Shown piece after piece: positions 1 through 64,000 of a stretch of DNA of 64,000 nt. The DNA comes from Patescibacteria group bacterium. Its GTDB lineage: Bacteria > Patescibacteriota > Microgenomatia > UBA1400 > PJMF01. Position numbers and translations under genes: made by a program. Below the pieces are notes generated by a model. That model worked only from the letters and a program-made list of their open reading frames with translations. It was not told where the DNA came from and searched no databases. Location: assembly GCA_049322655.1 (NCBI GenBank), contig JBMORP010000002.1:32923-96922 (forward strand). Reading direction: 5' to 3'. Each line of letters opens with the position of its first letter. The stretch's first letter is position 1.

Positions 1-236
1 TAAACTTTTTTGGTCAAAAAACCACTCGTGACTTTAACTGCAGAAGTTGTAACTTATGCTCTCCAAGTTGTGAATTAGTTAATCATCAATTAAAAAAAAG
101 AACTAAATTTTTATCATCAGAAATATTTATTAACCAGCAACAATATCTTTTCAACTATGAGCAACAACCTCATTTTTTTCACCGATATAATTCTGTTGGA
201 ACTGGTTATTCTCAAGTGTGTTAAAATAGAAACCTA

Positions 237-590
237 ATGACAAACCAAGATTTAACTATTAAACAACTAGTTCAAGACTATCAAGAAGTAGGCAATTTTT
301 TAAATACTCGTTGGCCTCTAAAAGACAAAAACCAACAAATTTTTGCCAGAACAATGAAGATTGTGGAAGAGCTGGGTGAACTGGCTGATGAAATTTTAAC
401 CAGTATGAACTTAGCTCGTGATACTAAAATTGCTAATTTTAGCCGCGAAAACATGGAAGATGAATTTGCCGATGTATTAGCTTCCTTAATTTTACTAGCT
501 AATGAATTAGATATTGACGTTGAACAAGTAATGAAAAAGAAACTCAAATTTACTAGAGATAGATTTGGGATGAATGAAGAAAAAGCTTAA
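237..590 (+). CDS. MazG-like nucleoside triphosphate pyrophosphohydrolase (small all-alpha MazG domain)
   Basis: 117 aa. Motif 'EELGELADEIL' followed by a second helical pair 'DVLASLILLANELDIDVE', typical of the MazG/NTP-PPase fold. Confidence 0.55.
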   Translation: MTNQDLTIKQLVQDYQEVGNFLNTRWPLKDKNQQIFARTMKIVEELGELADEILTSMNLARDTKIANFSRENMEDEFADVLASLILLANELDIDVEQVMKKKLKFTRDRFGMNEEKA

Positions 591-2410
591 ACTAACTTCA
601 TATATTGATATAGTTCACCGTCACTAAATCCTTTTTTACGATAATAACCACGAGTCCCAATCGCTGAAATAACTGCTAGTTTTTTGTAACCATTATTTTT
701 AGCTCTTCGCCTGGCCTCATTGATTAACTTGGTGCCAAAACCAAAATGTTGGGCAGCAATTTTACTTTTGCTACCAATTTTTAAAGCCCGACCGTAAACA
801 TGAATTTCACGGATGATCGCACTTTCACTAAGTTCAGCAATAAAGTTTTCTTTGGGAAAACTCAATCTTAAGAAAGCTAATAATTTCTCACCATCTGCTG
901 TATCTACCACATATTGTAAAAATTCTTCACCACTAATAGCTGTTTGATATTTTTCGATTTTGAGTTTGGCTGCCAATGGATCAAAATTCTGGCCTCTAAT
1001 TTCTCTAGCTCTAATATCATGAGAAATAATTCCTTTTTTTTCAATAGTTTGTTCAGCAATCTGTCTAAAATTAGTTTTTTTATTACCAACAACAATATCT
1101 TGTGATGGAATATCTCTGATAATTCTAGTTAATCGACAATAGGGTGGAGTAGTTTGCAAAACATGTTCTAAAACTGCTAATAGCTCTTGGTGAGAATAGG
1201 GTTTCCATAACCCTTGTTTGTAATAACTCATCAGTTCCGCACTATCAATTAACGAACAAGGATAAACTTTCAATTCATCAGGATTGAAAGCTGGACTTTT
1301 GAATAGTTGATCAAAATCTTGTTGATCTTGATCATGGCCAGAACCATAAAGATTAGCCATCCAGTGAGCATGAATCTTAAATCCAGCTTGTCTAAGTAAC
1401 TTGAAAGCTCGTTTACTAGCAGCGACATCATGACCACGATGGTTTTTCTCCAAAACATCATCATTGGTACTTTGCACCCCAATCTGGGTTTTAGTACAAC
1501 CCAATTTTCTAATCCTAATTACTTCTTGTTCAGAAATATTGTCTGGCCTAGTCTCAACCACTAAACCAACATTTCTAATTTCTGCTGTTTCATTTTTTTG
1601 ATGCTCAACAAACAATTCATCCCAAGTCGCTGCTTGAAGTTTATCTAAACCAAGTTTTCTTTCTGGAGCCACATAAACTTCAGAAACAGTTTGGTTATAT
1701 TTTTTGGTTAAATTACCACTATTAAATTGAACCGCAGCGAACCTGTCTTTATTAGTTTTTGGATCATCACTTAAGACTAGATAACTATTTTGTTCTAATT
1801 GTTGCTGAATTTTTTTGTATTCTTGTCTAATTTTTTCCCGATCATCACGATGGCCAAAATCATTCAAAGCGCGAAAACATTCTTTAATAAACCAAATTTG
1901 ATATGACTCTGGATAGTAGGACCATGTCCCACCCAAAATAATTAATTCTGCTTTATCTACAGAGTGGCCCATCGACCACAAGGCATCCAACCGATTATAA
2001 GTTTGTAAATAAGGATCAAAGTAGTTTCGTTCTGCCCGCTGAGCTCCTGGTTCGTCACTTAAATAACTTTTAGGCATTCTAATATCGCTAGGACAAAAAA
2101 TACATTTGCCAGGACAAGGAAATGGTTTGGTCAAAACTGTAATTGGGGCAACACCAGAAAGAGTCCTTACTGGTTTCATCATGATTTTTCTGACAATTTG
2201 TTGATCAAAAGCAGCTAAACCATGTTGACCAGCTAAACCACGATAAGCTTCTATTAGATGAGTCTTTGACAGTATAGAGCCATTTTTCAATGGATATTTT
2301 TTAGTAAGTTGGGCCAATTTTTTACTACTCAAAACCGATAGCCGCTCAATCTCTTTCAATACAGCTACCACTTGGTCCAGATGATCGGTATAATCAAAAC
2401 GTTTTTTCAT
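587..2410 (-). CDS. elp3: Elp3-family radical SAM/GNAT tRNA uridine(34) modification enzyme (elongator protein 3 homolog)
   Basis: 607 aa. Radical-SAM cysteine motif 'CPGKCIFCP' and a C-terminal GNAT acetyltransferase region ('HFGFGTKLINEARRRAKNNGYKKLAVISAIGTRGYYRKKGF'). Length and domain order match Elp3. Confidence 0.8.
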   Translation of the reverse strand: MKKRFDYTDHLDQVVAVLKEIERLSVLSSKKLAQLTKKYPLKNGSILSKTHLIEAYRGLAGQHGLAAFDQQIVRKIMMKPVRTLSGVAPITVLTKPFPCPGKCIFCPSDIRMPKSYLSDEPGAQRAERNYFDPYLQTYNRLDALWSMGHSVDKAELIILGGTWSYYPESYQIWFIKECFRALNDFGHRDDREKIRQEYKKIQQQLEQNSYLVLSDDPKTNKDRFAAVQFNSGNLTKKYNQTVSEVYVAPERKLGLDKLQAATWDELFVEHQKNETAEIRNVGLVVETRPDNISEQEVIRIRKLGCTKTQIGVQSTNDDVLEKNHRGHDVAASKRAFKLLRQAGFKIHAHWMANLYGSGHDQDQQDFDQLFKSPAFNPDELKVYPCSLIDSAELMSYYKQGLWKPYSHQELLAVLEHVLQTTPPYCRLTRIIRDIPSQDIVVGNKKTNFRQIAEQTIEKKGIISHDIRAREIRGQNFDPLAAKLKIEKYQTAISGEEFLQYVVDTADGEKLLAFLRLSFPKENFIAELSESAIIREIHVYGRALKIGSKSKIAAQHFGFGTKLINEARRRAKNNGYKKLAVISAIGTRGYYRKKGFSDGELYQYMKLV

Positions 2411-2429
2411 CAGAGAAAGTATTATACCA

Positions 2430-3191
2430 ATGAAACAAGCAACTATTACTCAGCTTAATAAACTAAATAAGCAATTCTATAGAGTTACTGCCGAAGAATT
2501 CAGCAAAACTAGAAGTTTTTATTGGCAAGGTTGGAAAGAATTACTAGAACCGCTCAAGGCAATTGGTAAAAATCATCCTCAATTAAAAGTTTTGGATCTC
2601 GGCTGTGGTAATGGCAGATTTGGTGAATTTTTGTATAAAGAAAAAATTCATAAAAATTTTATTTACCACGGAGCCGACAACAGCCAAGAACTTTTAGAAT
2701 TTGCGCAAAAAAGATTAGCAGCTTGTAAATTTGAAAAAGAGCTATTTAATTTAGATGTCATCGATGCCCTAACAAAAGATAACTTAGATGAATTAATTCC
2801 GCAAAAAAAATACCAAGTCATTACCCTGTTTGGCGTCTTACATCATATCCCATCATTTAAATTAAGGAAAAAACTCATTAATACTATTGCTGATCATCTC
2901 ACCAGTGATGGTGTTTTTGTTTTTACAGCCTGGAGATTTTTAAATGAAAAGAGATTTGAAAAAAAACAAATTCATCCAACTTTGGCAAAAATTGATCCTG
3001 ATGAATTAGAAGAAAATGACTTTATTCTTGACTGGCAGAGAGGAGTGACTGCTTATCGTTATTGTCATTACACTAATGATGAAGAGATTAAAAAATTAAT
3101 TGCTGAAACCACCTTAGAGCTAGAAAAAGAATATACCGCTGACGGCAAATCAGGAAATCTTAATTTTTACCAAATTCTAAGAAAACCTTGA
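2430..3191 (+). CDS. Trm9/ALKBH8-like class I SAM-dependent methyltransferase (candidate cm5U34 methyl esterase)
   Basis: SAM motif 'VLDLGCGNGRFG'. 'EFSKTRSFYWQGW' resembles the Trm9/ALKBH8 signature 'HFSSTRHTPWP'. C-terminal 'YRYCHYTNDEEI' resembles the ALKBH8 methyltransferase-domain 'HRYYHVFREGEL'. Divergent from elp3. Confidence 0.55.
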   Translation: MKQATITQLNKLNKQFYRVTAEEFSKTRSFYWQGWKELLEPLKAIGKNHPQLKVLDLGCGNGRFGEFLYKEKIHKNFIYHGADNSQELLEFAQKRLAACKFEKELFNLDVIDALTKDNLDELIPQKKYQVITLFGVLHHIPSFKLRKKLINTIADHLTSDGVFVFTAWRFLNEKRFEKKQIHPTLAKIDPDELEENDFILDWQRGVTAYRYCHYTNDEEIKKLIAETTLELEKEYTADGKSGNLNFYQILRKP

Positions 3192-3232
3192 GAAAATTAA
3201 CATCTCAGAGTAGAATTACCACATTCTGCTAT

Positions 3233-3303
3233 TGCCCGATCGTCTAATGGCAGGACAGAGGCCTTTGAAGCCTTCAATCTAGGTTCGAATCCTAGTCGGG
3301 CAT
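3233..3303 (+). tRNA. tRNA-Gln (anticodon TTG)
   Basis: Cloverleaf read by hand. Acceptor TGCCCGA/TCGGGCA, anticodon stem GAGGC/GCCTT with loop CTTTGAA, T-arm CTAGG-TTCGAAT-CCTAG. Confidence 0.75.
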
Positions 3304-3316
3304 CAATATTAAGAAA

Positions 3317-3338
3317 ACATCCAACTGGATGTTTTTTT
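3317..3338 (+). terminator. rho-independent terminator hairpin after tRNA-Gln
   Basis: acatcca-ac-tggatgt followed by a T7 run. Confidence 0.6.
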
Positions 3339-3635
3339 AATATTATGTCCAAAAACTAGATTCAACAATTGTTCGACCGCCAAGTCTACGAAGTAGACCT
3401 GGGTAATGTATGCGAAGCGAGTAAAACGAGCGAAGTCGTAAATCCTAGTCGGGCAGCAAATTATCCTATAATTTGACATTGTCTATTAAAGGTGTTAAAC
3501 TGCTTTTTCATTGATTGTTCTTTAATGCAATCAATCAGGTTAAGCTTGCAATTGGCTTTAAGAAGAATTTTTTTCCCTTAATTACATTTGTTTCTTGTCT
3601 TTAACCTAATAAATAGTTAAAGAAAGAAATATATT

Positions 3636-4889
3636 ATGCGTCAATTTAATAAACGCTCATCTTCTAGTTTTAGTAACCACAATGGTGGAAGCTATGGTCG
3701 TCGTTCTCAAAATGGCAACAGAGGTTTCTCTGGTGGTTTCGGTGGCAGAGGTAATAATAGAAGAAGTGGAATGAAACAATCCATCTTTGATCCTAGTTCA
3801 GTAATTGCTAAATCAAAAACTACTAACTACAAACCACAAACAGAAGAAACCTATGAAGCTACCAACCAATTTAGTGATTTTAAAATCGTTGATGAGTTAA
3901 AAAATAACATTAGTTTCAAAAAATATACTACTCCAACTCCAATTCAAGATCAGGTTATCCCTCATATTTTAGAAGGAAAAGACGTAGTGGGTATTGCTAA
4001 TACTGGTACCGGTAAAACTGCTGCTTTTTTGATTCCGTTATTAAACAAAGTTGTCATGAATCCTACAGAAAAAGTGTTAATTATTGTCCCGACCAGAGAG
4101 TTAGCTGTTCAAGTCAGAGACGAATTAGCATCTTTTTCCTATAAACTTAATATTTATTCCACCCTGTGTATTGGTGGTTCCAATATTAATAGTCAAATTA
4201 ACTCCCTAAAAAGAGGTCAACACTTTGTGATTGGCACTCCAGGTAGATTAAAAGATCTTAATCAAAAAAGAAAAATTAGATTTGAAGAATTTAACAATAT
4301 TGTTTTGGATGAGGTCGATAGAATGCTTGATATGGGCTTTGTCAAAGAAGTTAAACTGATTATTGAATCGTTAGCAGAAAACAGACAATCACTGTTTTTT
4401 TCTGCCACCATGTCAACCAGAGTAGAAGAAATTATGCGAGGATTTTTAACAGATCCTGTTCATATCTCTATTAAAACTAAACAAAATTCTGGCAACATTG
4501 AACAAAAAATCGTCAAAATTCAGGGTAGATCTAAATTAGAAATGCTTCACGAATTTTTAATCAATGAATCTTATGAAAAAGTCTTGGTTTTTGGCCGAAC
4601 CAAGAGGGGAGCCGAGAAACTCTCTAGGGACCTACAAAGAAAAGGTCTCAAGGTCAATGCTATTCATGGTAATAAATCACAAGGTCAAAGACAAAAAGCT
4701 TTACAACAGTTTAGAGCCAACCAATTACAAGCCTTAATTGCTACTGATGTAGTCGCTCGTGGATTGGATATTGATAATGTTACTCATGTGATTAATTACG
4801 ACTTGCCAGGTACTTACGAGGACTATATCCATCGTATCGGTCGTACTGGTAGAGCCAACAAAAAAGGCATTGCTTTAACGTTTATTTAA
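3636..4889 (+). CDS. DEAD-box ATP-dependent RNA helicase with N-terminal Gly/Arg-rich (RGG-like) region
   Basis: Q-motif 'TPTPIQDQVIP', Walker A 'NTGTGKTAAF', 'DEVDRML', 'SAT', 'HRIGRTGR'. The first ~45 aa are G/R/N/S-rich. Confidence 0.9.
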   Translation: MRQFNKRSSSSFSNHNGGSYGRRSQNGNRGFSGGFGGRGNNRRSGMKQSIFDPSSVIAKSKTTNYKPQTEETYEATNQFSDFKIVDELKNNISFKKYTTPTPIQDQVIPHILEGKDVVGIANTGTGKTAAFLIPLLNKVVMNPTEKVLIIVPTRELAVQVRDELASFSYKLNIYSTLCIGGSNINSQINSLKRGQHFVIGTPGRLKDLNQKRKIRFEEFNNIVLDEVDRMLDMGFVKEVKLIIESLAENRQSLFFSATMSTRVEEIMRGFLTDPVHISIKTKQNSGNIEQKIVKIQGRSKLEMLHEFLINESYEKVLVFGRTKRGAEKLSRDLQRKGLKVNAIHGNKSQGQRQKALQQFRANQLQALIATDVVARGLDIDNVTHVINYDLPGTYEDYIHRIGRTGRANKKGIALTFI

Positions 4890-4894
4890 AAAAA

Positions 4895-5107
4895 TTACTG
4901 ATCTATTTTTTTTCTTACTAAAGCCAAAGCTTCTTTATCTTTAATAGCTTGTTCTTCCATCATAGCCCTCAGTTTTTTAACCTGTTCAATCACTTCTGCT
5001 GAAGACCTCATGTGAGCTAAACCAATACCATGAGCTTGATCGACTTTTTCTATACCAGCCAAACGTAAATACTGCTCTCTGTTTCTCCAATACTTGGGGA
5101 TGTTCAT
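4895..5107 (-). CDS. hypothetical small protein (70 aa)
   Basis: ORF packed between the helicase and mutL. No recognisable motif. Confidence 0.3.
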   Translation of the reverse strand: MNIPKYWRNREQYLRLAGIEKVDQAHGIGLAHMRSSAEVIEQVKKLRAMMEEQAIKDKEALALVRKKIDQ

Positions 5108-5145
5108 GAGAATTTAGTCGCAAATAAGGATAAAAACCATGCAGA

Positions 5146-6837
5146 TTATTTTTTTCTAAAAAACATTTTTTCTAACTCTTGTTTGGAGATTTTTATTTTC
5201 AGAGGTCTGCCGTGAGGACAAGTATAGAGGGTATTTTTTTGAATAATTTTTTTAACTAGTTGTTGTCGCTCCACAGGTGATAAGTAGTCACCCGCTTTGA
5301 TTGCACTTCGACAAGCCAAAAAACTCAAGGCTCGATTGGTTAATAAATCAGGTTTGACAATCTTGCCATAGGTAGCAAGATCAACCAAAAAATCGTTGAT
5401 CACTCGGTCTATAGTTAAACCTTCAAAAATAACCGGGATTTCTTTAATAATAATTTGTTTGTCATTAATTAAAAAAATAAAACCTAAATTTTTAAAAATA
5501 GTTTTATTTTTTACAAAAAGATAAAGATTTTCTGGATTTAAATTTATTTTTTTATTAATTTTAACTTTTTTTTCTAAAAGTAGCTTATTTTTTTTCAATT
5601 GCTCAGAAAATTCTTGGTAAAGAATCATTTCATGAGCCGCATGTTGATCTACAACCATTAACTCGCCATGAAGTTCAAAAAATAAATAAGTATTTTGAAA
5701 TTGTAGAACCGGACCCAACTCTTGTTGATTGTTATTGATTTGCCAACCTGGTTGTAAGTTTTCTTTCAGATGGTCGGTAGTCGCTCTATCTCTTAACAGA
5801 TATGTTGCAGTTACTTGTTGTGAATTCAAAACATAAGTTAAGTCTTTGGCCAATAAAAATGCTTGTAAGTGTTCAAACAACGCTGTAATTAACTCATCTT
5901 CTTTAAAGATTAAAACCTCTTCTTTCCTTGGGTGAATATTACTGTCAAAAAAATGAGCTGGTAAATTAATAAATATAATAAAAACAGGATAAGCCTTTGG
6001 TTCTAATAATGAGCCATAGGCTTCTCGAATAACTTTGGCAATCTTTCTGTGTCGCACCATTCTGCCATTAATAAATAAGTATTGTTTGCTAGGGCTTCGT
6101 AGTGATAATTGAGGTTTCCCAACTAAACCACTGATTTTTAGTTCATTAGCTAAGTCAACTTTATAAGTCAAGCTTTGGTCAACAAATTCTTGACCAAAAA
6201 CCTCACTCACTCTGTCTGCAAAACTTGGCTGGGATAAAACTTCAAATAGTTTCCTTTGGTCATGATAGACAACAAATTGGACAGTATGATTAACCAAAGC
6301 AAAATTAGTCATTTTTTTCAGAATATAAGCTAATTCTCTTTGAACTTTATTAATAAATTTTTTTCTAGCTGGTAAACCACTAAATAAACTTTCAACTACA
6401 ACTCTAGTGCCAATCGGCATCCCAAATTTTTCATCTTCAGTTATTTGGCCATTCTGGATCACCAACCTATGACCTATTTTTTCAGTTTTTATCCGGCTTT
6501 CCAAGGTAACTTTGGCTACTGCTACCATACTCGCCAAAGCTTCTCCTCTAAAACCAAAACTAGTCAAAGTCTCTAAGTCTTCTAAATTGCTGATCTTACT
6601 AGTAGTATGAGCTAGAAAACTGTTTCTTAAATCAGTAGCATTCATTCCACACCCATTGTCACGAACCTCGATTCTTTTTAACCCACCTTTGTCCAAGTAA
6701 ATCTCGATTTTAGTTGCTCCCGCATCCAAAGAGTTTTCCACTAACTCTTTAACGACTGAATCGGGTCGATCGATTACTTCTCCAGCAGCGATTTTGCTTA
6801 CCACTTCAACTGGTAGTTTTTTAATTTTAGTTACCAT
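5146..6837 (-). CDS. mutL: DNA mismatch repair protein MutL
   Basis: GHKL ATPase N-terminus 'VVKELVENSLDAGATKIEI' and 'DNGCGM'. Overlaps the mutS stop by 11 nt, so the two form an operon. Confidence 0.9.
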   Translation of the reverse strand: MVTKIKKLPVEVVSKIAAGEVIDRPDSVVKELVENSLDAGATKIEIYLDKGGLKRIEVRDNGCGMNATDLRNSFLAHTTSKISNLEDLETLTSFGFRGEALASMVAVAKVTLESRIKTEKIGHRLVIQNGQITEDEKFGMPIGTRVVVESLFSGLPARKKFINKVQRELAYILKKMTNFALVNHTVQFVVYHDQRKLFEVLSQPSFADRVSEVFGQEFVDQSLTYKVDLANELKISGLVGKPQLSLRSPSKQYLFINGRMVRHRKIAKVIREAYGSLLEPKAYPVFIIFINLPAHFFDSNIHPRKEEVLIFKEDELITALFEHLQAFLLAKDLTYVLNSQQVTATYLLRDRATTDHLKENLQPGWQINNNQQELGPVLQFQNTYLFFELHGELMVVDQHAAHEMILYQEFSEQLKKNKLLLEKKVKINKKINLNPENLYLFVKNKTIFKNLGFIFLINDKQIIIKEIPVIFEGLTIDRVINDFLVDLATYGKIVKPDLLTNRALSFLACRSAIKAGDYLSPVERQQLVKKIIQKNTLYTCPHGRPLKIKISKQELEKMFFRKK

Positions 6838-9451
6838 TTTTCTTAAATTTAGTTATTAATGCTGCCAACTTTGTTTGAGCTTGTAGGGGAGTAAGTTGCT
6901 CAATCTCTATTGCAGCTAGAAACTTCTCAAGCTTCAGTAAATTTTTATCTTTAGTTGGTTTATTAAACTTAAAGTTAGTCTCTACTTGACTCCTATTAGC
7001 TTCAAAAGAAAAAAGAATTTCTTCAGCTCGCTGACAAACTTCTTCAGGCACCCCAGCCAACCTCGCTACTGCTACTCCAAAACTATGGGGAGCGGCCCCT
7101 TCAGCGACTGTATGTAAAAACTTAGGTTGATCATCAGCTTCATCCACCAACATGTGAATATTACTGATTTTATCTGGGTACTTACTTTCTAACTGTTGTA
7201 ACTCATGGTAATGAGTAGCAAAGAGAGTAGTAGGACACTGTCGGCACTTACTTAATGCTTCAGCCACCGCCCAAGCCAAACTAATTCCATCATAAGTACT
7301 AGTACCACGGCCAACTTCATCCATAATAATCAAACTCTTAGCTGTAGAGTGCCGCAAAATATAAGCCACTTCAACCATCTCTACCATAAAAGTTGATAAC
7401 CCCTCTGAAATAACATCGGCCGCACCACTTCTCACAAACAAGCTATCAATTAAGTTGATTTCGGCCTTCTCAGCTGGCACAAAACTGCCCAAATGAGCCA
7501 ACAACACAATTAAAGCTATTTGCCTCATATAAACAGATTTTCCAGCCATGTTTGGCCCAGTCACCAGTAACATGTTTCTAGCTGGCACTCCCAATAAAGT
7601 ATCATTGGGCACAAACTGTTTTTTGACCAATAGTTGCTCAAGAACGGGATGTCTGCCTTGAACAATTGCTGTTTTACCAGTCTTAACCATTTTTGGTTTA
7701 ACATAGTTTCTTGTCTCTGCTAATTGAGCAAAACTAGTTAAACAATCTAGATTAGCCAAAGTGGTAGCTGCTTGTTGAATCAACTTAGTATATTCCAAGA
7801 CCTGATTAACAAAATTTTTAAAAAGTTGTTTTTCCAAAACTTCAATCTGTTCTTCAGCCGTTAAGACTTTTTCTTCGTAAACTTTCAAAGCTTTAGTAAC
7901 AAATCTCTCGGCATTAACTAAAGTTTGTTTACGTTCAAATTCCGCCGGAACTTTGCTCACAAATGATTTACTGACCTCAATGTAGTAACCAAAAACTTTG
8001 TTTGATCTAACCTTAAGAGTGGTGATTTGTGTTTGTTTTTTCAAGGTTTCTTCATACTCAGTTAACCAATCTTTACCACCCATAGACAAAACTCTGAGCT
8101 GATCTAACTCTGCACTCACTCCAACTTTGATTACTTTTCCTTCACCAGGAAGACCACTAGCATCATCTGCCACAAACTGCTCAATCAACTCAACTACTTT
8201 GAGCAATTGATTATCGATTTGTTGCTCAAATTTACTGAGTAGTTTGGGTAGCTGCTTTTGTTGACTCGCCAAAATTTCTCTAATCGCCAAAATGTTAATT
8301 AATGACTGTTTAAGATTGATGACCAAAGCAGGCAGAGGCTCTTCAATCGTTAACCGAGCAATAATTCTTTCTAGATCAAAAACTTGGTTTAACTCGTTTC
8401 TAATAAAAAATCTAAGCTCTCTGTTATTGAGTAAATAATCAACCGAATCATGCCTAAGTTCAATCTTTTCCCTGTTCTTAAGTGGGTGAGTAAGCCAATT
8501 GCGTAATAACCTGGAACCCATTGGTGAAACAGTTAAATCAATCGCGGTTAATAACGAACCTTGTTTTTTATTTTCCCTAATAGTTTCAAAAATCTCTAAG
8601 TTATTAATGGTTGATGAATCTAAAGCAATATATTCATCAGATTTTTGTAAATTAAATGTCTTTAGATGTTGTAGTTTATTAAACTGAGTTTCAGTTAAAT
8701 AACCCAAAATAGCAGCCAAAGCTTGTTTGAGCGCTGGCTTACTATGTAAACCAAAACTTCTTAAATTATCAACTTGAAAATGTCGGCTAATGATTGCCTC
8801 AGCTTCATCTGTATACTCATCCCATTGCCTAAAAGGATAAATATTTAACCCTACTTGCTGTTTTAAAATCTTTAATAATGAGTAGTTATGGTAATCAACC
8901 TCAGCTAAAATACACTCACTCGGTTGATACTTGGTTAATTCTTTTTGTAACAAATTAGCAAAGTCATTTCCTTTTAAATAATGGTTGCTCCCAAAAATTT
9001 CACCTGTCGACAAGTCCACAAAAACTAAACCCACAGCTTTGTTATCAATAGCCAAACTCAATATAAAGTTATTTTTCTTAGCACTCAGTGCTTGTTCATT
9101 TACTACTGTTCCTGGAGTAATAATCCTAATCACAGCTCGTTCCACAATGCCCTTATTATCTGGTTCAGAAATCTGTTCACAAATTGCTACCTTGTGACCA
9201 GCCTTAATTAATTTAGCAATATAACTTTCTGCTGAATGGTAGGGCACCCCAGCCATTGGGATCTCTCCATCTTTACCTCTTGGCCTTTTGGTTAAGGTAA
9301 TTCCGAGTAACTTGGCTCCAGTTAAAGCGTCTTCTAAAAACAGTTCGTAAAAATCTCCTAGTCGATAAAATAAAAAACAATCTGGATAAGCTTTTTTTAT
9401 CTCCAAGTACTGTTGCATCATTGGTGTAGAGAACTGTTGAACTTCTGACAT
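6827..9451 (-). CDS. mutS: DNA mismatch repair protein MutS
   Basis: N-terminal 'TPMMQQYLEIK'. Walker A 'VTGPNMAGKSVYMRQ', 'DEVGRGTSTYDG', 'FATHYHEL'. The likely start is the Met of 'MSEVQQF'; the ORF track extends to 9484. Confidence 0.9.
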   Translation of the reverse strand: MSEVQQFSTPMMQQYLEIKKAYPDCFLFYRLGDFYELFLEDALTGAKLLGITLTKRPRGKDGEIPMAGVPYHSAESYIAKLIKAGHKVAICEQISEPDNKGIVERAVIRIITPGTVVNEQALSAKKNNFILSLAIDNKAVGLVFVDLSTGEIFGSNHYLKGNDFANLLQKELTKYQPSECILAEVDYHNYSLLKILKQQVGLNIYPFRQWDEYTDEAEAIISRHFQVDNLRSFGLHSKPALKQALAAILGYLTETQFNKLQHLKTFNLQKSDEYIALDSSTINNLEIFETIRENKKQGSLLTAIDLTVSPMGSRLLRNWLTHPLKNREKIELRHDSVDYLLNNRELRFFIRNELNQVFDLERIIARLTIEEPLPALVINLKQSLINILAIREILASQQKQLPKLLSKFEQQIDNQLLKVVELIEQFVADDASGLPGEGKVIKVGVSAELDQLRVLSMGGKDWLTEYEETLKKQTQITTLKVRSNKVFGYYIEVSKSFVSKVPAEFERKQTLVNAERFVTKALKVYEEKVLTAEEQIEVLEKQLFKNFVNQVLEYTKLIQQAATTLANLDCLTSFAQLAETRNYVKPKMVKTGKTAIVQGRHPVLEQLLVKKQFVPNDTLLGVPARNMLLVTGPNMAGKSVYMRQIALIVLLAHLGSFVPAEKAEINLIDSLFVRSGAADVISEGLSTFMVEMVEVAYILRHSTAKSLIIMDEVGRGTSTYDGISLAWAVAEALSKCRQCPTTLFATHYHELQQLESKYPDKISNIHMLVDEADDQPKFLHTVAEGAAPHSFGVAVARLAGVPEEVCQRAEEILFSFEANRSQVETNFKFNKPTKDKNLLKLEKFLAAIEIEQLTPLQAQTKLAALITKFKKNGN

Positions 9452-9522
9452 GATGTGTATCACACTATGCAGACTTTTTAGCAAAACTTCAAGGTTGGAC
9501 TATCCAAGAATATTACAAGACT

Positions 9523-9549
9523 TTAGCAGTCACTTCATTTTATTGCTAA
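9523..9549. promoter_or_regulatory. CIRCE-like inverted repeat TTAGCAGTC-N9-TATTGCTAA (left end of repeat copy A)
   Basis: Same TTAGCA-N15-TGCTAA architecture as the sites upstream of clpB and lon and at 30451. Confidence 0.5.
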
Positions 9550-9685
9550 TTAGCTTTTCTTGAGAAAAAAATTGATATATCAATCTTGTTTTATGATATG
9601 TTTTGATATTGTTTGATAACTATAAATATATTTGTCAGATTAATATGAGACACTTACCCTCGGGGTGAAAGGGGGTGGAGTGAAA
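9523..9685. repeat. ~160-nt composite repeat element, copy A (CIRCE-like palindrome, then TTGATATATCAA, then an AT-rich core, then a GC-rich hairpin end)
   Basis: Aligns along its length with the reverse complement of 30324-30477. Shared blocks are 'ttagcagtcactt', 'attgatatatcaat' and 'tgagacacttaccc.cgggg..aaagggg.tgg'. Confidence 0.7.
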
Positions 9686-9735
9686 AACCTTAATTGAAGA
9701 AGTCAGCTTGCAGTTTAAAACCTAGGGATGATACT

Positions 9736-10443
9736 ATGCCCAATATGAAAAAACAAAGCTTACTTTTAGTGGTTCTGGCCTTTTTATTGGTCGGAGTAGT
9801 TGCCCTAATTATTGAAAAAAACAATAATAAAAATACCACTTCGCTGGAAGAACAGGTTCTGACTTTTCCCAGCAAAAGCCCAACTGTAGTACCAAGTATT
9901 AAACCAATCACAAAGGAATCAATGAAAAAACAATATGATAATCCTCCTGCTATGCAACTTGATAGCACCAAAAAATATCAAGCAACAATGACTACTTCAG
10001 AGGGAGTAATTGTCATTGAGCTTTATGCCGATCAAACCCCTCAAACAGTCAATAACTTTGTTTTTTTGGCTAACGATAAGTTTTATGATGAAACTATCTT
10101 TCACCGAGTGATTAATGGTTTCATGATCCAAGGTGGTGACCCAGAGGGGACAGGAATGGGTGGCCCAGGTTACCGTTTTGCCGATGAAAAATTTACAGGT
10201 GAATACACTCGTGGCACGATCGCCATGGCTAATGCTGGACCAAATACCAATGGCAGTCAATTCTTTATTATGCATCAAGACTATCCATTGCCACCCAACT
10301 ATGTAATTTTTGGTAAAGTGATAAATGGTTTAGAAGTGGTTGATAAAATTGCCACTGCACCAGTCTCAATGAGTTTATCCGGTGAAAAATCTCAACCAGT
10401 TAAACCAGTAACCATCAAGTCCATCACCATTAGTGAAAACTAA
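9736..10443 (+). CDS. ppiB: cyclophilin-type peptidyl-prolyl cis-trans isomerase, membrane-anchored or secreted
   Basis: 'HRVINGFMIQGGDPEGTGMGGPGYRFADE' and 'NGSQFFI'. N-terminal hydrophobic segment. Start placed at MPNMKKQ behind RBS 'taggga'. Confidence 0.85.
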   Translation: MPNMKKQSLLLVVLAFLLVGVVALIIEKNNNKNTTSLEEQVLTFPSKSPTVVPSIKPITKESMKKQYDNPPAMQLDSTKKYQATMTTSEGVIVIELYADQTPQTVNNFVFLANDKFYDETIFHRVINGFMIQGGDPEGTGMGGPGYRFADEKFTGEYTRGTIAMANAGPNTNGSQFFIMHQDYPLPPNYVIFGKVINGLEVVDKIATAPVSMSLSGEKSQPVKPVTIKSITISEN

Positions 10444-10469
10444 AACAACTGGTTAAACATTGAATAATT

Positions 10470-10499
10470 TAGCCCGCTTCACTGCGGGCTATTTTTTTA
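10470..10499. terminator. bidirectional terminator hairpin between ppiB and korB
   Basis: tagcccgc-ttcact-gcgggcta followed by T8. Confidence 0.65.
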
Positions 10500-11357
10500 T
10501 TTAAACTCGTTAAGTGTCTCAGCAATAGAAACTTGAGTCGGACGCTGTTGCAATAAGGTTGCAGTATCAAGTTGGTATAACTGTTGATGGTAAGCCTCTA
10601 AGTTGTCGTTTCTATAAAAAACACCAACTGGCATTTTTTCTATTTCTTGAGATTTTTCCCAAGCTAATTTTTTATCATTGGGTTGATAGCTATCAGCTAA
10701 CTTATAAATTCTTTCTTGGTACCACTGGTAGGTGTTGATTTTATTGAAGGTTGGACAGGGTTGTAAAACATCCAATAACGAAAAACCATCATAAGTCATT
10801 GCTTCTTTAACCAAACCAATTAAATGAGGCATATCTCCAGCATAACCACGAGCCACAAAGCCAGCGTGGTCCGAAAGAGCTAACGCTAAAGGATTAACTG
10901 GCTCCTCAATCAAACCGTCTGGGGTTGATTTGGTTTTTATTCCTTTATCGGTAGTGGGAGAACTTTGACCAGTAGTCAAACTGTAAGTTTGGTTATTATG
11001 AACCAAAACAGTAATATCATGGTTTCCTCTAGCTGCTGAGAGTAAATGATTCATCCCTTCACCATAAGTATCTCCATCTCCAGCAACAACAATAATCTTC
11101 AAATCATGGTTAGCTAGTTTAGCACCAATCGCATTGGGAATAGCTCGACCATGAAGAGCATGAAAACCATAAACTTTATTAAAGTCAGCCATATTGCCAC
11201 TACAACCCACTCCATAAAAAACTACCAAATTTTCTTCAGGCAATTCTAATTGAGCAAAAGCTTGTCTAATCGCCCCTAGAATACCAAAGTTACCACAGCC
11301 TGGACACCAAGTTGGTGTAACTGAGGAGACTGTGCTTTGTAAAGTAATATTTGCCAT
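10497..11357 (-). CDS. korB: 2-oxoacid:ferredoxin oxidoreductase beta subunit (TPP-binding)
   Basis: 'WCPGCGNFGIL' and 'GDGDTYGEG' thiamine-diphosphate binding motifs. Confidence 0.85.
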   Translation of the reverse strand: MANITLQSTVSSVTPTWCPGCGNFGILGAIRQAFAQLELPEENLVVFYGVGCSGNMADFNKVYGFHALHGRAIPNAIGAKLANHDLKIIVVAGDGDTYGEGMNHLLSAARGNHDITVLVHNNQTYSLTTGQSSPTTDKGIKTKSTPDGLIEEPVNPLALALSDHAGFVARGYAGDMPHLIGLVKEAMTYDGFSLLDVLQPCPTFNKINTYQWYQERIYKLADSYQPNDKKLAWEKSQEIEKMPVGVFYRNDNLEAYHQQLYQLDTATLLQQRPTQVSIAETLNEFK

Positions 11358-11360
11358 AAT

Positions 11361-13067
11361 TTACTGCTCCAACCAGGCTAAGATATCTTCTACATAAAAT
11401 GGTCGACCATCATAACGTCTTAAATAGGCAGCCATTTCAATGCCAGTTTCTTGTCTAATAAGTTGTTCAGCTTGACCTGTGGAGTTACCCTCGACCATTA
11501 CTAGTTTCTTGGCTTGCTTAGCTAATTTTTCAAATCCCTCTCTAGGGAAAGGCCAAACAGCTGGTAAATAAATCACATTAGCTTGATCTGTTTTAGCGAC
11601 TACATCTTGTAAGACATTGACTGTTGAACCCCAACAAACAAAAGTTGTAGCAGCTTTTGGCTTACCAATTAGAACTGGTTGAGGTAGTTCTTTAACCAAA
11701 CCTTGATATTTTTTTGCTCGTTTTTTGGTTTGATCGATCGTCATTTGAGATTCTTCGGTTGCAAACCCAAAGTGATCATGTTCGTAAGAATTACTAACAT
11801 AAAAACCATGCTGTTGACCAGGAATAGATCTGGGAGAAACTCCAGAGTCAGACATCGCATAACGTCTGAAGCTATCATCTGTCGGCAGCTCTTCATCTGT
11901 AACCAAACCTAAGCGCTCAACTTTGGTTTCTGCTGGTGGAGTAGGCATAGTCTGATGAGATTCCAAAATATATTTATCACTTAAAATGAAAACCGGGATA
12001 TGGTATTTCTCAGCCAAATCAAAAGCTAATCTAGTAGCCTGATAGTGATCAGCTGCTGTTCCAGGAGTTAAGACTACTCGTTGAAACTCTCCATGACCGG
12101 CCCTCAACACAAACTGTAGATCTGCTTGAGAAGTCCAAGTGGGCAAACCAGTAGCTGGACCAGGTCGCTGACCATAAAGAATTACCAAGGGCAACTCCAT
12201 CACTCCTGCCAGAGAAAGACCTTCCACCATCAAAGCAAAACCACCTCCAGAGGACCCTGTCATTGCTCTCACTCCAGCAAAAGAAGCCCCCAGCGCTTGG
12301 TTAATAGCAGAGATTTCATCTTCAACATGTTTAACAATCAGCGGATATTTTTTTTGTTGAGCAGCTAAAAAATGTAGTAGAGCAGAGGCCGGAGTCATTG
12401 GATAAGCACTATAATATTGAATCCCACTAGCCAAAGCTCCCAAACCAATCGCCTCGTTACCAGTTAATAAAACCTGGTTATCTCGTTGGCTAACCGTAAA
12501 ATTAGCTAATGGTTTTTCGACTTTCAAAAACTCATCATAACCCAACTGGAAAGCTGCCTGATCCATATTGATAATTGCTTCACCTTTATCGGCAAATTCC
12601 TCAGCTACTAACTGCAAACCAGCTTGTTGGTCAAAACCAAAAGCAGCTGTTGTTACTCCAAAAGCCACCATATTAGTTGCTAACTTACTTTTTGTCGTTG
12701 TCCTAGAAAATTCATTCAAAGGCAAACTAACAACTTTACCAGAAAAACCCATGAGCTCTTCTTGAGTCAATTCTCCAGCATTTTGGTTATAAACTACCAG
12801 CGAGTCTTTGGTTAGTTCCTGTTGATGTTCTCTAAAGGCAGCCTTACCAAAAGTAACCAACAAGTCTAACTGTCTTCGTTGAGAGTAAATGGGCTGTTCA
12901 GCAAAAGAAACCTGCCCAGTTTGATGACCACCTTTAATTAATGATGGGTACTCCAAATAGTTAAAAGCCGATAAACCATGACGTTTAGCCAACTTAGCCA
13001 CCATTTTAGAAACAGCCATTACTCCTTCACCGGCTTGACCAGCAATTTTCCAGTTCCATTCTTTCAT
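11361..13067 (-). CDS. korA: 2-oxoacid:ferredoxin oxidoreductase alpha (fused gamma/alpha) subunit
   Basis: Starts 'MKEWNWKIAGQAGEGV' (Met at complement of 13065-13067). The ORF track extends to 13199, but that extension collides with the divergent flavodoxin gene. Stop lies 3 nt from the korB start. Confidence 0.8.
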   Translation of the reverse strand: MKEWNWKIAGQAGEGVMAVSKMVAKLAKRHGLSAFNYLEYPSLIKGGHQTGQVSFAEQPIYSQRRQLDLLVTFGKAAFREHQQELTKDSLVVYNQNAGELTQEELMGFSGKVVSLPLNEFSRTTTKSKLATNMVAFGVTTAAFGFDQQAGLQLVAEEFADKGEAIINMDQAAFQLGYDEFLKVEKPLANFTVSQRDNQVLLTGNEAIGLGALASGIQYYSAYPMTPASALLHFLAAQQKKYPLIVKHVEDEISAINQALGASFAGVRAMTGSSGGGFALMVEGLSLAGVMELPLVILYGQRPGPATGLPTWTSQADLQFVLRAGHGEFQRVVLTPGTAADHYQATRLAFDLAEKYHIPVFILSDKYILESHQTMPTPPAETKVERLGLVTDEELPTDDSFRRYAMSDSGVSPRSIPGQQHGFYVSNSYEHDHFGFATEESQMTIDQTKKRAKKYQGLVKELPQPVLIGKPKAATTFVCWGSTVNVLQDVVAKTDQANVIYLPAVWPFPREGFEKLAKQAKKLVMVEGNSTGQAEQLIRQETGIEMAAYLRRYDGRPFYVEDILAWLEQ

Positions 13068-13120
13068 AGCGACATTGTAGGAGTTGACACTGGAATGGTC
13101 AAGCCAACTGTATTGATTCT

Positions 13121-13136
13121 TGTAGAAAATGTTACA
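13121..13136. promoter_or_regulatory. CRP/FNR-family-like palindrome TGTAG-N6-TTACA upstream of korA and fldA
   Basis: 16-nt TGTA-N8-TACA, ~55-70 nt upstream of the korA start. The same architecture sits upstream of pflB. Confidence 0.35.
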
Positions 13137-13144
13137 ATTTTTAT

Positions 13145-13588
13145 ATGAAAATACTGGTTCTTTATGGTTCTTTGACTGGCAATACCGAGTTTGTAGCAAA
13201 CCAAATCGCTGATTTTTTGAACAATCACCACATCGAAAACGACTTATTTAATGCTCAAGAATTTTCACCAAAGAACATATTGGCTTATGACTTGCTAATT
13301 TTGGGTTCATCCACCTGGGACTATGGCCAATTTCAAGAAGACTTTGCTGCATTTTTTGAAGAAATAAAAGAACTAGATTTTAAAAATAAAAAATTTATTG
13401 TTTTTGGTTGCGGTGATACTGGCTATGAACATTTCTGTAAAGCCGTTGATCTGATTGAAGACTTTCTCACCTTGAAACAAGCTAAAAAAATTGCTAGTAG
13501 TCTCAAAATAGATGGCTATCCTCAACAACCAATCAATCAACAACTAATTAATGATTGGTTAACAACTCTAATAAAATCATTAACATAA
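13145..13588 (+). CDS. fldA: short-chain flavodoxin
   Basis: 'MKILVLYGSLTGNTEFVA' FMN-binding N-terminus, 147 aa. Divergent from korAB. Confidence 0.85.
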   Translation: MKILVLYGSLTGNTEFVANQIADFLNNHHIENDLFNAQEFSPKNILAYDLLILGSSTWDYGQFQEDFAAFFEEIKELDFKNKKFIVFGCGDTGYEHFCKAVDLIEDFLTLKQAKKIASSLKIDGYPQQPINQQLINDWLTTLIKSLT

Positions 13589-13592
13589 AAAA

Positions 13593-13620
13593 ACACCCCA
13601 TTAGCTGGGGTGTTTATTAA
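13593..13620. terminator. bidirectional terminator hairpin
   Basis: acacccca-ttagc-tggggtgt followed by a T-run. Confidence 0.65.
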
Positions 13621-13632
13621 TTAAAATCTAAG

Positions 13633-13863
13633 TTATTTCTTTTTGGCTTTTTTAACAACCTTCTTTGCAGCAACAGTGCCTTTTTTAACAGCTTTTTTGG
13701 CTGAAGCTACTGCTTTATTTTTAGCAACCTTAGCTTTACTAACTGCCTTCTTAGCTACCTTAACAGTTTTGTCTCTGTTTTCTTTTTTAGAAAAAAATAT
13801 TGCTGCAGCCCCGACAGCTAAACCTGTTACTAAAGCTAACAAGCCACCTTTTCTTTTTGCCAT
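13633..13863 (-). CDS. Lys/Ala-rich histone H1-like basic protein with N-terminal hydrophobic helix
   Basis: 76 aa. 'GGLLALVTGLAVGAAAIFF' followed by KAxKKA repeats ('KKAVSKAKVAKNKAVASAKKAVKK'). Confidence 0.5.
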   Translation of the reverse strand: MAKRKGGLLALVTGLAVGAAAIFFSKKENRDKTVKVAKKAVSKAKVAKNKAVASAKKAVKKGTVAAKKVVKKAKKK

Positions 13864-13931
13864 AGGTCCATCCCATCTTTATTACTTAGTGATAACTCTA
13901 TTCTCCAGGAAAAAGAATCCACTTGTCAAGG

Positions 13932-15347
13932 CTATTCTGCATGAACAATTGACAAACTATTAGTTAAGCCTGGAGTCTTCCAAATCGAACCATAAATAAC
14001 TAACACGGTTTCATTTTTTTTGATCAAATTCTTAGCTTTCATCATCTCCACAATTGCATTGGGCTCTTCGACCTTGCTTTCAGGAAACTCAACAATATGG
14101 GGCTCAACGCCATAATTTAAAGCTAACTTTCGATAAGTAACTTGATTGCTAGTCAAAGCATGAACGGTGACTTTTGGTCTAAAACGAGAGATCAGGTTGG
14201 CGGTATTGCCTGTTTCAGTTAAACAAACAACACTATCAATCTTGTCTTCATTTTGCAGCAAGTAAACAGCCGCATGAGTAACTAAACTACAATCGTTTTC
14301 ATCTACCCATTCTTCTAAATAAGAGACTTCGAACTCTTCGTTGAAAGCAGCAATTTTGGCTTGAGTAGCCACTGCTTTAACTGGAAATTTACCAATGGTA
14401 GTTTCCTCCGAAAGCATGACTGCATCGGTACTATCATAAACAGCATTGGCCACATCACTTACTTCAGCTCTAGTTGGTCGAGGAGATTCAACCATTGATT
14501 TCAACATTTGGGTTGCAGTAATCACTGGTTTACCAGCCAAACGACATTTCGTAATAATTAGTTTTTGCCAAAAAGCCAGTTGTTCAAAAGGTACTTCCAC
14601 AGCCAAATCACCACGAGCCACCATCACAGCATCACTAACTTCAATGATTTCATCAAGATTATCCAAAGCAGCTTGGTTTTCAATCTTAGCCACAATACTA
14701 GCCTTACCCAAGTTTCTCTTTTCCAATTCTTTTCTGAGAATCTCCACATCTTTTTTGTCACGGACAAAAGATAAACCAACAAAATCTACTCCTGTTTCAA
14801 CTGCACCATCTAGCTGAACTAAGTCAGCAGCAATTAAAGAAGGCATATCGATAGTAATACCTGGAGTGTTCATGGTTTTTCTGTGAGCAACTTCAAAATC
14901 ACCCAAAGCCTTAGCAACTAAATAATCGTCAGCTTTTTTAATAATCTCAAACTCACAACGGCCATCATCCAACAACACAAAGTTACCTTCTTGCAAAGTT
15001 TCAACCACGTTGCTAGGAATAAAAATAACTTTTTCTTCTTTGCTAGTTTCATCAGCTGTGAGAACTAGGGTTTCGCCATCCTTCATCTCAAAACCTTCAC
15101 CATTACGTAAATTAATCCTAATTTCTGGTCCTTGTAAATCGAGTAAAACAGCAATAGGCAAACCTTTTTCAGCAGCTACTTTTCTGACTCGCTGCACTCT
15201 TTCACGATGCCATTCTGGAGTACCATGTTTGGTGTTAAATCTAGCTACATTCATCCCAGCATCAATAAGTTGGCCAATGATTTCTTCTGTTTCTGTAGCT
15301 GGACCAATCGTGGCGACAATCTTTGTTCTTTTAAAAGTATCATTCAT
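13932..15347 (-). CDS. pyk: pyruvate kinase
   Basis: 'KIVATIGPA', 'MVARGDLAVE', 471 aa. Confidence 0.9.
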   Translation of the reverse strand: MNDTFKRTKIVATIGPATETEEIIGQLIDAGMNVARFNTKHGTPEWHRERVQRVRKVAAEKGLPIAVLLDLQGPEIRINLRNGEGFEMKDGETLVLTADETSKEEKVIFIPSNVVETLQEGNFVLLDDGRCEFEIIKKADDYLVAKALGDFEVAHRKTMNTPGITIDMPSLIAADLVQLDGAVETGVDFVGLSFVRDKKDVEILRKELEKRNLGKASIVAKIENQAALDNLDEIIEVSDAVMVARGDLAVEVPFEQLAFWQKLIITKCRLAGKPVITATQMLKSMVESPRPTRAEVSDVANAVYDSTDAVMLSEETTIGKFPVKAVATQAKIAAFNEEFEVSYLEEWVDENDCSLVTHAAVYLLQNEDKIDSVVCLTETGNTANLISRFRPKVTVHALTSNQVTYRKLALNYGVEPHIVEFPESKVEEPNAIVEMMKAKNLIKKNETVLVIYGSIWKTPGLTNSLSIVHAE

Positions 15348-15400
15348 GAATAACTTTCTTTTTTTACCTTTATAATCAAAACAAATACCTGACTAGAGGA

Positions 15401-16177
15401 TTGCTTAATTATATACCTGAACTCTTGGGGTTAAAACAACAGTTTACCAAATATGCTACAGTTTTATTAATTATGACCGCACAAAACTTAATCATTGAAC
15501 TAAAAAAACTAGCCAATCCACAAAAAGCTAAAGTTTTACAAGGCTTCTTTAAAACAGGTCAGAGTCAATATGGCGCTGGTGATGTTTTTTGGGGAATAAC
15601 TGTACCAGCACAGCGAAAGATTGCTAAAAGCTTTAAAGACCTGACTTTAACTGAAGTAAAAAAACTAATTTATAGCTCTGTACATGAACAAAGACTAACT
15701 GGCTTACTAATACTAGTTTACCAATATGAACAGGCTGACCAAAATGAACAAAACAAGATTTTTGAGTTTTACTTCAAACATAGAACTCAAGTCAACAACT
15801 GGGATTTGGTAGATGTCACCACTCCCAAAATAGTTGGACAACATATTCTCAATAAGCCAGAGTTACAACCGCAAGTTTTTGCTTTAATTAACTCAACCAA
15901 TCTTTGGGATCGAAGAATTGCTTTATTGGCTACTTTTCCTTTTATTAAAAAGGAGATATTTCAACCAACTTTGAGTTTAGCTACTAAGGTTTTGGCAGAC
16001 CAACACGACTTAATTCATAAAGCTAGTGGGTGGATGCTCAGAGAAGTAGGGAAAATGCAAAAAAAACCACTTTTAGATTTTCTAGACAAACATAAACAAA
16101 AAATGCCCAGGACCATGCTTCGTTATGCAATCGAAAAATTGGCTGAACCTGTTAGAAAAAAATATCTAGCCAAATAA
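15401..16177 (+). CDS. AlkD/AlkC-like HEAT-repeat DNA alkylation repair glycosylase
   Basis: 'KAKVLQGFFKTGQSQYGAGDVFWGITVP' and 'NNWDLVD' resemble the DNA_alkylation family. The true start may be the internal Met 'MTAQ'. Confidence 0.55.
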   Translation: MLNYIPELLGLKQQFTKYATVLLIMTAQNLIIELKKLANPQKAKVLQGFFKTGQSQYGAGDVFWGITVPAQRKIAKSFKDLTLTEVKKLIYSSVHEQRLTGLLILVYQYEQADQNEQNKIFEFYFKHRTQVNNWDLVDVTTPKIVGQHILNKPELQPQVFALINSTNLWDRRIALLATFPFIKKEIFQPTLSLATKVLADQHDLIHKASGWMLREVGKMQKKPLLDFLDKHKQKMPRTMLRYAIEKLAEPVRKKYLAK

Positions 16178-16180
16178 CTA

Positions 16181-16208
16181 AAAACCCCGACCAACAGGCC
16201 GGGGTTTT
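16181..16208. terminator. terminator hairpin
   Basis: aaaaccccgacc-aaca-ggccggggtttt. Confidence 0.6.
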
Positions 16209-16227
16209 AACAAATCACTAAGCAAAA

Positions 16228-17115
16228 CTAATAAGAAAATCTATCTAACATTCTAGTAAACCAACCCTGAGAAGCATAGTCTTGGGTTACTTCACCAGTA
16301 GCATCATCTAAAATTATTTTTCTCTCAACCATTCTGGGGAAAAAGCTGAATAGTTTTTTCTCTTCGACGACATCAGCAACATACTGAATTCCATCTTCAG
16401 TAGCAACTGCTTCTAATTCATTATTTTCTGGGTCAAATGAGCTATCTGTTAAGACACCAGCTTCTTTCATCCTAGCCAAAGCTTGATCTGGAAGGTGAGT
16501 TAAAATGTGTTCTTGACCTGATGGCGTTGTTAACTTGACCTCATTATTTTCTGAATCAAGAACAAACTCAGCCCCATTAAGATGAGCTTTGACATTTCTA
16601 GTTCTAATCTCTAAAGCTGCTTCTTCACCCATGTTTCGTTCTCTGAGCTCAACCATTTCTTGAATTCTTTCTTGCCTAGCTTCCTGAATTTTCTGTTGGT
16701 ACTCACTCATTTTCTCTCGTTGTTCCTCAGATAACTCTTTAGTTCTAGCAGGAAAACGCATCTCTAAGTTATCAGACATCATTGTTTCTCCAGCAGTGCC
16801 CATTGAACCAGCCCCTGAACTGTCTCTCAATTGAACCTGAGGACCTGCTTCTTCCATGGTCACAACTAAATCTTTATTCTCTTGGGTGGGAACGTATTTA
16901 GTAGGCGTTTTAGGAGCTGTAGCTGGTCGAGTGTTTGAAGATGGGGCTGAGATTGGCTGAATACTGGGTCTATCGGTAGTTTTACCTAACACATAGCCTT
17001 CATACATCTTGATATTACCCTGTTGATCAACCTCGATCTCCAAAGCCAAGACTGGTGATACAAACATTGCCATTAAAAAAACCAAACCACCTAAAGTAAG
17101 TGTTGTTTTTTTCAT
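16228..17115 (-). CDS. secreted hypothetical protein (signal peptide plus charged coiled-coil region)
   Basis: Signal 'MKKTTLTLGGLVFLMAMFVSPVLA'. Pro/Thr-rich linker, then a Glu/Arg-rich helical stretch. Confidence 0.5.
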   Translation of the reverse strand: MKKTTLTLGGLVFLMAMFVSPVLALEIEVDQQGNIKMYEGYVLGKTTDRPSIQPISAPSSNTRPATAPKTPTKYVPTQENKDLVVTMEEAGPQVQLRDSSGAGSMGTAGETMMSDNLEMRFPARTKELSEEQREKMSEYQQKIQEARQERIQEMVELRERNMGEEAALEIRTRNVKAHLNGAEFVLDSENNEVKLTTPSGQEHILTHLPDQALARMKEAGVLTDSSFDPENNELEAVATEDGIQYVADVVEEKKLFSFFPRMVERKIILDDATGEVTQDYASQGWFTRMLDRFSY

Positions 17116-17217
17116 AAATTTTTCCTTTACTAACTACTTAAGTTACTAAACTAGTTTAACTAGTATGACAAATTATTAAACTATTATCAAGAAACTAGAT
17201 ACGTTACAATCTGGTAT

Positions 17218-18543
17218 ATGAAATTATTGTTAATGAAGCTTTTCCTTGAATACATTAGAGTTTTAGCCAAACTCCAACTGCTTAAAACCAAACCCATGGT
17301 AATTGGTCTAACTGGTTCAGCTGGTAAAACTAGCACCCTAAATGCAATTGAGGCTATTTTAAAAGATTTACCTGACAAAAAAATTAAAATTAGCCATAAA
17401 GCCAACTCAGAAGTGGGCTTACCACTCAATATCTTAGGGATTACCGTTAAAGATTTTAGTTTGAAAAGTTGGGTAAAAATCTTTTTTTTAGCCGGGTGGA
17501 AAACTTTGACTAATTGGGAAAAAATTAATATTTATGTCGCTGAAATGGGCATTGATAGTCCATATCCTCCCAAAAACATGAGTTATTTGCTCAGCTTCCT
17601 CCAACCAAAAATCGGTATTTTCCTCAATGTTTCAGCTGTACACAGTGAGGCTTTTGATCATTTAGTCAAAGAGACTGATCCTGCCAAGAAAAATCAAGCT
17701 GTAATTCAACAAATTGCCTTGGAAAAAGGCAAGCTAATCAAAAGTTTAAAAGCAAATAGTACTGCAATTCTCAACTTTGATGACCCAGTTGTGGCTCAAT
17801 TTGGACCACAAACCCAGGCTAAAACCATTACTTTTGGTACAAAATCTGCTAACTTAATTTTAAAAACTTGGGAACCATCAATTACTGGCACTAAATTCAC
17901 TTACTTATATCAAAATAAAACATACCAACTAAACTTCAAAGACTTTGTGCTACCTAAAAAATTCGGGTACAGCCTGGCAGCCGCAATTACCACTGGCTTA
18001 GCCATAGGTATGGGTATCGAAAAAATTATTAGTAGTCTTGAAAAAAACCTAGTTATACCACCAGGCAGATCCACCTTGCTTTCAGGAGTAAATAATACCT
18101 ACATTCTGGATAGTTCATATAATTCATCCCTAGACCCAGCTTTAGAAATGCTAGCGTTACTTGACAAAATTGCACCAAAAAGAAAAATTGCCATCTTGGG
18201 TGATATGAGAGAAATGGGGGATGAGGCGGAATTAGCTCATCTACAATTAATCGAATCAGCCCTTAATAAGGTAGATCTCCTACTATTAGTGGGACCGTTA
18301 ATGAGTAAATACAGTAAAACCTTTAACAGTAAGAAATTACAACTATTTAATACTGCTCAACAAGCGGTTGAATTTTTAAAGCCACAATTAATAGCCACAG
18401 ATACTATTTTAGTGAAAGCATCACAAAATAGTTTGTTGTTAGAAATCGCAGTTGAACAACTGCTAGCAAATCCCACAGATATTAATAATTTGTGCCGTCG
18501 TGGAACTAATTGGGATAAACTCAGAAACAAGCTAATTAACTAA
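17218..18543 (+). CDS. Mur ligase family protein, MurF-like but lacking the canonical N-terminal domain
   Basis: P-loop 'GLTGSAGKTST' already at residue ~33. 'EMGIDSPYPPKNMSYLLSFLQPKIGIFLNVSAVHSE' matches the MurF central domain. C-terminal 'ILGDMREMGDEAELAH' is MurF-like. Confidence 0.6.
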   Translation: MKLLLMKLFLEYIRVLAKLQLLKTKPMVIGLTGSAGKTSTLNAIEAILKDLPDKKIKISHKANSEVGLPLNILGITVKDFSLKSWVKIFFLAGWKTLTNWEKINIYVAEMGIDSPYPPKNMSYLLSFLQPKIGIFLNVSAVHSEAFDHLVKETDPAKKNQAVIQQIALEKGKLIKSLKANSTAILNFDDPVVAQFGPQTQAKTITFGTKSANLILKTWEPSITGTKFTYLYQNKTYQLNFKDFVLPKKFGYSLAAAITTGLAIGMGIEKIISSLEKNLVIPPGRSTLLSGVNNTYILDSSYNSSLDPALEMLALLDKIAPKRKIAILGDMREMGDEAELAHLQLIESALNKVDLLLLVGPLMSKYSKTFNSKKLQLFNTAQQAVEFLKPQLIATDTILVKASQNSLLLEIAVEQLLANPTDINNLCRRGTNWDKLRNKLIN

Positions 18544-18803
18544 AAATTGCTTAAAATGAAACCTATAATTTAAAAACTGTTATTATACGTGTGCCACTAT
18601 TTACGGCATAATACCAGGCTAAACTAACCATTTTGACATGTATATAATTTTAACTATTGACACTATAGGCCTGTTTTGATATCATACTCCCCGTTGTTCA
18701 ATCGCTAACGCGTCTTTACGATGTGCTAAGCGAAAGAACGACAGCACATTCACATTGAATTGAAACAGAAGTTTTTTTGTTTTGGTTTTCCATCCCTCAA
18801 TTT

Positions 18804-18830
18804 TTAGCAGTCTTTTTAAAGCTTGCTCAG
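18804..18830. promoter_or_regulatory. degenerate CIRCE-like site TTAGCAGTC-N9-CTTGCTCAG
   Basis: Left arm identical to copies A and B. Right arm diverged. Lies ~115 nt upstream of the first ORF of the GC-rich island. Confidence 0.25.
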
Positions 18831-18944
18831 TTAGGGACTTTTTATTTTATAAGGTCTTTAGCTGAGCAAGCTTCGGTAGTGGCTCAGGCCACTGCTGAGG
18901 GACTGCCATATTCCAAATTCTTATGTAAAGGATGGTAAAACCCC

Positions 18945-19214
18945 ATGACTGACAAAGTCAAAAAAACCCGCAAGCCCAAGAAAGAAATGCCCGCCTGGCA
19001 ACGCATCGCCAATGACGTGAGCCGCTCTGTTGACGCAAACCTTCGCGGCAAACTGGACATCGAAGATGCCCAGGAGATGTTGCTCGAAGCCCTCGAAAGC
19101 CTGCCGGAAGGAAAGGAACGTCGCGAGTTCTTGCTCGCCAACGTGCCCGAACTCGCCGACATGAAACAGCGCGCGGACAACCGCCAGGGCGAAATCAACA
19201 AACTCAAGAAGTAA
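18945..19214 (+). CDS. hypothetical basic/acidic helical protein encoded in the GC-rich island (89 aa)
   Basis: ~58% GC with GCC/CGC/CTG-rich codon usage, unlike the host. RBS 'aaaggatgg'. Lys-rich N-terminus. Confidence 0.5.
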   Translation: MTDKVKKTRKPKKEMPAWQRIANDVSRSVDANLRGKLDIEDAQEMLLEALESLPEGKERREFLLANVPELADMKQRADNRQGEINKLKK

Positions 19215-19223
19215 GTCCGGAAA

Positions 19224-19487
19224 TTGATGATTACCATCAAGTTCCTGATGACCTTCTTGGTCAAAAAAGGACACAACGTCCTCGACGCGTTCCAGAAAAG
19301 CGCGGCTGATGATGCTCCGCGCGTCATGGCTGAAGCCCGCGAAGCCATGTTCCAGGCGCAAATCTTCGAAGAAGGCGCGGCCGGGTTCGGTGAGGTCCTT
19401 GCCTCCATCGAAACCTTCACCCGCACCGCGGTTACCAACGTGGGAGTGGAAGACTTCATGTCCGCTCTCGAAGACAACGAGGACTAG
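19224..19487 (+). CDS. hypothetical acidic helical protein encoded in the GC-rich island (87 aa)
   Basis: Second ORF of the island, starting 9 nt after the first. Followed by the strong hairpin 19513-19539. Confidence 0.45.
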   Translation: MMITIKFLMTFLVKKGHNVLDAFQKSAADDAPRVMAEAREAMFQAQIFEEGAAGFGEVLASIETFTRTAVTNVGVEDFMSALEDNED

Positions 19488-19512
19488 ATCCTCACCTGTT
19501 TCCAATCAATGT

Positions 19513-19539
19513 GAAAGGGCGCCCCACAAGGGCGCCCTT
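19513..19539 (+). terminator. GC-rich terminator-like hairpin closing the island
   Basis: aaagggcgcc-ccacaa-gggcgcccttt. Confidence 0.55.
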
Positions 19540-19573
19540 TCTACGTTAAAAAGCCTTTGTATATAATACAACT

Positions 19574-19843
19574 ATGATTAAAAACCCAGAACAACAACAT
19601 AAACCAAACTACAGTAGTGGTGAGTGGTTAGACTCCTTAACTTACTTTCAAGTCGATGATCTAGTTACTTGCCCCAGTAAACATGGTGATTTAGTCTTGA
19701 AAATTACCCAGATTAGACCAGTTAGACCTGGTGATTACAAATTTGCCCTTCACACCCAATATGTTGAACTTAGTGATCAACATGGCGTAATAGAAAGTAA
19801 TATTTCTGCAGCCCTGATTCAACTAGTTAAAACTGAAAAATAG
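19574..19843 (+). CDS. hypothetical small protein (89 aa)
   Basis: Host-like AT-rich composition. Terminator hairpin agagg-gttgc-cctct plus T7 immediately downstream. Confidence 0.4.
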   Translation: MIKNPEQQHKPNYSSGEWLDSLTYFQVDDLVTCPSKHGDLVLKITQIRPVRPGDYKFALHTQYVELSDQHGVIESNISAALIQLVKTEK

Positions 19844-19932
19844 AGGGTTGCCTCTCATTTTTTTCACTTTACAATCACAAAAGAGATCAAACAGAGTTAT
19901 TGCTAGTTAAATCTGATCTCAAGAAAGAGGAT

Positions 19933-20055
19933 ATGGAAAGATTTACTCCTCCAGGTGCTAGAAAATGGGAAAGTTGGGTTCCAGAAGATACAAACGAGGA
20001 AACTCAAAATCCTGGTACTCCTCCAGAAGACTTGGATCTCCCAGAAGAAGAATAG
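19933..20055 (+). CDS. possible small acidic peptide (40 aa, MERFTPPGARKWESWVPEDTNEETQNPGTPPEDLDLPEEE)
   Basis: Strong SD 'aagaaagaggat' 6 nt upstream of the ATG. Below the length cutoff of the ORF track. Confidence 0.3.
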   Translation: MERFTPPGARKWESWVPEDTNEETQNPGTPPEDLDLPEEE

Positions 20056-20106
20056 TCTATTGCTTCCTTGCTAATCAGTTGGAAATAACCGTATAATGGA
20101 AGAATT

Positions 20107-21867
20107 ATGGATTCTTTCCAACGCTCTCAATATTCTATTTTCAATAAAAATAAACAACCAATTGAAAAGCCAGAAGGTAAACCAAAACCAACAATTGAAC
20201 AAACTCCAACCAGCTCAAAAATAACCCCAGAGCTACCACCAGTTGAACCACAAACAACTATTCTTCAAACTAATTTTACTGGTAATCAGTCAAACAGAAA
20301 AAAAGCATTCATCAAACCATTACTATGGCTATTTGGCTTAGTTTTACTAGGAATATTTTTCTTTTCTGTGGGCTATTACCTGCAAAACAGAAACTATAAC
20401 CAAGTTCAATCACCAGAAATAAAAATCAAAGATGTCGGTGAGATTTTGTTAGAAAAATTTGCTACCAAAGAAACCTTACCAGCTGGAACAGTCCTAATTA
20501 AACTGTGGATGGATAGTAATAATGATGGTAAGCATGATTCATGGGAAAACAACCAATATGATATCGGTGCCAATATTAGAAAAAAAGGTGAAGAAGCAGC
20601 CTTTTTATGGGTGGAAACAGATGGTGAAGGAATAATCAGACTAACTGGACTCGATAATAAAGAAAAATTTGAGATTAGTTATTATGTCATTGATCGTGGC
20701 AACACTTACAACCAAGACAGACATTTCTACGGACAATTAAACTATGAAATCTTTCAATCAACCGATGGCTCAACCGGAAAAATCTTTGGTGAATGGCGAG
20801 ATTTAAAAATTAATGACACTGGAGCAGAAATTACGCTAGGATTGAGAGAATATAAACCAGACAAATTATTTGTCACTCAAGCTAGTGCTGCCATTCTTTA
20901 TGATGCAGAAGGCAAGCAATTTGCCTCTAGTAGTATTTTTAGTAACAGCACTCTCCCGATTCAATTTGAAATTAGAGATAACCATATTTTTTACGTAAAA
21001 GATGGAGTTCTTTATAAAAATAATCCACTGGTAAACATGGTTTACTCTCAACAGGTTTTCAATCAAATCAATATCAGTGATGATAGCTTTTGGTCAATCT
21101 CACCAAGTGGTTCAGCAATTATTTATGGCGACAACAATGCCGCTTATTTTAGAAACCAGGAGAATGCTTGTGGCAAACAACAGCTTTACTATGAAAACAA
21201 ACCAATTGCTCTCTATACTCAGTCCTATCCTCATGATCCTGTTGGAGTCAGATTTGGAGATGATCACCAAGCCATCATCTATGGCAGAGTAGAGAATAAC
21301 TACCACTATTACTTAGTCGGTTGTAGTAACAACCAATTAACTATTAAACAGCTACCAATCGAAAGACAGTGGTATGGTGGCATTTTTGCACGACATAATC
21401 GCTTTGTTATCAAAGGACCAGTCACTCATCAAAACCAAACCTACGGAGAAGGTCTTTATGTTTATAAATTGGATGAAGACAAAATCGAGAGAATTGGGGG
21501 TGATGAACTTAATACTACTTATTTCGTGGCTAATGCTTATGATGGCCGTTACACTATCTTGGCCAATACTGAGGAAGATCAACTAAAAATACTCAATTTT
21601 GATTCAGCTACTGAAATTAAGATCCTTAATTTTGAGATTAAACCGTTTTTTAAACAGTATGATCGTCACGGTTTGGCAAATGGTAACTTTACCTACCTAG
21701 GTAAAGATAGTTTCATGTTTATTGATCGCTTTGGTCAATGTGGCCAAAATCAAGCTTGTGCTGAAGTTAAATCATTCAAAATAGCTGGCACAACTATTAA
21801 TGTGACTGATTTAGTAACTATTAAAGACGTCTACCCAATGAGAGTGATTGGAGAAATTAGCAAATGA
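20107..21867 (+). CDS. membrane-anchored extracytoplasmic protein, Asn/Tyr/Gly-rich, probably beta-rich (586 aa)
   Basis: Single TM 'LLWLFGLVLLGIFFFSVGYYL' after a ~70-aa cytoplasmic N-terminus. No recognisable catalytic motif. Confidence 0.5.
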   Translation: MDSFQRSQYSIFNKNKQPIEKPEGKPKPTIEQTPTSSKITPELPPVEPQTTILQTNFTGNQSNRKKAFIKPLLWLFGLVLLGIFFFSVGYYLQNRNYNQVQSPEIKIKDVGEILLEKFATKETLPAGTVLIKLWMDSNNDGKHDSWENNQYDIGANIRKKGEEAAFLWVETDGEGIIRLTGLDNKEKFEISYYVIDRGNTYNQDRHFYGQLNYEIFQSTDGSTGKIFGEWRDLKINDTGAEITLGLREYKPDKLFVTQASAAILYDAEGKQFASSSIFSNSTLPIQFEIRDNHIFYVKDGVLYKNNPLVNMVYSQQVFNQINISDDSFWSISPSGSAIIYGDNNAAYFRNQENACGKQQLYYENKPIALYTQSYPHDPVGVRFGDDHQAIIYGRVENNYHYYLVGCSNNQLTIKQLPIERQWYGGIFARHNRFVIKGPVTHQNQTYGEGLYVYKLDEDKIERIGGDELNTTYFVANAYDGRYTILANTEEDQLKILNFDSATEIKILNFEIKPFFKQYDRHGLANGNFTYLGKDSFMFIDRFGQCGQNQACAEVKSFKIAGTTINVTDLVTIKDVYPMRVIGEISK

Positions 21868-23108
21868 AAAAACCTATCAATGTTATTTTATTGACTTTAA
21901 TCTCACTAATAGTAGCTACTGCTTCAACTTGGTTTGGCTGGCAAGTTGCCGCTAACAATTTAAATCAACCAGAACCAGAAAACCAAGCCGTAGTTAACCA
22001 AAAGGTTGAGGTTTATTTTTATCGTACCGATGGAATTTACCGAGTTACTAGTGACCAAGATACTCCTCAAAAAATCGTTGAAACCAACTATGACCGTGAT
22101 AAACCATATTACTTTAGTCCTAGTTTTGACCTTATGGGAGAAAATAGTAATTGGCTAGTCTATAAAGATGTCATCGGCAAAAATGATGAAACTAATGAAG
22201 TCTTTTTTGGTCTAGTGGTGTATGACATGACTGAGAATAAGCCTATCTTTAATTTCGATGACAAAGAAAGCTCTGTGACTAGTCTTATGGTTTCTCCAAA
22301 CAAAAACAAATTAGTTTTTGTTGTTAACCGCAAAGACCCTAACAAAGAAATCTCTCAAGGTCATGAACCATTTTATCAAGAACTCCTAGTTTGGGATGGC
22401 AAAAGCAACCAACCAGAAAAAGTCTTAACTGAAGCTAGTGGCTTTTTTGGACTTGGTTTGGGCATCTGGCTAGATAATGAAACCATTACCCTTGGTCGAG
22501 GTTATGAGGGTATTTCTTACTGTAAATTTAATTTAACAACTGATAAAGAACTACCCCAAAACTGTGAAGGCTATGGTTCTTCAAGTTATGGCGGTATGGA
22601 AAACCTAGTCACCTTAGTTGATGGCTGGCTTTATGGCTACCGTTATGAGTGGTCAGAAATGACTGGCACCAGAAATCCTAGTAAAGGCATCTTCAAACAA
22701 CAACCAAATAACAATAAAATTTATCTTAGTAATGATGTCCCATCAGACTTAGTGGTCGGCCAGAACCAGCTTTACTATCTTAGAAGCAATCTCGATAGCT
22801 CCAGGTATATTTATAACGGCGTTGATAGTGACTTATATCTAGTGGCTAAAGATGGCTCTTTTACCAAGAGGTTAACCAATGATGGTAATAGTGTTATGGC
22901 CAAATCAAACCTCGATCTATCAAGTGATCAAAGATTTATTAGCTATCAAATAACCGATATTAGTAATATTCCTCCAACCGAGAATAACCTTGAAACTACT
23001 CAAGACAACTCAACTATTTGGCTATATGACACTCAATTAAATAAATATTATCAAATTGCCGAAAAAGGCCTAGCCCCTCAAGTGGTAGTCAAAAATCTAA
23101 CAAATTAA
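21864..23108 (+). CDS. secreted or membrane-anchored hypothetical protein (414 aa), translationally coupled to the upstream gene
   Basis: ATGA start/stop overlap. N-terminal 'MKKPINVILLTLISLIVATASTW'. TolB-like or beta-propeller-like composition. Confidence 0.5.
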   Translation: MKKPINVILLTLISLIVATASTWFGWQVAANNLNQPEPENQAVVNQKVEVYFYRTDGIYRVTSDQDTPQKIVETNYDRDKPYYFSPSFDLMGENSNWLVYKDVIGKNDETNEVFFGLVVYDMTENKPIFNFDDKESSVTSLMVSPNKNKLVFVVNRKDPNKEISQGHEPFYQELLVWDGKSNQPEKVLTEASGFFGLGLGIWLDNETITLGRGYEGISYCKFNLTTDKELPQNCEGYGSSSYGGMENLVTLVDGWLYGYRYEWSEMTGTRNPSKGIFKQQPNNNKIYLSNDVPSDLVVGQNQLYYLRSNLDSSRYIYNGVDSDLYLVAKDGSFTKRLTNDGNSVMAKSNLDLSSDQRFISYQITDISNIPPTENNLETTQDNSTIWLYDTQLNKYYQIAEKGLAPQVVVKNLTN

Positions 23109-23173
23109 TTACCAATTTAAAAATAGTAAAAAAAGACCAGTCTAATTTTATTTTTTTATGGTATAAAACGCTC

Positions 23174-24367
23174 ATGAAAAAAATCTTTTTCTTGTTGGGT
23201 AATAACTTACTCAATAAATTTTCAACCCACCTGCTAAAAATAATTCCAGATCTAACTATCATTGAATGTAGTAGTAAACCACAAAAAAGCCCACACCATC
23301 TTTTACTACCCAAAGGAAAAGAGTTTGAAACCATCGTAAAATTTAGTGAAAACAAACAAGTAGTTGGAGTTTTAAATAGAGCAGATCATTATGAGAACCT
23401 TCATGGTAAATTAGTTGATTACTTTGAAGTACCTGGACCATCTTTTGCTGCAATCAACCAAGTTGGAAATAAAGCTAACTTACATCTATTAATGGATGAT
23501 CTAAACCTCCAACTATTCAGACCTAAAACCATTATTTGCCAACTTACTGAAGTTGCTGAATTATTAAAAAACATCCAGTTCCCAGTCATGCTTAAACCTT
23601 TTGTTGGAGCTCATAGTCGGGGGGTAACAAAACTGGAATCAGTTGATGATTTTAATCACGTTTATCCTCAACTCTATGAACATTTTTTAGCAGAACCAGC
23701 CGCAGAAGATCCAAATAACAAAACCGTATTGATTGAAGAATACTTACCAGGAAAACAAATCACTCCTATTTGCTATGTTGATAGTAAAGGAAAAGTTCAC
23801 TTTATTTCACTAGTGAAAATTACTAATGCTAGAGATCTTAATCAAAACCACTACCAAATTATTTACCGAACTACTCCTTCAAATACTAAAGAACCAATTC
23901 AGCAAAAAATGAAGTTTGTCTTGCAAAAAATTGCTAAAGCTAGCTTGCTTAAAGAGACATTTTTGGACCCAGAGTTTTTTGTTGATGGCGACAACATCTA
24001 TTTGATCGAAATTAATGTCAGAATGGGTGGTTTCAGGCAAGAGTTAGCCAAACCTGCTTTTGATATTGATTTGGAAAAAATGATCGCTCAACTAGCCTTA
24101 AGACAAGAAGTCGAAGATCAATTTAATGTCATTGGTAGTGCCACTGCTTGTGAAATTTGGGAACAACAGGCTGGAACTATTAAAAAAATTAAAATTCCTA
24201 AAAGCAAACACATCGCCCATTCAAGGATTAACTTTAACCCAGGAGATTACTATGAGGCTCCTCCTGAAGGAAACAAAGCTTTAGGTAGTTTTTATGTTCG
24301 TTCTCGCGAAAAATCTCTTAAAATTGCCAAAGCTTTACGCAATAAAGTTGTAGTTGAGTTTGAATAG
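23174..24367 (+). CDS. ATP-grasp domain protein of unknown specificity
   Basis: 'FPVMLKPFVGAHSRGV', 'EEYLPG', 'IYLIEINVRMGG'. Confidence 0.65.
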   Translation: MKKIFFLLGNNLLNKFSTHLLKIIPDLTIIECSSKPQKSPHHLLLPKGKEFETIVKFSENKQVVGVLNRADHYENLHGKLVDYFEVPGPSFAAINQVGNKANLHLLMDDLNLQLFRPKTIICQLTEVAELLKNIQFPVMLKPFVGAHSRGVTKLESVDDFNHVYPQLYEHFLAEPAAEDPNNKTVLIEEYLPGKQITPICYVDSKGKVHFISLVKITNARDLNQNHYQIIYRTTPSNTKEPIQQKMKFVLQKIAKASLLKETFLDPEFFVDGDNIYLIEINVRMGGFRQELAKPAFDIDLEKMIAQLALRQEVEDQFNVIGSATACEIWEQQAGTIKKIKIPKSKHIAHSRINFNPGDYYEAPPEGNKALGSFYVRSREKSLKIAKALRNKVVVEFE

Positions 24368-24425
24368 ACTTATAAAAGAGGTGAAAGCTTCTCCCCTCGA
24401 ATCCTTTTTAAAACATGCGACTTGT

Positions 24426-24752
24426 TTACTTTAAATGATTGGGAATATTTGATCGATTAGTTAATTCAATTTTAATCACTCCCCATATTTCATAACCAGT
24501 TAGAATTGGTAAATCAGTTGGAGAAAATACAGATATTTGAGCAAAATTTACTTCTAATTTTTGACCATGATTAAACTCTTGAATCAATAACATTGGATCA
24601 CCATTCGCTGGATTATCTTTTGCTACTAAAACTAAATCATAACCAGAATCCTGCCAATCAGGTATTACTGCCGCAGCATAACCTTCTTCAATAATAACTT
24701 CTTGTTGATTGAAATGTGGATGATCTGGTGAAATTTCTATACGAAATGGCAT
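24426..24752 (-). CDS. hypothetical protein (108 aa)
   Basis: ORF only. Abuts the tRNA-His 3' end. Confidence 0.35.
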   Translation of the reverse strand: MPFRIEISPDHPHFNQQEVIIEEGYAAAVIPDWQDSGYDLVLVAKDNPANGDPMLLIQEFNHGQKLEVNFAQISVFSPTDLPILTGYEIWGVIKIELTNRSNIPNHLK

Positions 24753-24762
24753 AAAAATTAAA

Positions 24763-24838
<76 letters not shown>

Positions 24839-24863
24839 ATATTTTAAAAGTTAGCAAAACAAG

Positions 24864-24937
24864 TGCGCCAAGCAGGATTCGAACCTGCGACCTACTGCTT
24901 AGAAGGCAGTTGCTCTATCCAGCTGAGCTATTGGCGC
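24864..24937 (-). tRNA. tRNA-Arg (anticodon TCT)
   Basis: Reverse complement reads GCGCCAA…ACTGC-CTTCTAA-GCAGT…TTGGCGC-A. Confidence 0.75.
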
Positions 24938-25031
24938 TGAACTATTAACAGATCCGTATTTTCTCAGAAAAGTTTGTTTTTTACCAGATCTATTCAGCCT
25001 CCTATTATACTCCAAACTTGCTACCCCTGAT

Positions 25032-27284
25032 ATGATATCTAGATTGATGGAATTTAAACTACACACCCCTTATCAACCAACCGGCGATCAGCCAACAGCC
25101 ATAGATAAACTCACTAGCAGTATTAATGAAGGTCAACCTCATCAAACTCTACTCGGAGTAACTGGTTCTGGAAAAACCTTTACCATGGCCAATGTGATTG
25201 CTAATACTCAAAAGCCAACCCTGGTAATTGCTCATAACAAAACACTAGCTGCTCAACTTTATCAAGAATTAAGAGATTTTTTCCCAGAAAATGCAGTGAG
25301 TTATTTTGTGTCTTACTATGACTATTACCAACCAGAAGCTTATATTCCCACTACTGATACCTACATCGAAAAAGAAGCTGATATTAATGACGAAATCGAT
25401 AAGCTCAGATTAGCTGCCACAACCAACTTACTCACCAGAAAAGATGTCATCGTGGTAGCTTCGGTCTCTTGTATTTATAACCTTGGCTCGCCAATTGAGT
25501 ACGGTAAGAATATTTTTAGATTTGTTGAAGGGGAAGTTATTTCTCAACATAGTTTTTTGTTGAGACTGGCCCAATTACAATATGAGCGCAGTACCACTGA
25601 TCTAAAAAGAGGAACCTTCAGAGTCAGGGGTGATAACATTCAGCTTTGGCCAGCTTATCAAGACAATGCTTTAACTATTGAAACTTTAGAAAACAAAATA
25701 ACTAGAATTACTGAAATAAACCCCATTAGTGGTGAAACAATCCCTCCTCAAATGAGAGACCTCCAAAGCCAACAATACACTATTTACCCAGCCAAACATT
25801 ACACCATGAATCCTAAAACTCAAGATGAGGGTATTAGGGAAATTGAAAGAGATCTTAAACTTAGAGTTACAGAACTTGAGAGCACTGGTAAAACACTGGA
25901 AGCCTACCGTTTAAAACAGAAAGTTACTTATGATTTGGAGATGATCAAAGAGTTTGGTTTTGTTAACGGGATTGAAAACTACTCACGCCACTTTGATGGT
26001 AGAAAACCAGGAGATCCGCCATTCACCTTGTTAGACTATTTTAAAGAAAACACCAAGATCTTTAACCAAACTTCTTTTTTAACGATCATTGATGAAAGTC
26101 ATATGACAATTCCTCAAATCAGAGGGATGTTTCATGGTGATAGATCAAGAAAAGAGACTTTGATCGAATATGGTTTTAGACTTCCTAGTGCTTTGGATAA
26201 CAGGCCATTACAACAACATGAGTTTTTAACTAGAACTCCACAAAACTTATATGTCTCTGCTACTCCCAATGATTGGGAACTTCAACAAGCTGGAGAACAT
26301 GTCGCAGAGCAATTAATCAGACCGACTGGCCTAACCGATCCAATTATTGAGCTCAGACCAACCAATCATCAAATTGAAGATTTAGTGATTGAAGTCTTAA
26401 GAAGAAAAGCTCTGGGTCAAAGAACGTTAGTTACAACACTCACTAAAAAAATGGCTGAGGCCCTCACTGATTATTTAAACAATCAAGAAAAAATCGATGC
26501 TCTAGTCACGGACTTCAAACAAAGGCAAGCGCAATTAAACTCAACAACTAGCTACCAACAACGTGAATTTATTCCAATCGAACAAATAGCAGTTGGACCT
26601 TTGGCTGATGATTTTTACGTTCAACTTGATCCACTTAAAAACTACCAACTAACTGAATATCCCAAAGTTGCTTACCTGCACTCAGATATTGAAACTCTGG
26701 AGAGATCAGATATTCTGGATGACCTCAGAAAAGGAGAGTACGATGTTTTGGTCGGAATCAATCTCTTGAGAGAGGGGCTAGATTTACCAGAAGTAAGTCT
26801 TGTAGCAATTCTCGATGCTGACAAAGAAGGCTTCTTGCGGTCTACTACTTCATTGGTCCAAACCATGGGTAGAGCAGCCAGACATGAAACCGGTAAAACT
26901 ATCTTGTTTGCTGATAATATGACTCGTTCAATGAAACAAGCCATTGAAGAGACTCAACGTCGTAGAGAAGTTCAAGTGGCTTATAACCTTAAATACGACA
27001 TTACCCCAGCAGGAATTAATAAACCAATCAGAGAAAAACTCCTATTGAGAGAAGATAAAGATCCTGTTGAAGAAAAATTTAAACTTAAGAAAAAAGGGCT
27101 GGTTATTCAACTAAGCAAAAAAGACTTTATTGATCTGGAAGAGTTAGAACCTGCTGGATTGACACCAGCAGAAAAACAAAAACTACTTAAAAAACTTGAT
27201 CTTAAAATGCGCCGGGCCGCGGCTGACTTGGATTTTGAACTAGCAGCTATTTTGCGAGACAAAATTCAAGCTTTGAAGCATTAA
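25032..27284 (+). CDS. uvrB: excinuclease ABC subunit B (UvrB) with an insertion/extension before the C-terminal UVR domain
   Basis: 'LGVTGSGKTFTMA', 'DESH', 'GINLLREGLDLPEV'. C-terminal UVR motif 'AAADLDFELAAILRDKIQALK'. 750 aa. Confidence 0.9.
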   Translation: MISRLMEFKLHTPYQPTGDQPTAIDKLTSSINEGQPHQTLLGVTGSGKTFTMANVIANTQKPTLVIAHNKTLAAQLYQELRDFFPENAVSYFVSYYDYYQPEAYIPTTDTYIEKEADINDEIDKLRLAATTNLLTRKDVIVVASVSCIYNLGSPIEYGKNIFRFVEGEVISQHSFLLRLAQLQYERSTTDLKRGTFRVRGDNIQLWPAYQDNALTIETLENKITRITEINPISGETIPPQMRDLQSQQYTIYPAKHYTMNPKTQDEGIREIERDLKLRVTELESTGKTLEAYRLKQKVTYDLEMIKEFGFVNGIENYSRHFDGRKPGDPPFTLLDYFKENTKIFNQTSFLTIIDESHMTIPQIRGMFHGDRSRKETLIEYGFRLPSALDNRPLQQHEFLTRTPQNLYVSATPNDWELQQAGEHVAEQLIRPTGLTDPIIELRPTNHQIEDLVIEVLRRKALGQRTLVTTLTKKMAEALTDYLNNQEKIDALVTDFKQRQAQLNSTTSYQQREFIPIEQIAVGPLADDFYVQLDPLKNYQLTEYPKVAYLHSDIETLERSDILDDLRKGEYDVLVGINLLREGLDLPEVSLVAILDADKEGFLRSTTSLVQTMGRAARHETGKTILFADNMTRSMKQAIEETQRRREVQVAYNLKYDITPAGINKPIREKLLLREDKDPVEEKFKLKKKGLVIQLSKKDFIDLEELEPAGLTPAEKQKLLKKLDLKMRRAAADLDFELAAILRDKIQALKH

Positions 27285-27344
27285 AGTTTGTAAGTTAGAC
27301 AGTCGAAAAATTCCCGAATACAGGCTATAATGGAGTTTCTTTTT

Positions 27345-30323
27345 ATGAAGAAAAATTCATTAGATCATATTATTATTTCTGGTGCTAGGGAACATAATCT
27401 TAAAAATGTTTCTTTTGCTATTCCCAAAAATAAACTAGTTATTTTTACTGGTCTTTCTGGCAGCGGTAAAACCTCTTTAGCTTTTGATACTTTGTATGCT
27501 GAAGGACAACGACGCTATGTTGAGTCTCTGAGTTCTTATGCTAGGCAATTTTTGGGCATTATGCAAAAACCTCAGGTTGACCAAATTGAAGGTTTATCGC
27601 CAGCTATTTCCATTGATCAGAAGACGACTTCCCATAATCCTCGCTCTACCGTTGGTACTATTACCGAGATTTATGATTATCTCAGGCTACTATTTGCCAG
27701 AGTAGGCCACCCACACTGTCACCAATGTGGTCTAGAAATTAGCACCCAAAGTATTGACCAAATTATCAAACAAATTATTGACTTAGTTGAAAAAAAAGCA
27801 GCTAATCAACCAACTAGACTCATGATTCTTTCACCAGTTGTTCAGGCTAGAAAAGGTGAGTTTGCTGCCTTATTTACTAACCTACAAAAACAAGGCTTTA
27901 CCAGAGTCAGAATTGACGGTGAAGTCTTTGACCTGTCAGAGAATATTACTTTATTAAAAAACAATAAACATACGATTGAAGCAGTTGTTGATCGGATCAG
28001 TTTTTCTAAAAAACAATTGAATGATCACCAAGAACTAAAAACTCTCAAATCTAGACTTTCACAAACCATTGAAGAATCATTAAAACTATCAACTGGTTTG
28101 GTAATAGCCAGTTTTATTGACGACAATTCTTTATCATTTCCAGAAAAACCCAAACAGATGGAAGATCACTTATTCAGTGAAAAACTCGCCTGTAGTGATT
28201 GTGGTATTTCTTTAAAAGAACTTGAACCAAGAATGTTTTCTTTTAATTCTCCAGAAGGAGCCTGTGAAACTTGTAATGGCATTGGTTCATTACTCAGAAT
28301 TAACCCAGAAAAAATCATTGCTCCCAGCTTAACGCTGAGCGAAGGTGCCATTATTCCGTTTGCTAGAACTATGAGCAATGACACTTGGTGGTCAAGATTA
28401 GTGAAGGTAGTGGTCGAAACAGCCGGCTATGACTTCAGAAAAACTCCTTATGAAGAATTTAGTGATGAATTTAAACAAAGCTTGCTTCATGGTTCCAAAG
28501 AAATCTACAACGTGACTGGCGAAAATCGATTTGGTAAAGAAACCATGATTCAAGAGAGATTTGAGGGTTTCATTACTAATTTGGAAAGAAGGTATCAAGA
28601 AACTGACAGTGATTACATCCGTAAAGAAATTGAAGAATTCATGCACAAAGAGACTTGTCCTGCTTGTCAGGGCAACAGGTTAAAACCAGAATCTTTGGCT
28701 GTAACAATTGATCACAAAAATATTGCCGATACAACCAACTTAACTATTCAACGAGTTTTGGACTGGTGTAAATCTTTGACCGCAAGTAAAAAACTATCTA
28801 CCAAAGAAACTGAAATCAGTGGCTCGATTTTAAAAGAAATTATCACCAGATTAAGCTTCTTATCTTCTGTTGGACTTAATTATTTGTCACTTGGTAGAGA
28901 AGCTTCTACTTTGGCTGGTGGTGAGGCCCAAAGAATCAGATTGGCTTCGCAAATTGGAACTGGTCTAACTGGAGTGCTGTATATTTTAGATGAACCAACT
29001 ATTGGATTACACCCCAGAGATAATGATCGGTTAGTCGATACTTTAAAAAACCTAAGAGACCAAGGTAACAGCGTGATTGTAGTTGAACATGATCGTGATG
29101 TGATGTTATCTGCTGACTATATTTTTGATTTCGGTCCTGGAGCTGGTAAACATGGTGGAGAAGTTGTTGCTGAGGGAACACCTGAAGAACTAATGGCAGC
29201 CAAAAAATCTGTAACTGGCAAATACCTCTCCCGTAAAAAAGATGTCATTAGACCCAAGAGGGCTGAAGAAAGAAAAGTGATTGGTCTAGATGATATGCCA
29301 GTTATCAGAGGAGCTAATGGTTCGATTCAACTGCGAGGAGCATCTCATCACAACCTAAAAAACATTGATGTCGAGTTTCCACTCAATTCCTTAACTTGTA
29401 TTACTGGTATTTCTGGTTCAGGAAAATCTACTTTACTTCATGACACTCTTTACTATCAATTAATGAAACACCTAGAAAGAAAAATCGATGAAAAAGCTGG
29501 TCATGTTGAACAAGTAATGGTGCCTGATACTGTTAAACGCTTAACTTTAATTGATCAAAGTCCAATTGGTAAAACCCCCCGCTCTAATCCTGCTACTTAT
29601 ACTAAGATCTTTGACTATATTAGAAAACTTTTTGCCAATACCCAGGAAGCTCACATTCGCGGTTACAATCCAGGTAGATTTAGTTTTAATGTTAAAGGCG
29701 GCCGCTGTGAAACTTGCCAGGGGGATGGCCAAATCAAAATCGAGATGCAGTTCTTACCTGATGTTTATGTCACTTGCGATGTCTGTCATGGTCAACGCTA
29801 TAATGAAGAAACTCTCCAAGTAATTTATAAAGGCAAAAATATTTCTGAAATCTTAAAAATGAGTGTTGAAGATGCTTTGGAATTCTTTAAAAGTAATGGA
29901 ACCTTGAAACAAAAACTCCAAACTTTAATTGATGTTGGCTTGGGCTACTTAGAACTTGGCCAACCAGCTCCAACCTTGAGTGGTGGAGAATCTCAAAGGG
30001 TTAAGCTAGCCCGTGAACTAAGTTTAAAAACTAATGATCATGTGGTTTACCTATTAGATGAACCAACTACTGGGTTGCATTTTGCTGATGTGCAAAAACT
30101 ATTAAATGTTTTACATAAATTGGTTGCTCAAAACAATACCGTGATTTTGATTGAACACAATCTGGATGTCATTAAGAATGCTGATTGGTTAATTGATCTT
30201 GGTCCTGAGGGTGGAGAATATGGCGGTGAAATCATTGCCATCGGAACACCACAACAAGTAGCTAAAAATAAAAACTCATTTACTGGTAAATATTTGGCTG
30301 AAGAATTTAAAAACCAACACTAA
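27345..30323 (+). CDS. uvrA: excinuclease ABC subunit A (UvrA)
   Basis: 'IIISGAREHNLKN'. Two ABC cassettes ('GLSGSGKTSLAFD', 'GISGSGKSTLL'). Zinc-finger Cys pairs. 'LSGGEAQRIRLA' and 'LSGGESQRVKLA'. Confidence 0.9.
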   Translation: MKKNSLDHIIISGAREHNLKNVSFAIPKNKLVIFTGLSGSGKTSLAFDTLYAEGQRRYVESLSSYARQFLGIMQKPQVDQIEGLSPAISIDQKTTSHNPRSTVGTITEIYDYLRLLFARVGHPHCHQCGLEISTQSIDQIIKQIIDLVEKKAANQPTRLMILSPVVQARKGEFAALFTNLQKQGFTRVRIDGEVFDLSENITLLKNNKHTIEAVVDRISFSKKQLNDHQELKTLKSRLSQTIEESLKLSTGLVIASFIDDNSLSFPEKPKQMEDHLFSEKLACSDCGISLKELEPRMFSFNSPEGACETCNGIGSLLRINPEKIIAPSLTLSEGAIIPFARTMSNDTWWSRLVKVVVETAGYDFRKTPYEEFSDEFKQSLLHGSKEIYNVTGENRFGKETMIQERFEGFITNLERRYQETDSDYIRKEIEEFMHKETCPACQGNRLKPESLAVTIDHKNIADTTNLTIQRVLDWCKSLTASKKLSTKETEISGSILKEIITRLSFLSSVGLNYLSLGREASTLAGGEAQRIRLASQIGTGLTGVLYILDEPTIGLHPRDNDRLVDTLKNLRDQGNSVIVVEHDRDVMLSADYIFDFGPGAGKHGGEVVAEGTPEELMAAKKSVTGKYLSRKKDVIRPKRAEERKVIGLDDMPVIRGANGSIQLRGASHHNLKNIDVEFPLNSLTCITGISGSGKSTLLHDTLYYQLMKHLERKIDEKAGHVEQVMVPDTVKRLTLIDQSPIGKTPRSNPATYTKIFDYIRKLFANTQEAHIRGYNPGRFSFNVKGGRCETCQGDGQIKIEMQFLPDVYVTCDVCHGQRYNEETLQVIYKGKNISEILKMSVEDALEFFKSNGTLKQKLQTLIDVGLGYLELGQPAPTLSGGESQRVKLARELSLKTNDHVVYLLDEPTTGLHFADVQKLLNVLHKLVAQNNTVILIEHNLDVIKNADWLIDLGPEGGEYGGEIIAIGTPQQVAKNKNSFTGKYLAEEFKNQH

Positions 30324-30477
30324 CCACACCCCTTTACCCCCGTGGGTAAGTGTCTCACAGCTGGCTGACAACAAACTTAATATATAAAACAATATCTAAA
30401 TCTATCAAAAATAAAATTGATATATCAATGTTTTACTCGAGAAGATAATATTAGCAGTCACTTTTAATATCTGCTAA
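30324..30477. repeat. ~155-nt composite repeat element, copy B (inverted relative to copy A)
   Basis: GC-rich hairpin end 'cacccctttacccccgtgggtaagtgtctca', then 'attgatatatcaat', then TTAGCAGTC-N9-ATCTGCTAA. The final motif overlaps the last codons and stop of coaDE. Confidence 0.7.
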
Positions 30478-31575
30478 AAACTGTTTTAAGTCTTGAATGA
30501 CTTTTTGGTCGTTACTTTCAATCACCCACAACTGACCTTGTCCATCACGCTTAATTATTTTTGCTAGTTCTTGTTTCTTTTTAGAGAAATCATATTGACT
30601 GGCTAGGCGAGTCTTAATTTGTTCAACAGTTAAATCACGAGCTTCCAATCGTTGTCGCTGAATTTTTTCATCTGCTTTGACTAAAATTACATTATTATTT
30701 GATAAATAAGCCATATCAGACTCAGCAATTAAAGCTGCATTGAGTAAAATCAAACCTTTTTTGCCATAAAGTTCTCGTCTTAGCCTCACCAAAATCGGCG
30801 TATACATAATTTTATTCAGAGCGGCTAATTTCTCTTCGTCGTGAAATACAATCTCTCCCAATATTTTACGATTAATTGTGCCGGCTGGGTTTTTTATTTT
30901 TTCGCCAAATTCTTTAGTTAGCTGTTGACGAACTTTAGCGTAGCCAGTTTCAGTTAGCCTCTCATAGATATCATGAGCTAAGTGATCTAACTCTATGTGG
31001 TGAACTTCCAAGCCCTGTTCTTTTCCCAGTTCAACTAGTTTTTGACAAACAAAAGACTTACCCACCCCAATCTCACCCGTCACACTAACAATCATTTGCT
31101 CTGACATTTTTTTCTCCAACTTACTTTTCACCAACATTGGCACATATTCATGAATTAAACCCTGTTCTTTTTGGATTGCTTTCACTGAACTGGAACTAAT
31201 GTGAGCCAACTTCGGATCAGCAAATAATAATACGGTTTCCATGCCTAATTTTTGACTTTCACCCAATTGATTGAGGTAACGCTCATATTCAAAGTCTTTG
31301 GTGTCTCTCATTCCCTTAACAATTACTTCTGCACCTTGTTCATAAGCAAAATCAACTAATAGTCCAGTAAATGAAACTACCTTAACATTTTTTAAATGAC
31401 GAAGAGAATGACTAGCCATTTCGGTTCTAGCTTCAAGAGAAAACATGTATTTTTTATCAGGATTTACTCCAATGGCAACAATAACCTGATCAAAAACCTT
31501 GGCTGTTCGTTGAACAACATCAATATGACCATAAGTAATCGGATCACCAGAGAAAGCATAAATAGCTTTAGACAT
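30451..31575 (-). CDS. coaDE: bifunctional phosphopantetheine adenylyltransferase / dephospho-CoA kinase (CoaD-CoaE fusion)
   Basis: N-terminal 'AIYAFSGDPITYGHIDVVQRT' (CoaD HxGH-type). C-terminal 'VSVTGEIGVGKSFV' P-loop (CoaE). Confidence 0.75.
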   Translation of the reverse strand: MSKAIYAFSGDPITYGHIDVVQRTAKVFDQVIVAIGVNPDKKYMFSLEARTEMASHSLRHLKNVKVVSFTGLLVDFAYEQGAEVIVKGMRDTKDFEYERYLNQLGESQKLGMETVLLFADPKLAHISSSSVKAIQKEQGLIHEYVPMLVKSKLEKKMSEQMIVSVTGEIGVGKSFVCQKLVELGKEQGLEVHHIELDHLAHDIYERLTETGYAKVRQQLTKEFGEKIKNPAGTINRKILGEIVFHDEEKLAALNKIMYTPILVRLRRELYGKKGLILLNAALIAESDMAYLSNNNVILVKADEKIQRQRLEARDLTVEQIKTRLASQYDFSKKKQELAKIIKRDGQGQLWVIESNDQKVIQDLKQFLADIKSDC

Positions 31576-31581
31576 TGTCGC

Positions 31582-33687
31582 TTATTCTATCACCACTCTG
31601 GCATCAAGAACCTTAACCCCTTCACCTTGTGGTAAAACCAACAGTGGATTGATATCTAACTCAACAATTTCAGGAAAATCAGTTACCAATTGAGCTAACC
31701 GACCAATGCTTTCAACCAACATTTCCTTATCAGCTGGAGCTTGGCCTCTGACCCCCTCAAAAAGCTTGGCTGAGCGAAGACCATCAACCATTCTCAATGC
31801 ATCATTATGAGTTAATGGTACAAAACCAAAGTTAACATCTTTTAAGACTTCAACATAGATACCACCCAAACCAACCATCACCATCGTGCCAAGTCCAGGA
31901 GCTTTGTTTACACCCAAAATTATTTCAAGACCATTAGCCGGAGCCATTTCCATTAACAACACTCCATCTAGTTTGGCTTGAGGTTTGTTTTGGGCTACTA
32001 TTTTCATCATTTCAGTAAACTTAGCTTTAACATCTTCCAGAGTAATATTGAGCATCACTCCGCCGACATCACTCTTATGCAAAATGTCTTGAGACATAAT
32101 CTTCATCGCATATTTTTTATTTTCGCCCATCTTTTTAATGGCTAGGTAAGCCTCAACCTCGTTGACTGCTTGAGCTGTTTTTAATAATGGAAAATTATAA
32201 GCTTGTAAAATCTCGATTGCCGCTGACTCAGGAAAACTATGTTGACCATTTTGCAAAGCTTGATCAAAAATCTTTCTGACAGCTGCTTGATCAACATCCT
32301 GATACTGAAGTAGAGGAGAGCTCTTGATTTTGGCTTGATCTACAAACTGACCAAAAGTGGCTAATGACTTAGCCGCTGGCTCAGGGAAAGTGTTAGTAAC
32401 AACTCCAGCTTCTTTCATTAATTTAACTCCCGGCAAAACAGTTTCTTGTCCCATAAAACTCACCACGATTGGTTTCTTGGAACTCATCTTGGTACTAACT
32501 ACGGCTTTGGCTGTCTTGGTAATTTCAGTCATTGATTGGGGAGTAAGCAATAACAAAATTGAATCAGTATTGTTATCTTTAGCAATTAATTCCAAAGTTT
32601 GTTGATAACGTTCTCCTACGGCATCACCCAAAATATCAACTGGATTGTGAGTGCTAGCAGCATGAGGTAGGATTTCCTTGAGAGCCTCGACTGTTTTTTC
32701 TTCTAATTTGGCCATGGCCAAACCACTGGCCACAATTTCATCTGTTGTCAACACCCCAGGACCACCTGCATTAGTCACTACAGTGACATTTTTCACTTCG
32801 GTTAACTCATTCTTAGAAAAAATCTGAGCATAATCAAATAATTGGCTAATGCTATTAGCTCTGATTACTCCAGCTTGCTCAAATAAAGTTTTATAGGCAA
32901 CATCTCCGCCACTAAGCGAACCAGTGTGTGAAGCAATCGCTCCTGCCCCGGCTTCAGTTCTGCCTGATTTTAAAATAATCACTGGCTTAGGGTTATCACC
33001 TGTAGATAGCTCTTTAACTGCTTTAATAAATTCTGGAGCATTTTCTAATTGTTCTACATACATTGCTACCACTTTAGTTTGTGGATCATCAGCAAAATAT
33101 TTAATTAACTTTAATTCATTAATATCAGCTTTGTTACCAATACTCATGAACTTGGAAAATCCAATGCCCAATTCTTTGGCATAATCCAACACAGCAGTGC
33201 ATAACGCACCACTTTGAGAGACAAAAGCGACATTACCTGCCTCTGGCATTAAAGCAGCAAACGAAGCATTCATTTTAATTTCTGGATTAATAATCCCCAA
33301 ACAGTTTGGCCCGACCAATGACATTTGTCTCTCACGACAAACATCAGTTAGTTGTTTTTCCAATTCAACATTACCAATTTCTTTACAACCAGCAGAAATC
33401 ACAATCGCTGCTTGTGCCCCCTGCTCATGAGCTTCTTTCACTACACTCGTCACATAAGGGGCCGGGACTGCTATGACTGCTAAATCAATTTTTTCTGGAA
33501 CATCCTTAACTGCAGCATAAACTTTTTTGCCATAGAGGCTGTCCGCTTTTGGGTTAACTGGATAAATTTTACCTTGATAACCCTGGGTAACCAAATTTTT
33601 AACAATATCATTGCCAACAGTTTTTAGTTTTCTGGAGGCACCAATGATGGCGATAGCTTTGGGATAAAAAAGAGTTTGAAATGACAT
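31582..33687 (-). CDS. acd: acetyl-CoA synthetase (ADP-forming), fused alpha/beta
   Basis: CoA-binding 'IAIIGASRK', succinyl-CoA-ligase-like 'SQSGAL', C-terminal ATP-grasp. 701 aa. Confidence 0.8.
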   Translation of the reverse strand: MSFQTLFYPKAIAIIGASRKLKTVGNDIVKNLVTQGYQGKIYPVNPKADSLYGKKVYAAVKDVPEKIDLAVIAVPAPYVTSVVKEAHEQGAQAAIVISAGCKEIGNVELEKQLTDVCRERQMSLVGPNCLGIINPEIKMNASFAALMPEAGNVAFVSQSGALCTAVLDYAKELGIGFSKFMSIGNKADINELKLIKYFADDPQTKVVAMYVEQLENAPEFIKAVKELSTGDNPKPVIILKSGRTEAGAGAIASHTGSLSGGDVAYKTLFEQAGVIRANSISQLFDYAQIFSKNELTEVKNVTVVTNAGGPGVLTTDEIVASGLAMAKLEEKTVEALKEILPHAASTHNPVDILGDAVGERYQQTLELIAKDNNTDSILLLLTPQSMTEITKTAKAVVSTKMSSKKPIVVSFMGQETVLPGVKLMKEAGVVTNTFPEPAAKSLATFGQFVDQAKIKSSPLLQYQDVDQAAVRKIFDQALQNGQHSFPESAAIEILQAYNFPLLKTAQAVNEVEAYLAIKKMGENKKYAMKIMSQDILHKSDVGGVMLNITLEDVKAKFTEMMKIVAQNKPQAKLDGVLLMEMAPANGLEIILGVNKAPGLGTMVMVGLGGIYVEVLKDVNFGFVPLTHNDALRMVDGLRSAKLFEGVRGQAPADKEMLVESIGRLAQLVTDFPEIVELDINPLLVLPQGEGVKVLDARVVIE

Positions 33688-33704
33688 AAATTCCTTTTAA
33701 TTAA

Positions 33705-34436
33705 TTATCTAATTACTACATTGGTTAAATACTGATCAAAAATCTGTTTGGCCTGTTCAACTTGTTGTTTAGTAGCAGGTTCAACTCCTTCCAGTTTATA
33801 TGGTAACCCAAGCTCTGCATATTTATACACACCCAAGGTGTGATAAGGCAAAATCTCAACTCGTTCAATAGTTTCGAAATCCTTGAAATACTGAGCCCAT
33901 TTTTCTAAATATTCTGGTTGATCTGTCCAACCAGGCACCAACACATACCGTAACCACAGTGGTTTACCAGTCTGTTCTCGGTAGGCTGCATTCTTTAAAA
34001 CATTAGTATTGGAATGACCGGTTAATTTCTGATGCCAAGTTCCATCAATATGTTTAACATCTAGCATCACTAAATCTACTAGGTTGTAAAGTTCATTGAT
34101 TTTTTGGTTGTAAATTGCCCCACAGGTATCGAGTGTAATATGAAAGCCAGCTTCTTTAACCGCGATAAAAAGTTTTATTAGTTCTTTGGCTTGAACTGTT
34201 GGCTCACCACCAGACACAGTTAAACCACCCTGCTCGCCAAAATATGGTTTTTCTTTTTCTAAAAGTTCCAGAATTTCTTTGGTAGAAACTTGTTTAGCTT
34301 GATCACTTTTAATTAACTGAGAGTCTGGATTATGACAGTAAGCACAGGCGAAAAGACAACCCTGGATAAAAACCACCAGCCTGATACCGGGACCATCATG
34401 AGTGCCAAAAGTCTCAATCGAGTGAACTGACAACAT
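33705..34436 (-). CDS. pflA: pyruvate formate-lyase activating enzyme (glycyl-radical activase)
   Basis: Radical SAM 'CLFACAYCHNPD' and 'TVSGGEP'. Confidence 0.85.
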   Translation of the reverse strand: MLSVHSIETFGTHDGPGIRLVVFIQGCLFACAYCHNPDSQLIKSDQAKQVSTKEILELLEKEKPYFGEQGGLTVSGGEPTVQAKELIKLFIAVKEAGFHITLDTCGAIYNQKINELYNLVDLVMLDVKHIDGTWHQKLTGHSNTNVLKNAAYREQTGKPLWLRYVLVPGWTDQPEYLEKWAQYFKDFETIERVEILPYHTLGVYKYAELGLPYKLEGVEPATKQQVEQAKQIFDQYLTNVVIR

Positions 34437-34452
34437 CTATTAACCCTTCACT

Positions 34453-36681
34453 TTACATTGTCTCATGGAAAGTGCGGGCAATCACTTCTTGCTGTTGAGC
34501 TTTACTCAACCTAATAAAGTTAACAGCATAACCAGAAACACGAATAGTTAATTGAGGGTGGTCTTCTGGATGTTCCATCGCATCTAGTAGGGTATCTCTA
34601 TTCAACACATTAACATTCAGGTGATGAGCATTTTTATTGAAATAACCATCCAACATACTAACCAAGTTCTGTGTTTGTTCCTCTTTAGAACTTCCTAAAG
34701 ACTTAGGCACCATTGAAAAAGTATTAGAAATTCCATCTCTGGCATCAGCATAATTAAGTTTTGCTACTGAGTTGAGAGAGGCAATTGCTCCAGAACTATC
34801 CCGACCATGCATTGGATTAGCACCTGGAGCAAAGGCTTCACCTTTTTTTCTACCATCTGGGGTAGCTCCAGTTTTCTTGCCATAAACCACATTAGAAGTA
34901 ATAGTGAGTACCGAGAGGGTCGGAGTAGCATCTCGATAAATATGGTGTTGGCTAAGTTCATGATTAAAATCATGAACTAAAGCTTGGGCCAGTTGGTCGA
35001 CTTGATCATTATCATTACCAAATTTAGGAAAGTCACCCTCAATCGTAAAACCAGTGGTTAAACCATTGTCATCACGTTCGGCTGTCACTTTGGCAAATTT
35101 AATTGCAGCTAAAGAATCAGCCGCTACACTTAAACCAGCCATCCCAAAAGCCATATTGCGTTTAATCTTGCTGTCCATAAAAGCTAACTGAGCTCGCTCA
35201 TAGTAGTACTTGTCATGCATGTAATGAATCACATTCATGGTACTGACATATTGCTCGGCAACATAACTGATGGTTTGTGCAAAACGTTTTTTGACTTCTT
35301 GATAGTTTAAAGGTCCTGCTGGTAACGGCTCAATTCCGGGTACAATCTCAATGCCAGTCAACTCATCTTTCCCTTCATTCAAAGCCAATAACAATGTTTT
35401 AGCAATATTGCAGCGAGCCCCAAAAAACTGCATTTCTTTCCCTGTTTCCATCATCGAAACACAACAAGCAATACAGTAGTCATCACAGTCACCAACTTGA
35501 CTCATCAGTTGGTCATTTTCATATTGTAGAGAAGACGTATCGATTGAAACCTGTGCAGCAAATTCTTTAAAGCCTGATGGTAATTGATCAGACCACAAAA
35601 TCGTTAAATTAGGTTCTGGAGCAGGACCTAAGTTATATAAAGTCTGTAAAAACCGAAAACTAGTTTTAGTAATTTTATGCTGACCATCTTGCCAAAGACC
35701 ACCAATCACTTCTGTCACCCAAGTAGGATCTCCAGCAAACAATTGGTTATACTCGCTCATTCTGAGATGTCTGACTAATCTAAGTTTTAGTACAAATTGA
35801 TCTACTAATTCTTGAGCTTCTTTCTCGGTCAAACTGCCATCAGTTAAGTCTTTTTCAAAATAAACATCAAAGAAATTACTAACATTACCTAAACTCATAG
35901 CAGCACCATCTTGTTCCTTAACCGCTGCTAAGTAAGCAAAATAAGTCCATTGCACCGCTTCTCTAGCATTACTTGCTGGGCGGCCAACATCAAAACCATA
36001 AGCTTGAGCCATTTCACCAATTAACTGGAGAGCTTTTATCTGTTCACTGATTTCTTCTCTTAATCTAATAAGCTCATCAGTCATTACTCCAGTAAGTTGG
36101 TTAAGATCAGTTTGTTTGGCTTCAATTAATCGATCTAGACCATACAGAGCCAAGCGACGATAGTCACCAATGATTCTGCCTCTGGCATAATTGTCTGGAA
36201 GGCCAGTAATTAGCCCAGACTTTCTTAGTTTACGCATTTCCTCTGTATAGGCATCAAACACACCATCATTATGAGTCTTTCTATATTTACTACACAGTTC
36301 AACTACTTGTTTATCAAGTTCATAGCCATTTTCTTCACAAGCTTTTTTAACTACCCGCCAGCCACCAAAAGGCTTAATGCTTCTTTTCAGCGGCTGGTCT
36401 GTCTGAAATCCAACCACTGTTTCCAAATGTTTATCAATATATCCTGGTTGATGACTAGTAATTGTAGAAATAGTTTTAGTATCAATATCCAAAACTCCAC
36501 CATTTTTTATTTCTTTAGTTAAAAGCTTTTTGGCTTTTTCCCATAATTGTTTGGTTTTCTGACTGGGGCCCACTAAAAATGAGCTGTCACCATCATAGGC
36601 AGTAATATTAGTGTAAATAAAATCACGAACATTAATTTCAGCTTGCCAACGATTCATCTTAAAGGAAGTTTTACCAGTCAT
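34453..36681 (-). CDS. pflB: pyruvate formate-lyase (glycyl radical enzyme)
   Basis: C-terminal glycyl radical motif 'RVSGYAVNF'. Active-site 'CCVS'. 742 aa. Confidence 0.9.
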
Positions 36682-36730
36682 ATTTATCCTTAATCTATTA
36701 ATTAATAGTGATCATACTTTTTCAAAAAAA

Positions 36731-36746
36731 TGTAATTTATCTTACA
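36731..36746. promoter_or_regulatory. CRP/FNR-family-like palindrome TGTAA-N6-TTACA upstream of pflB
   Basis: Perfect 5-6-5 inverted repeat, ~50-65 nt upstream of the pflB start. Confidence 0.4.
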
Positions 36747-36796
36747 TTTTTAAAAAGAAAATTATACAACAAATCTTTAGAGAAAAAAATTAAAAT

Positions 36797-37183
36797 CTAC
36801 CACAATTTTTGCTGAACCATAAAACAAGCCTGGCTGATGACTGTTAAACCATGTTGCTGAGCTAACTCAACTGCATCTTGAGATTCTGATCCCGGCTGCA
36901 TCCAAATTGTTTCAAGACCAAGTTCCAAACAGACTTTCACTACCTCTAGGGTTGCTTTTGGAGGGACAACTGTTATAACTAAATCTGGTTTGGGCTTGAT
37001 CTCTTTTAGAGAAACAAATAGTGGCTGACCAGCAACCACCCCACCTTTGGGGTTAACCCCAACTACATTATAATCAGCCGCTACTAAATCTTTAAAGATT
37101 TTGGCACCATATTTTTGTGGATCATGAGAAACACCCACTACCGCTATCTTAGTTTGTTTAGTCAGATTCATAGTTAAAATCAT
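36797..37183 (-). CDS. CoA-binding domain protein (YccU-like)
   Basis: 'IAVVGVSHDPQKYGAKIF', 128 aa. Confidence 0.6.
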   Translation of the reverse strand: MILTMNLTKQTKIAVVGVSHDPQKYGAKIFKDLVAADYNVVGVNPKGGVVAGQPLFVSLKEIKPKPDLVITVVPPKATLEVVKVCLELGLETIWMQPGSESQDAVELAQQHGLTVISQACFMVQQKLW

Positions 37184-37200
37184 ACTGACTTAAAGATAAA

Positions 37201-39084
37201 ATGGAAACAATGAAAAAGCTTTTTTTCAGCTTGCTAGCTAGTTTATTGGTACCTATTTATTTATTGGTAGCTACTGAAACCAGAGCTCAACAAACAGAGA
37301 TTAATGCCTTTGAAAACAAACTAATCAGTACCTATACCGTTAATGAGCTAGGTAATACTTATGTCGAACATACCTTTTCCATCAAAAATCTGACTCCGAC
37401 TTATTACATTACTAAGCATGGCTTAAAAACCAGCTCACCCAACATTACTAATATTAGAGTCTTTGATCAACAAGGCAATAATTTTAATGCTGAGATCACT
37501 AAAGTTGAAAACCAAACTAATATTGGTATTACCTTCCCAGATAAGTTGGTCGGAGAGGGAAAAGTTAGAACTTTTACTATCAGTTATAACAACCCCGACT
37601 TGGCTCAAGTTAATGGCAATGTTTTGGAGATAGCCATTCCCAAACAAGCCGATTCCAATCAATATCAACAAGCAGAAGTAGTGCTCAACACCCCGCTCAG
37701 GTTTGGCAATGCTACTAGAGTAACTCCCGCTTCAAATTTTACTCAAAAACTAACCGATAAAGGCATCCAAATGACTTTCAGTGAGCTGAAAAATCAAGGT
37801 GTGTCAGCCCTATTTGGTATCGACCAGATTTTTGATTTAAACTTCACTTATTTCTTGGAAAACAACGATTCTCAACCAATTTTGCTCCAAACTGCATTAC
37901 CACCAGATACTTCTTTTCAAAGAATGCACTATCACTCTATTGACCCTCTCCCAACTGAAATGGAAATAGATCAAGATGGTAACTGGATTGCTACTTTCTA
38001 TATGCCTGGTAATACCGCTCAAACTGTCAAAGTTCAGGCTCAAGCCCTTTTAACTTTGAACAAAAATCCTGATATTCCAGTTTCTTATCCCCAAAGCTTT
38101 CACTTATCCAGACAACCATTTTGGGAAATTGATAATAAAAATCTGCAACAAATTGCCGAAGAAAATAAAACTCCACAAGCAATTTATAACTATGTGACTA
38201 CCACTTTAGAGTACCAAACAATTGATTCGCTAGAAGACTTTGAAAGAAAAGGTGCTGCCCAAATCATAGGGCAACCAACCACTGCTGCCTGTCAAGAATT
38301 TTCTGATTTATTTGTCACCATAGCTAGAATTAATAACATCCCCGCTAGAGTTGTTACCGGTTATGCTTATACCCAGAATAACAGCCTACGTCCCTTGAGT
38401 TTAGTTGAAGATATCTTGCATGCTTGGCCAGAATATTGGGACGAAACAAACCAAGTTTGGCAACCAACTGATCCTACCTGGGGCAATACAACTGGAGGAG
38501 TGGATTACTTTAACCAATTTGATCTGAACCACATCGTCTTAGCCATCAATGGTCAATCAAGTACTTTGCCTTATCCAGCTGGCTCATATAAAACAGAACA
38601 ACAACAGACTGAAAAAACACTTGAAGTCCTTTTTGGCAAAAACTTTCCAAGCCAAAAACCAGAGTTAACAGCTGATTTAACCAAAAGTGAGAATAACTGG
38701 TTAAAAATGCCAGGATTTTACCAACTAACTTTAGTGAATAATTCTGGAGCTGCTTGGTATAAGCTAACTTTTGATCTTAGCTCTAATAAATCTGGAGTTA
38801 GGGTGTTTGGTGATACCTCAATACCAGCAATTTTACCGTTCCAAACTATCTCTATTCCAATCTTTGTTTATAATACACAACAAGCCTTACCAGAAAAAGA
38901 CAATTTAGTGTTAAATGTCTCAATGAATGGTGGCTCGATTTTACAAAAAGACTTCACTGTTACTAATGCGCCAAACTTCATCCAAAACTTTGCCCACCCA
39001 TACATCCCATTTTTCTTGGGCGGAACAGCGATCATCCTGGCCCTCGGCACCGGGAGTGTACTCGTTTTTAGACGAAAAAAATAA
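37201..39084 (+). CDS. secreted transglutaminase-like cysteine protease domain protein with C-terminal membrane anchor
   Basis: Signal peptide. Transglutaminase core 'TAACQEFSDLFVTIARINNIPARVVTGYAY' with downstream 'HAWPEYWD'. C-terminal TM 'FFLGGTAIILALGTGSVLVFRRKK'. Confidence 0.7.
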   Translation: METMKKLFFSLLASLLVPIYLLVATETRAQQTEINAFENKLISTYTVNELGNTYVEHTFSIKNLTPTYYITKHGLKTSSPNITNIRVFDQQGNNFNAEITKVENQTNIGITFPDKLVGEGKVRTFTISYNNPDLAQVNGNVLEIAIPKQADSNQYQQAEVVLNTPLRFGNATRVTPASNFTQKLTDKGIQMTFSELKNQGVSALFGIDQIFDLNFTYFLENNDSQPILLQTALPPDTSFQRMHYHSIDPLPTEMEIDQDGNWIATFYMPGNTAQTVKVQAQALLTLNKNPDIPVSYPQSFHLSRQPFWEIDNKNLQQIAEENKTPQAIYNYVTTTLEYQTIDSLEDFERKGAAQIIGQPTTAACQEFSDLFVTIARINNIPARVVTGYAYTQNNSLRPLSLVEDILHAWPEYWDETNQVWQPTDPTWGNTTGGVDYFNQFDLNHIVLAINGQSSTLPYPAGSYKTEQQQTEKTLEVLFGKNFPSQKPELTADLTKSENNWLKMPGFYQLTLVNNSGAAWYKLTFDLSSNKSGVRVFGDTSIPAILPFQTISIPIFVYNTQQALPEKDNLVLNVSMNGGSILQKDFTVTNAPNFIQNFAHPYIPFFLGGTAIILALGTGSVLVFRRKK

Positions 39085-40324
39085 TATTCTCTATGTTGGC
39101 AAGGCAAAAAATCTAGCTAATCGTCTTACTAGTTATACACACTATGCCCAGTTGGCTCCCAGAATTAAGAGCTTAGTTAGTACTGCCAAAAAACTTACTT
39201 TTGAAGTTTTGGACAGTGAACTAGAGGCTTTACTAATCGAAGCAGAATTAATTAGAGTTCACCAACCATTTTTTAATATTAGATTAAAAGATGATAAATC
39301 ACCAATTTATTTAATTATCACCAATGATTCTTATCCAACAATTCTAAAAAAAAGAAAAAATGATTTAAATAAAATCACAATCAATGGTCAGTTGTTTGGG
39401 CCATTTCAAAGTAGTTATAAACTAAACGAAGTACTGAAAATTGCTCGCAAAATCTTCCCTTGGTGTAATCAACCACTGCAAACAATAAATAAAAAACCAA
39501 CTAAAGCTTGTTTTTACTACCACTTGGACCAATGCCCAGGGGCTTGTTTAGGCCTGATTTCTCCACAAGACTATCAAGAGAACATTACCAATCTTAAGCT
39601 CTTTTTAAAAGGAAAAAAGAAGCAAGTGATGACAAACTTAAAAAAAAGAATGACTTTCTTTGCTGAAAAGCAACAGTACGAACAAGCCCAAAAAATTAAA
39701 CTTCAACTGCAATATATTGAAGAAGTTACTCAAAAAACTTACCAACTAAAACCAGATTTGGTCTTACCAGGACTTGGAGCAACCAAAACTGAAATTGGTT
39801 TGGTTGAACTCCAAAAAATTCTCACCACTTACACTCATTGGCCCAAAAATAAAAAACTCAATCGAATTGAAGGTTATGATGTAAGTAATATTCAAGGAAA
39901 AAATGCAGCTGTTTCAATGGTAGTTACAAAAAATGGCCAACCGACCAATAGTTCATACAAAATCTTCAATATTAAGTCTTTAGATACTCCGAATGACTAC
40001 AAAATGATGCAAGAGGCTCTACTTAGAAGACAAAACCATCCTGAATGGGAGACACCTGATTTAGTGGTAGTTGATGGGGGCAAAGGCCAAGTGAGAGCGG
40101 CTTTAACAATTTGGCAATGGGACTGCCCAGTGATTGGTATTGCCAAAAACCCAGATCGCTTAGTAATTCCTTTACCAGCTGGCAGTAATGAAAAATATAA
40201 ATTAGTCAGACTAGAGGCTAATCATCCAGCTCTAAATCTAATTCAACAATTGAGAAATGAAGCTCACCGTTTTGCCAAGAAACAATGGGGCAAGAGGCAT
40301 ACCAAGGCAATGTTGAATAACTAG
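38966..40324 (+). CDS. uvrC: excinuclease ABC subunit C (UvrC)
   Basis: GIY-YIG 'PGVYSFLDEKNNILYVGKAKNLANRL'. The start is uncertain: 38927 or 38966 ATG, or a GTG at 39056. Any of these overlaps the preceding gene by 30-160 nt. Confidence 0.8.
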   Translation: MRQTSSKTLPTHTSHFSWAEQRSSWPSAPGVYSFLDEKNNILYVGKAKNLANRLTSYTHYAQLAPRIKSLVSTAKKLTFEVLDSELEALLIEAELIRVHQPFFNIRLKDDKSPIYLIITNDSYPTILKKRKNDLNKITINGQLFGPFQSSYKLNEVLKIARKIFPWCNQPLQTINKKPTKACFYYHLDQCPGACLGLISPQDYQENITNLKLFLKGKKKQVMTNLKKRMTFFAEKQQYEQAQKIKLQLQYIEEVTQKTYQLKPDLVLPGLGATKTEIGLVELQKILTTYTHWPKNKKLNRIEGYDVSNIQGKNAAVSMVVTKNGQPTNSSYKIFNIKSLDTPNDYKMMQEALLRRQNHPEWETPDLVVVDGGKGQVRAALTIWQWDCPVIGIAKNPDRLVIPLPAGSNEKYKLVRLEANHPALNLIQQLRNEAHRFAKKQWGKRHTKAMLNN

Positions 40325-40328
40325 CCTA

Positions 40329-40709
40329 ATGCTAGTAGAATTTTTCTTACAAATGCTTAGACTTTTTCTCAATACTGGAATTACTTTTTGGATTCTATCT
40401 TACTTCGTGCCAACTATCCGCTTTGCCAACTGGACCGCCTTAATCATTGCCAGCTTAGTGATGGTGTTTATCCAAAAAATAATTAAACCTATAGTTAAAT
40501 TGCTATTTTTACCAATTAATGTCGTTACTTTAGGCTTGTTTTCTATTGTCATTAATGTTGCAATGTTGTGGTTAGTAACCTATCTAGTTCCAGGCTTTGA
40601 AATTACCAATATGGTCGTGTTTGGCTTACATTTAGATCGGTTTGGTTCGATTCTTTTTGCATCTATTTTGATTGGTTTTGTTCAAGGTTTTGTAACTTTG
40701 GTTATTTAG
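40329..40709 (+). CDS. DUF360 / phage-holin-4-like small membrane protein (YvlD-like)
   Basis: 'KPIVKLLFLPINVVTLGLFSIVINVAMLWLVTYLVPGFEI' closely resembles the YvlD family core. Confidence 0.55.
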   Translation: MLVEFFLQMLRLFLNTGITFWILSYFVPTIRFANWTALIIASLVMVFIQKIIKPIVKLLFLPINVVTLGLFSIVINVAMLWLVTYLVPGFEITNMVVFGLHLDRFGSILFASILIGFVQGFVTLVI

Positions 40710-40739
40710 CTAAAAACTCAGCCTGTTATAATATTTTCC

Positions 40740-41672
40740 ATGAAAAAGATTGTTTTGTTCGTTTTATCGATTGGTTGGTGGTTATTAACCACCACTACTA
40801 CTATCCAAGCTCTAAATCTTGATCCACTTGGAGAAGTAACTGAAGCCTCTAGTCCGATCGAAGCCAGTGAGGCTGGTAAATTAGCCTCTTCTTCAGCGGA
40901 AGTCGACCAAAAAATACAAGAAAAAAAAGATCAAGATATTACTGAAACTGGTGGTAAACAAAAAAGCAAACTAGCTGCTTACTTGGATGAACATCCAATT
41001 GGACCTTTATCTTGGCATAACCCTTTGCAACACGCCATTCGGCAAGCTATTACTAATGGTTTACCAGCTAACATTATCGTCTTATTGATGCTCTTCCCAT
41101 TAATTGCTTCCATCATCGCTTTTGGTCGCCATATTGTTGGACTGAAAGGCTTTGGTGTTTATATTCCAGCGGTGTTATCAGTGGCTTTTGTTTCTACAGG
41201 AATTGTAATTGGAGTATTAATCTTCTTTGCTGTCCTAATAGCCGCAACATTAGCCAGAAAAGTAGTCAAGAGATTAAAACTACCATTATTACCAAGAACA
41301 GCCATGTTGCTGTGGGTGGTGACTTTTCTAGTTTTGATTTTACTAATCATTTCATCCTTGGTTAACATCTCGGCTTTACTTAGCATTAGTATTTTCCCAC
41401 TGTTAATTATTATGTTGTTAACTGAAAACTTTATGAGCACTCAACTCTTTAATAGTCAAAAAGAAGCTCTTAGTATTACTTTTGAAACTTTATTGGTTGC
41501 TATTTTATGTGCACTCCTAATCAATCTAGAAAGTATTCAACAATTTGTTTTAATTTATCCAGAATTAAGCTTATTAGCGGTAGCTGGTTTAAATATGTTG
41601 ATTGGAAAATATACTGGTCTAAGACTTCTGGAAAGAGTTAGATTCGAATCAATCATTGAAGAAGAGGAGTAA
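40740..41672 (+). CDS. polytopic (about 7 TM) membrane protein, partner of the ATP-grasp/DUF1704 pair
   Basis: Signal and soluble N-terminus, then at least 6-7 hydrophobic helices. Gene order matches the conserved 7TM / RimK-related ligase / QEGLA trio. Confidence 0.5.
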   Translation: MKKIVLFVLSIGWWLLTTTTTIQALNLDPLGEVTEASSPIEASEAGKLASSSAEVDQKIQEKKDQDITETGGKQKSKLAAYLDEHPIGPLSWHNPLQHAIRQAITNGLPANIIVLLMLFPLIASIIAFGRHIVGLKGFGVYIPAVLSVAFVSTGIVIGVLIFFAVLIAATLARKVVKRLKLPLLPRTAMLLWVVTFLVLILLIISSLVNISALLSISIFPLLIIMLLTENFMSTQLFNSQKEALSITFETLLVAILCALLINLESIQQFVLIYPELSLLAVAGLNMLIGKYTGLRLLERVRFESIIEEEE

Positions 41673-41674
41673 TC

Positions 41675-42955
41675 ATGGTCCAAACTAGAGATGTTCTGGG
41701 CATGAACGCCCGCAATCAACTCTTCGTTCCCCTTAACTCAAAAAAGGCTAGATCTTTTTGTATTTCTAAATATGCCACTAAACTGCTTTTACAAAGTCAT
41801 AATATTCCCACTGCTCAGGTTTATGGGATTTTGGGAACCTCTGAAGATGTCGATGAATTTAATTGGCAAGACCTCAAAAAAGATTTTGTGATTAAACCAA
41901 CTAATGGCCATGCAGGCAAAGGAGTAGTAGCCTTTAGAAGCCAGCATGCAGATGGTGAGCATTGGACTGATGCGGTTGGCACAACCTGGAGCTTACAAGA
42001 TATTAAGCTTCATTGCACCGATATTTTATCTGGTGAATACAGTACCCACGGTTCTAATCACAATATTATTGTTGAAGAAAGAGTTCCTATTCACAGCAAG
42101 CTCTTAAAATATACCTATAAGGGGACTCCAGACATTAGAGTCGTTGTCTTTAACAGCGTTCCAGTCATGGCCTTGTTGCGGCTACCCACTGAAGAATCGG
42201 GAGGAAGAGCCAATCAAAGCCAAGGAGCTTTGGGCGTTGGCGTTGATGTTGCCACTGGCATTACTACTTATGCAGCGGCTCATAAAAACCAGTTAATTAA
42301 ATACATGCCAGATACTAAAGTTAAACTAAACGGCATTAGAATTCCTTTTTGGAATGAAGTTTTACTTACAGCAGTCAGTGCAGCCAGAGCTGCCGGCCTC
42401 ACTTTCACTGGTGTTGATATGTTTATTCACCAAGAAAAAGGACCAATGGTGGTCGAACTAAACGCCTACCCAGGTCTATCTATTCAAGTAGCTAACAAAG
42501 CTGGCTTAAGAAGGAGATTGGAGCGGGTTCAAGATCTAAATGTCTTAAGTGCTGAACATGGCGTCAGAATTGCCAAAGCTTTATTTGCTGAAAACTTCGC
42601 CAGTAAAATTAAAGAAGAAGGAGAGTTCCCAATCTTAGCCACAGAAGAAACCATTGTTATTTATGGTGATAATAAACAAAAAACCGAAACAAAAGCTTTA
42701 ATTAACACTGGTAGATTTAGATCAGTAATTGCTAGTAAACTAGCTGAAGAACTAGGGCTGATTGACGTTGAAGACTTACTTTGGTTTCAACAAATTTCTG
42801 GTGAAGGTAAGAGACCGGTAGTCGAAATTAAATTTAAATTGAAAAATAAAACAATTACTACCTCAGCTGTTGTTTCTAAAAAATTAAATAAAAATAAACA
42901 AAAAATAGAGCTTGGCCGTAACGACTTGGTTGGCTTTGTTATTAGGCCTTCATAA
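41675..42955 (+). CDS. RimK-related ATP-grasp alpha-L-glutamate-ligase-like protein
   Basis: ATP-grasp elements 'FVIKPTNGHAGKGV', 'IVEERVP', 'VVELNAYPG'. The C-terminal ~100 aa form an extra domain. Confidence 0.6.
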   Translation: MVQTRDVLGMNARNQLFVPLNSKKARSFCISKYATKLLLQSHNIPTAQVYGILGTSEDVDEFNWQDLKKDFVIKPTNGHAGKGVVAFRSQHADGEHWTDAVGTTWSLQDIKLHCTDILSGEYSTHGSNHNIIVEERVPIHSKLLKYTYKGTPDIRVVVFNSVPVMALLRLPTEESGGRANQSQGALGVGVDVATGITTYAAAHKNQLIKYMPDTKVKLNGIRIPFWNEVLLTAVSAARAAGLTFTGVDMFIHQEKGPMVVELNAYPGLSIQVANKAGLRRRLERVQDLNVLSAEHGVRIAKALFAENFASKIKEEGEFPILATEETIVIYGDNKQKTETKALINTGRFRSVIASKLAEELGLIDVEDLLWFQQISGEGKRPVVEIKFKLKNKTITTSAVVSKKLNKNKQKIELGRNDLVGFVIRPS

Positions 42956-42960
42956 AAATC

Positions 42961-43920
42961 ATGGGACTCATTGCAGATTTAAAACCACTCAATTTTCTAG
43001 AAGAAAAAAACAAGTTCTTAGCTGAGCCAAATTTTAATCCTCAATTCATTTACTCACGCATTTTTTCGCCGAAAGAACTAACTACTCACGGCTTACCAAA
43101 TCATCAATATATAAACTTGGCTGAAAAAATTCTGGAAAAAACTTTCCATGAGTTTACTAACCATGAACTAACTCAATTTAAAGGACAACTTTTAAGTCAG
43201 GAAACTGTCACAAATCAAATTACTGAGTTTCTCAAAAAGCATCAAATTGAAAATAAATATAAAATTGTTTGGGCCGAAGATTTTGTCAGTCGAACGGCTA
43301 TTAATGCTGACACGATTAAATTAAGACTTCCTTGCTCTGTTTATGAAGATGATTTGGCAGGACTGATTTATCACGAACTTGGCACTCATGCTCTTAGAAG
43401 AGTCAATTATGAACAACAACCATGGTTCAAAAAAAAGAAAAAATGTGGCTTTACTGATTACTTAAAAACCGAAGAAGGATTGGCTGTTTTACATGCCTTA
43501 TATCCCAGAAAACAACCTTTAGCTTATATGGCGGCAATTAATTTTTTAGCGGTGATCAAAGCTCAAGAAGAATCATTTTTAGAAGTGTGGCAATTCATTA
43601 ATCACTATCTAGAAGATGATGAAAAATCATTTAACATCGCTTTCAAAAAGAAACGAGGTTTGGTTGATACTAGCCAACCAGGTGGCTTCACCAAGGATTA
43701 TGTTTATTTTGAGGGGTTCGTTGAAACAGTCAGGTTTTTGCTTGAAAATGACTTACCAATCAAAGAACTTTATTTTGGCAAACTAGCTTATCAGGACATC
43801 GATAAGGCTGTGACTATGAATAAAAACTTTAAGCCATTATTACCAGCTTTTTATACAATCAACCCAAATGAATACAAAAACAAAGTGATTGCTATCGCCA
43901 AAACTAATTTCTTAGTTTAA
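42961..43920 (+). CDS. DUF1704 / QEGLA-motif protein (MATCAP-like putative metallo-carboxypeptidase)
   Basis: 'EEGLAV' (QEGLA-like) and 'YHELGTHAL' (HExxxH). Confidence 0.55.
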   Translation: MGLIADLKPLNFLEEKNKFLAEPNFNPQFIYSRIFSPKELTTHGLPNHQYINLAEKILEKTFHEFTNHELTQFKGQLLSQETVTNQITEFLKKHQIENKYKIVWAEDFVSRTAINADTIKLRLPCSVYEDDLAGLIYHELGTHALRRVNYEQQPWFKKKKKCGFTDYLKTEEGLAVLHALYPRKQPLAYMAAINFLAVIKAQEESFLEVWQFINHYLEDDEKSFNIAFKKKRGLVDTSQPGGFTKDYVYFEGFVETVRFLLENDLPIKELYFGKLAYQDIDKAVTMNKNFKPLLPAFYTINPNEYKNKVIAIAKTNFLV

Positions 43921-43932
43921 CTTTCTACCCAA

Positions 43933-44667
43933 ATGATTATTCCCACCTACAAACCACTAGGCCGATCTAGTCACAGCCTGGCTCAAGAAATCGGTAAAAA
44001 ATATAGTGAAAAAGCTACCCATACTGGAACTTTAGATCCTATGGCAGAAGGAGTATTAGTTGTTTTAACGGATGAAGATCGATTTAACAAAGCTAAATTT
44101 AGTAATTGGCAAAAAACTTATTTATTTCAAATCTTGGTTGGCATTGAAACCGATACTCATGATTTGCTGGGCATTGTAAAAAATATTGACCATAAAAAAA
44201 TAAATCAACAAGTTTTGAAAAAAAATCTAAAAAATTTTATTGGTCAACAAAAACAACTAGTACCAAAGTTTTCTGCTCAAAGAATTAATGGTCTTTCTGG
44301 TTTTGATTTAGCCAAAGCAAATAAGGATTTTCCCCTACAAAAAAATGACATAGAGATTTTTTCGTTAAAAATTATCAAACAAGAAATTATTAACAACATT
44401 AAATTATTAAACTATATTCAAAAAAACATTGCTTTAGTGACTGGTGATTTCCGGCAGTTAGACATTTTAAAAACTTGGCAAGCTAGTTTGAAAAATAACC
44501 AAGTTTTTCAATTAATTACTCTTGAAGCTATTACCTCAAAACGAACTTATGTTAGAAGTTTGGTGCGAGATTTAGCTAAAAAACTAAAACTACCACTAAC
44601 AACCTATTCAATTATTAGAACTAAAAATGGCCCATTTGAGTTAAAAAACTGTAAAAATCTCTCCTAA
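43933..44667 (+). CDS. truB: tRNA pseudouridine(55) synthase TruB
   Basis: 'GTLDPMAEGVLVV' catalytic Asp motif. Confidence 0.8.
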   Translation: MIIPTYKPLGRSSHSLAQEIGKKYSEKATHTGTLDPMAEGVLVVLTDEDRFNKAKFSNWQKTYLFQILVGIETDTHDLLGIVKNIDHKKINQQVLKKNLKNFIGQQKQLVPKFSAQRINGLSGFDLAKANKDFPLQKNDIEIFSLKIIKQEIINNIKLLNYIQKNIALVTGDFRQLDILKTWQASLKNNQVFQLITLEAITSKRTYVRSLVRDLAKKLKLPLTTYSIIRTKNGPFELKNCKNLS

Positions 44668-44681
44668 GTTATAATACTAAG

Positions 44682-45779
44682 GTGAAAACTAATCATAGTA
44701 ATAAAAAAATCATCTTAGGCCTATCTGGTGGAGTAGACTCTGCAGTTAGTGCAATTTTACTTAAAGAAGCAGGTTATCAAGTAGAGACTGTCTATATAGA
44801 ATGTTGGCATGAACCTGGTTGTAGAGCTGAAGGAGACCGCAAAGATGCGCTCAAAGTAGCCTTACAGCTAAATTTACCTTTTCAAGTTCTAGATTTTAAA
44901 CAAGCTTACAAAGAAAAAGTCATGGGCTACTTTTTGAGTGAGTATCAGGCTGGTAGAACTCCCAATCCAGACGTGATGTGCAATAAAATCATTAAATTTG
45001 GCCTATTTTATGATTGGGCAACCAAACAAGGTTATGATGCCATTGCCACTGGCCATTATGCTAAAACCGACGGTAAAAACTTGCTTGTTCCAACCGATAC
45101 CACTAAAGATCAAACCTACTTCTTGTATGAAATAAAAACAGAACAGTTACCACAAATTATTTTTCCTCTGCAAGATTTAACTAAGAAAGAGGTGAGAGAA
45201 CTAGCTATTAAACACAACCTACTAGTGGCTAACAAAAAAGACTCAGTGGGTATTTGTTTTGTTGGTGATATTAATGTACCCAAGTTTCTTAAAGAGAATC
45301 TGGGAGAAAGACCAGGTAATATTGTAGATGAGCAAGGCAATGTCTTGGGCCAACATCGAGGCTTATGGTTTCATACCATCGGCCAACGCCATGGTTTTAC
45401 TTACAATAAGAAGAAATATGTTCAGCTAAATAAAAACTTAGATAAAGGTGATTTACCAGCTTTGTATGTCATTGAAAAAAAACCAAAGACTAATGAACTA
45501 GTCATTGGCCAAAAACAAGAAACCTTAAGAAATTCCTTTGAAATTACTAATTTACACTTAATTGGAGTAACTGAAACTGAACTTTTAAATAGCCAAAATT
45601 TGAGTATTAGAATCAGAAATACTGGCGAAAAAATACCTGGCTTATTAGAAAAAAAAGACGGAAATTTCAGCATAAAATTAAAACAACTAGCCAGTGGTAT
45701 AGCTAGCGGTCAATCAGCTGTTTTTTACTTGGCTACCGAAGAACAAATTATTTGTGCGGGTGGTGGAATTATCCTTTGA
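44682..45779 (+). CDS. mnmA: tRNA-specific 2-thiouridylase MnmA
   Basis: PP-loop 'GLSGGVDSAV' and 'CNKIIKFG'. Confidence 0.85.
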   Translation: MKTNHSNKKIILGLSGGVDSAVSAILLKEAGYQVETVYIECWHEPGCRAEGDRKDALKVALQLNLPFQVLDFKQAYKEKVMGYFLSEYQAGRTPNPDVMCNKIIKFGLFYDWATKQGYDAIATGHYAKTDGKNLLVPTDTTKDQTYFLYEIKTEQLPQIIFPLQDLTKKEVRELAIKHNLLVANKKDSVGICFVGDINVPKFLKENLGERPGNIVDEQGNVLGQHRGLWFHTIGQRHGFTYNKKKYVQLNKNLDKGDLPALYVIEKKPKTNELVIGQKQETLRNSFEITNLHLIGVTETELLNSQNLSIRIRNTGEKIPGLLEKKDGNFSIKLKQLASGIASGQSAVFYLATEEQIICAGGGIIL

Positions 45780-46132
45780 CTTCTGTGAATTACTTGATAC
45801 AATAACTCCCACTTCACAATTCCAAGCTCATGGCTTAGAATTCAAACATTCGAGGGAGAGAAGAGACATCCCCATAAATGGGACTGTTTCTTTTTTTCTG
45901 TGAAGGCTCAGAACTTTAACAAGTGAATATTTTTAGACAGAAACAACATCATATTTATATTTCTGATATAAACATGGTGGTGAAAATGATATATTGATGG
46001 ATTTTTTTGATTAAAGATCCGTTCAATTCCAAAAACTCTGGTAGTCTACTTTAATTAGGAGACTATCAAACCAGAAACAATAAATCTTTTAGATAACGAA
46101 GAAAGATCAGTTTCAAACTTAAGAATAAAAAT

Positions 46133-47667
<1,535 letters not shown>

Positions 47668-47812
47668 CTAAGGAGAATGGGTAGGGGAAATCACGACCCC
47701 TTTTCTCCCGAGAACAGTAATGTTCTCGAAACTCCAAGTCCTATGATCACCATATCTAGGCCGTTTTCACCGCCGTGTTTGTCTCAGAAGTAAAATGTTG
47801 TAACTGTTAATT

Positions 47813-47840
47813 AACCCTCATTAATCGAGGGTTTTTTATT
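47813..47840 (+). terminator. terminator 150 nt after 16S
   Basis: aaccctc-attaatc-gagggtt followed by T6. Confidence 0.6.
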
Positions 47841-48174
47841 TGAAAATTAGTACATTAATTAATAATATTCTTTAGATTCATAATCTCGTCGATAAAATAA
47901 TTAGAGTGTAGAAAACTATCTAACAAATCTCCTCAGATTCACTTTTTAAAATTTTTGTTAATAAATATAATTACTATCTAAAAACCAACAATTACTTATA
48001 GGTTTTTAGCAGACAATATATTTAACTGCTAATTTGAAACAATAAAAATAAACAACCATTCATCAATCCTTTTTCATTGATATTTTAAGATATCTTTTGA
48101 TTTGTTTTTATATATTTTGTTAGATAAAATGACTAGTTTAATCACAGCAGGCAATTTCCACCTTGAATCTCTTT

Positions 48175-48201
48175 TTAGCAATGATATATAATGATTGCTA
48201 A
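48175..48201. promoter_or_regulatory. CIRCE-like operator TTAGCAATG-N9-GATTGCTAA upstream of clpB
   Basis: Same length and spacing as the HrcA CIRCE element (TTAGCACTC-N9-GAGTGCTAA). A -10-like TATAAT sits inside it. Lies 34 nt before the clpB ATG. Confidence 0.5.
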
Positions 48202-48234
48202 TTACTTTTATTATTCTTAATAAAGGAGTTAGGG

Positions 48235-50802
48235 ATGAATTTAAATCGTTTTACTACTAAATCTGCTGAAGCTATTCAGGGCACCATGCAGTTAGCTGGC
48301 AAATTAAAACATCCTGCCATGCAACCTTTGCACCTTTTCTTAGTTCTAGTAGAACAACCTAATGGATTAATTCCATCTTTACTCCAAAAACTAGAACAGG
48401 ATTTGGCTGCTTTAAAATTAAAAATTAAAGATAAACTCTCAACTCTTCCTACAACTGATACAACTACTCAAGCCTATGTTTCACCAGAGCTCCAACAAGT
48501 CTTGGCTAAAGCAGAAACAGAAGCAGGCAAACTCCGAGATGAATACATTAGTACTGAACACTTATTTTTAGGTTTACTAGATAACCAAGAAATCAAACAG
48601 TTAATTGACTTAGACAAAAAAGCTGTCTTGGAAACATTGAAAAAAATTAGAGGCAACCAAAAAGTAACTGATCCAGATCCAGAAGGTAAATACCAAGCCT
48701 TAGAAAAATATACTCAAGACTTTACTGAGCTGGCCAAACAAGGAAAAATCGATCCAGTCATTGGTCGAGATGAGGAGATCCGACGTATTACCCAAATTCT
48801 TTCTAGAAGAACTAAAAACAACCCAGTGCTAGTCGGAGAACCGGGTACTGGTAAAACAGCGATTGTTGAAGGTCTAGCCAAAAAAATCGTTGACCATGAT
48901 GTACCAGATGTATTAAAAAACAAAAAAATCCTCAATCTGGATATGGGAGCGTTAATTGCTGGCGCCAAATATCGTGGTGAGTTTGAAGATCGCCTCAAAG
49001 CTGTCATTAAGGATATTGAAGCCGCTGATGGTGAAATCATTTTATTTATTGATGAACTTCATACTATTGTTGGTGCAGGCGCTCAAGAAGGCTCAACTGA
49101 TGCTGGTAACTTACTCAAACCAGCTCTTGCTCGTGGCAAACTCAGAACTATTGGGGCAACTACTTTAAAAGAATATCGAAAATACATCGAAAAAGATGCT
49201 GCTTTGGAGCGCCGTTTTCAACCAGTCATAGTGGAAGAACCTTCAGTAGATGATTCACTTTCGATTTTACGAGGTATTAAAGAAAAATATGAAACTCACC
49301 ACGGTGTCAAAATCCGTGACAACGCTTTAGTTGCTGCCGTCAAACTTTCTCATCGTTATATCGCTGATAGATTCTTACCAGATAAAGCCATTGACCTCAT
49401 GGATGAGGCTGCCTCAGCCATTAGAATCGAGATTGAAAGCAAACCAACCATCATTGATGCTTTGGAAAGAAAAATTCGCCAACTAGAAATCGAAAAAGCT
49501 GCTTTAACCAAAGAAAAAGATGATCAAAGTAAAGAGCGACTCAAAGAAATAGAAAAAGAAATTGCTGAACTAACCGAGAAACACAAGCAATTAGAACTTC
49601 ATTGGCAAGCAGAAAAAAATACTATTGATAAAATCAAAAAATCCAGCAAACAAATCGATGAACTCAAAGAACAAGCCATTCAAGCTGAGCGTAATTACGA
49701 TTTACAAAAAGTGGCAGAAATCAACTATGGCAAAATTCCAGAGTTAGAAACTGCAATAAAAACAGCTAAAGCAGAATTGAAAAAGATTCAAACTAATCAA
49801 AAAATCCTCAAAGAAGAAGTTACTCAAGAGGATATTGCCCGAGTTGTAGCCCGCTGGACCGGTATTCCAGTCGAAAAAATGCTCGCTGAAGAGGGCGATA
49901 AATTAACCAAACTCGAAGATGAAATTGCTGAGCGAGTTGTTGGTCAAAGAAAGGCCATTGTTGCCGTAGCTAATGCTATTCGTCGCAATCGAGCTGGCAT
50001 AGGTGAGGAAGGGAAACCAATCGGTTCTTTCATCTTCATGGGACCAACTGGCGTAGGTAAAACAGAGCTAGCCAAAACTTTGGCTGAAGTACTGTTTGAT
50101 GATGAAAAAATGATGATCAGAATCGATATGAGTGAATACATGGAAAAACATTCTGTGGCCAGATTAATTGGTTCACCTCCCGGTTATGTTGGCTATGAAG
50201 AGGGTGGACAATTGACTGAAGCAGTTAGACGCAGACCATACTCGGTCATTTTATTTGATGAAATAGAAAAAGCCCACCATGATGTTTTTAATACCTTGCT
50301 TCAAGTTTTAGATGATGGCAGATTAACCGATAGTAAAGGCAGAACAGTTGATTTTAAAAACACCGTGATTATTATGACCTCAAATCTGGGCAGTGAACTA
50401 ATTGCCGACTTTAAAGACGAGCCAATTAAACAAGAACAAGAAGTTCATAAATTACTTAAACAACAATTCAGACCAGAATTCTTGAATCGAATTGATGATA
50501 TTATTATTTTCCAACCACTAGCTGAAAAAGAAATCACCAACATTGTTGATCTTCAAGTTTCAGAATTGAAAAAAAGGCTTAAAGAAAATAAAAATATTGA
50601 GCTCATTGTTTCAGCTAAAGCGATTAAATATTTTGCAAGTGCTGGTTATGACTCAATCTTTGGTGCTAGACCACTGAAAAGACTAATTCAAAAAGAGCTC
50701 TTAGATCCGCTCTCTTTAGAAATTATTCAGGGACAAATTAAAGAAGGTGACAAAATAAAAGCTGAGTTTGATGGTCGAAAAATTACTTTTAAATCAAGCT
50801 AA
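48235..50802 (+). CDS. clpB: ATP-dependent chaperone ClpB
   Basis: Two AAA+ modules ('GEPGTGKTA', 'GPTGVGKTE') separated by a long coiled-coil middle domain. 855 aa. Confidence 0.9.
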
Positions 50803-50855
50803 TTTTTCTATTAGAAAAAAAACTAGACCATGCTACAATACTGGTTATCGTTTTT

Positions 50856-50929
50856 GGGTGTGTAGCTCAGGTGGTTAGAGCGCTGTCCTGATAAGACAGA
50901 GGTCCCATGTTCGAGTCATGGCACACCCA
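50856..50929 (+). tRNA. tRNA-Ile (anticodon GAT)
   Basis: GGGTGTG…CTGTC-CTGATAA-GACAG…CACACCC-A. Confidence 0.75.
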
Positions 50930-50988
50930 CTTTTTTATTTCCTGATAAAATTATTGTTGTTGCTTGACTAGATAGCGCATTGGCCAAA

Positions 50989-52200
50989 CTAAACTAAACT
51001 AAACTGCAACAAAATAAAAAAGATTGGTAAAAACTTCATCGTTGTTTCTAAACCAAAAATATTCATGCCCACAATAAAACTCAATAAGCCAATAATTCTA
51101 CCTAAGTTAAAAAAGATTTCGTTATCAACTACATAAGCATACCCAGCCTCATCTGTTTGGCCAGCTAGTTCTTGATCCATAGCATTCATCACCAAAGTAT
51201 AACTACTATTCCATCTGGCAACTTCAAACAAAGTTATTACCACCAAATAAATAATCGCTGTTAATAAAGAAAACTGCCAACTGAGCAACAAAAAACTGCC
51301 TAAGTATAAAAAATGAGCCAGATTCATAAAACCAACAAATTGCTTAGTTTTCATTTTTCGAGCAATGATATATAAACTACCAGCTGCTAATAATTGGGTA
51401 ACAGCTTGAAAAGTACCCACTAAACCTTCTTTAGCACCAAAATATAAAATTAAAAGAGTGGGATAAAATAAATTAATACCAAAAAAAGCACTATAAATAA
51501 AGTTAATTAGCCTTGCCATTGTCCAATTTTTTGATTTTTTAGTCACAAATAACTTAGCAGAACCGATATCAGCAAAATTTGCTAACTTCATCAGTAAGCC
51601 ACTAATAAATAGTAATATCAGCGCCAAAATAATCATAATTTTATAAGCACTATCGACTGAGTAAAAAGCCAACCTTTCCCCTGAAACAATAAACCAACCC
51701 ACCAGCAAGGGAATAACCACACCAACTATTAGTCGGATTGCTGTCTCAATAGAGTTATAGTACAAACGATTTTTACCTCTACTAAGTAGGTAACTTAAGG
51801 AATTTTTATTGGCCCAAAAAAATGAAGCCGTAAAACCAAAAATCAAACCATAAAACAAAATTAAACCAGGATTTAATTGCTTAGAGAAAATCGCCAAGGC
51901 AGCCCCAAAACCTTGAAAAACCACGCCAAAAAAATACAAATCTTTGACATGGAATTTTTTGAGTATCAAACCATTAATCCAAAAGCCCAGTGGTAAACCA
52001 AAAACCCAACCAACATAATACAAAATAATTAATAATGCTCCATTGGTCTGCCTCCATAAAAAAGTATTCATAAAAACATCTAGCAGTGGCCTAGCCATTA
52101 AATAAAAAGCATAAGACAACATCAACCGTTGCAAATTAGAACCCATCTCTTGAAAGTAACCCCACTCAATAGCCATTCTACGTAATAAATTATTTTTCAC
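50989..52200 (-). CDS. polytopic membrane transporter-like protein (MFS-like)
   Basis: About 12 hydrophobic helices. No specific signature. Confidence 0.35.
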   Translation of the reverse strand: MKNNLLRRMAIEWGYFQEMGSNLQRLMLSYAFYLMARPLLDVFMNTFLWRQTNGALLIILYYVGWVFGLPLGFWINGLILKKFHVKDLYFFGVVFQGFGAALAIFSKQLNPGLILFYGLIFGFTASFFWANKNSLSYLLSRGKNRLYYNSIETAIRLIVGVVIPLLVGWFIVSGERLAFYSVDSAYKIMIILALILLFISGLLMKLANFADIGSAKLFVTKKSKNWTMARLINFIYSAFFGINLFYPTLLILYFGAKEGLVGTFQAVTQLLAAGSLYIIARKMKTKQFVGFMNLAHFLYLGSFLLLSWQFSLLTAIIYLVVITLFEVARWNSSYTLVMNAMDQELAGQTDEAGYAYVVDNEIFFNLGRIIGLLSFIVGMNIFGLETTMKFLPIFFILLQFSLV

Positions 52201-52212
52201 AATGAAGAGATT

Positions 52213-53124
52213 CTACATGTTAATAATTAAAATTACGCCAACAAAAGTGATTAGTGCTCCAATAAATTTTTGGCCAAGATGTTTTTTTTCATTTAGTAAC
52301 AAGGCACTCAGTAAAACAGTAAAAATCACACTAGTTTGAAAAATAGGGGAGATCAATGAAGCCTGGCCACCCCAACGATAGGCTGTAAAGTAAGCGATCG
52401 TAGCAAAACAATAAAAAATAATTGATGAAAGTAGTAAGTTAATTGCTTTAAATGAAGAAAAATAAAACTTTATTTTAGTTAATAACTTGGGTCTAACCAA
52501 TAAAATAGCTAAAGCAGGTAACAGAAAAATCAAGAACATATATGAAGCAACCGAATCAAATAAATTCATAATAAAGATATCGTTGGTGAAAGCGATACCA
52601 TAAAAAAACGAGCTTACTAAAGCAAACAAATGCCCCTTGTTGAATCGCCAACTAGTTTTTTCAAAATAGGTAAACATAATTCCTAAAATCATGACTATAA
52701 TTCCCCAAACTTGTTGCTGAGTTAATTTTTCTCCCAAAAAAAGTAAAGCTGTTACCACTGACCAAATAGTACTGGTGGGAAATAAAATACTGGCCTCTGA
52801 AGCCTCGGCAAACTCAAAAGCTAGAAAAGACAAAATATTTCCAGCAGCATACAGAACTATCATCGCTAAAACATTGAGCCAAACACTACTTAGGTCTGGA
52901 ATAGCAAAAGTATTAGTTGCCAAACCATAAAGTAAAAAGATTAGAGCCGCTGCAAACTGAAAAATAAAACTTAAAGTAATTGAGTCATGCTTAGGATTGG
53001 CCATGACTTTTTTTTGAAAAATTCTGGCAAAAGCAGCAATGACTGCAGCAATGATAACTAGAAAAATCCAGGGTTGAAACATAGCGACTATTATAGTTAC
53101 ACTGGTGAGGAAATGCGCAAGCAA
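52213..53124 (-). CDS. DMT-superfamily (EamA-like) transporter
   Basis: 10-TM topology with two repeated 5-TM halves. Confidence 0.45.
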   Translation of the reverse strand: MLAHFLTSVTIIVAMFQPWIFLVIIAAVIAAFARIFQKKVMANPKHDSITLSFIFQFAAALIFLLYGLATNTFAIPDLSSVWLNVLAMIVLYAAGNILSFLAFEFAEASEASILFPTSTIWSVVTALLFLGEKLTQQQVWGIIVMILGIMFTYFEKTSWRFNKGHLFALVSSFFYGIAFTNDIFIMNLFDSVASYMFLIFLLPALAILLVRPKLLTKIKFYFSSFKAINLLLSSIIFYCFATIAYFTAYRWGGQASLISPIFQTSVIFTVLLSALLLNEKKHLGQKFIGALITFVGVILIINM

Positions 53125-53667
53125 AATAAGAAAAAATTTTCGTTTTTTGTTAGTTTTTGGACTTTTTTGAGATTAGTAGCTGTGGTTACGCTTTGGATTT
53201 GGCATCCATTTTGGGGAGCTGTTTTCAATATTTTAATTGATGCTGTTGATGGTCATATGTTTGAGTATTTTGGAGTTAAAAGAAATACTTATGAAATTTA
53301 CGATAAGTGGCTGGATCTCTGGTTTTATATCGCTATATTTATCTATACCATCCAAAAACTAACTGGCTCACCTTACTATTGGTTGCTAATTATTCTTTTT
53401 ATCATTAGATTGATTGGTAATTTAAGCTACTTCAAGTTTAATAAAGAATGGTTATTATTTGTCCTACCCAACCTTTTAGAACCAGTTTTTTTGGTCGTAG
53501 TCGGTTTTCCAGTAATTTTTGTTTGGTGGGGAAATCTAACAGTTTTTACAGTTATTTTTGTGGTAAAAATGTTTATTGAATGGTGGATTCATATTGCTAA
53601 ATTAGATCTTACTAGCTTACTAATCGGCAAACCTACCAGATGGTATAGAAACAAAAACTCGGCTTGA
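53113..53667 (+). CDS. hypothetical membrane protein
   Basis: Several hydrophobic helices. Start uncertain (the ORF track gives 53074). Confidence 0.35.
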   Translation: MRKQNKKKFSFFVSFWTFLRLVAVVTLWIWHPFWGAVFNILIDAVDGHMFEYFGVKRNTYEIYDKWLDLWFYIAIFIYTIQKLTGSPYYWLLIILFIIRLIGNLSYFKFNKEWLLFVLPNLLEPVFLVVVGFPVIFVWWGNLTVFTVIFVVKMFIEWWIHIAKLDLTSLLIGKPTRWYRNKNSA

Positions 53668-53691
53668 AAACCTCAATTTGAACCTTGTCTT

Positions 53692-53718
53692 TTAGCAGAC
53701 AAAAATATAGAATGCTAA
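53692..53718. promoter_or_regulatory. CIRCE-like operator TTAGCAGAC-N9-GAATGCTAA upstream of lon
   Basis: Same TTAGCA-N15-TGCTAA architecture. Lies 22 nt before the lon ATG. Confidence 0.5.
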
Positions 53719-53740
53719 TTCAATTAAAAGGAATTTACTC

Positions 53741-56146
53741 ATGAGCGGGATATCTGAAAAAACTACCTCAGACCAACCAACTAATTTACCAACTAGTAGT
53801 AACTTACCGGTTGACCAATTAAAACTACCAGTTGTGCCTCTCAAAGAGGGTATTCTATTTCCAGCCACTGAATCGGTTTTGACTTTTGGGAGAAAAATTT
53901 CTTTAACTGGTCTTAAAGCGGCTACCCAAAATCCCAAAAAACTGGTAGTCCTAGTGGCACAAAAAAAAACCTCAATTATTAATCCTAAGACCAAAGACTT
54001 ATATGACATTGGCACTTTGGCAGTGGTAGAAAGAACCATCAAAACTGATGACACTGTTAATGCTCTGGTAAGGGGAATTGGTAGAATCAAAATTCAACAG
54101 TTTACCCAAGAAAAACCCTACTTGGAGGCAAATGTCAATAGAGTTAGAGATATTGAATTAAATGATGATGAAACCAAAGCACTAGCTAACCATTTACAGA
54201 AATCATTCCGTAAAACAGTGCAAATGGGCAAACCAGTTGAATTTCTTAATTTCATGAAATTACTAAGTGGAGTTAGAGCTGGAGAACTAGCTGACCAAAT
54301 TGCCAGCACCCTAAATTTATCAACTCAAATTAAACAATCAATCCTGGAAATTATTGATGTTAAACAAAGACTAAAAACTGTTGCTGACCATCTTTCTAGA
54401 GAAATTAAAATCTTGGAAATAGAGAAAGATGTGGTTTATAAAACTCAAGAAAAATTTGATAAACACATGCGAGAAAGTGTCTTAAGAGAAAGACTAAGAA
54501 CCATTCAAAAAGAACTTGGTGAGATCGATGACGAAGATGAGTTGGCTGACTCGTATCTAACCAAATTAACTAAGCTAAAAGTCAATCAAGATATTAAAAA
54601 AACCATCAAAAAAGAAATCAAACGCCTAAGACAAATGTCTCCAAACAACCCAGAGACTGGTTACATCCGCTCTTGGCTCGATATTATTTTTGATTTGCCT
54701 TGGGGTAAAACTTCTCAAGAAAAAGTTGATCTTAAACAAGCTCAAAAGGTTTTGGATTTGTATCATTATGGTTTGGAAGACGTAAAAGATAGAGTTTTGG
54801 AGTACATTGCTGTTTTGCAACTTAAACAAAAAAACAAAGCCACAGAAAACGATGCTACCCCAACTATTTTATGTTTTGCCGGTCCTCCAGGAGTAGGTAA
54901 AACTAGTATCGGCAAATCTATTGCCCAAGCTCTTGGTAGAGAGTTTATTAAAGTTTCACTAGGGGGAATTAGAGATGAGGCTGAAATCAGAGGCCATCGC
55001 AAAACTTATGTCGGAGCCATGACCGGTAAAATTATTGCAGGTATTAAACAAGCCAAAACCATGAACCCAGTCTTTATGTTAGACGAAGTTGATAAGATTG
55101 GTAATGACTTTCGTGGTGATCCAGCAGCTGCTTTACTAGAGGTATTAGATCCAGAACAAAATAAAGAATTCGTTGATCACTACTTAGACCTTCCCTTTGA
55201 CCTATCAAAAACCATTTTTATTACTACAGCTAATACTTTGGATACTATTCCGCCTGCTCTCAGAGATCGTTTGGAAATCATCAATTATTCTGGTTATACC
55301 CACGAAGAAAAATTCAATATTGTTAAAAAACATTTATTAGCAAAGGTCATCAAAACCAATGGCCTAAAAGAAGAAAATATTGAGCTAGCAGATGAAGTCA
55401 TTAATAAAGTGATTAGTGGCTATACTAGGGAAGCTGGAGTCAGAAACCTGGAAAGAACTTTACACACTATTGCCAGAAAAATAGCTAAAACTCTGGTGCT
55501 TAACCCCAAAAAGACAAAAGTTGTTGTGAGTAGCAAAGATCTTAAAAAATTTCTTGGTCCACAGAAATTTGATGATGGTCTTGCAGAGAAAAAAGACATG
55601 GTTGGGGCAGCCACCGGTCTGGCTTGGACAGCTGTGGGCGGCGATATTCTTTTTGTTGAAGTAGCTTTAGCTCCAGGTAAAGGCAGGATCCAAATTACTG
55701 GTCAGCTAGGTGAAGTGATGAAAGAATCAGCACAAGCTGCCTTTACTTATGTCAAAGCCAACCTAAAAAAACTTGGTATTAGTGAAAACAAAATCAACAA
55801 AACTGATATTCATATTCATGTTCCTGAGGGAGCCGTCCCTAAAGACGGACCTTCAGCAGGCGTAACTTTGACTACCGCGATTGTTTCTGCCTTTACTTCT
55901 ATCGCTGTAAAAAGAACTGTAGCCATGACTGGCGAAGTGACTTTAAGAGGCAAAGTATTGAGAATTGGAGGCCTAAAAGAAAAATCAATTGCGGCTCACC
56001 GAGCAGGAATCACCACGGTTATTATTCCTCAAGAAAACGAACGAGATCTAGAAAAAATACCGAAATCAGTCAAAAAATCAGTTACTTTTAAACCAGTTTC
56101 CTCAGTAGATGAAGTGTTAAAACTAGCTCTGACAAAAACTCTTTAA
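53741..56146 (+). CDS. lon: ATP-dependent Lon protease
   Basis: LON N-domain, AAA+ 'GPPGVGKTS', S16 protease 'DGPSAG' with 'K' in 'LKEKSIAAHRAG'. Confidence 0.9.
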   Translation: MSGISEKTTSDQPTNLPTSSNLPVDQLKLPVVPLKEGILFPATESVLTFGRKISLTGLKAATQNPKKLVVLVAQKKTSIINPKTKDLYDIGTLAVVERTIKTDDTVNALVRGIGRIKIQQFTQEKPYLEANVNRVRDIELNDDETKALANHLQKSFRKTVQMGKPVEFLNFMKLLSGVRAGELADQIASTLNLSTQIKQSILEIIDVKQRLKTVADHLSREIKILEIEKDVVYKTQEKFDKHMRESVLRERLRTIQKELGEIDDEDELADSYLTKLTKLKVNQDIKKTIKKEIKRLRQMSPNNPETGYIRSWLDIIFDLPWGKTSQEKVDLKQAQKVLDLYHYGLEDVKDRVLEYIAVLQLKQKNKATENDATPTILCFAGPPGVGKTSIGKSIAQALGREFIKVSLGGIRDEAEIRGHRKTYVGAMTGKIIAGIKQAKTMNPVFMLDEVDKIGNDFRGDPAAALLEVLDPEQNKEFVDHYLDLPFDLSKTIFITTANTLDTIPPALRDRLEIINYSGYTHEEKFNIVKKHLLAKVIKTNGLKEENIELADEVINKVISGYTREAGVRNLERTLHTIARKIAKTLVLNPKKTKVVVSSKDLKKFLGPQKFDDGLAEKKDMVGAATGLAWTAVGGDILFVEVALAPGKGRIQITGQLGEVMKESAQAAFTYVKANLKKLGISENKINKTDIHIHVPEGAVPKDGPSAGVTLTTAIVSAFTSIAVKRTVAMTGEVTLRGKVLRIGGLKEKSIAAHRAGITTVIIPQENERDLEKIPKSVKKSVTFKPVSSVDEVLKLALTKTL

Positions 56147-56168
56147 AAGTCTGGTAAACTATCTTTAA

Positions 56169-57044
56169 ATGAGAAAACTAATTATTGGCGTTTTTTTGTT
56201 GATTTCTTCTGTAGTTTTTGCTGGTTGCAATCCTCTCACTTGGAAACAGCAAGCCGGTCTCCAAGTCATTACTAATGATGTCAGTGCTAGCTTATTTCTT
56301 GATGATCAATACTTAGACAAAACTCCCTATATTAACAAAAAAATCAAACCAGGAAACTACAACCTCAGGATCCAGCCTGATGACTCCAGCTTGGTCCCTT
56401 ATGACATCCCGATTACTCTGAATAAAGGAACCATTACTGTCGTTGAGTGGCAACCAAATATTAGTCTAGAAACTTCTGGTGGTACTATTTACGAAATGGC
56501 CCAAACCGGAGCCACTAAGCTTGAGTTTCAAACTATCCCCAATAACGCCATCTTGACCCTTGATGACGGAGTCAAACAATTCAGCCCACTGATTATAGAA
56601 GATATCACAGAGGGTAATCACACTTTTGAGATCAGTTTACCTTCTTATATTACTCAACAAAAAGCCATTAACGTAATAAAAAACCACCATATTACTCTTA
56701 CGGTTATTTTAGCTAAAGAACTCCAACCAATTGAACAAAAAGAGGAACTAGAAGTAGTACCAGCCACAACTTCAGCTCAGCCAACTAGTTTGCTCGGTAA
56801 GGTTAACCAAGAGAATATCCAAATTCTAACCACTGGCTTTTTTGTTAATGATCAAGAGGTACTAAGAGTCAGAGAAGAACCCTCGAACCTTGGTAAAGAA
56901 CTGGGTTTTGCTGTCGTTGGCCAAATCTACCCCCTTAAAGAAGAGGTTGAAGGTTGGTTTGGCATAGAATTTCAAAATCAATTGGGTTGGATTAGCAACC
57001 AATATAGCCAAAAAACTGCTTCAACCAGTGCAGAGCAGAATTAA
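56169..57044 (+). CDS. lipoprotein with two PEGA-like domains and a C-terminal SH3b-like domain
   Basis: Lipobox 'VFAGC'. 'KPGNYNLRIQPDD' and 'EGNHTFEISLPSY' are PEGA-like. Confidence 0.5.
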   Translation: MRKLIIGVFLLISSVVFAGCNPLTWKQQAGLQVITNDVSASLFLDDQYLDKTPYINKKIKPGNYNLRIQPDDSSLVPYDIPITLNKGTITVVEWQPNISLETSGGTIYEMAQTGATKLEFQTIPNNAILTLDDGVKQFSPLIIEDITEGNHTFEISLPSYITQQKAINVIKNHHITLTVILAKELQPIEQKEELEVVPATTSAQPTSLLGKVNQENIQILTTGFFVNDQEVLRVREEPSNLGKELGFAVVGQIYPLKEEVEGWFGIEFQNQLGWISNQYSQKTASTSAEQN

Positions 57045-57065
57045 GTTTGCTATAGTGTAGGCACT

Positions 57066-57893
57066 ATGCAAATGGAAATGCCCACTTCTCTACAAAATAA
57101 GCCTAAAAACTTGTTTTTACCTATTTTATTAATAGTGGTTGTCACTGGAGTTTTTCTCACCCAAGTCCGCGGATTTTCCTGGGGAACAATCCAGTTGTCC
57201 AGCCCTGCCACTATTACTGTCACTGGTTATGCTGACGGTTCTCAACTTAATCAAAAAGCTCATTTTTATGCTACGGTAAATGCTGAAAATGTCGATAAAG
57301 ATCAAGCTGTAAAAGACTTAACAGAAAAAACTAATGCTTTGATTGATAAAGTCAAAAATTTTGGCATCGAAACCAAAAACATCAAAACTCAGAACCTACA
57401 AGTCTATGAATATGAAGACATCCTTTATGAAGGTGATAATGAAATCATGCCGATGGAAAGTGACTTAATGTATCGAGTTCCAGGTAGACCATATAAAACT
57501 GTGAAAAAATGGAAAGCCAGCAACTCATTATCAATTACGGTAGAAGACGCTAGTAAATCCTCAGAACTTTCAACTTTATTAATCAACTCCGATGCTACTG
57601 ATGTGAGTGGCCCTAATTTCGAGGCTGGTGACACTGCTGAGCTAGAAAAAGAGTTACTAGCAGAAGCGATGAAAAATGCCGAAGCTAAAGCCAACACGAT
57701 TCTAAAAGACTCAAAACAAAAAATCGTGAAAATCATTCAAGTAAGTGAGAGCGGCTATGTTCAACCATATCCAATTGCCTATAAAACAATGCTGCCAATG
57801 GCTGGTGGTGGCATGGAAGATATGGCCATTAACCTTGAACCAGGCTCTCAAGAAATGAACAAGACAATCACTGTTATTTTTGAAATTAGGTAA
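57066..57893 (+). CDS. SIMPL/DUF541 (BP26-like) periplasmic protein
   Basis: N-terminal TM. 'LSTLLINSDATDVSGPNF' and 'LLAEAMKNAEAKA' typical of the SIMPL family. Confidence 0.55.
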   Translation: MQMEMPTSLQNKPKNLFLPILLIVVVTGVFLTQVRGFSWGTIQLSSPATITVTGYADGSQLNQKAHFYATVNAENVDKDQAVKDLTEKTNALIDKVKNFGIETKNIKTQNLQVYEYEDILYEGDNEIMPMESDLMYRVPGRPYKTVKKWKASNSLSITVEDASKSSELSTLLINSDATDVSGPNFEAGDTAELEKELLAEAMKNAEAKANTILKDSKQKIVKIIQVSESGYVQPYPIAYKTMLPMAGGGMEDMAINLEPGSQEMNKTITVIFEIR

Positions 57894-57907
57894 TAACAAA
57901 AAAATAG

Positions 57908-57941
57908 AAACTCCCTAGCAATAGGGAGTTTCTTATTTTTT
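57908..57941. terminator. bidirectional terminator hairpin
   Basis: aaactccct-agcaa-tagggagttt followed by a T-run. Confidence 0.6.
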
Positions 57942-58715
57942 AACAATCTTACTAATCACCAACTTGGCTTTACTGCTAAGCCGCTTATGAATAGGAATCG
58001 GGCCTGGTTCAGAAGTATGAAATAAAGAAATCATTGATAAAAAGCCGAAAACATTAGTCATGTACCAATACATTATTTTTTCACCAGCAAAAATTGGTTC
58101 AATTAAAATATAAATCAATCCATGAATTGAAAAGAAGATCCCAACAAATAACTTCATTAATTTAAGAAAACGAAAATCACCAAAATCAGAAATCATTAAA
58201 GCCTTAAAAATAATTCCTGCCATTAATGGAGTAGTTAACAAAATTAAATAAAAAACCATTTTAGGAATAAAAAAAGAGAAATCAACCCAAATGTTTAAAG
58301 CTGAAATTAAGGTTGTGAGTACCATCGCTCCAACAAATAAGCTGGTGTGAGAAAACCATAAGTGATAGTACTCTGAATGCTCAAACATATCATAAAGAGG
58401 ATCTTTTCTTCTCTTTAATTCAAAACTTTTAGTTAAGGAGTGAATCACCACAAAAGCAGATAAAAACAAGAAAAAGACTGAGTAAACCGTATCCCAAAAA
58501 AACAACTCATTTTGAGAAATCTCATTTCCCAATTCATTCTTTAAAAGAATAAAAATAAAGCCTTTAAACCAAATATAAGCTATAGGCATTAAAATAAAAG
58601 CATAAAAAAACTGTACTAAATCAAAACGTAAAATCTCTTTTTTGCCATTGTGATTGTAAACCAACAAGCCAGATAAGATTGCTAATAAAGGAATTAGGCC
58701 GACAATAATTTTCAT
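57933..58715 (-). CDS. hypothetical polytopic membrane protein
   Basis: Hydrophobic helices throughout. Confidence 0.35.
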   Translation of the reverse strand: MKIIVGLIPLLAILSGLLVYNHNGKKEILRFDLVQFFYAFILMPIAYIWFKGFIFILLKNELGNEISQNELFFWDTVYSVFFLFLSAFVVIHSLTKSFELKRRKDPLYDMFEHSEYYHLWFSHTSLFVGAMVLTTLISALNIWVDFSFFIPKMVFYLILLTTPLMAGIIFKALMISDFGDFRFLKLMKLFVGIFFSIHGLIYILIEPIFAGEKIMYWYMTNVFGFLSMISLFHTSEPGPIPIHKRLSSKAKLVISKIVKK

Positions 58716-58718
58716 AGT

Positions 58719-60776
58719 TTAGTTCAGTTTAATAATAAAAGTTCCATCTTTTGCATAGACCAGTTCTCCTAGAGTGAGAAGATCATTTGTTTTTAAGCTT
58801 TTATAAACTTCTTTTTCTTGACTACCAATAAAGATATATTTTACCTGATAATGCTTAAATAAAGCTTGGGCTTCAGTTGAAAGAGGCTCTTCAAACATAG
58901 TCTTAACCTCAGTGGTTCTTTGACCCGGAATAGCAAAACCACCTCGCCATAACCATTCATGAACGCGCCAACCCAAAACAGTGGGCAACCCAGTAAAAAC
59001 AGACACTCGAGCTTTTTTACTGTAACTTTCCCCAACAGCCTCCAACACAATTGCCTTATCATCGAGTTGTCTCATCCATAAAATAGCTTGGTAATCAGCT
59101 GGGTAGCTCTTTTTCATCCAATCCAAACCATTCCAGCCCTTATAGTTTTTAAATTCTCCATAGTAGCTTGGGTAACCAAGAAAAGGATAAGTCATAAAAC
59201 CAGCAATCACCAACAAAAATAAACTCAATAGAAAAACTTTAACCAACTTAGCTAAGTTAGTTTTGTTGAGAATTTGAGTCAATAGTCCCAAACCAAAAGC
59301 GACCAAGAAACTCATGATTATAAAAGCCTGAAAAGTAAATTTAAACATGGTATTAGCCCGAGGATGATTGGGATAAATATCTTTAAAAAAGATTACCTCA
59401 GGCAAAATCAACAAAATCAAAGCAGTGGCTAATAAACTAGCTATAAATACTTTTTGCGGATTTTTTTCTTGATCTTTAAAAACTAAATAAACCAGCCCAA
59501 CACTAAGTAAACTTAGCCCAAAATGGCCACTCCACAGAGCTAATAATTGCCAAAAGGGAGAGTGTTCATAAGCCAACAATACTCCTTCAGAGATCGAAGT
59601 AAAATTCAGCCACCATAAACTAGCTGTAGCTCCAGCAAAAACTACAGCTACAAAACCAGCAATAAAAAATAACCAAAATTTTTCAGTGAATAAAATCAAA
59701 AGTGAAAAACCCAAAACTACTAATAAAAGACCATAAATCATCATGTCCCAAGTACTAGTCATAGCTAGTACACCCAAAAGAATTCCTAAAATAGCAGCTT
59801 CTTTTAACCACTGTTGACTGACTAAGTTTTTCCAAGTTAGTTTTTTGTTTAATTTAGCCTGTTGAATTGTTTCCATCCAGCGCCAACAAACCAGCATCAT
59901 TAACAACACCACTGGCATTCCCCAAACATGAGCATGCAGATCACTGACGATATAACTGTAGGCTGGAAACTCATGAATAGTACGATCAATAAATCTAGTT
60001 GCATCTGGATACCAATATTTATCAAAAGAAAAGTTATGTTGGATAAAATACCAAATTGGATGAGTGTTACCACCAAAGTTAACTAATAACAAACCAACCA
60101 AACCCGTTATGAGTAAAACTAAACTCTGATTTTTTTTCTTTAAAAAAGGTGTCAAAAAAATTCTTACCAAAGCAAAACTCTCAACCACCATTAAACCTAA
60201 AATAAAAGCTAATAAAAAATTATAACCAAACTCAACCGGTAAATGCCAAAAACGAATGATTAAACTACCTAAAAAATGACCAAAAGTATAATAGTTAACT
60301 TTCTCTCCAGCTAACCACATATCTTCAACTGGCAAACTGGCTGAAGTGAGATAACTCTGCATCAAACCAGCATCCATAAATTTTTCTAGATCCAACACAT
60401 CTGGGTTATAAGCTCTCACTAAACCAAGAAAAATAAACCCAAGTAAAAAAATTAATTCTTGAAAAATGATAATTTTTCGATGTTTTTTTAGAAAAGATCT
60501 AAATTGATTAATAATGTTTAACTTACTGAAAAATAACCAACCAACAAAACCAGTAAATACTAACCAAAAACCAAGATCACTATTAACTCCAATAAAATGA
60601 GCCGTAAACCAAATTACCAAGCCCAGCGCCAACCAGCCAACAATTCTACCAAAAGCCCAAAGATTCTCATTTAACTGTTTTTTTTGTGAAAAAATTAAGA
60701 TTAAACCAAAACCAATTACTTGAATTAAAAGCGTAGCACAAGCTAAAAAAAGCAAATAAATAATACTTGAAAACAT
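58719..60776 (-). CDS. GT-C-type membrane glycosyltransferase-like protein (many TM helices plus C-terminal extracytoplasmic domain)
   Basis: 685 aa, polytopic N-terminal two-thirds and a soluble C-terminus. The architecture resembles PMT/ArnT/oligosaccharyltransferase-like enzymes. Confidence 0.4.
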   Translation of the reverse strand: MFSSIIYLLFLACATLLIQVIGFGLILIFSQKKQLNENLWAFGRIVGWLALGLVIWFTAHFIGVNSDLGFWLVFTGFVGWLFFSKLNIINQFRSFLKKHRKIIIFQELIFLLGFIFLGLVRAYNPDVLDLEKFMDAGLMQSYLTSASLPVEDMWLAGEKVNYYTFGHFLGSLIIRFWHLPVEFGYNFLLAFILGLMVVESFALVRIFLTPFLKKKNQSLVLLITGLVGLLLVNFGGNTHPIWYFIQHNFSFDKYWYPDATRFIDRTIHEFPAYSYIVSDLHAHVWGMPVVLLMMLVCWRWMETIQQAKLNKKLTWKNLVSQQWLKEAAILGILLGVLAMTSTWDMMIYGLLLVVLGFSLLILFTEKFWLFFIAGFVAVVFAGATASLWWLNFTSISEGVLLAYEHSPFWQLLALWSGHFGLSLLSVGLVYLVFKDQEKNPQKVFIASLLATALILLILPEVIFFKDIYPNHPRANTMFKFTFQAFIIMSFLVAFGLGLLTQILNKTNLAKLVKVFLLSLFLLVIAGFMTYPFLGYPSYYGEFKNYKGWNGLDWMKKSYPADYQAILWMRQLDDKAIVLEAVGESYSKKARVSVFTGLPTVLGWRVHEWLWRGGFAIPGQRTTEVKTMFEEPLSTEAQALFKHYQVKYIFIGSQEKEVYKSLKTNDLLTLGELVYAKDGTFIIKLN

Positions 60777-60832
60777 AAGCTTAAATATACCAAAACTAAC
60801 TCTAAAAACCTAAGAGAAAAAACCTGTATGAA

Positions 60833-62527
60833 TTGCTTATAATGGTGACTGTGAAAAAAATTTTATCTGTTCTGACTATCTTGTTCTTGGGTCTGGCCAT
60901 TAGATTGGTTGGAATTAATTGGGATCAAGGCAGCTTTTTGCATCCAGATGAGAGATTTTTGGTCATGGTTGTAGAATCACTCAACATTCCTGATTCTTTT
61001 TCTGCTTATTTGTCAATCGATTCACCACTACAAGTTAGAAATACTTCATATTCTTTTTATGTTTATGGTTCATTTCCAGTGGTTTTAACCAAACTTATTA
61101 GCCATTTTTTAATTGATCAGCCTAGTTTTGCCAGCATTACTAATTTGGGCAGGTATCTAACTATTATTTTGGAAACCCTCAATATTCTCTTAGTTTACAA
61201 ACTAGCTGAATTTATTACTAAAAAACACCAACTATCTTTTAAATTACCACTCTGGAGTAGTCTATTTTATGCCTTTTCTGTTTTACCAATTCAACTTTCC
61301 CATTTTTATACAGTTGATCCATTTCTAACTTTTTTTTGTTTATTAGCTCTGCTACTTATAACTAAAATAACTAAAAAACGGGGAGTATTTTATTTGATAG
61401 CAGCTGGAGTTAGTTTTGGTTTGGCGTTGGCTAGTAAGCTATCAGCTGTTTTCTTTTCACCTTTGCTTGGATTTTTCATGATTAGTTTAGTTTTTCATCC
61501 TCAACAAAAAACTAAAACCATTGGTCAATTAATCAGTTATGGACTGCTTTTTTCTTTGGCAACATATTTAAGTTTAAGACTATTTAATCCCGAATATTTT
61601 GCTTTTGCTTCCTGGTTAAAACCAACCATCTCTCCACAACTAATCAGGAACTTAGATGTTCTGAAATCTTGGACCAACTCAACAGCCAATTATCCTCCCT
61701 CAATGCAGTGGCTAGAAAGAACTCAAGTTTTATTTAGTTTGAAAAATATTTTCTTTTTCGGTTTGGGCATTTGGCAAAGCACGTTTATCTTAATTGGTCT
61801 TTACTGGATAATCAGCAAAAAAATCAAATCACTCTTGGGAATTGTCGTTAGTTGGTTGGTTGGTTTTATTATTTTTCAAGGATTTCAATTTGTACAAAGT
61901 CTTCGCTATTTTTATTTTCTCTATCCTTGGTTTGCGATCATCGGGGCTATCGGGATTAGTTGGCTTCAACAAGTAAAAAAAATCAAAAATAATCTATTTG
62001 TTTTTAACTTATTATTTATTTCACTAATTTTATTATGGCCGCTAATGTTTTTAAAAATATTTTTAGTCGATCATTCCAGAGTTAGTGCCACCTATTGGAT
62101 CAGAGAAAATATTGATCCTCAAAAAAAAATTATTTATGAATATTGGGACGACGCCCTGCCTTTGGGCTATGCTCCAGGAAAACATGTTGCTTACCAAACA
62201 GAACCAATCTCTATTTTTGACCAAGATAGTGACCAAAAATGGCAGAAAATTAACCAACAATTAGAAACAGCAGATTTTTATATTTTATCCTCTAATCGAG
62301 GTTGGGCCAGTCTATCTAGACTACCTGATAAATATCCCACCACTGCTCAATTTTACCAAGATCTATTTGCAGGTAGGACTAATTATTACTTTGAAAAATC
62401 TTTCCAAACTAAACCATCTCTAGATTGGCTAGGTATCAACTTAACACTTGATGACGGCTGGGCAGAGGAGGCCTTTACTGTTTATGACCACCCAACTGTT
62501 TTAATTTTCAAGAAAAAATTAGATTAA
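60833..62527 (+). CDS. GT-C glycosyltransferase (PMT/ArnT family 39/83-like)
   Basis: First-loop 'HPDERF' Asp-Glu motif typical of PMT_2/ArnT. Polytopic, with a C-terminal soluble domain. Confidence 0.5.
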   Translation: MLIMVTVKKILSVLTILFLGLAIRLVGINWDQGSFLHPDERFLVMVVESLNIPDSFSAYLSIDSPLQVRNTSYSFYVYGSFPVVLTKLISHFLIDQPSFASITNLGRYLTIILETLNILLVYKLAEFITKKHQLSFKLPLWSSLFYAFSVLPIQLSHFYTVDPFLTFFCLLALLLITKITKKRGVFYLIAAGVSFGLALASKLSAVFFSPLLGFFMISLVFHPQQKTKTIGQLISYGLLFSLATYLSLRLFNPEYFAFASWLKPTISPQLIRNLDVLKSWTNSTANYPPSMQWLERTQVLFSLKNIFFFGLGIWQSTFILIGLYWIISKKIKSLLGIVVSWLVGFIIFQGFQFVQSLRYFYFLYPWFAIIGAIGISWLQQVKKIKNNLFVFNLLFISLILLWPLMFLKIFLVDHSRVSATYWIRENIDPQKKIIYEYWDDALPLGYAPGKHVAYQTEPISIFDQDSDQKWQKINQQLETADFYILSSNRGWASLSRLPDKYPTTAQFYQDLFAGRTNYYFEKSFQTKPSLDWLGINLTLDDGWAEEAFTVYDHPTVLIFKKKLD

Positions 62528-62560
62528 GAATAAAAATATTTAACTGCAGCATGAATTAAT

Positions 62561-63688
62561 TTAAGCTAACCAGTCTTCTAAAGCCTTGAAATTTTGGGCA
62601 AAAGCAAAATAGTTTTTTACTGCTGGTAAAAATCTCTGATAACTCTTTTTTTGTTTGGCAAACAATAAAATTTTCTCTGCTAAATCAGTAACATTATTTG
62701 CTTCAGCAACTTCACCAAACTTTGTTTGTTTAACTACATCTCTGCCACCAATAATATTAGTCACAATCACTGGTTTCTCATATCTCATCGCCTCAGCTTG
62801 AACCAAACCAAAACAATCAGATCTAGAAGGCATCACTAGGGCATCAAGACTGTTATAAAAAGATTCTAATTCTTCTCCGGCTAATAAACCCAAAAAACTA
62901 ATTTGCTGCTTCACTTGTTCATAGAGTTGCTGATGTTGGTGAAAAAAATCTTCATAACCCATATTTTTCTCACCGGCAAAAACAAAATGAAGACCAGGGT
63001 TTTTTTGGTTAACTAAAGGAATAGCCTTAAATAAATTATCAAAACCTTTTTCTTCAACAAATCTTCCAGAAAGACCAATAATAGTGGAGTATTTTTTTCT
63101 TAAAGCAACGATTTTTTTTAATTTTTTATTGGTTTTTTTAATCATAGGGAATGGAATTATAAAATTGCTAGTTTTACTAGGAAAAAATTTTAATAATCGA
63201 GAATGCTGTGCATAATCTTTGGTATAAGTAGCCAAACCATCAGCCAAAACAAAAGCCATCAAGCTTGAAATATTAAAAATGCCTTCAATGATTTTATTAA
63301 AAAGTCCTGTTGGTAAAATTAAATCCCCTTGATGAAAAACATAAACTCTTTTAGCAAAAAGTTTGGCCAAAATTGTCAACGGTAAAATAAAGGTAAATGG
63401 AGAATTGATCACTACATAATCATGTTTATCTAAGAGTTGCAGATACTTCAGTAAAATAGCAGGAGCAAACTTGGCCCGACTAACCGACCACCAAAAACTA
63501 ACTCGATAAACAGCGTGCTTATTAATTTTTTCCTGGCTAGCTAAATTTTTTTGATGAGCAATAGTTAAAACTGAACAACTATTTTTTTTGTCCAAAGCAG
63601 AAACAATTAAGTTAAGAGATTTAGATAAACCTGTCCAATGAGGCAAATAATAATCAGTAATAAATAGTATTTTTTTATTATTAATCAT
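62561..63688 (-). CDS. GT4-family (GT-B) glycosyltransferase
   Basis: 'GRFVEEKGFDNL' and an EX7E-like 'GLVQAEAMRYEKPVI'. Confidence 0.65.
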   Translation of the reverse strand: MINNKKILFITDYYLPHWTGLSKSLNLIVSALDKKNSCSVLTIAHQKNLASQEKINKHAVYRVSFWWSVSRAKFAPAILLKYLQLLDKHDYVVINSPFTFILPLTILAKLFAKRVYVFHQGDLILPTGLFNKIIEGIFNISSLMAFVLADGLATYTKDYAQHSRLLKFFPSKTSNFIIPFPMIKKTNKKLKKIVALRKKYSTIIGLSGRFVEEKGFDNLFKAIPLVNQKNPGLHFVFAGEKNMGYEDFFHQHQQLYEQVKQQISFLGLLAGEELESFYNSLDALVMPSRSDCFGLVQAEAMRYEKPVIVTNIIGGRDVVKQTKFGEVAEANNVTDLAEKILLFAKQKKSYQRFLPAVKNYFAFAQNFKALEDWLA

Positions 63689-64000
63689 TAAGCTGCTTAA
63701 TAAAATCTGCCAATAAAAAGAATTTCCTTGGAAAATCAATTTTTCTATCTAGTAAGTTAGTAATCCAAACAAGCTTGGTCCTTAATTTTTTTTGTGAAAG
63801 ATAATTCACAATATCCCAATTATCCTCAACAAAGTAATCCAAACCCAAGTCTCGAATTTTTCTTTCTTTAAATAAGTGTGGTTGTTCATCTTGTTCATTC
63901 ATAAATGACCGTTTAAAAATCTTCTTTCGAGCAAATTTTTTAAACCACACCTGAGTATCAGCCTGCAAATGAGCAAATCTGCCTGTAATAATATAAGCCT
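63681..64000 (-). CDS. hypothetical protein, 5' end beyond the window
   Basis: The open frame continues to the window edge. Confidence 0.3.
   Translation of the reverse strand, partial: AYIITGRFAHLQADTQVWFKKFARKKIFKRSFMNEQDEQPHLFKERKIRDLGLDYFVEDNWDIVNYLSQKKLRTKLVWITNLLDRKIDFPRKFFLLADFIKQLND

What the first reader, a model, noticed from the sequence alone, without database searches (positions are those of the whole stretch)
48175..48201. CIRCE-like 27-nt inverted repeat immediately upstream of clpB and lon (putative HrcA-type heat-shock operator)
TTAGCAATG-ATATATAAT-GATTGCTAA lies 34 nt upstream of the clpB ATG. TTAGCAGAC-AAAAATATA-GAATGCTAA (53692-53718) lies 22 nt upstream of the lon ATG. 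Both have the same length and arm spacing as the Firmicute/Chlamydial CIRCE element (TTAGCACTC-N9-GAGTGCTAA), with outer arms TTAGCA/TGCTAA conserved. Two classical heat-shock genes carrying the same palindrome at promoter-proximal position strongly suggests a repressor-controlled stress regulon. The same motif recurs at both copies of the 160-nt repeat (9523, 30451) and in degenerate form at 18804. In most bacteria CIRCE/HrcA controls groE and dnaK rather than clpB and lon, so the regulon composition would be unusual.
Basis: partly seen in the sequence, partly recalled or inferred. Interest (0 to 1): 0.6.

Follow-up and report, generated by a model that had tools for sequence, protein, structure and literature searches.

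The report
Variant CIRCE heat-shock operators in Patescibacteria
A 27-base palindrome over the predicted promoters of the stress genes clpB and lon in a tiny-genome (CPR) bacterium is a real, conserved repressor-type binding site closely resembling the classic CIRCE heat-shock operator, so it extends a known system rather than revealing a new one.

Summary
TTAGCA-N15-TGCTAA occurs 5 times in 64 kb against 0.01 expected. A matrix trained only on relatives recovers exactly these five sites.

The organism is a Patescibacteria (CPR) bacterium. The motif is kept at the lon promoter in 15 relatives (GC 32-51%) and upstream of clpB in about a dozen. It lies between or over predicted -35 and -10 boxes. 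The arms show no compensatory changes, so it is a protein-binding operator, not a hairpin.

The clade half-site is TTAGCAGWC, against canonical CIRCE TTAGCACTC. More distant relatives carry near-canonical CIRCE at the same promoters.

The HrcA assignment is therefore well motivated but unproven. No hrcA, groEL or dnaK lies in any DNA I could reach.

The claim of an "unusual regulon" is wrong. Mollicutes use CIRCE/HrcA for clpB, lon and dnaK, sometimes with two CIRCE copies at clpB. The "degenerate" site at 18804 is not a site.

One new point: the promoter-distal copies form a composite. A 12-bp palindrome TTGAT-NN-ATCAA sits exactly 22 nt away in many genomes, followed by 10-bp-phased GATAT heptads. 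This suggests a second, unknown factor.

The parts
48175..48201 (.). Promoter-proximal CIRCE-like operator of clpB (TTAGCAATG-N9-GATTGCTAA)
   Evidence: Exact match. Scores 22.8 bits with the relatives-only matrix. Conserved in L002 and L004.
48163..48192 (+). Predicted sigma-70-type clpB promoter, TTGAAT-18-TATAAT. The -10 box lies inside the operator spacer.
   Evidence: Consensus scan, 10 of 12 matches. The same layout is in L004 (TTGAAC-18-TATAAT). This is a prediction; no transcript data exist.
48006..48032 (.). Distal CIRCE-like site upstream of clpB, 169 bp before the proximal one.
   Evidence: Scores 27.3 bits. Conserved in L004 at 824.
48055..48066 (.). Degenerate copy of the 12-bp palindrome (ACCATTCATCAA), 22 nt from the distal site, followed by GATAT heptads
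   Evidence: Module alignments. L004 has TTGATTTATCAT at the same offset.
48235..50802 (+). clpB (855 aa)
   Evidence: TIGR03346 at 1276 bits against a cut-off of 1232. Pfam domains.
53692..53718 (.). CIRCE-like operator of lon (TTAGCAGAC-N9-GAATGCTAA)
   Evidence: Scores 28.5 bits. Conserved at lon in L004 and L005 and in L204-L211, L213 and L215-L219.
53685..53713 (+). Predicted lon promoter, TTGTCT-17-TAGAAT. The -10 box is embedded in the right half of the operator.
   Evidence: A -10-like hexamer (TAGAAT in most, TACAAT in L210, TAGACT in L207) sits in the same register in 13 related lon sites.
53741..56146 (+). lon (801 aa)
   Evidence: TIGR00763 at 902 bits against a cut-off of 608.
9523..9549 (.). 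CIRCE-like site in repeat copy A, between mutS (-) and a cyclophilin PPIase gene (+)
   Evidence: Scores 22.7 bits. It lies 72 nt upstream of the mutS ATG at 9451 and about 104 nt upstream of the predicted transcription start of the PPIase gene.
9572..9583 (.). 12-bp palindrome TTGATATATCAA, 22 nt from the CIRCE-like site
9592..9632 (+). Three 10-bp-phased heptads (ATGATAT / TTGATAT / TTGATAA) and predicted promoter TTGATA-18-TATATT (9603-9632)
9736..10443 (+). Cyclophilin-type peptidyl-prolyl isomerase, a possible third target
   Evidence: Pfam PF00160, E = 3.8e-44.
6827..9451 (-). mutS (followed by mutL), a possible target of the 9523 composite read leftwards
   Evidence: Pfam MutS domains I-V. 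The order palindrome, 22 nt, CIRCE-like site, gene is the same as at clpB in L207, L211 and L217. A weak predicted promoter TTCTCA-18-TAAAAT overlaps the site.
30451..30477 (.). CIRCE-like site in repeat copy B (the 'orphan'). It overlaps the last 8 codons and the stop of coaD/coaE.
   Evidence: Scores 27.3 bits.
30417..30428 (.). 12-bp palindrome TTGATATATCAA, 22 nt from the site
30379..30408 (-). Predicted promoter TTGATA-18-TATATT of the orphan module, pointing antisense into the 3' end of uvrA
9521..9680 (+). Repeat copy A (about 160 nt), the inverted partner of 30320-30481
30320..30481 (-). Repeat copy B (about 160 nt)

Best explanation
The 27-mers are DNA operators of the CIRCE type for a dimeric repressor, most likely the clade's HrcA orthologue.

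At clpB (proximal copy) and lon, the operator fills the space between the -35 and -10 boxes and covers the -10 of a sigma-70-type promoter. A bound repressor would therefore exclude RNA polymerase. When unfolded proteins accumulate, for example on heat shock, the repressor loses activity. In the Bacillus model this happens because GroEL is titrated away. The disaggregase ClpB and the protease Lon are then induced.

The clade uses a variant half-site, TTAGCAGWC, instead of TTAGCACTC.

The distal copies (48006, 9523, 30451) belong to a 61-bp composite with a second palindrome. They probably add cooperative or second-factor control.

Shown: the motif, its excess over chance, its conservation, its sequence-level rather than structural constraint, and its position relative to predicted promoters.

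Inferred: the identity of the protein, repression, and the stress response.
For: Excess over chance:
- 5 exact sites against 0.01 expected.
- A matrix built from relatives only separates the five sites (at least 22.7 bits) from everything else (at most 13.9 bits; shuffles reach at most 17.7).

Conservation:
- The site is kept at lon in 15 relatives with GC 0.32-0.51 and 54-85% Lon identity. Upstream of clpB it is kept in L002-L005, L007, L207-L209, L211, L213, L216 and L217, while the surrounding intergenic DNA diverges.

Position:
- At clpB, the predicted promoter is TTGAAT-18-TATAAT with the -10 inside the operator.
- At lon, TTGnnn abuts the left arm and TAGAAT is embedded in the right half.
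- HrcA operators overlapping core promoters are documented in H. pylori (PMC6032397).

Link to CIRCE:
- The outer hexamers and the 15-nt gap are identical to TTAGCACTC-N9-GAGTGCTAA (PMC3842655).
- Orthologous promoters in more distant relatives carry near-canonical arms: L007 clpB CTAGCACTC...GACTGCTAA, L219 lon TTAGCACTC, L206 lon TTAGCACTT.
- The Firmicute L016 has a perfect CIRCE before clpB.
- Perfect 9-bp arms occur in the clade: L205 has TTAGCAGAC-N9-GTCTGCTAA.

Protein site rather than hairpin:
- There is no covariation. The inner three pairs are unpaired in 15-20 of 34 sites.
- Predicted RNA folds are weak, and the lon site does not fold as the palindrome.

Precedent:
- HrcA/CIRCE controls clpB, lon and dnaK in Mollicutes, with two CIRCE copies at clpB.
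Against: - No hrcA, groES/EL, dnaK or grpE was found in the window, in the flanking DNA reachable beyond its ends (about 1.8 kb left, about 7 kb right), or in 36 related loci. Neither the regulator nor the core CIRCE targets could be checked.
- Position 7 of the half-site is G, not the canonical C, and position 8 is A or T.
- Three of the five window sites are not at a core promoter of a chaperone gene. One lies in the 3' end of a coding ORF next to no obvious target.
- Some relatives (L214, L230, L231) have lon without the site.
- All promoters are consensus predictions.
- The related loci were found through clpB and lon themselves. The apparent restriction of the motif to these genes is therefore biased by how the loci were collected.
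Confidence: 0.65

Rival explanations
1. The palindrome is an operator for a different, possibly CPR-specific, transcription factor that converged on or inherited CIRCE-like half-sites. HrcA is absent or irrelevant.
For: - The half-site differs from canonical CIRCE at positions 7-8.
- hrcA could not be found in any reachable DNA.
- The distal copies are tied at a fixed 22 nt to a second palindrome not known from CIRCE systems.
- No paper in the library links HrcA to CPR bacteria.
Against: - The outer hexamers and the spacing are identical to CIRCE.
- Near-canonical CIRCE arms sit at the orthologous promoters of more distant relatives (L007, L219, L206).
- The target genes are the same as in the Mollicute HrcA regulon.
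Confidence: 0.2
2. The motif is part of a duplicated promoter cassette or other repeat that spread by duplication or recombination. It has no specific stress-regulatory role. Its presence at clpB and lon reflects shared ancestry of the cassette.
For: - Three window copies sit in about 120-160 nt modules that align with each other.
- One module is an orphan between convergent genes.
- Similar orphan modules lie between convergent genes in L213 and L216.
Against: - The lon and proximal clpB sites are not inside such modules, yet keep the motif across genomes with 32-51% GC while the flanks diverge.
- None of the other intergenic regions of the window (27 of at least 40 nt in all) carries it.
- The register relative to the -35 and -10 boxes is fixed.
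Confidence: 0.08
3. It acts as an RNA or DNA hairpin, for example a terminator, attenuator, RNA thermometer or mRNA-stability element, rather than as a protein-binding site.
For: - It is an inverted repeat.
- The proximal clpB copy folds at -8.7 kcal/mol, z = -3.7.
- CIRCE has been proposed to affect mRNA stability in Bacillus (from my own knowledge, not checked here).
Against: - There are no compensatory changes. The observed pairing is lower than in 495 of 500 shuffles, and the inner pairs are broken in about half of the sites.
- The lon copy does not fold as the palindrome.
- No T-run follows the sites.
- At lon and clpB the left arm lies upstream of the predicted -10 and so would not be transcribed.
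Confidence: 0.03

Closest known systems
CIRCE operator / HrcA repressor (class I heat-shock regulon, Bacillus subtilis type)
   Same: - A 27-bp element with 9-bp arms and a 9-bp spacer.
- Outer hexamers TTAGCA and TGCTAA identical.
- Promoter-proximal position before proteostasis genes.
   Different: - The inner arm is GWC rather than CTC.
- The targets seen here are clpB and lon, not groE or dnaK, which could not be examined.
- The regulator gene was not found in accessible DNA.
Mollicute HrcA regulon (Mycoplasma, Spiroplasma, Acholeplasma)
   Same: - A genome-reduced bacterium in which CIRCE sits before clpB and lon.
- Two CIRCE copies at clpB in S. melliferum (PMC5138195). A CIRCE lies directly upstream of lon in M. 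pneumoniae (PMC7737663).
   Different: - Mollicute CIRCE is canonical and described as highly conserved.
- No accompanying TTGAT-NN-ATCAA palindrome is described there.
- The phylum is unrelated.
Dual HspR + HrcA control in Helicobacter / Campylobacter
   Same: One repressor site overlaps the core promoter and a second factor's site lies upstream of it (PMC6032397). This resembles the composite of CIRCE-like site and second palindrome.
   Different: - HAIR is CTTGAGT-N7-ACTCAAG. The palindrome here is TTGAT-N2-ATCAA.
- Here the CIRCE-like site can be the more distal partner.
- No fixed spacing is reported for HspR and HrcA sites.
CtsR box (class III heat-shock operator of Firmicutes) and dual CtsR/HrcA promoters
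   Same: - The heptad-N3-heptad tandem geometry with a TCAAA core (TATCAAA-CAA-TATCAAA on the minus strand at 9594-9618).
- Dual CIRCE plus CtsR promoters are known (L. plantarum hrcA, PMC3842655).
   Different: - The consensus GGTCAAA is not matched at positions 1-2.
- No ctsR gene was seen.
- CtsR is known mainly from Firmicutes (from my own knowledge).
FNR/CRP-family sites (TTGAT-N4-ATCAA)
   Same: - The half-sites TTGAT and ATCAA.
- In the PPIase module the palindrome centre is about -62 from the predicted start, a classic class I activator position (inference).
   Different: The spacing is 2 nt, not 4, so the geometry does not fit that family.

Membership tests
CIRCE operator | Inverted repeat with 9-bp arms separated by exactly 9 bp (27 bp in total) | tested here: met
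   All five window sites and 29 sites in relatives have TTAGCA and TGCTAA 15 nt apart. A copy with 14-nt spacing at 18804 does not score.
CIRCE operator | Arm sequence TTAGCACTC / GAGTGCTAA | tested here: inconclusive
   Positions 1-6 are 93-100% identical to the consensus. Position 7 is G in 64% (C in 4%), position 8 is T in 64% or A in 34%, and position 9 is C in 73%. Relatives L007, L219 and L206 have canonical or near-canonical left arms at the same promoters.
CIRCE operator | Located at or just downstream of the promoter of heat-shock chaperone or protease genes | tested here: met
   This holds for the proximal clpB site and the lon site, with predicted promoters. It does not hold for the distal copies at 9523, 30451 and 48006.
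CIRCE operator | Also present at groESL and hrcA-grpE-dnaK operons of the same genome | not testable with these tools
   None of these genes is in the window, in the reachable flanks (about 1.8 kb left, about 7 kb right) or in 36 related loci.
HrcA regulon | An hrcA gene (PF01628 / PF03444) in the genome | not testable with these tools
   - Absent from the window, including ORFs without Pfam hits scanned at E up to 5.
- The protein search returned only Bacillaceae.
HrcA regulon | HrcA binds the operator, and targets are derepressed by heat or by loss of GroEL activity | not testable with these tools
   Needs experiments.
CtsR box | Tandem heptads A/GGTCAAA-NAN-A/GGTCAAA | tested here: not met
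   The geometry matches but the sequence is TATCAAA. The pattern is enriched in the window only inside the repeats.
HAIR / HspR operator | CTTGAGT-N7-ACTCAAG | tested here: not met
   The second palindrome is TTGAT-N2-ATCAA.
Intrinsic terminator / structured RNA | A stem kept by compensatory changes, with a T-run or significant folding energy | tested here: not met
   There is no covariation. Folds are weak or absent. No Rfam hit.

The most novel reading that the evidence does not exclude
The promoter-distal copies are half of a conserved 61-bp composite: CIRCE-like 27-mer, exactly 22 nt, then TTGAT-NN-ATCAA. The centres are about four helical turns apart. Phased GATAT heptads that merge into a promoter usually follow.

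This would be a CPR-specific two-factor stress switch. An HrcA-type repressor would act with, or against, a second, still unidentified DNA-binding protein. Some copies may drive short non-coding transcripts, as in the orphan module.
Probability: 0.4. Interest if true: 0.55.

Novelty: new variant of a known kind. Interest (0 to 1): 0.4.

Why it matters
Almost nothing is known about transcription control in Patescibacteria (CPR), which are mostly uncultured and have very few regulators. Several consequences follow.

- A conserved, recognisable operator gives a concrete regulon to test in metatranscriptomes and co-cultures.
- It shows that the minimal proteostasis circuit of Mollicutes (CIRCE before clpB and lon) recurs independently in another genome-reduced lineage.
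- The shifted half-site (C7 to G) offers a natural case of operator and repressor co-evolution.
- The fixed-distance second palindrome points to an additional, unknown regulator.

Tried and rejected
**Looking for hrcA, groEL, dnaK and grpE**
- Pfam scans of all 45 main ORFs, plus lenient scans of the ORFs without hits: none found.
- Walking beyond the window through Logan contigs of SRR32167788: about 1.8 kb on the left and about 7 kb on the right, with no heat-shock genes. One look-up failed because of the start-codon choice.
- A protein search with B. subtilis HrcA: only Bacillaceae listed, so it is useless for reaching CPR HrcA.

**Literature**
- Searches for HrcA combined with Patescibacteria, Saccharibacteria or CPR: no relevant paper.

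**Motif fishing**
- The strict clade consensus gave 7 hits, about the number I estimated for chance. They look like terminator-type hairpins in phage contigs (by eye), and none had a hit to the chaperone, HrcA or window proteins.
- For this reason I ran no further search on a pattern. I used Lon instead.

**Other readings rejected or left open**
- Rfam on the window and on the repeat: only 16S and tRNAs; nothing for the repeat hairpin.
- A sigma-54 or sigma-32 promoter reading was rejected on spacing and sequence.
- A LexA/SOS-box reading, prompted by the neighbours mutS, uvrA and dinB, was rejected. The sites lie at the 3' ends of uvrA and dinB, and the dinB link follows from synteny with clpB.
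- DnaA-box and IHF readings of the heptads were rejected by eye.
- 18804 was rejected as a site.

Full report
**Observation**

An exact search for TTAGCA-N15-TGCTAA finds five copies in the 64-kb window, against 0.01 expected from dinucleotide shuffles. They start at 9523, 30451, 48006, 48175 and 53692.

The copy at 48006 was overlooked. It lies 169 bp upstream of the clpB-proximal copy, so clpB has two.

Four copies lie in the 6.8% of the window that is non-genic. The fifth covers the last eight codons and the stop of a coaD/coaE fusion ORF.

Allowing two mismatches adds only hits at chance level, all within coding ORFs. The copy claimed at 18804 has 14-nt spacing and a mismatch. It is the flank of a long unrelated hairpin and does not score with a position matrix.

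**Context**

- The window has 36% GC.
- It carries a lone 16S rRNA gene (46134-47667) with no 23S, and four tRNAs.
- It encodes pyruvate formate-lyase, pyruvate:ferredoxin oxidoreductase, UvrABC, MutSL, a DUF2298 protein, PMT-type glycosyltransferases, ClpB and Lon.
- The closest ClpB loci in GTDB genomes are MAGs. One is labelled Patescibacteria group and one, more distant, Candidatus Peribacteria.
- The exact proteins occur only in Logan contigs of run SRR32167788.
- The organism is therefore a CPR/Patescibacteria bacterium using the standard genetic code.

**Conservation**

I used the single genome scan on ClpB and the single metagenome scan on Lon. Together they gave 36 loci from related or other CPR lineages.

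The gene order clpB, tRNA-Ile, lon, PEGA-domain gene is conserved.

The motif, with at most one mismatch in the outer hexamers, is present immediately upstream of lon in L004, L005, L204-L211, L213 and L215-L219. These span 54-85% Lon identity and GC from 0.32 to 0.51. Upstream of clpB, or of a short ORF or NUDIX gene preceding clpB, it is present in L002-L005, L007, L207-L209, L211, L213, L216 and L217. The surrounding intergenic DNA is otherwise poorly conserved.

A matrix trained only on the relatives' sites scores the five window sites at 22.7-28.5 bits. The next window position scores 13.9, inside a gene. The best of 30 shuffles scores 17.7.

Three relatives (L214, L230, L231) have lon without the site. 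Other CPR lineages (L006, L008, L011) and the distant Lon group (L221-L228) lack it.

**Anatomy**

Pooling both arms of 35 distinct sites gives the half-site T-T-A-G-C-A-G-(T/A)-C. Positions 1-6 are almost invariant. Position 7 is G in 64%, position 8 is T or A, and position 9 is C in 73%. The 9-nt spacer is 83% A+T.

Perfect 9-bp arms occur, for example TTAGCAGAC-AAAAAGATT-GTCTGCTAA in L205.

The canonical CIRCE is TTAGCACTC-N9-GAGTGCTAA (PMC3842655). The clade element therefore shares its length, spacing and outer hexamers, and differs mainly at position 7.

More distant relatives bridge the gap at the orthologous promoters:
- L007 clpB has CTAGCACTC...GACTGCTAA.
- L219 lon has TTAGCACTC.
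- L206 lon has TTAGCACTT.
- A Mogibacterium MAG has a perfect CIRCE before clpB (L016).

**Position relative to promoters (predictions only)**

- At clpB the scan finds TTGAAT-18-TATAAT (48163-48192), with the -10 inside the operator spacer. L004 has the same layout.
- At lon it finds TTGTCT-17-TAGAAT (53685-53713).
- In relatives a TTGAAA, TTGCCA or TTGCGC hexamer abuts the left arm. In 13 related lon sites a -10-like hexamer, usually TAGAAT, sits at positions 17-22 of the 27-mer.
- In L219 the operator covers the -35. In L209 clpB it covers the predicted start.

This is the classical position of a repressor that occludes RNA polymerase. It is also the position mapped for HrcA in Helicobacter (PMC6032397).

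**Protein site or hairpin?**

On an ungapped alignment of 34 sites, the six outer pairs hardly vary. The three inner pairs are unpaired in 15-20 of 34 sequences, and covariation is below the shuffled mean. In 495 of 500 shuffles the pairing is at least as high as observed.

Predicted RNA folds are weak, at -5 to -9 kcal/mol. The lon copy does not fold as the palindrome. There is no T-run and no Rfam match.

The constraint is on sequence, as expected for a dimeric DNA-binding protein.

**Mechanism proposed**

A CIRCE-type repressor, most likely HrcA, binds the proximal operators of clpB and lon and blocks initiation. Proteotoxic stress inactivates it and the two genes are induced.

What is shown: the motif, its excess over chance, its conservation, its nature as a sequence-constrained site, and its placement.

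What is inferred: the protein, the repression and the stress signal.

I could not find hrcA, groES/EL, dnaK or grpE by any of these routes:
- Pfam on all ORFs, including lenient scans of those without hits.
- The flanking DNA reachable outside the window, about 1.8 kb on the left and about 7 kb on the right.
- tblastn with typed chaperone and HrcA sequences against all loci.
- A protein search with B. subtilis HrcA, which returned only Bacillaceae.

**Regulon composition**

They are not.
- In Mollicutes HrcA controls dnaK, clpB and lon. Spiroplasma melliferum has two CIRCE copies at clpB (PMC5138195).
- Mycoplasma pneumoniae lon has its own CIRCE (PMC7737663).

The present case looks like the same minimal proteostasis circuit in another genome-reduced lineage. 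I found no paper linking HrcA or CIRCE to CPR bacteria.

**The distal copies and the composite**

The copies at 9523, 30451 and 48006 are not at core promoters. They head modules of about 120-160 nt that align with each other and with L004.

Each module consists of:
- the 27-mer;
- 22 nt, usually ending in an A-tract;
- a 12-bp palindrome TTGAT-NN-ATCAA;
- two or three (A/T)(A/T)GATAT heptads phased by 10 bp, the last being the -35 of a predicted promoter TTGATA-18-TATATT.

Across 359 kb of clade DNA there are 24 matches to TTGA-N4-TCAA. Nine of these, out of 13 intergenic ones, lie next to a CIRCE-like site. Eight are at exactly 22 nt and one is at 20 nt, in seven different genomes. By eye, L004 and L005 have degenerate copies at the same 22-nt offset and L003 has a half copy.

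The centres of the two palindromes are 41.5 bp apart, about four helical turns.

The composite occurs in both orientations relative to the nearest gene, and sometimes between convergent genes (window 30451; L213, L216).

I cannot name the factor:
- The half-site resembles FNR/CRP sites but the spacing is wrong.
- The heptad geometry resembles a CtsR box but the sequence differs.
- HAIR does not fit.

This is the most novel element of the locus and it remains unexplained.

**Possible further targets**

- The cyclophilin PPIase gene (9736-10443) lies downstream of module A.
- mutS-mutL lie on the other side of module A. There the order palindrome, 22 nt, 27-mer, gene is the same as at clpB in L207, L211 and L217.
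- Both assignments are tentative.

**Verdict**

The feature is real and conserved. It is best read as a lineage-specific variant of the CIRCE operator controlling clpB and lon in a CPR bacterium. It carries an additional fixed-distance partner motif of unknown function. It is a new variant of a known kind and of moderate interest.

Noticed in passing
window 46134-50930: The 16S rRNA gene stands alone. A terminator-like hairpin follows it at 47813-47833, then clpB, then tRNA-Ile(GAT) at 50856-50930. There is no 23S or 5S in the window. In L205 the CIRCE composite lies in a spacer that ends at tRNA-Ile, directly upstream of lon. In L206-L208, L210 and L211 tRNA-Ile sits directly upstream of lon. 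This looks like a broken rRNA operon whose spacer region hosts heat-shock genes.
   Followed up: partly
window 18815-19541: Two small ORFs (18945-19214 and about 19228-19487) appear much more GC-rich by eye than the 36% genome; the 2-kb window around them is 42% GC. Strong hairpins flank them at 18815-18878 and 19517-19541. The ORFs have no Pfam match. This is probably foreign DNA.
   Followed up: no
window 9521-9680 and 30320-30481: A roughly 160-nt inverted repeat pair lies 20.6 kb apart and could mediate inversion of the segment between. Each copy has a predicted promoter followed by the hairpin GAGACACTTACCCnCGGGGnTAAAGGGG. The orphan copy would transcribe antisense into the 3' end of uvrA. 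A similar hairpin lies in the clpB 5' region of L003 (about 9911-9951). It has no Rfam match and its fold is not significant.
   Followed up: partly
L208, L209, L210, L211, L213, L216, L217 (lon start): In relatives the lon ATG lies 4-5 nt after the operator, about 9-10 nt after the -10 TAGAAT, with no Shine-Dalgarno sequence. The lon mRNA is probably leaderless. The window's lon has a 22-nt gap and an AGGA-like box.
   Followed up: no
window 9572-9618, 30393-30428, 48055-48100; L004, L005, L205, L207, L211, L213, L216, L217: The 12-bp palindrome TTGAT-NN-ATCAA and the 10-bp-phased GATAT heptads accompany the distal CIRCE-like sites at a fixed 22-nt distance. The binding factor is unknown.
   Followed up: partly
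L211 5673-6164: A LAGLIDADG homing endonuclease ORF (PF00961, E = 2e-23) lies upstream of the NUDIX-clpB unit in a relative.
   Followed up: no
L213 4089-5246 and L216 3762-4934: A terpene-synthase-like gene (PF19086) sits immediately upstream of clpB in two CPR relatives.
   Followed up: no
window 30451-30477: The coaD/coaE fusion ORF ends inside the palindrome. Its last 8 codons (LADIKSDC) and its TAA stop are the operator sequence itself, so the regulatory motif doubles as coding sequence or extended the ORF.
   Followed up: partly
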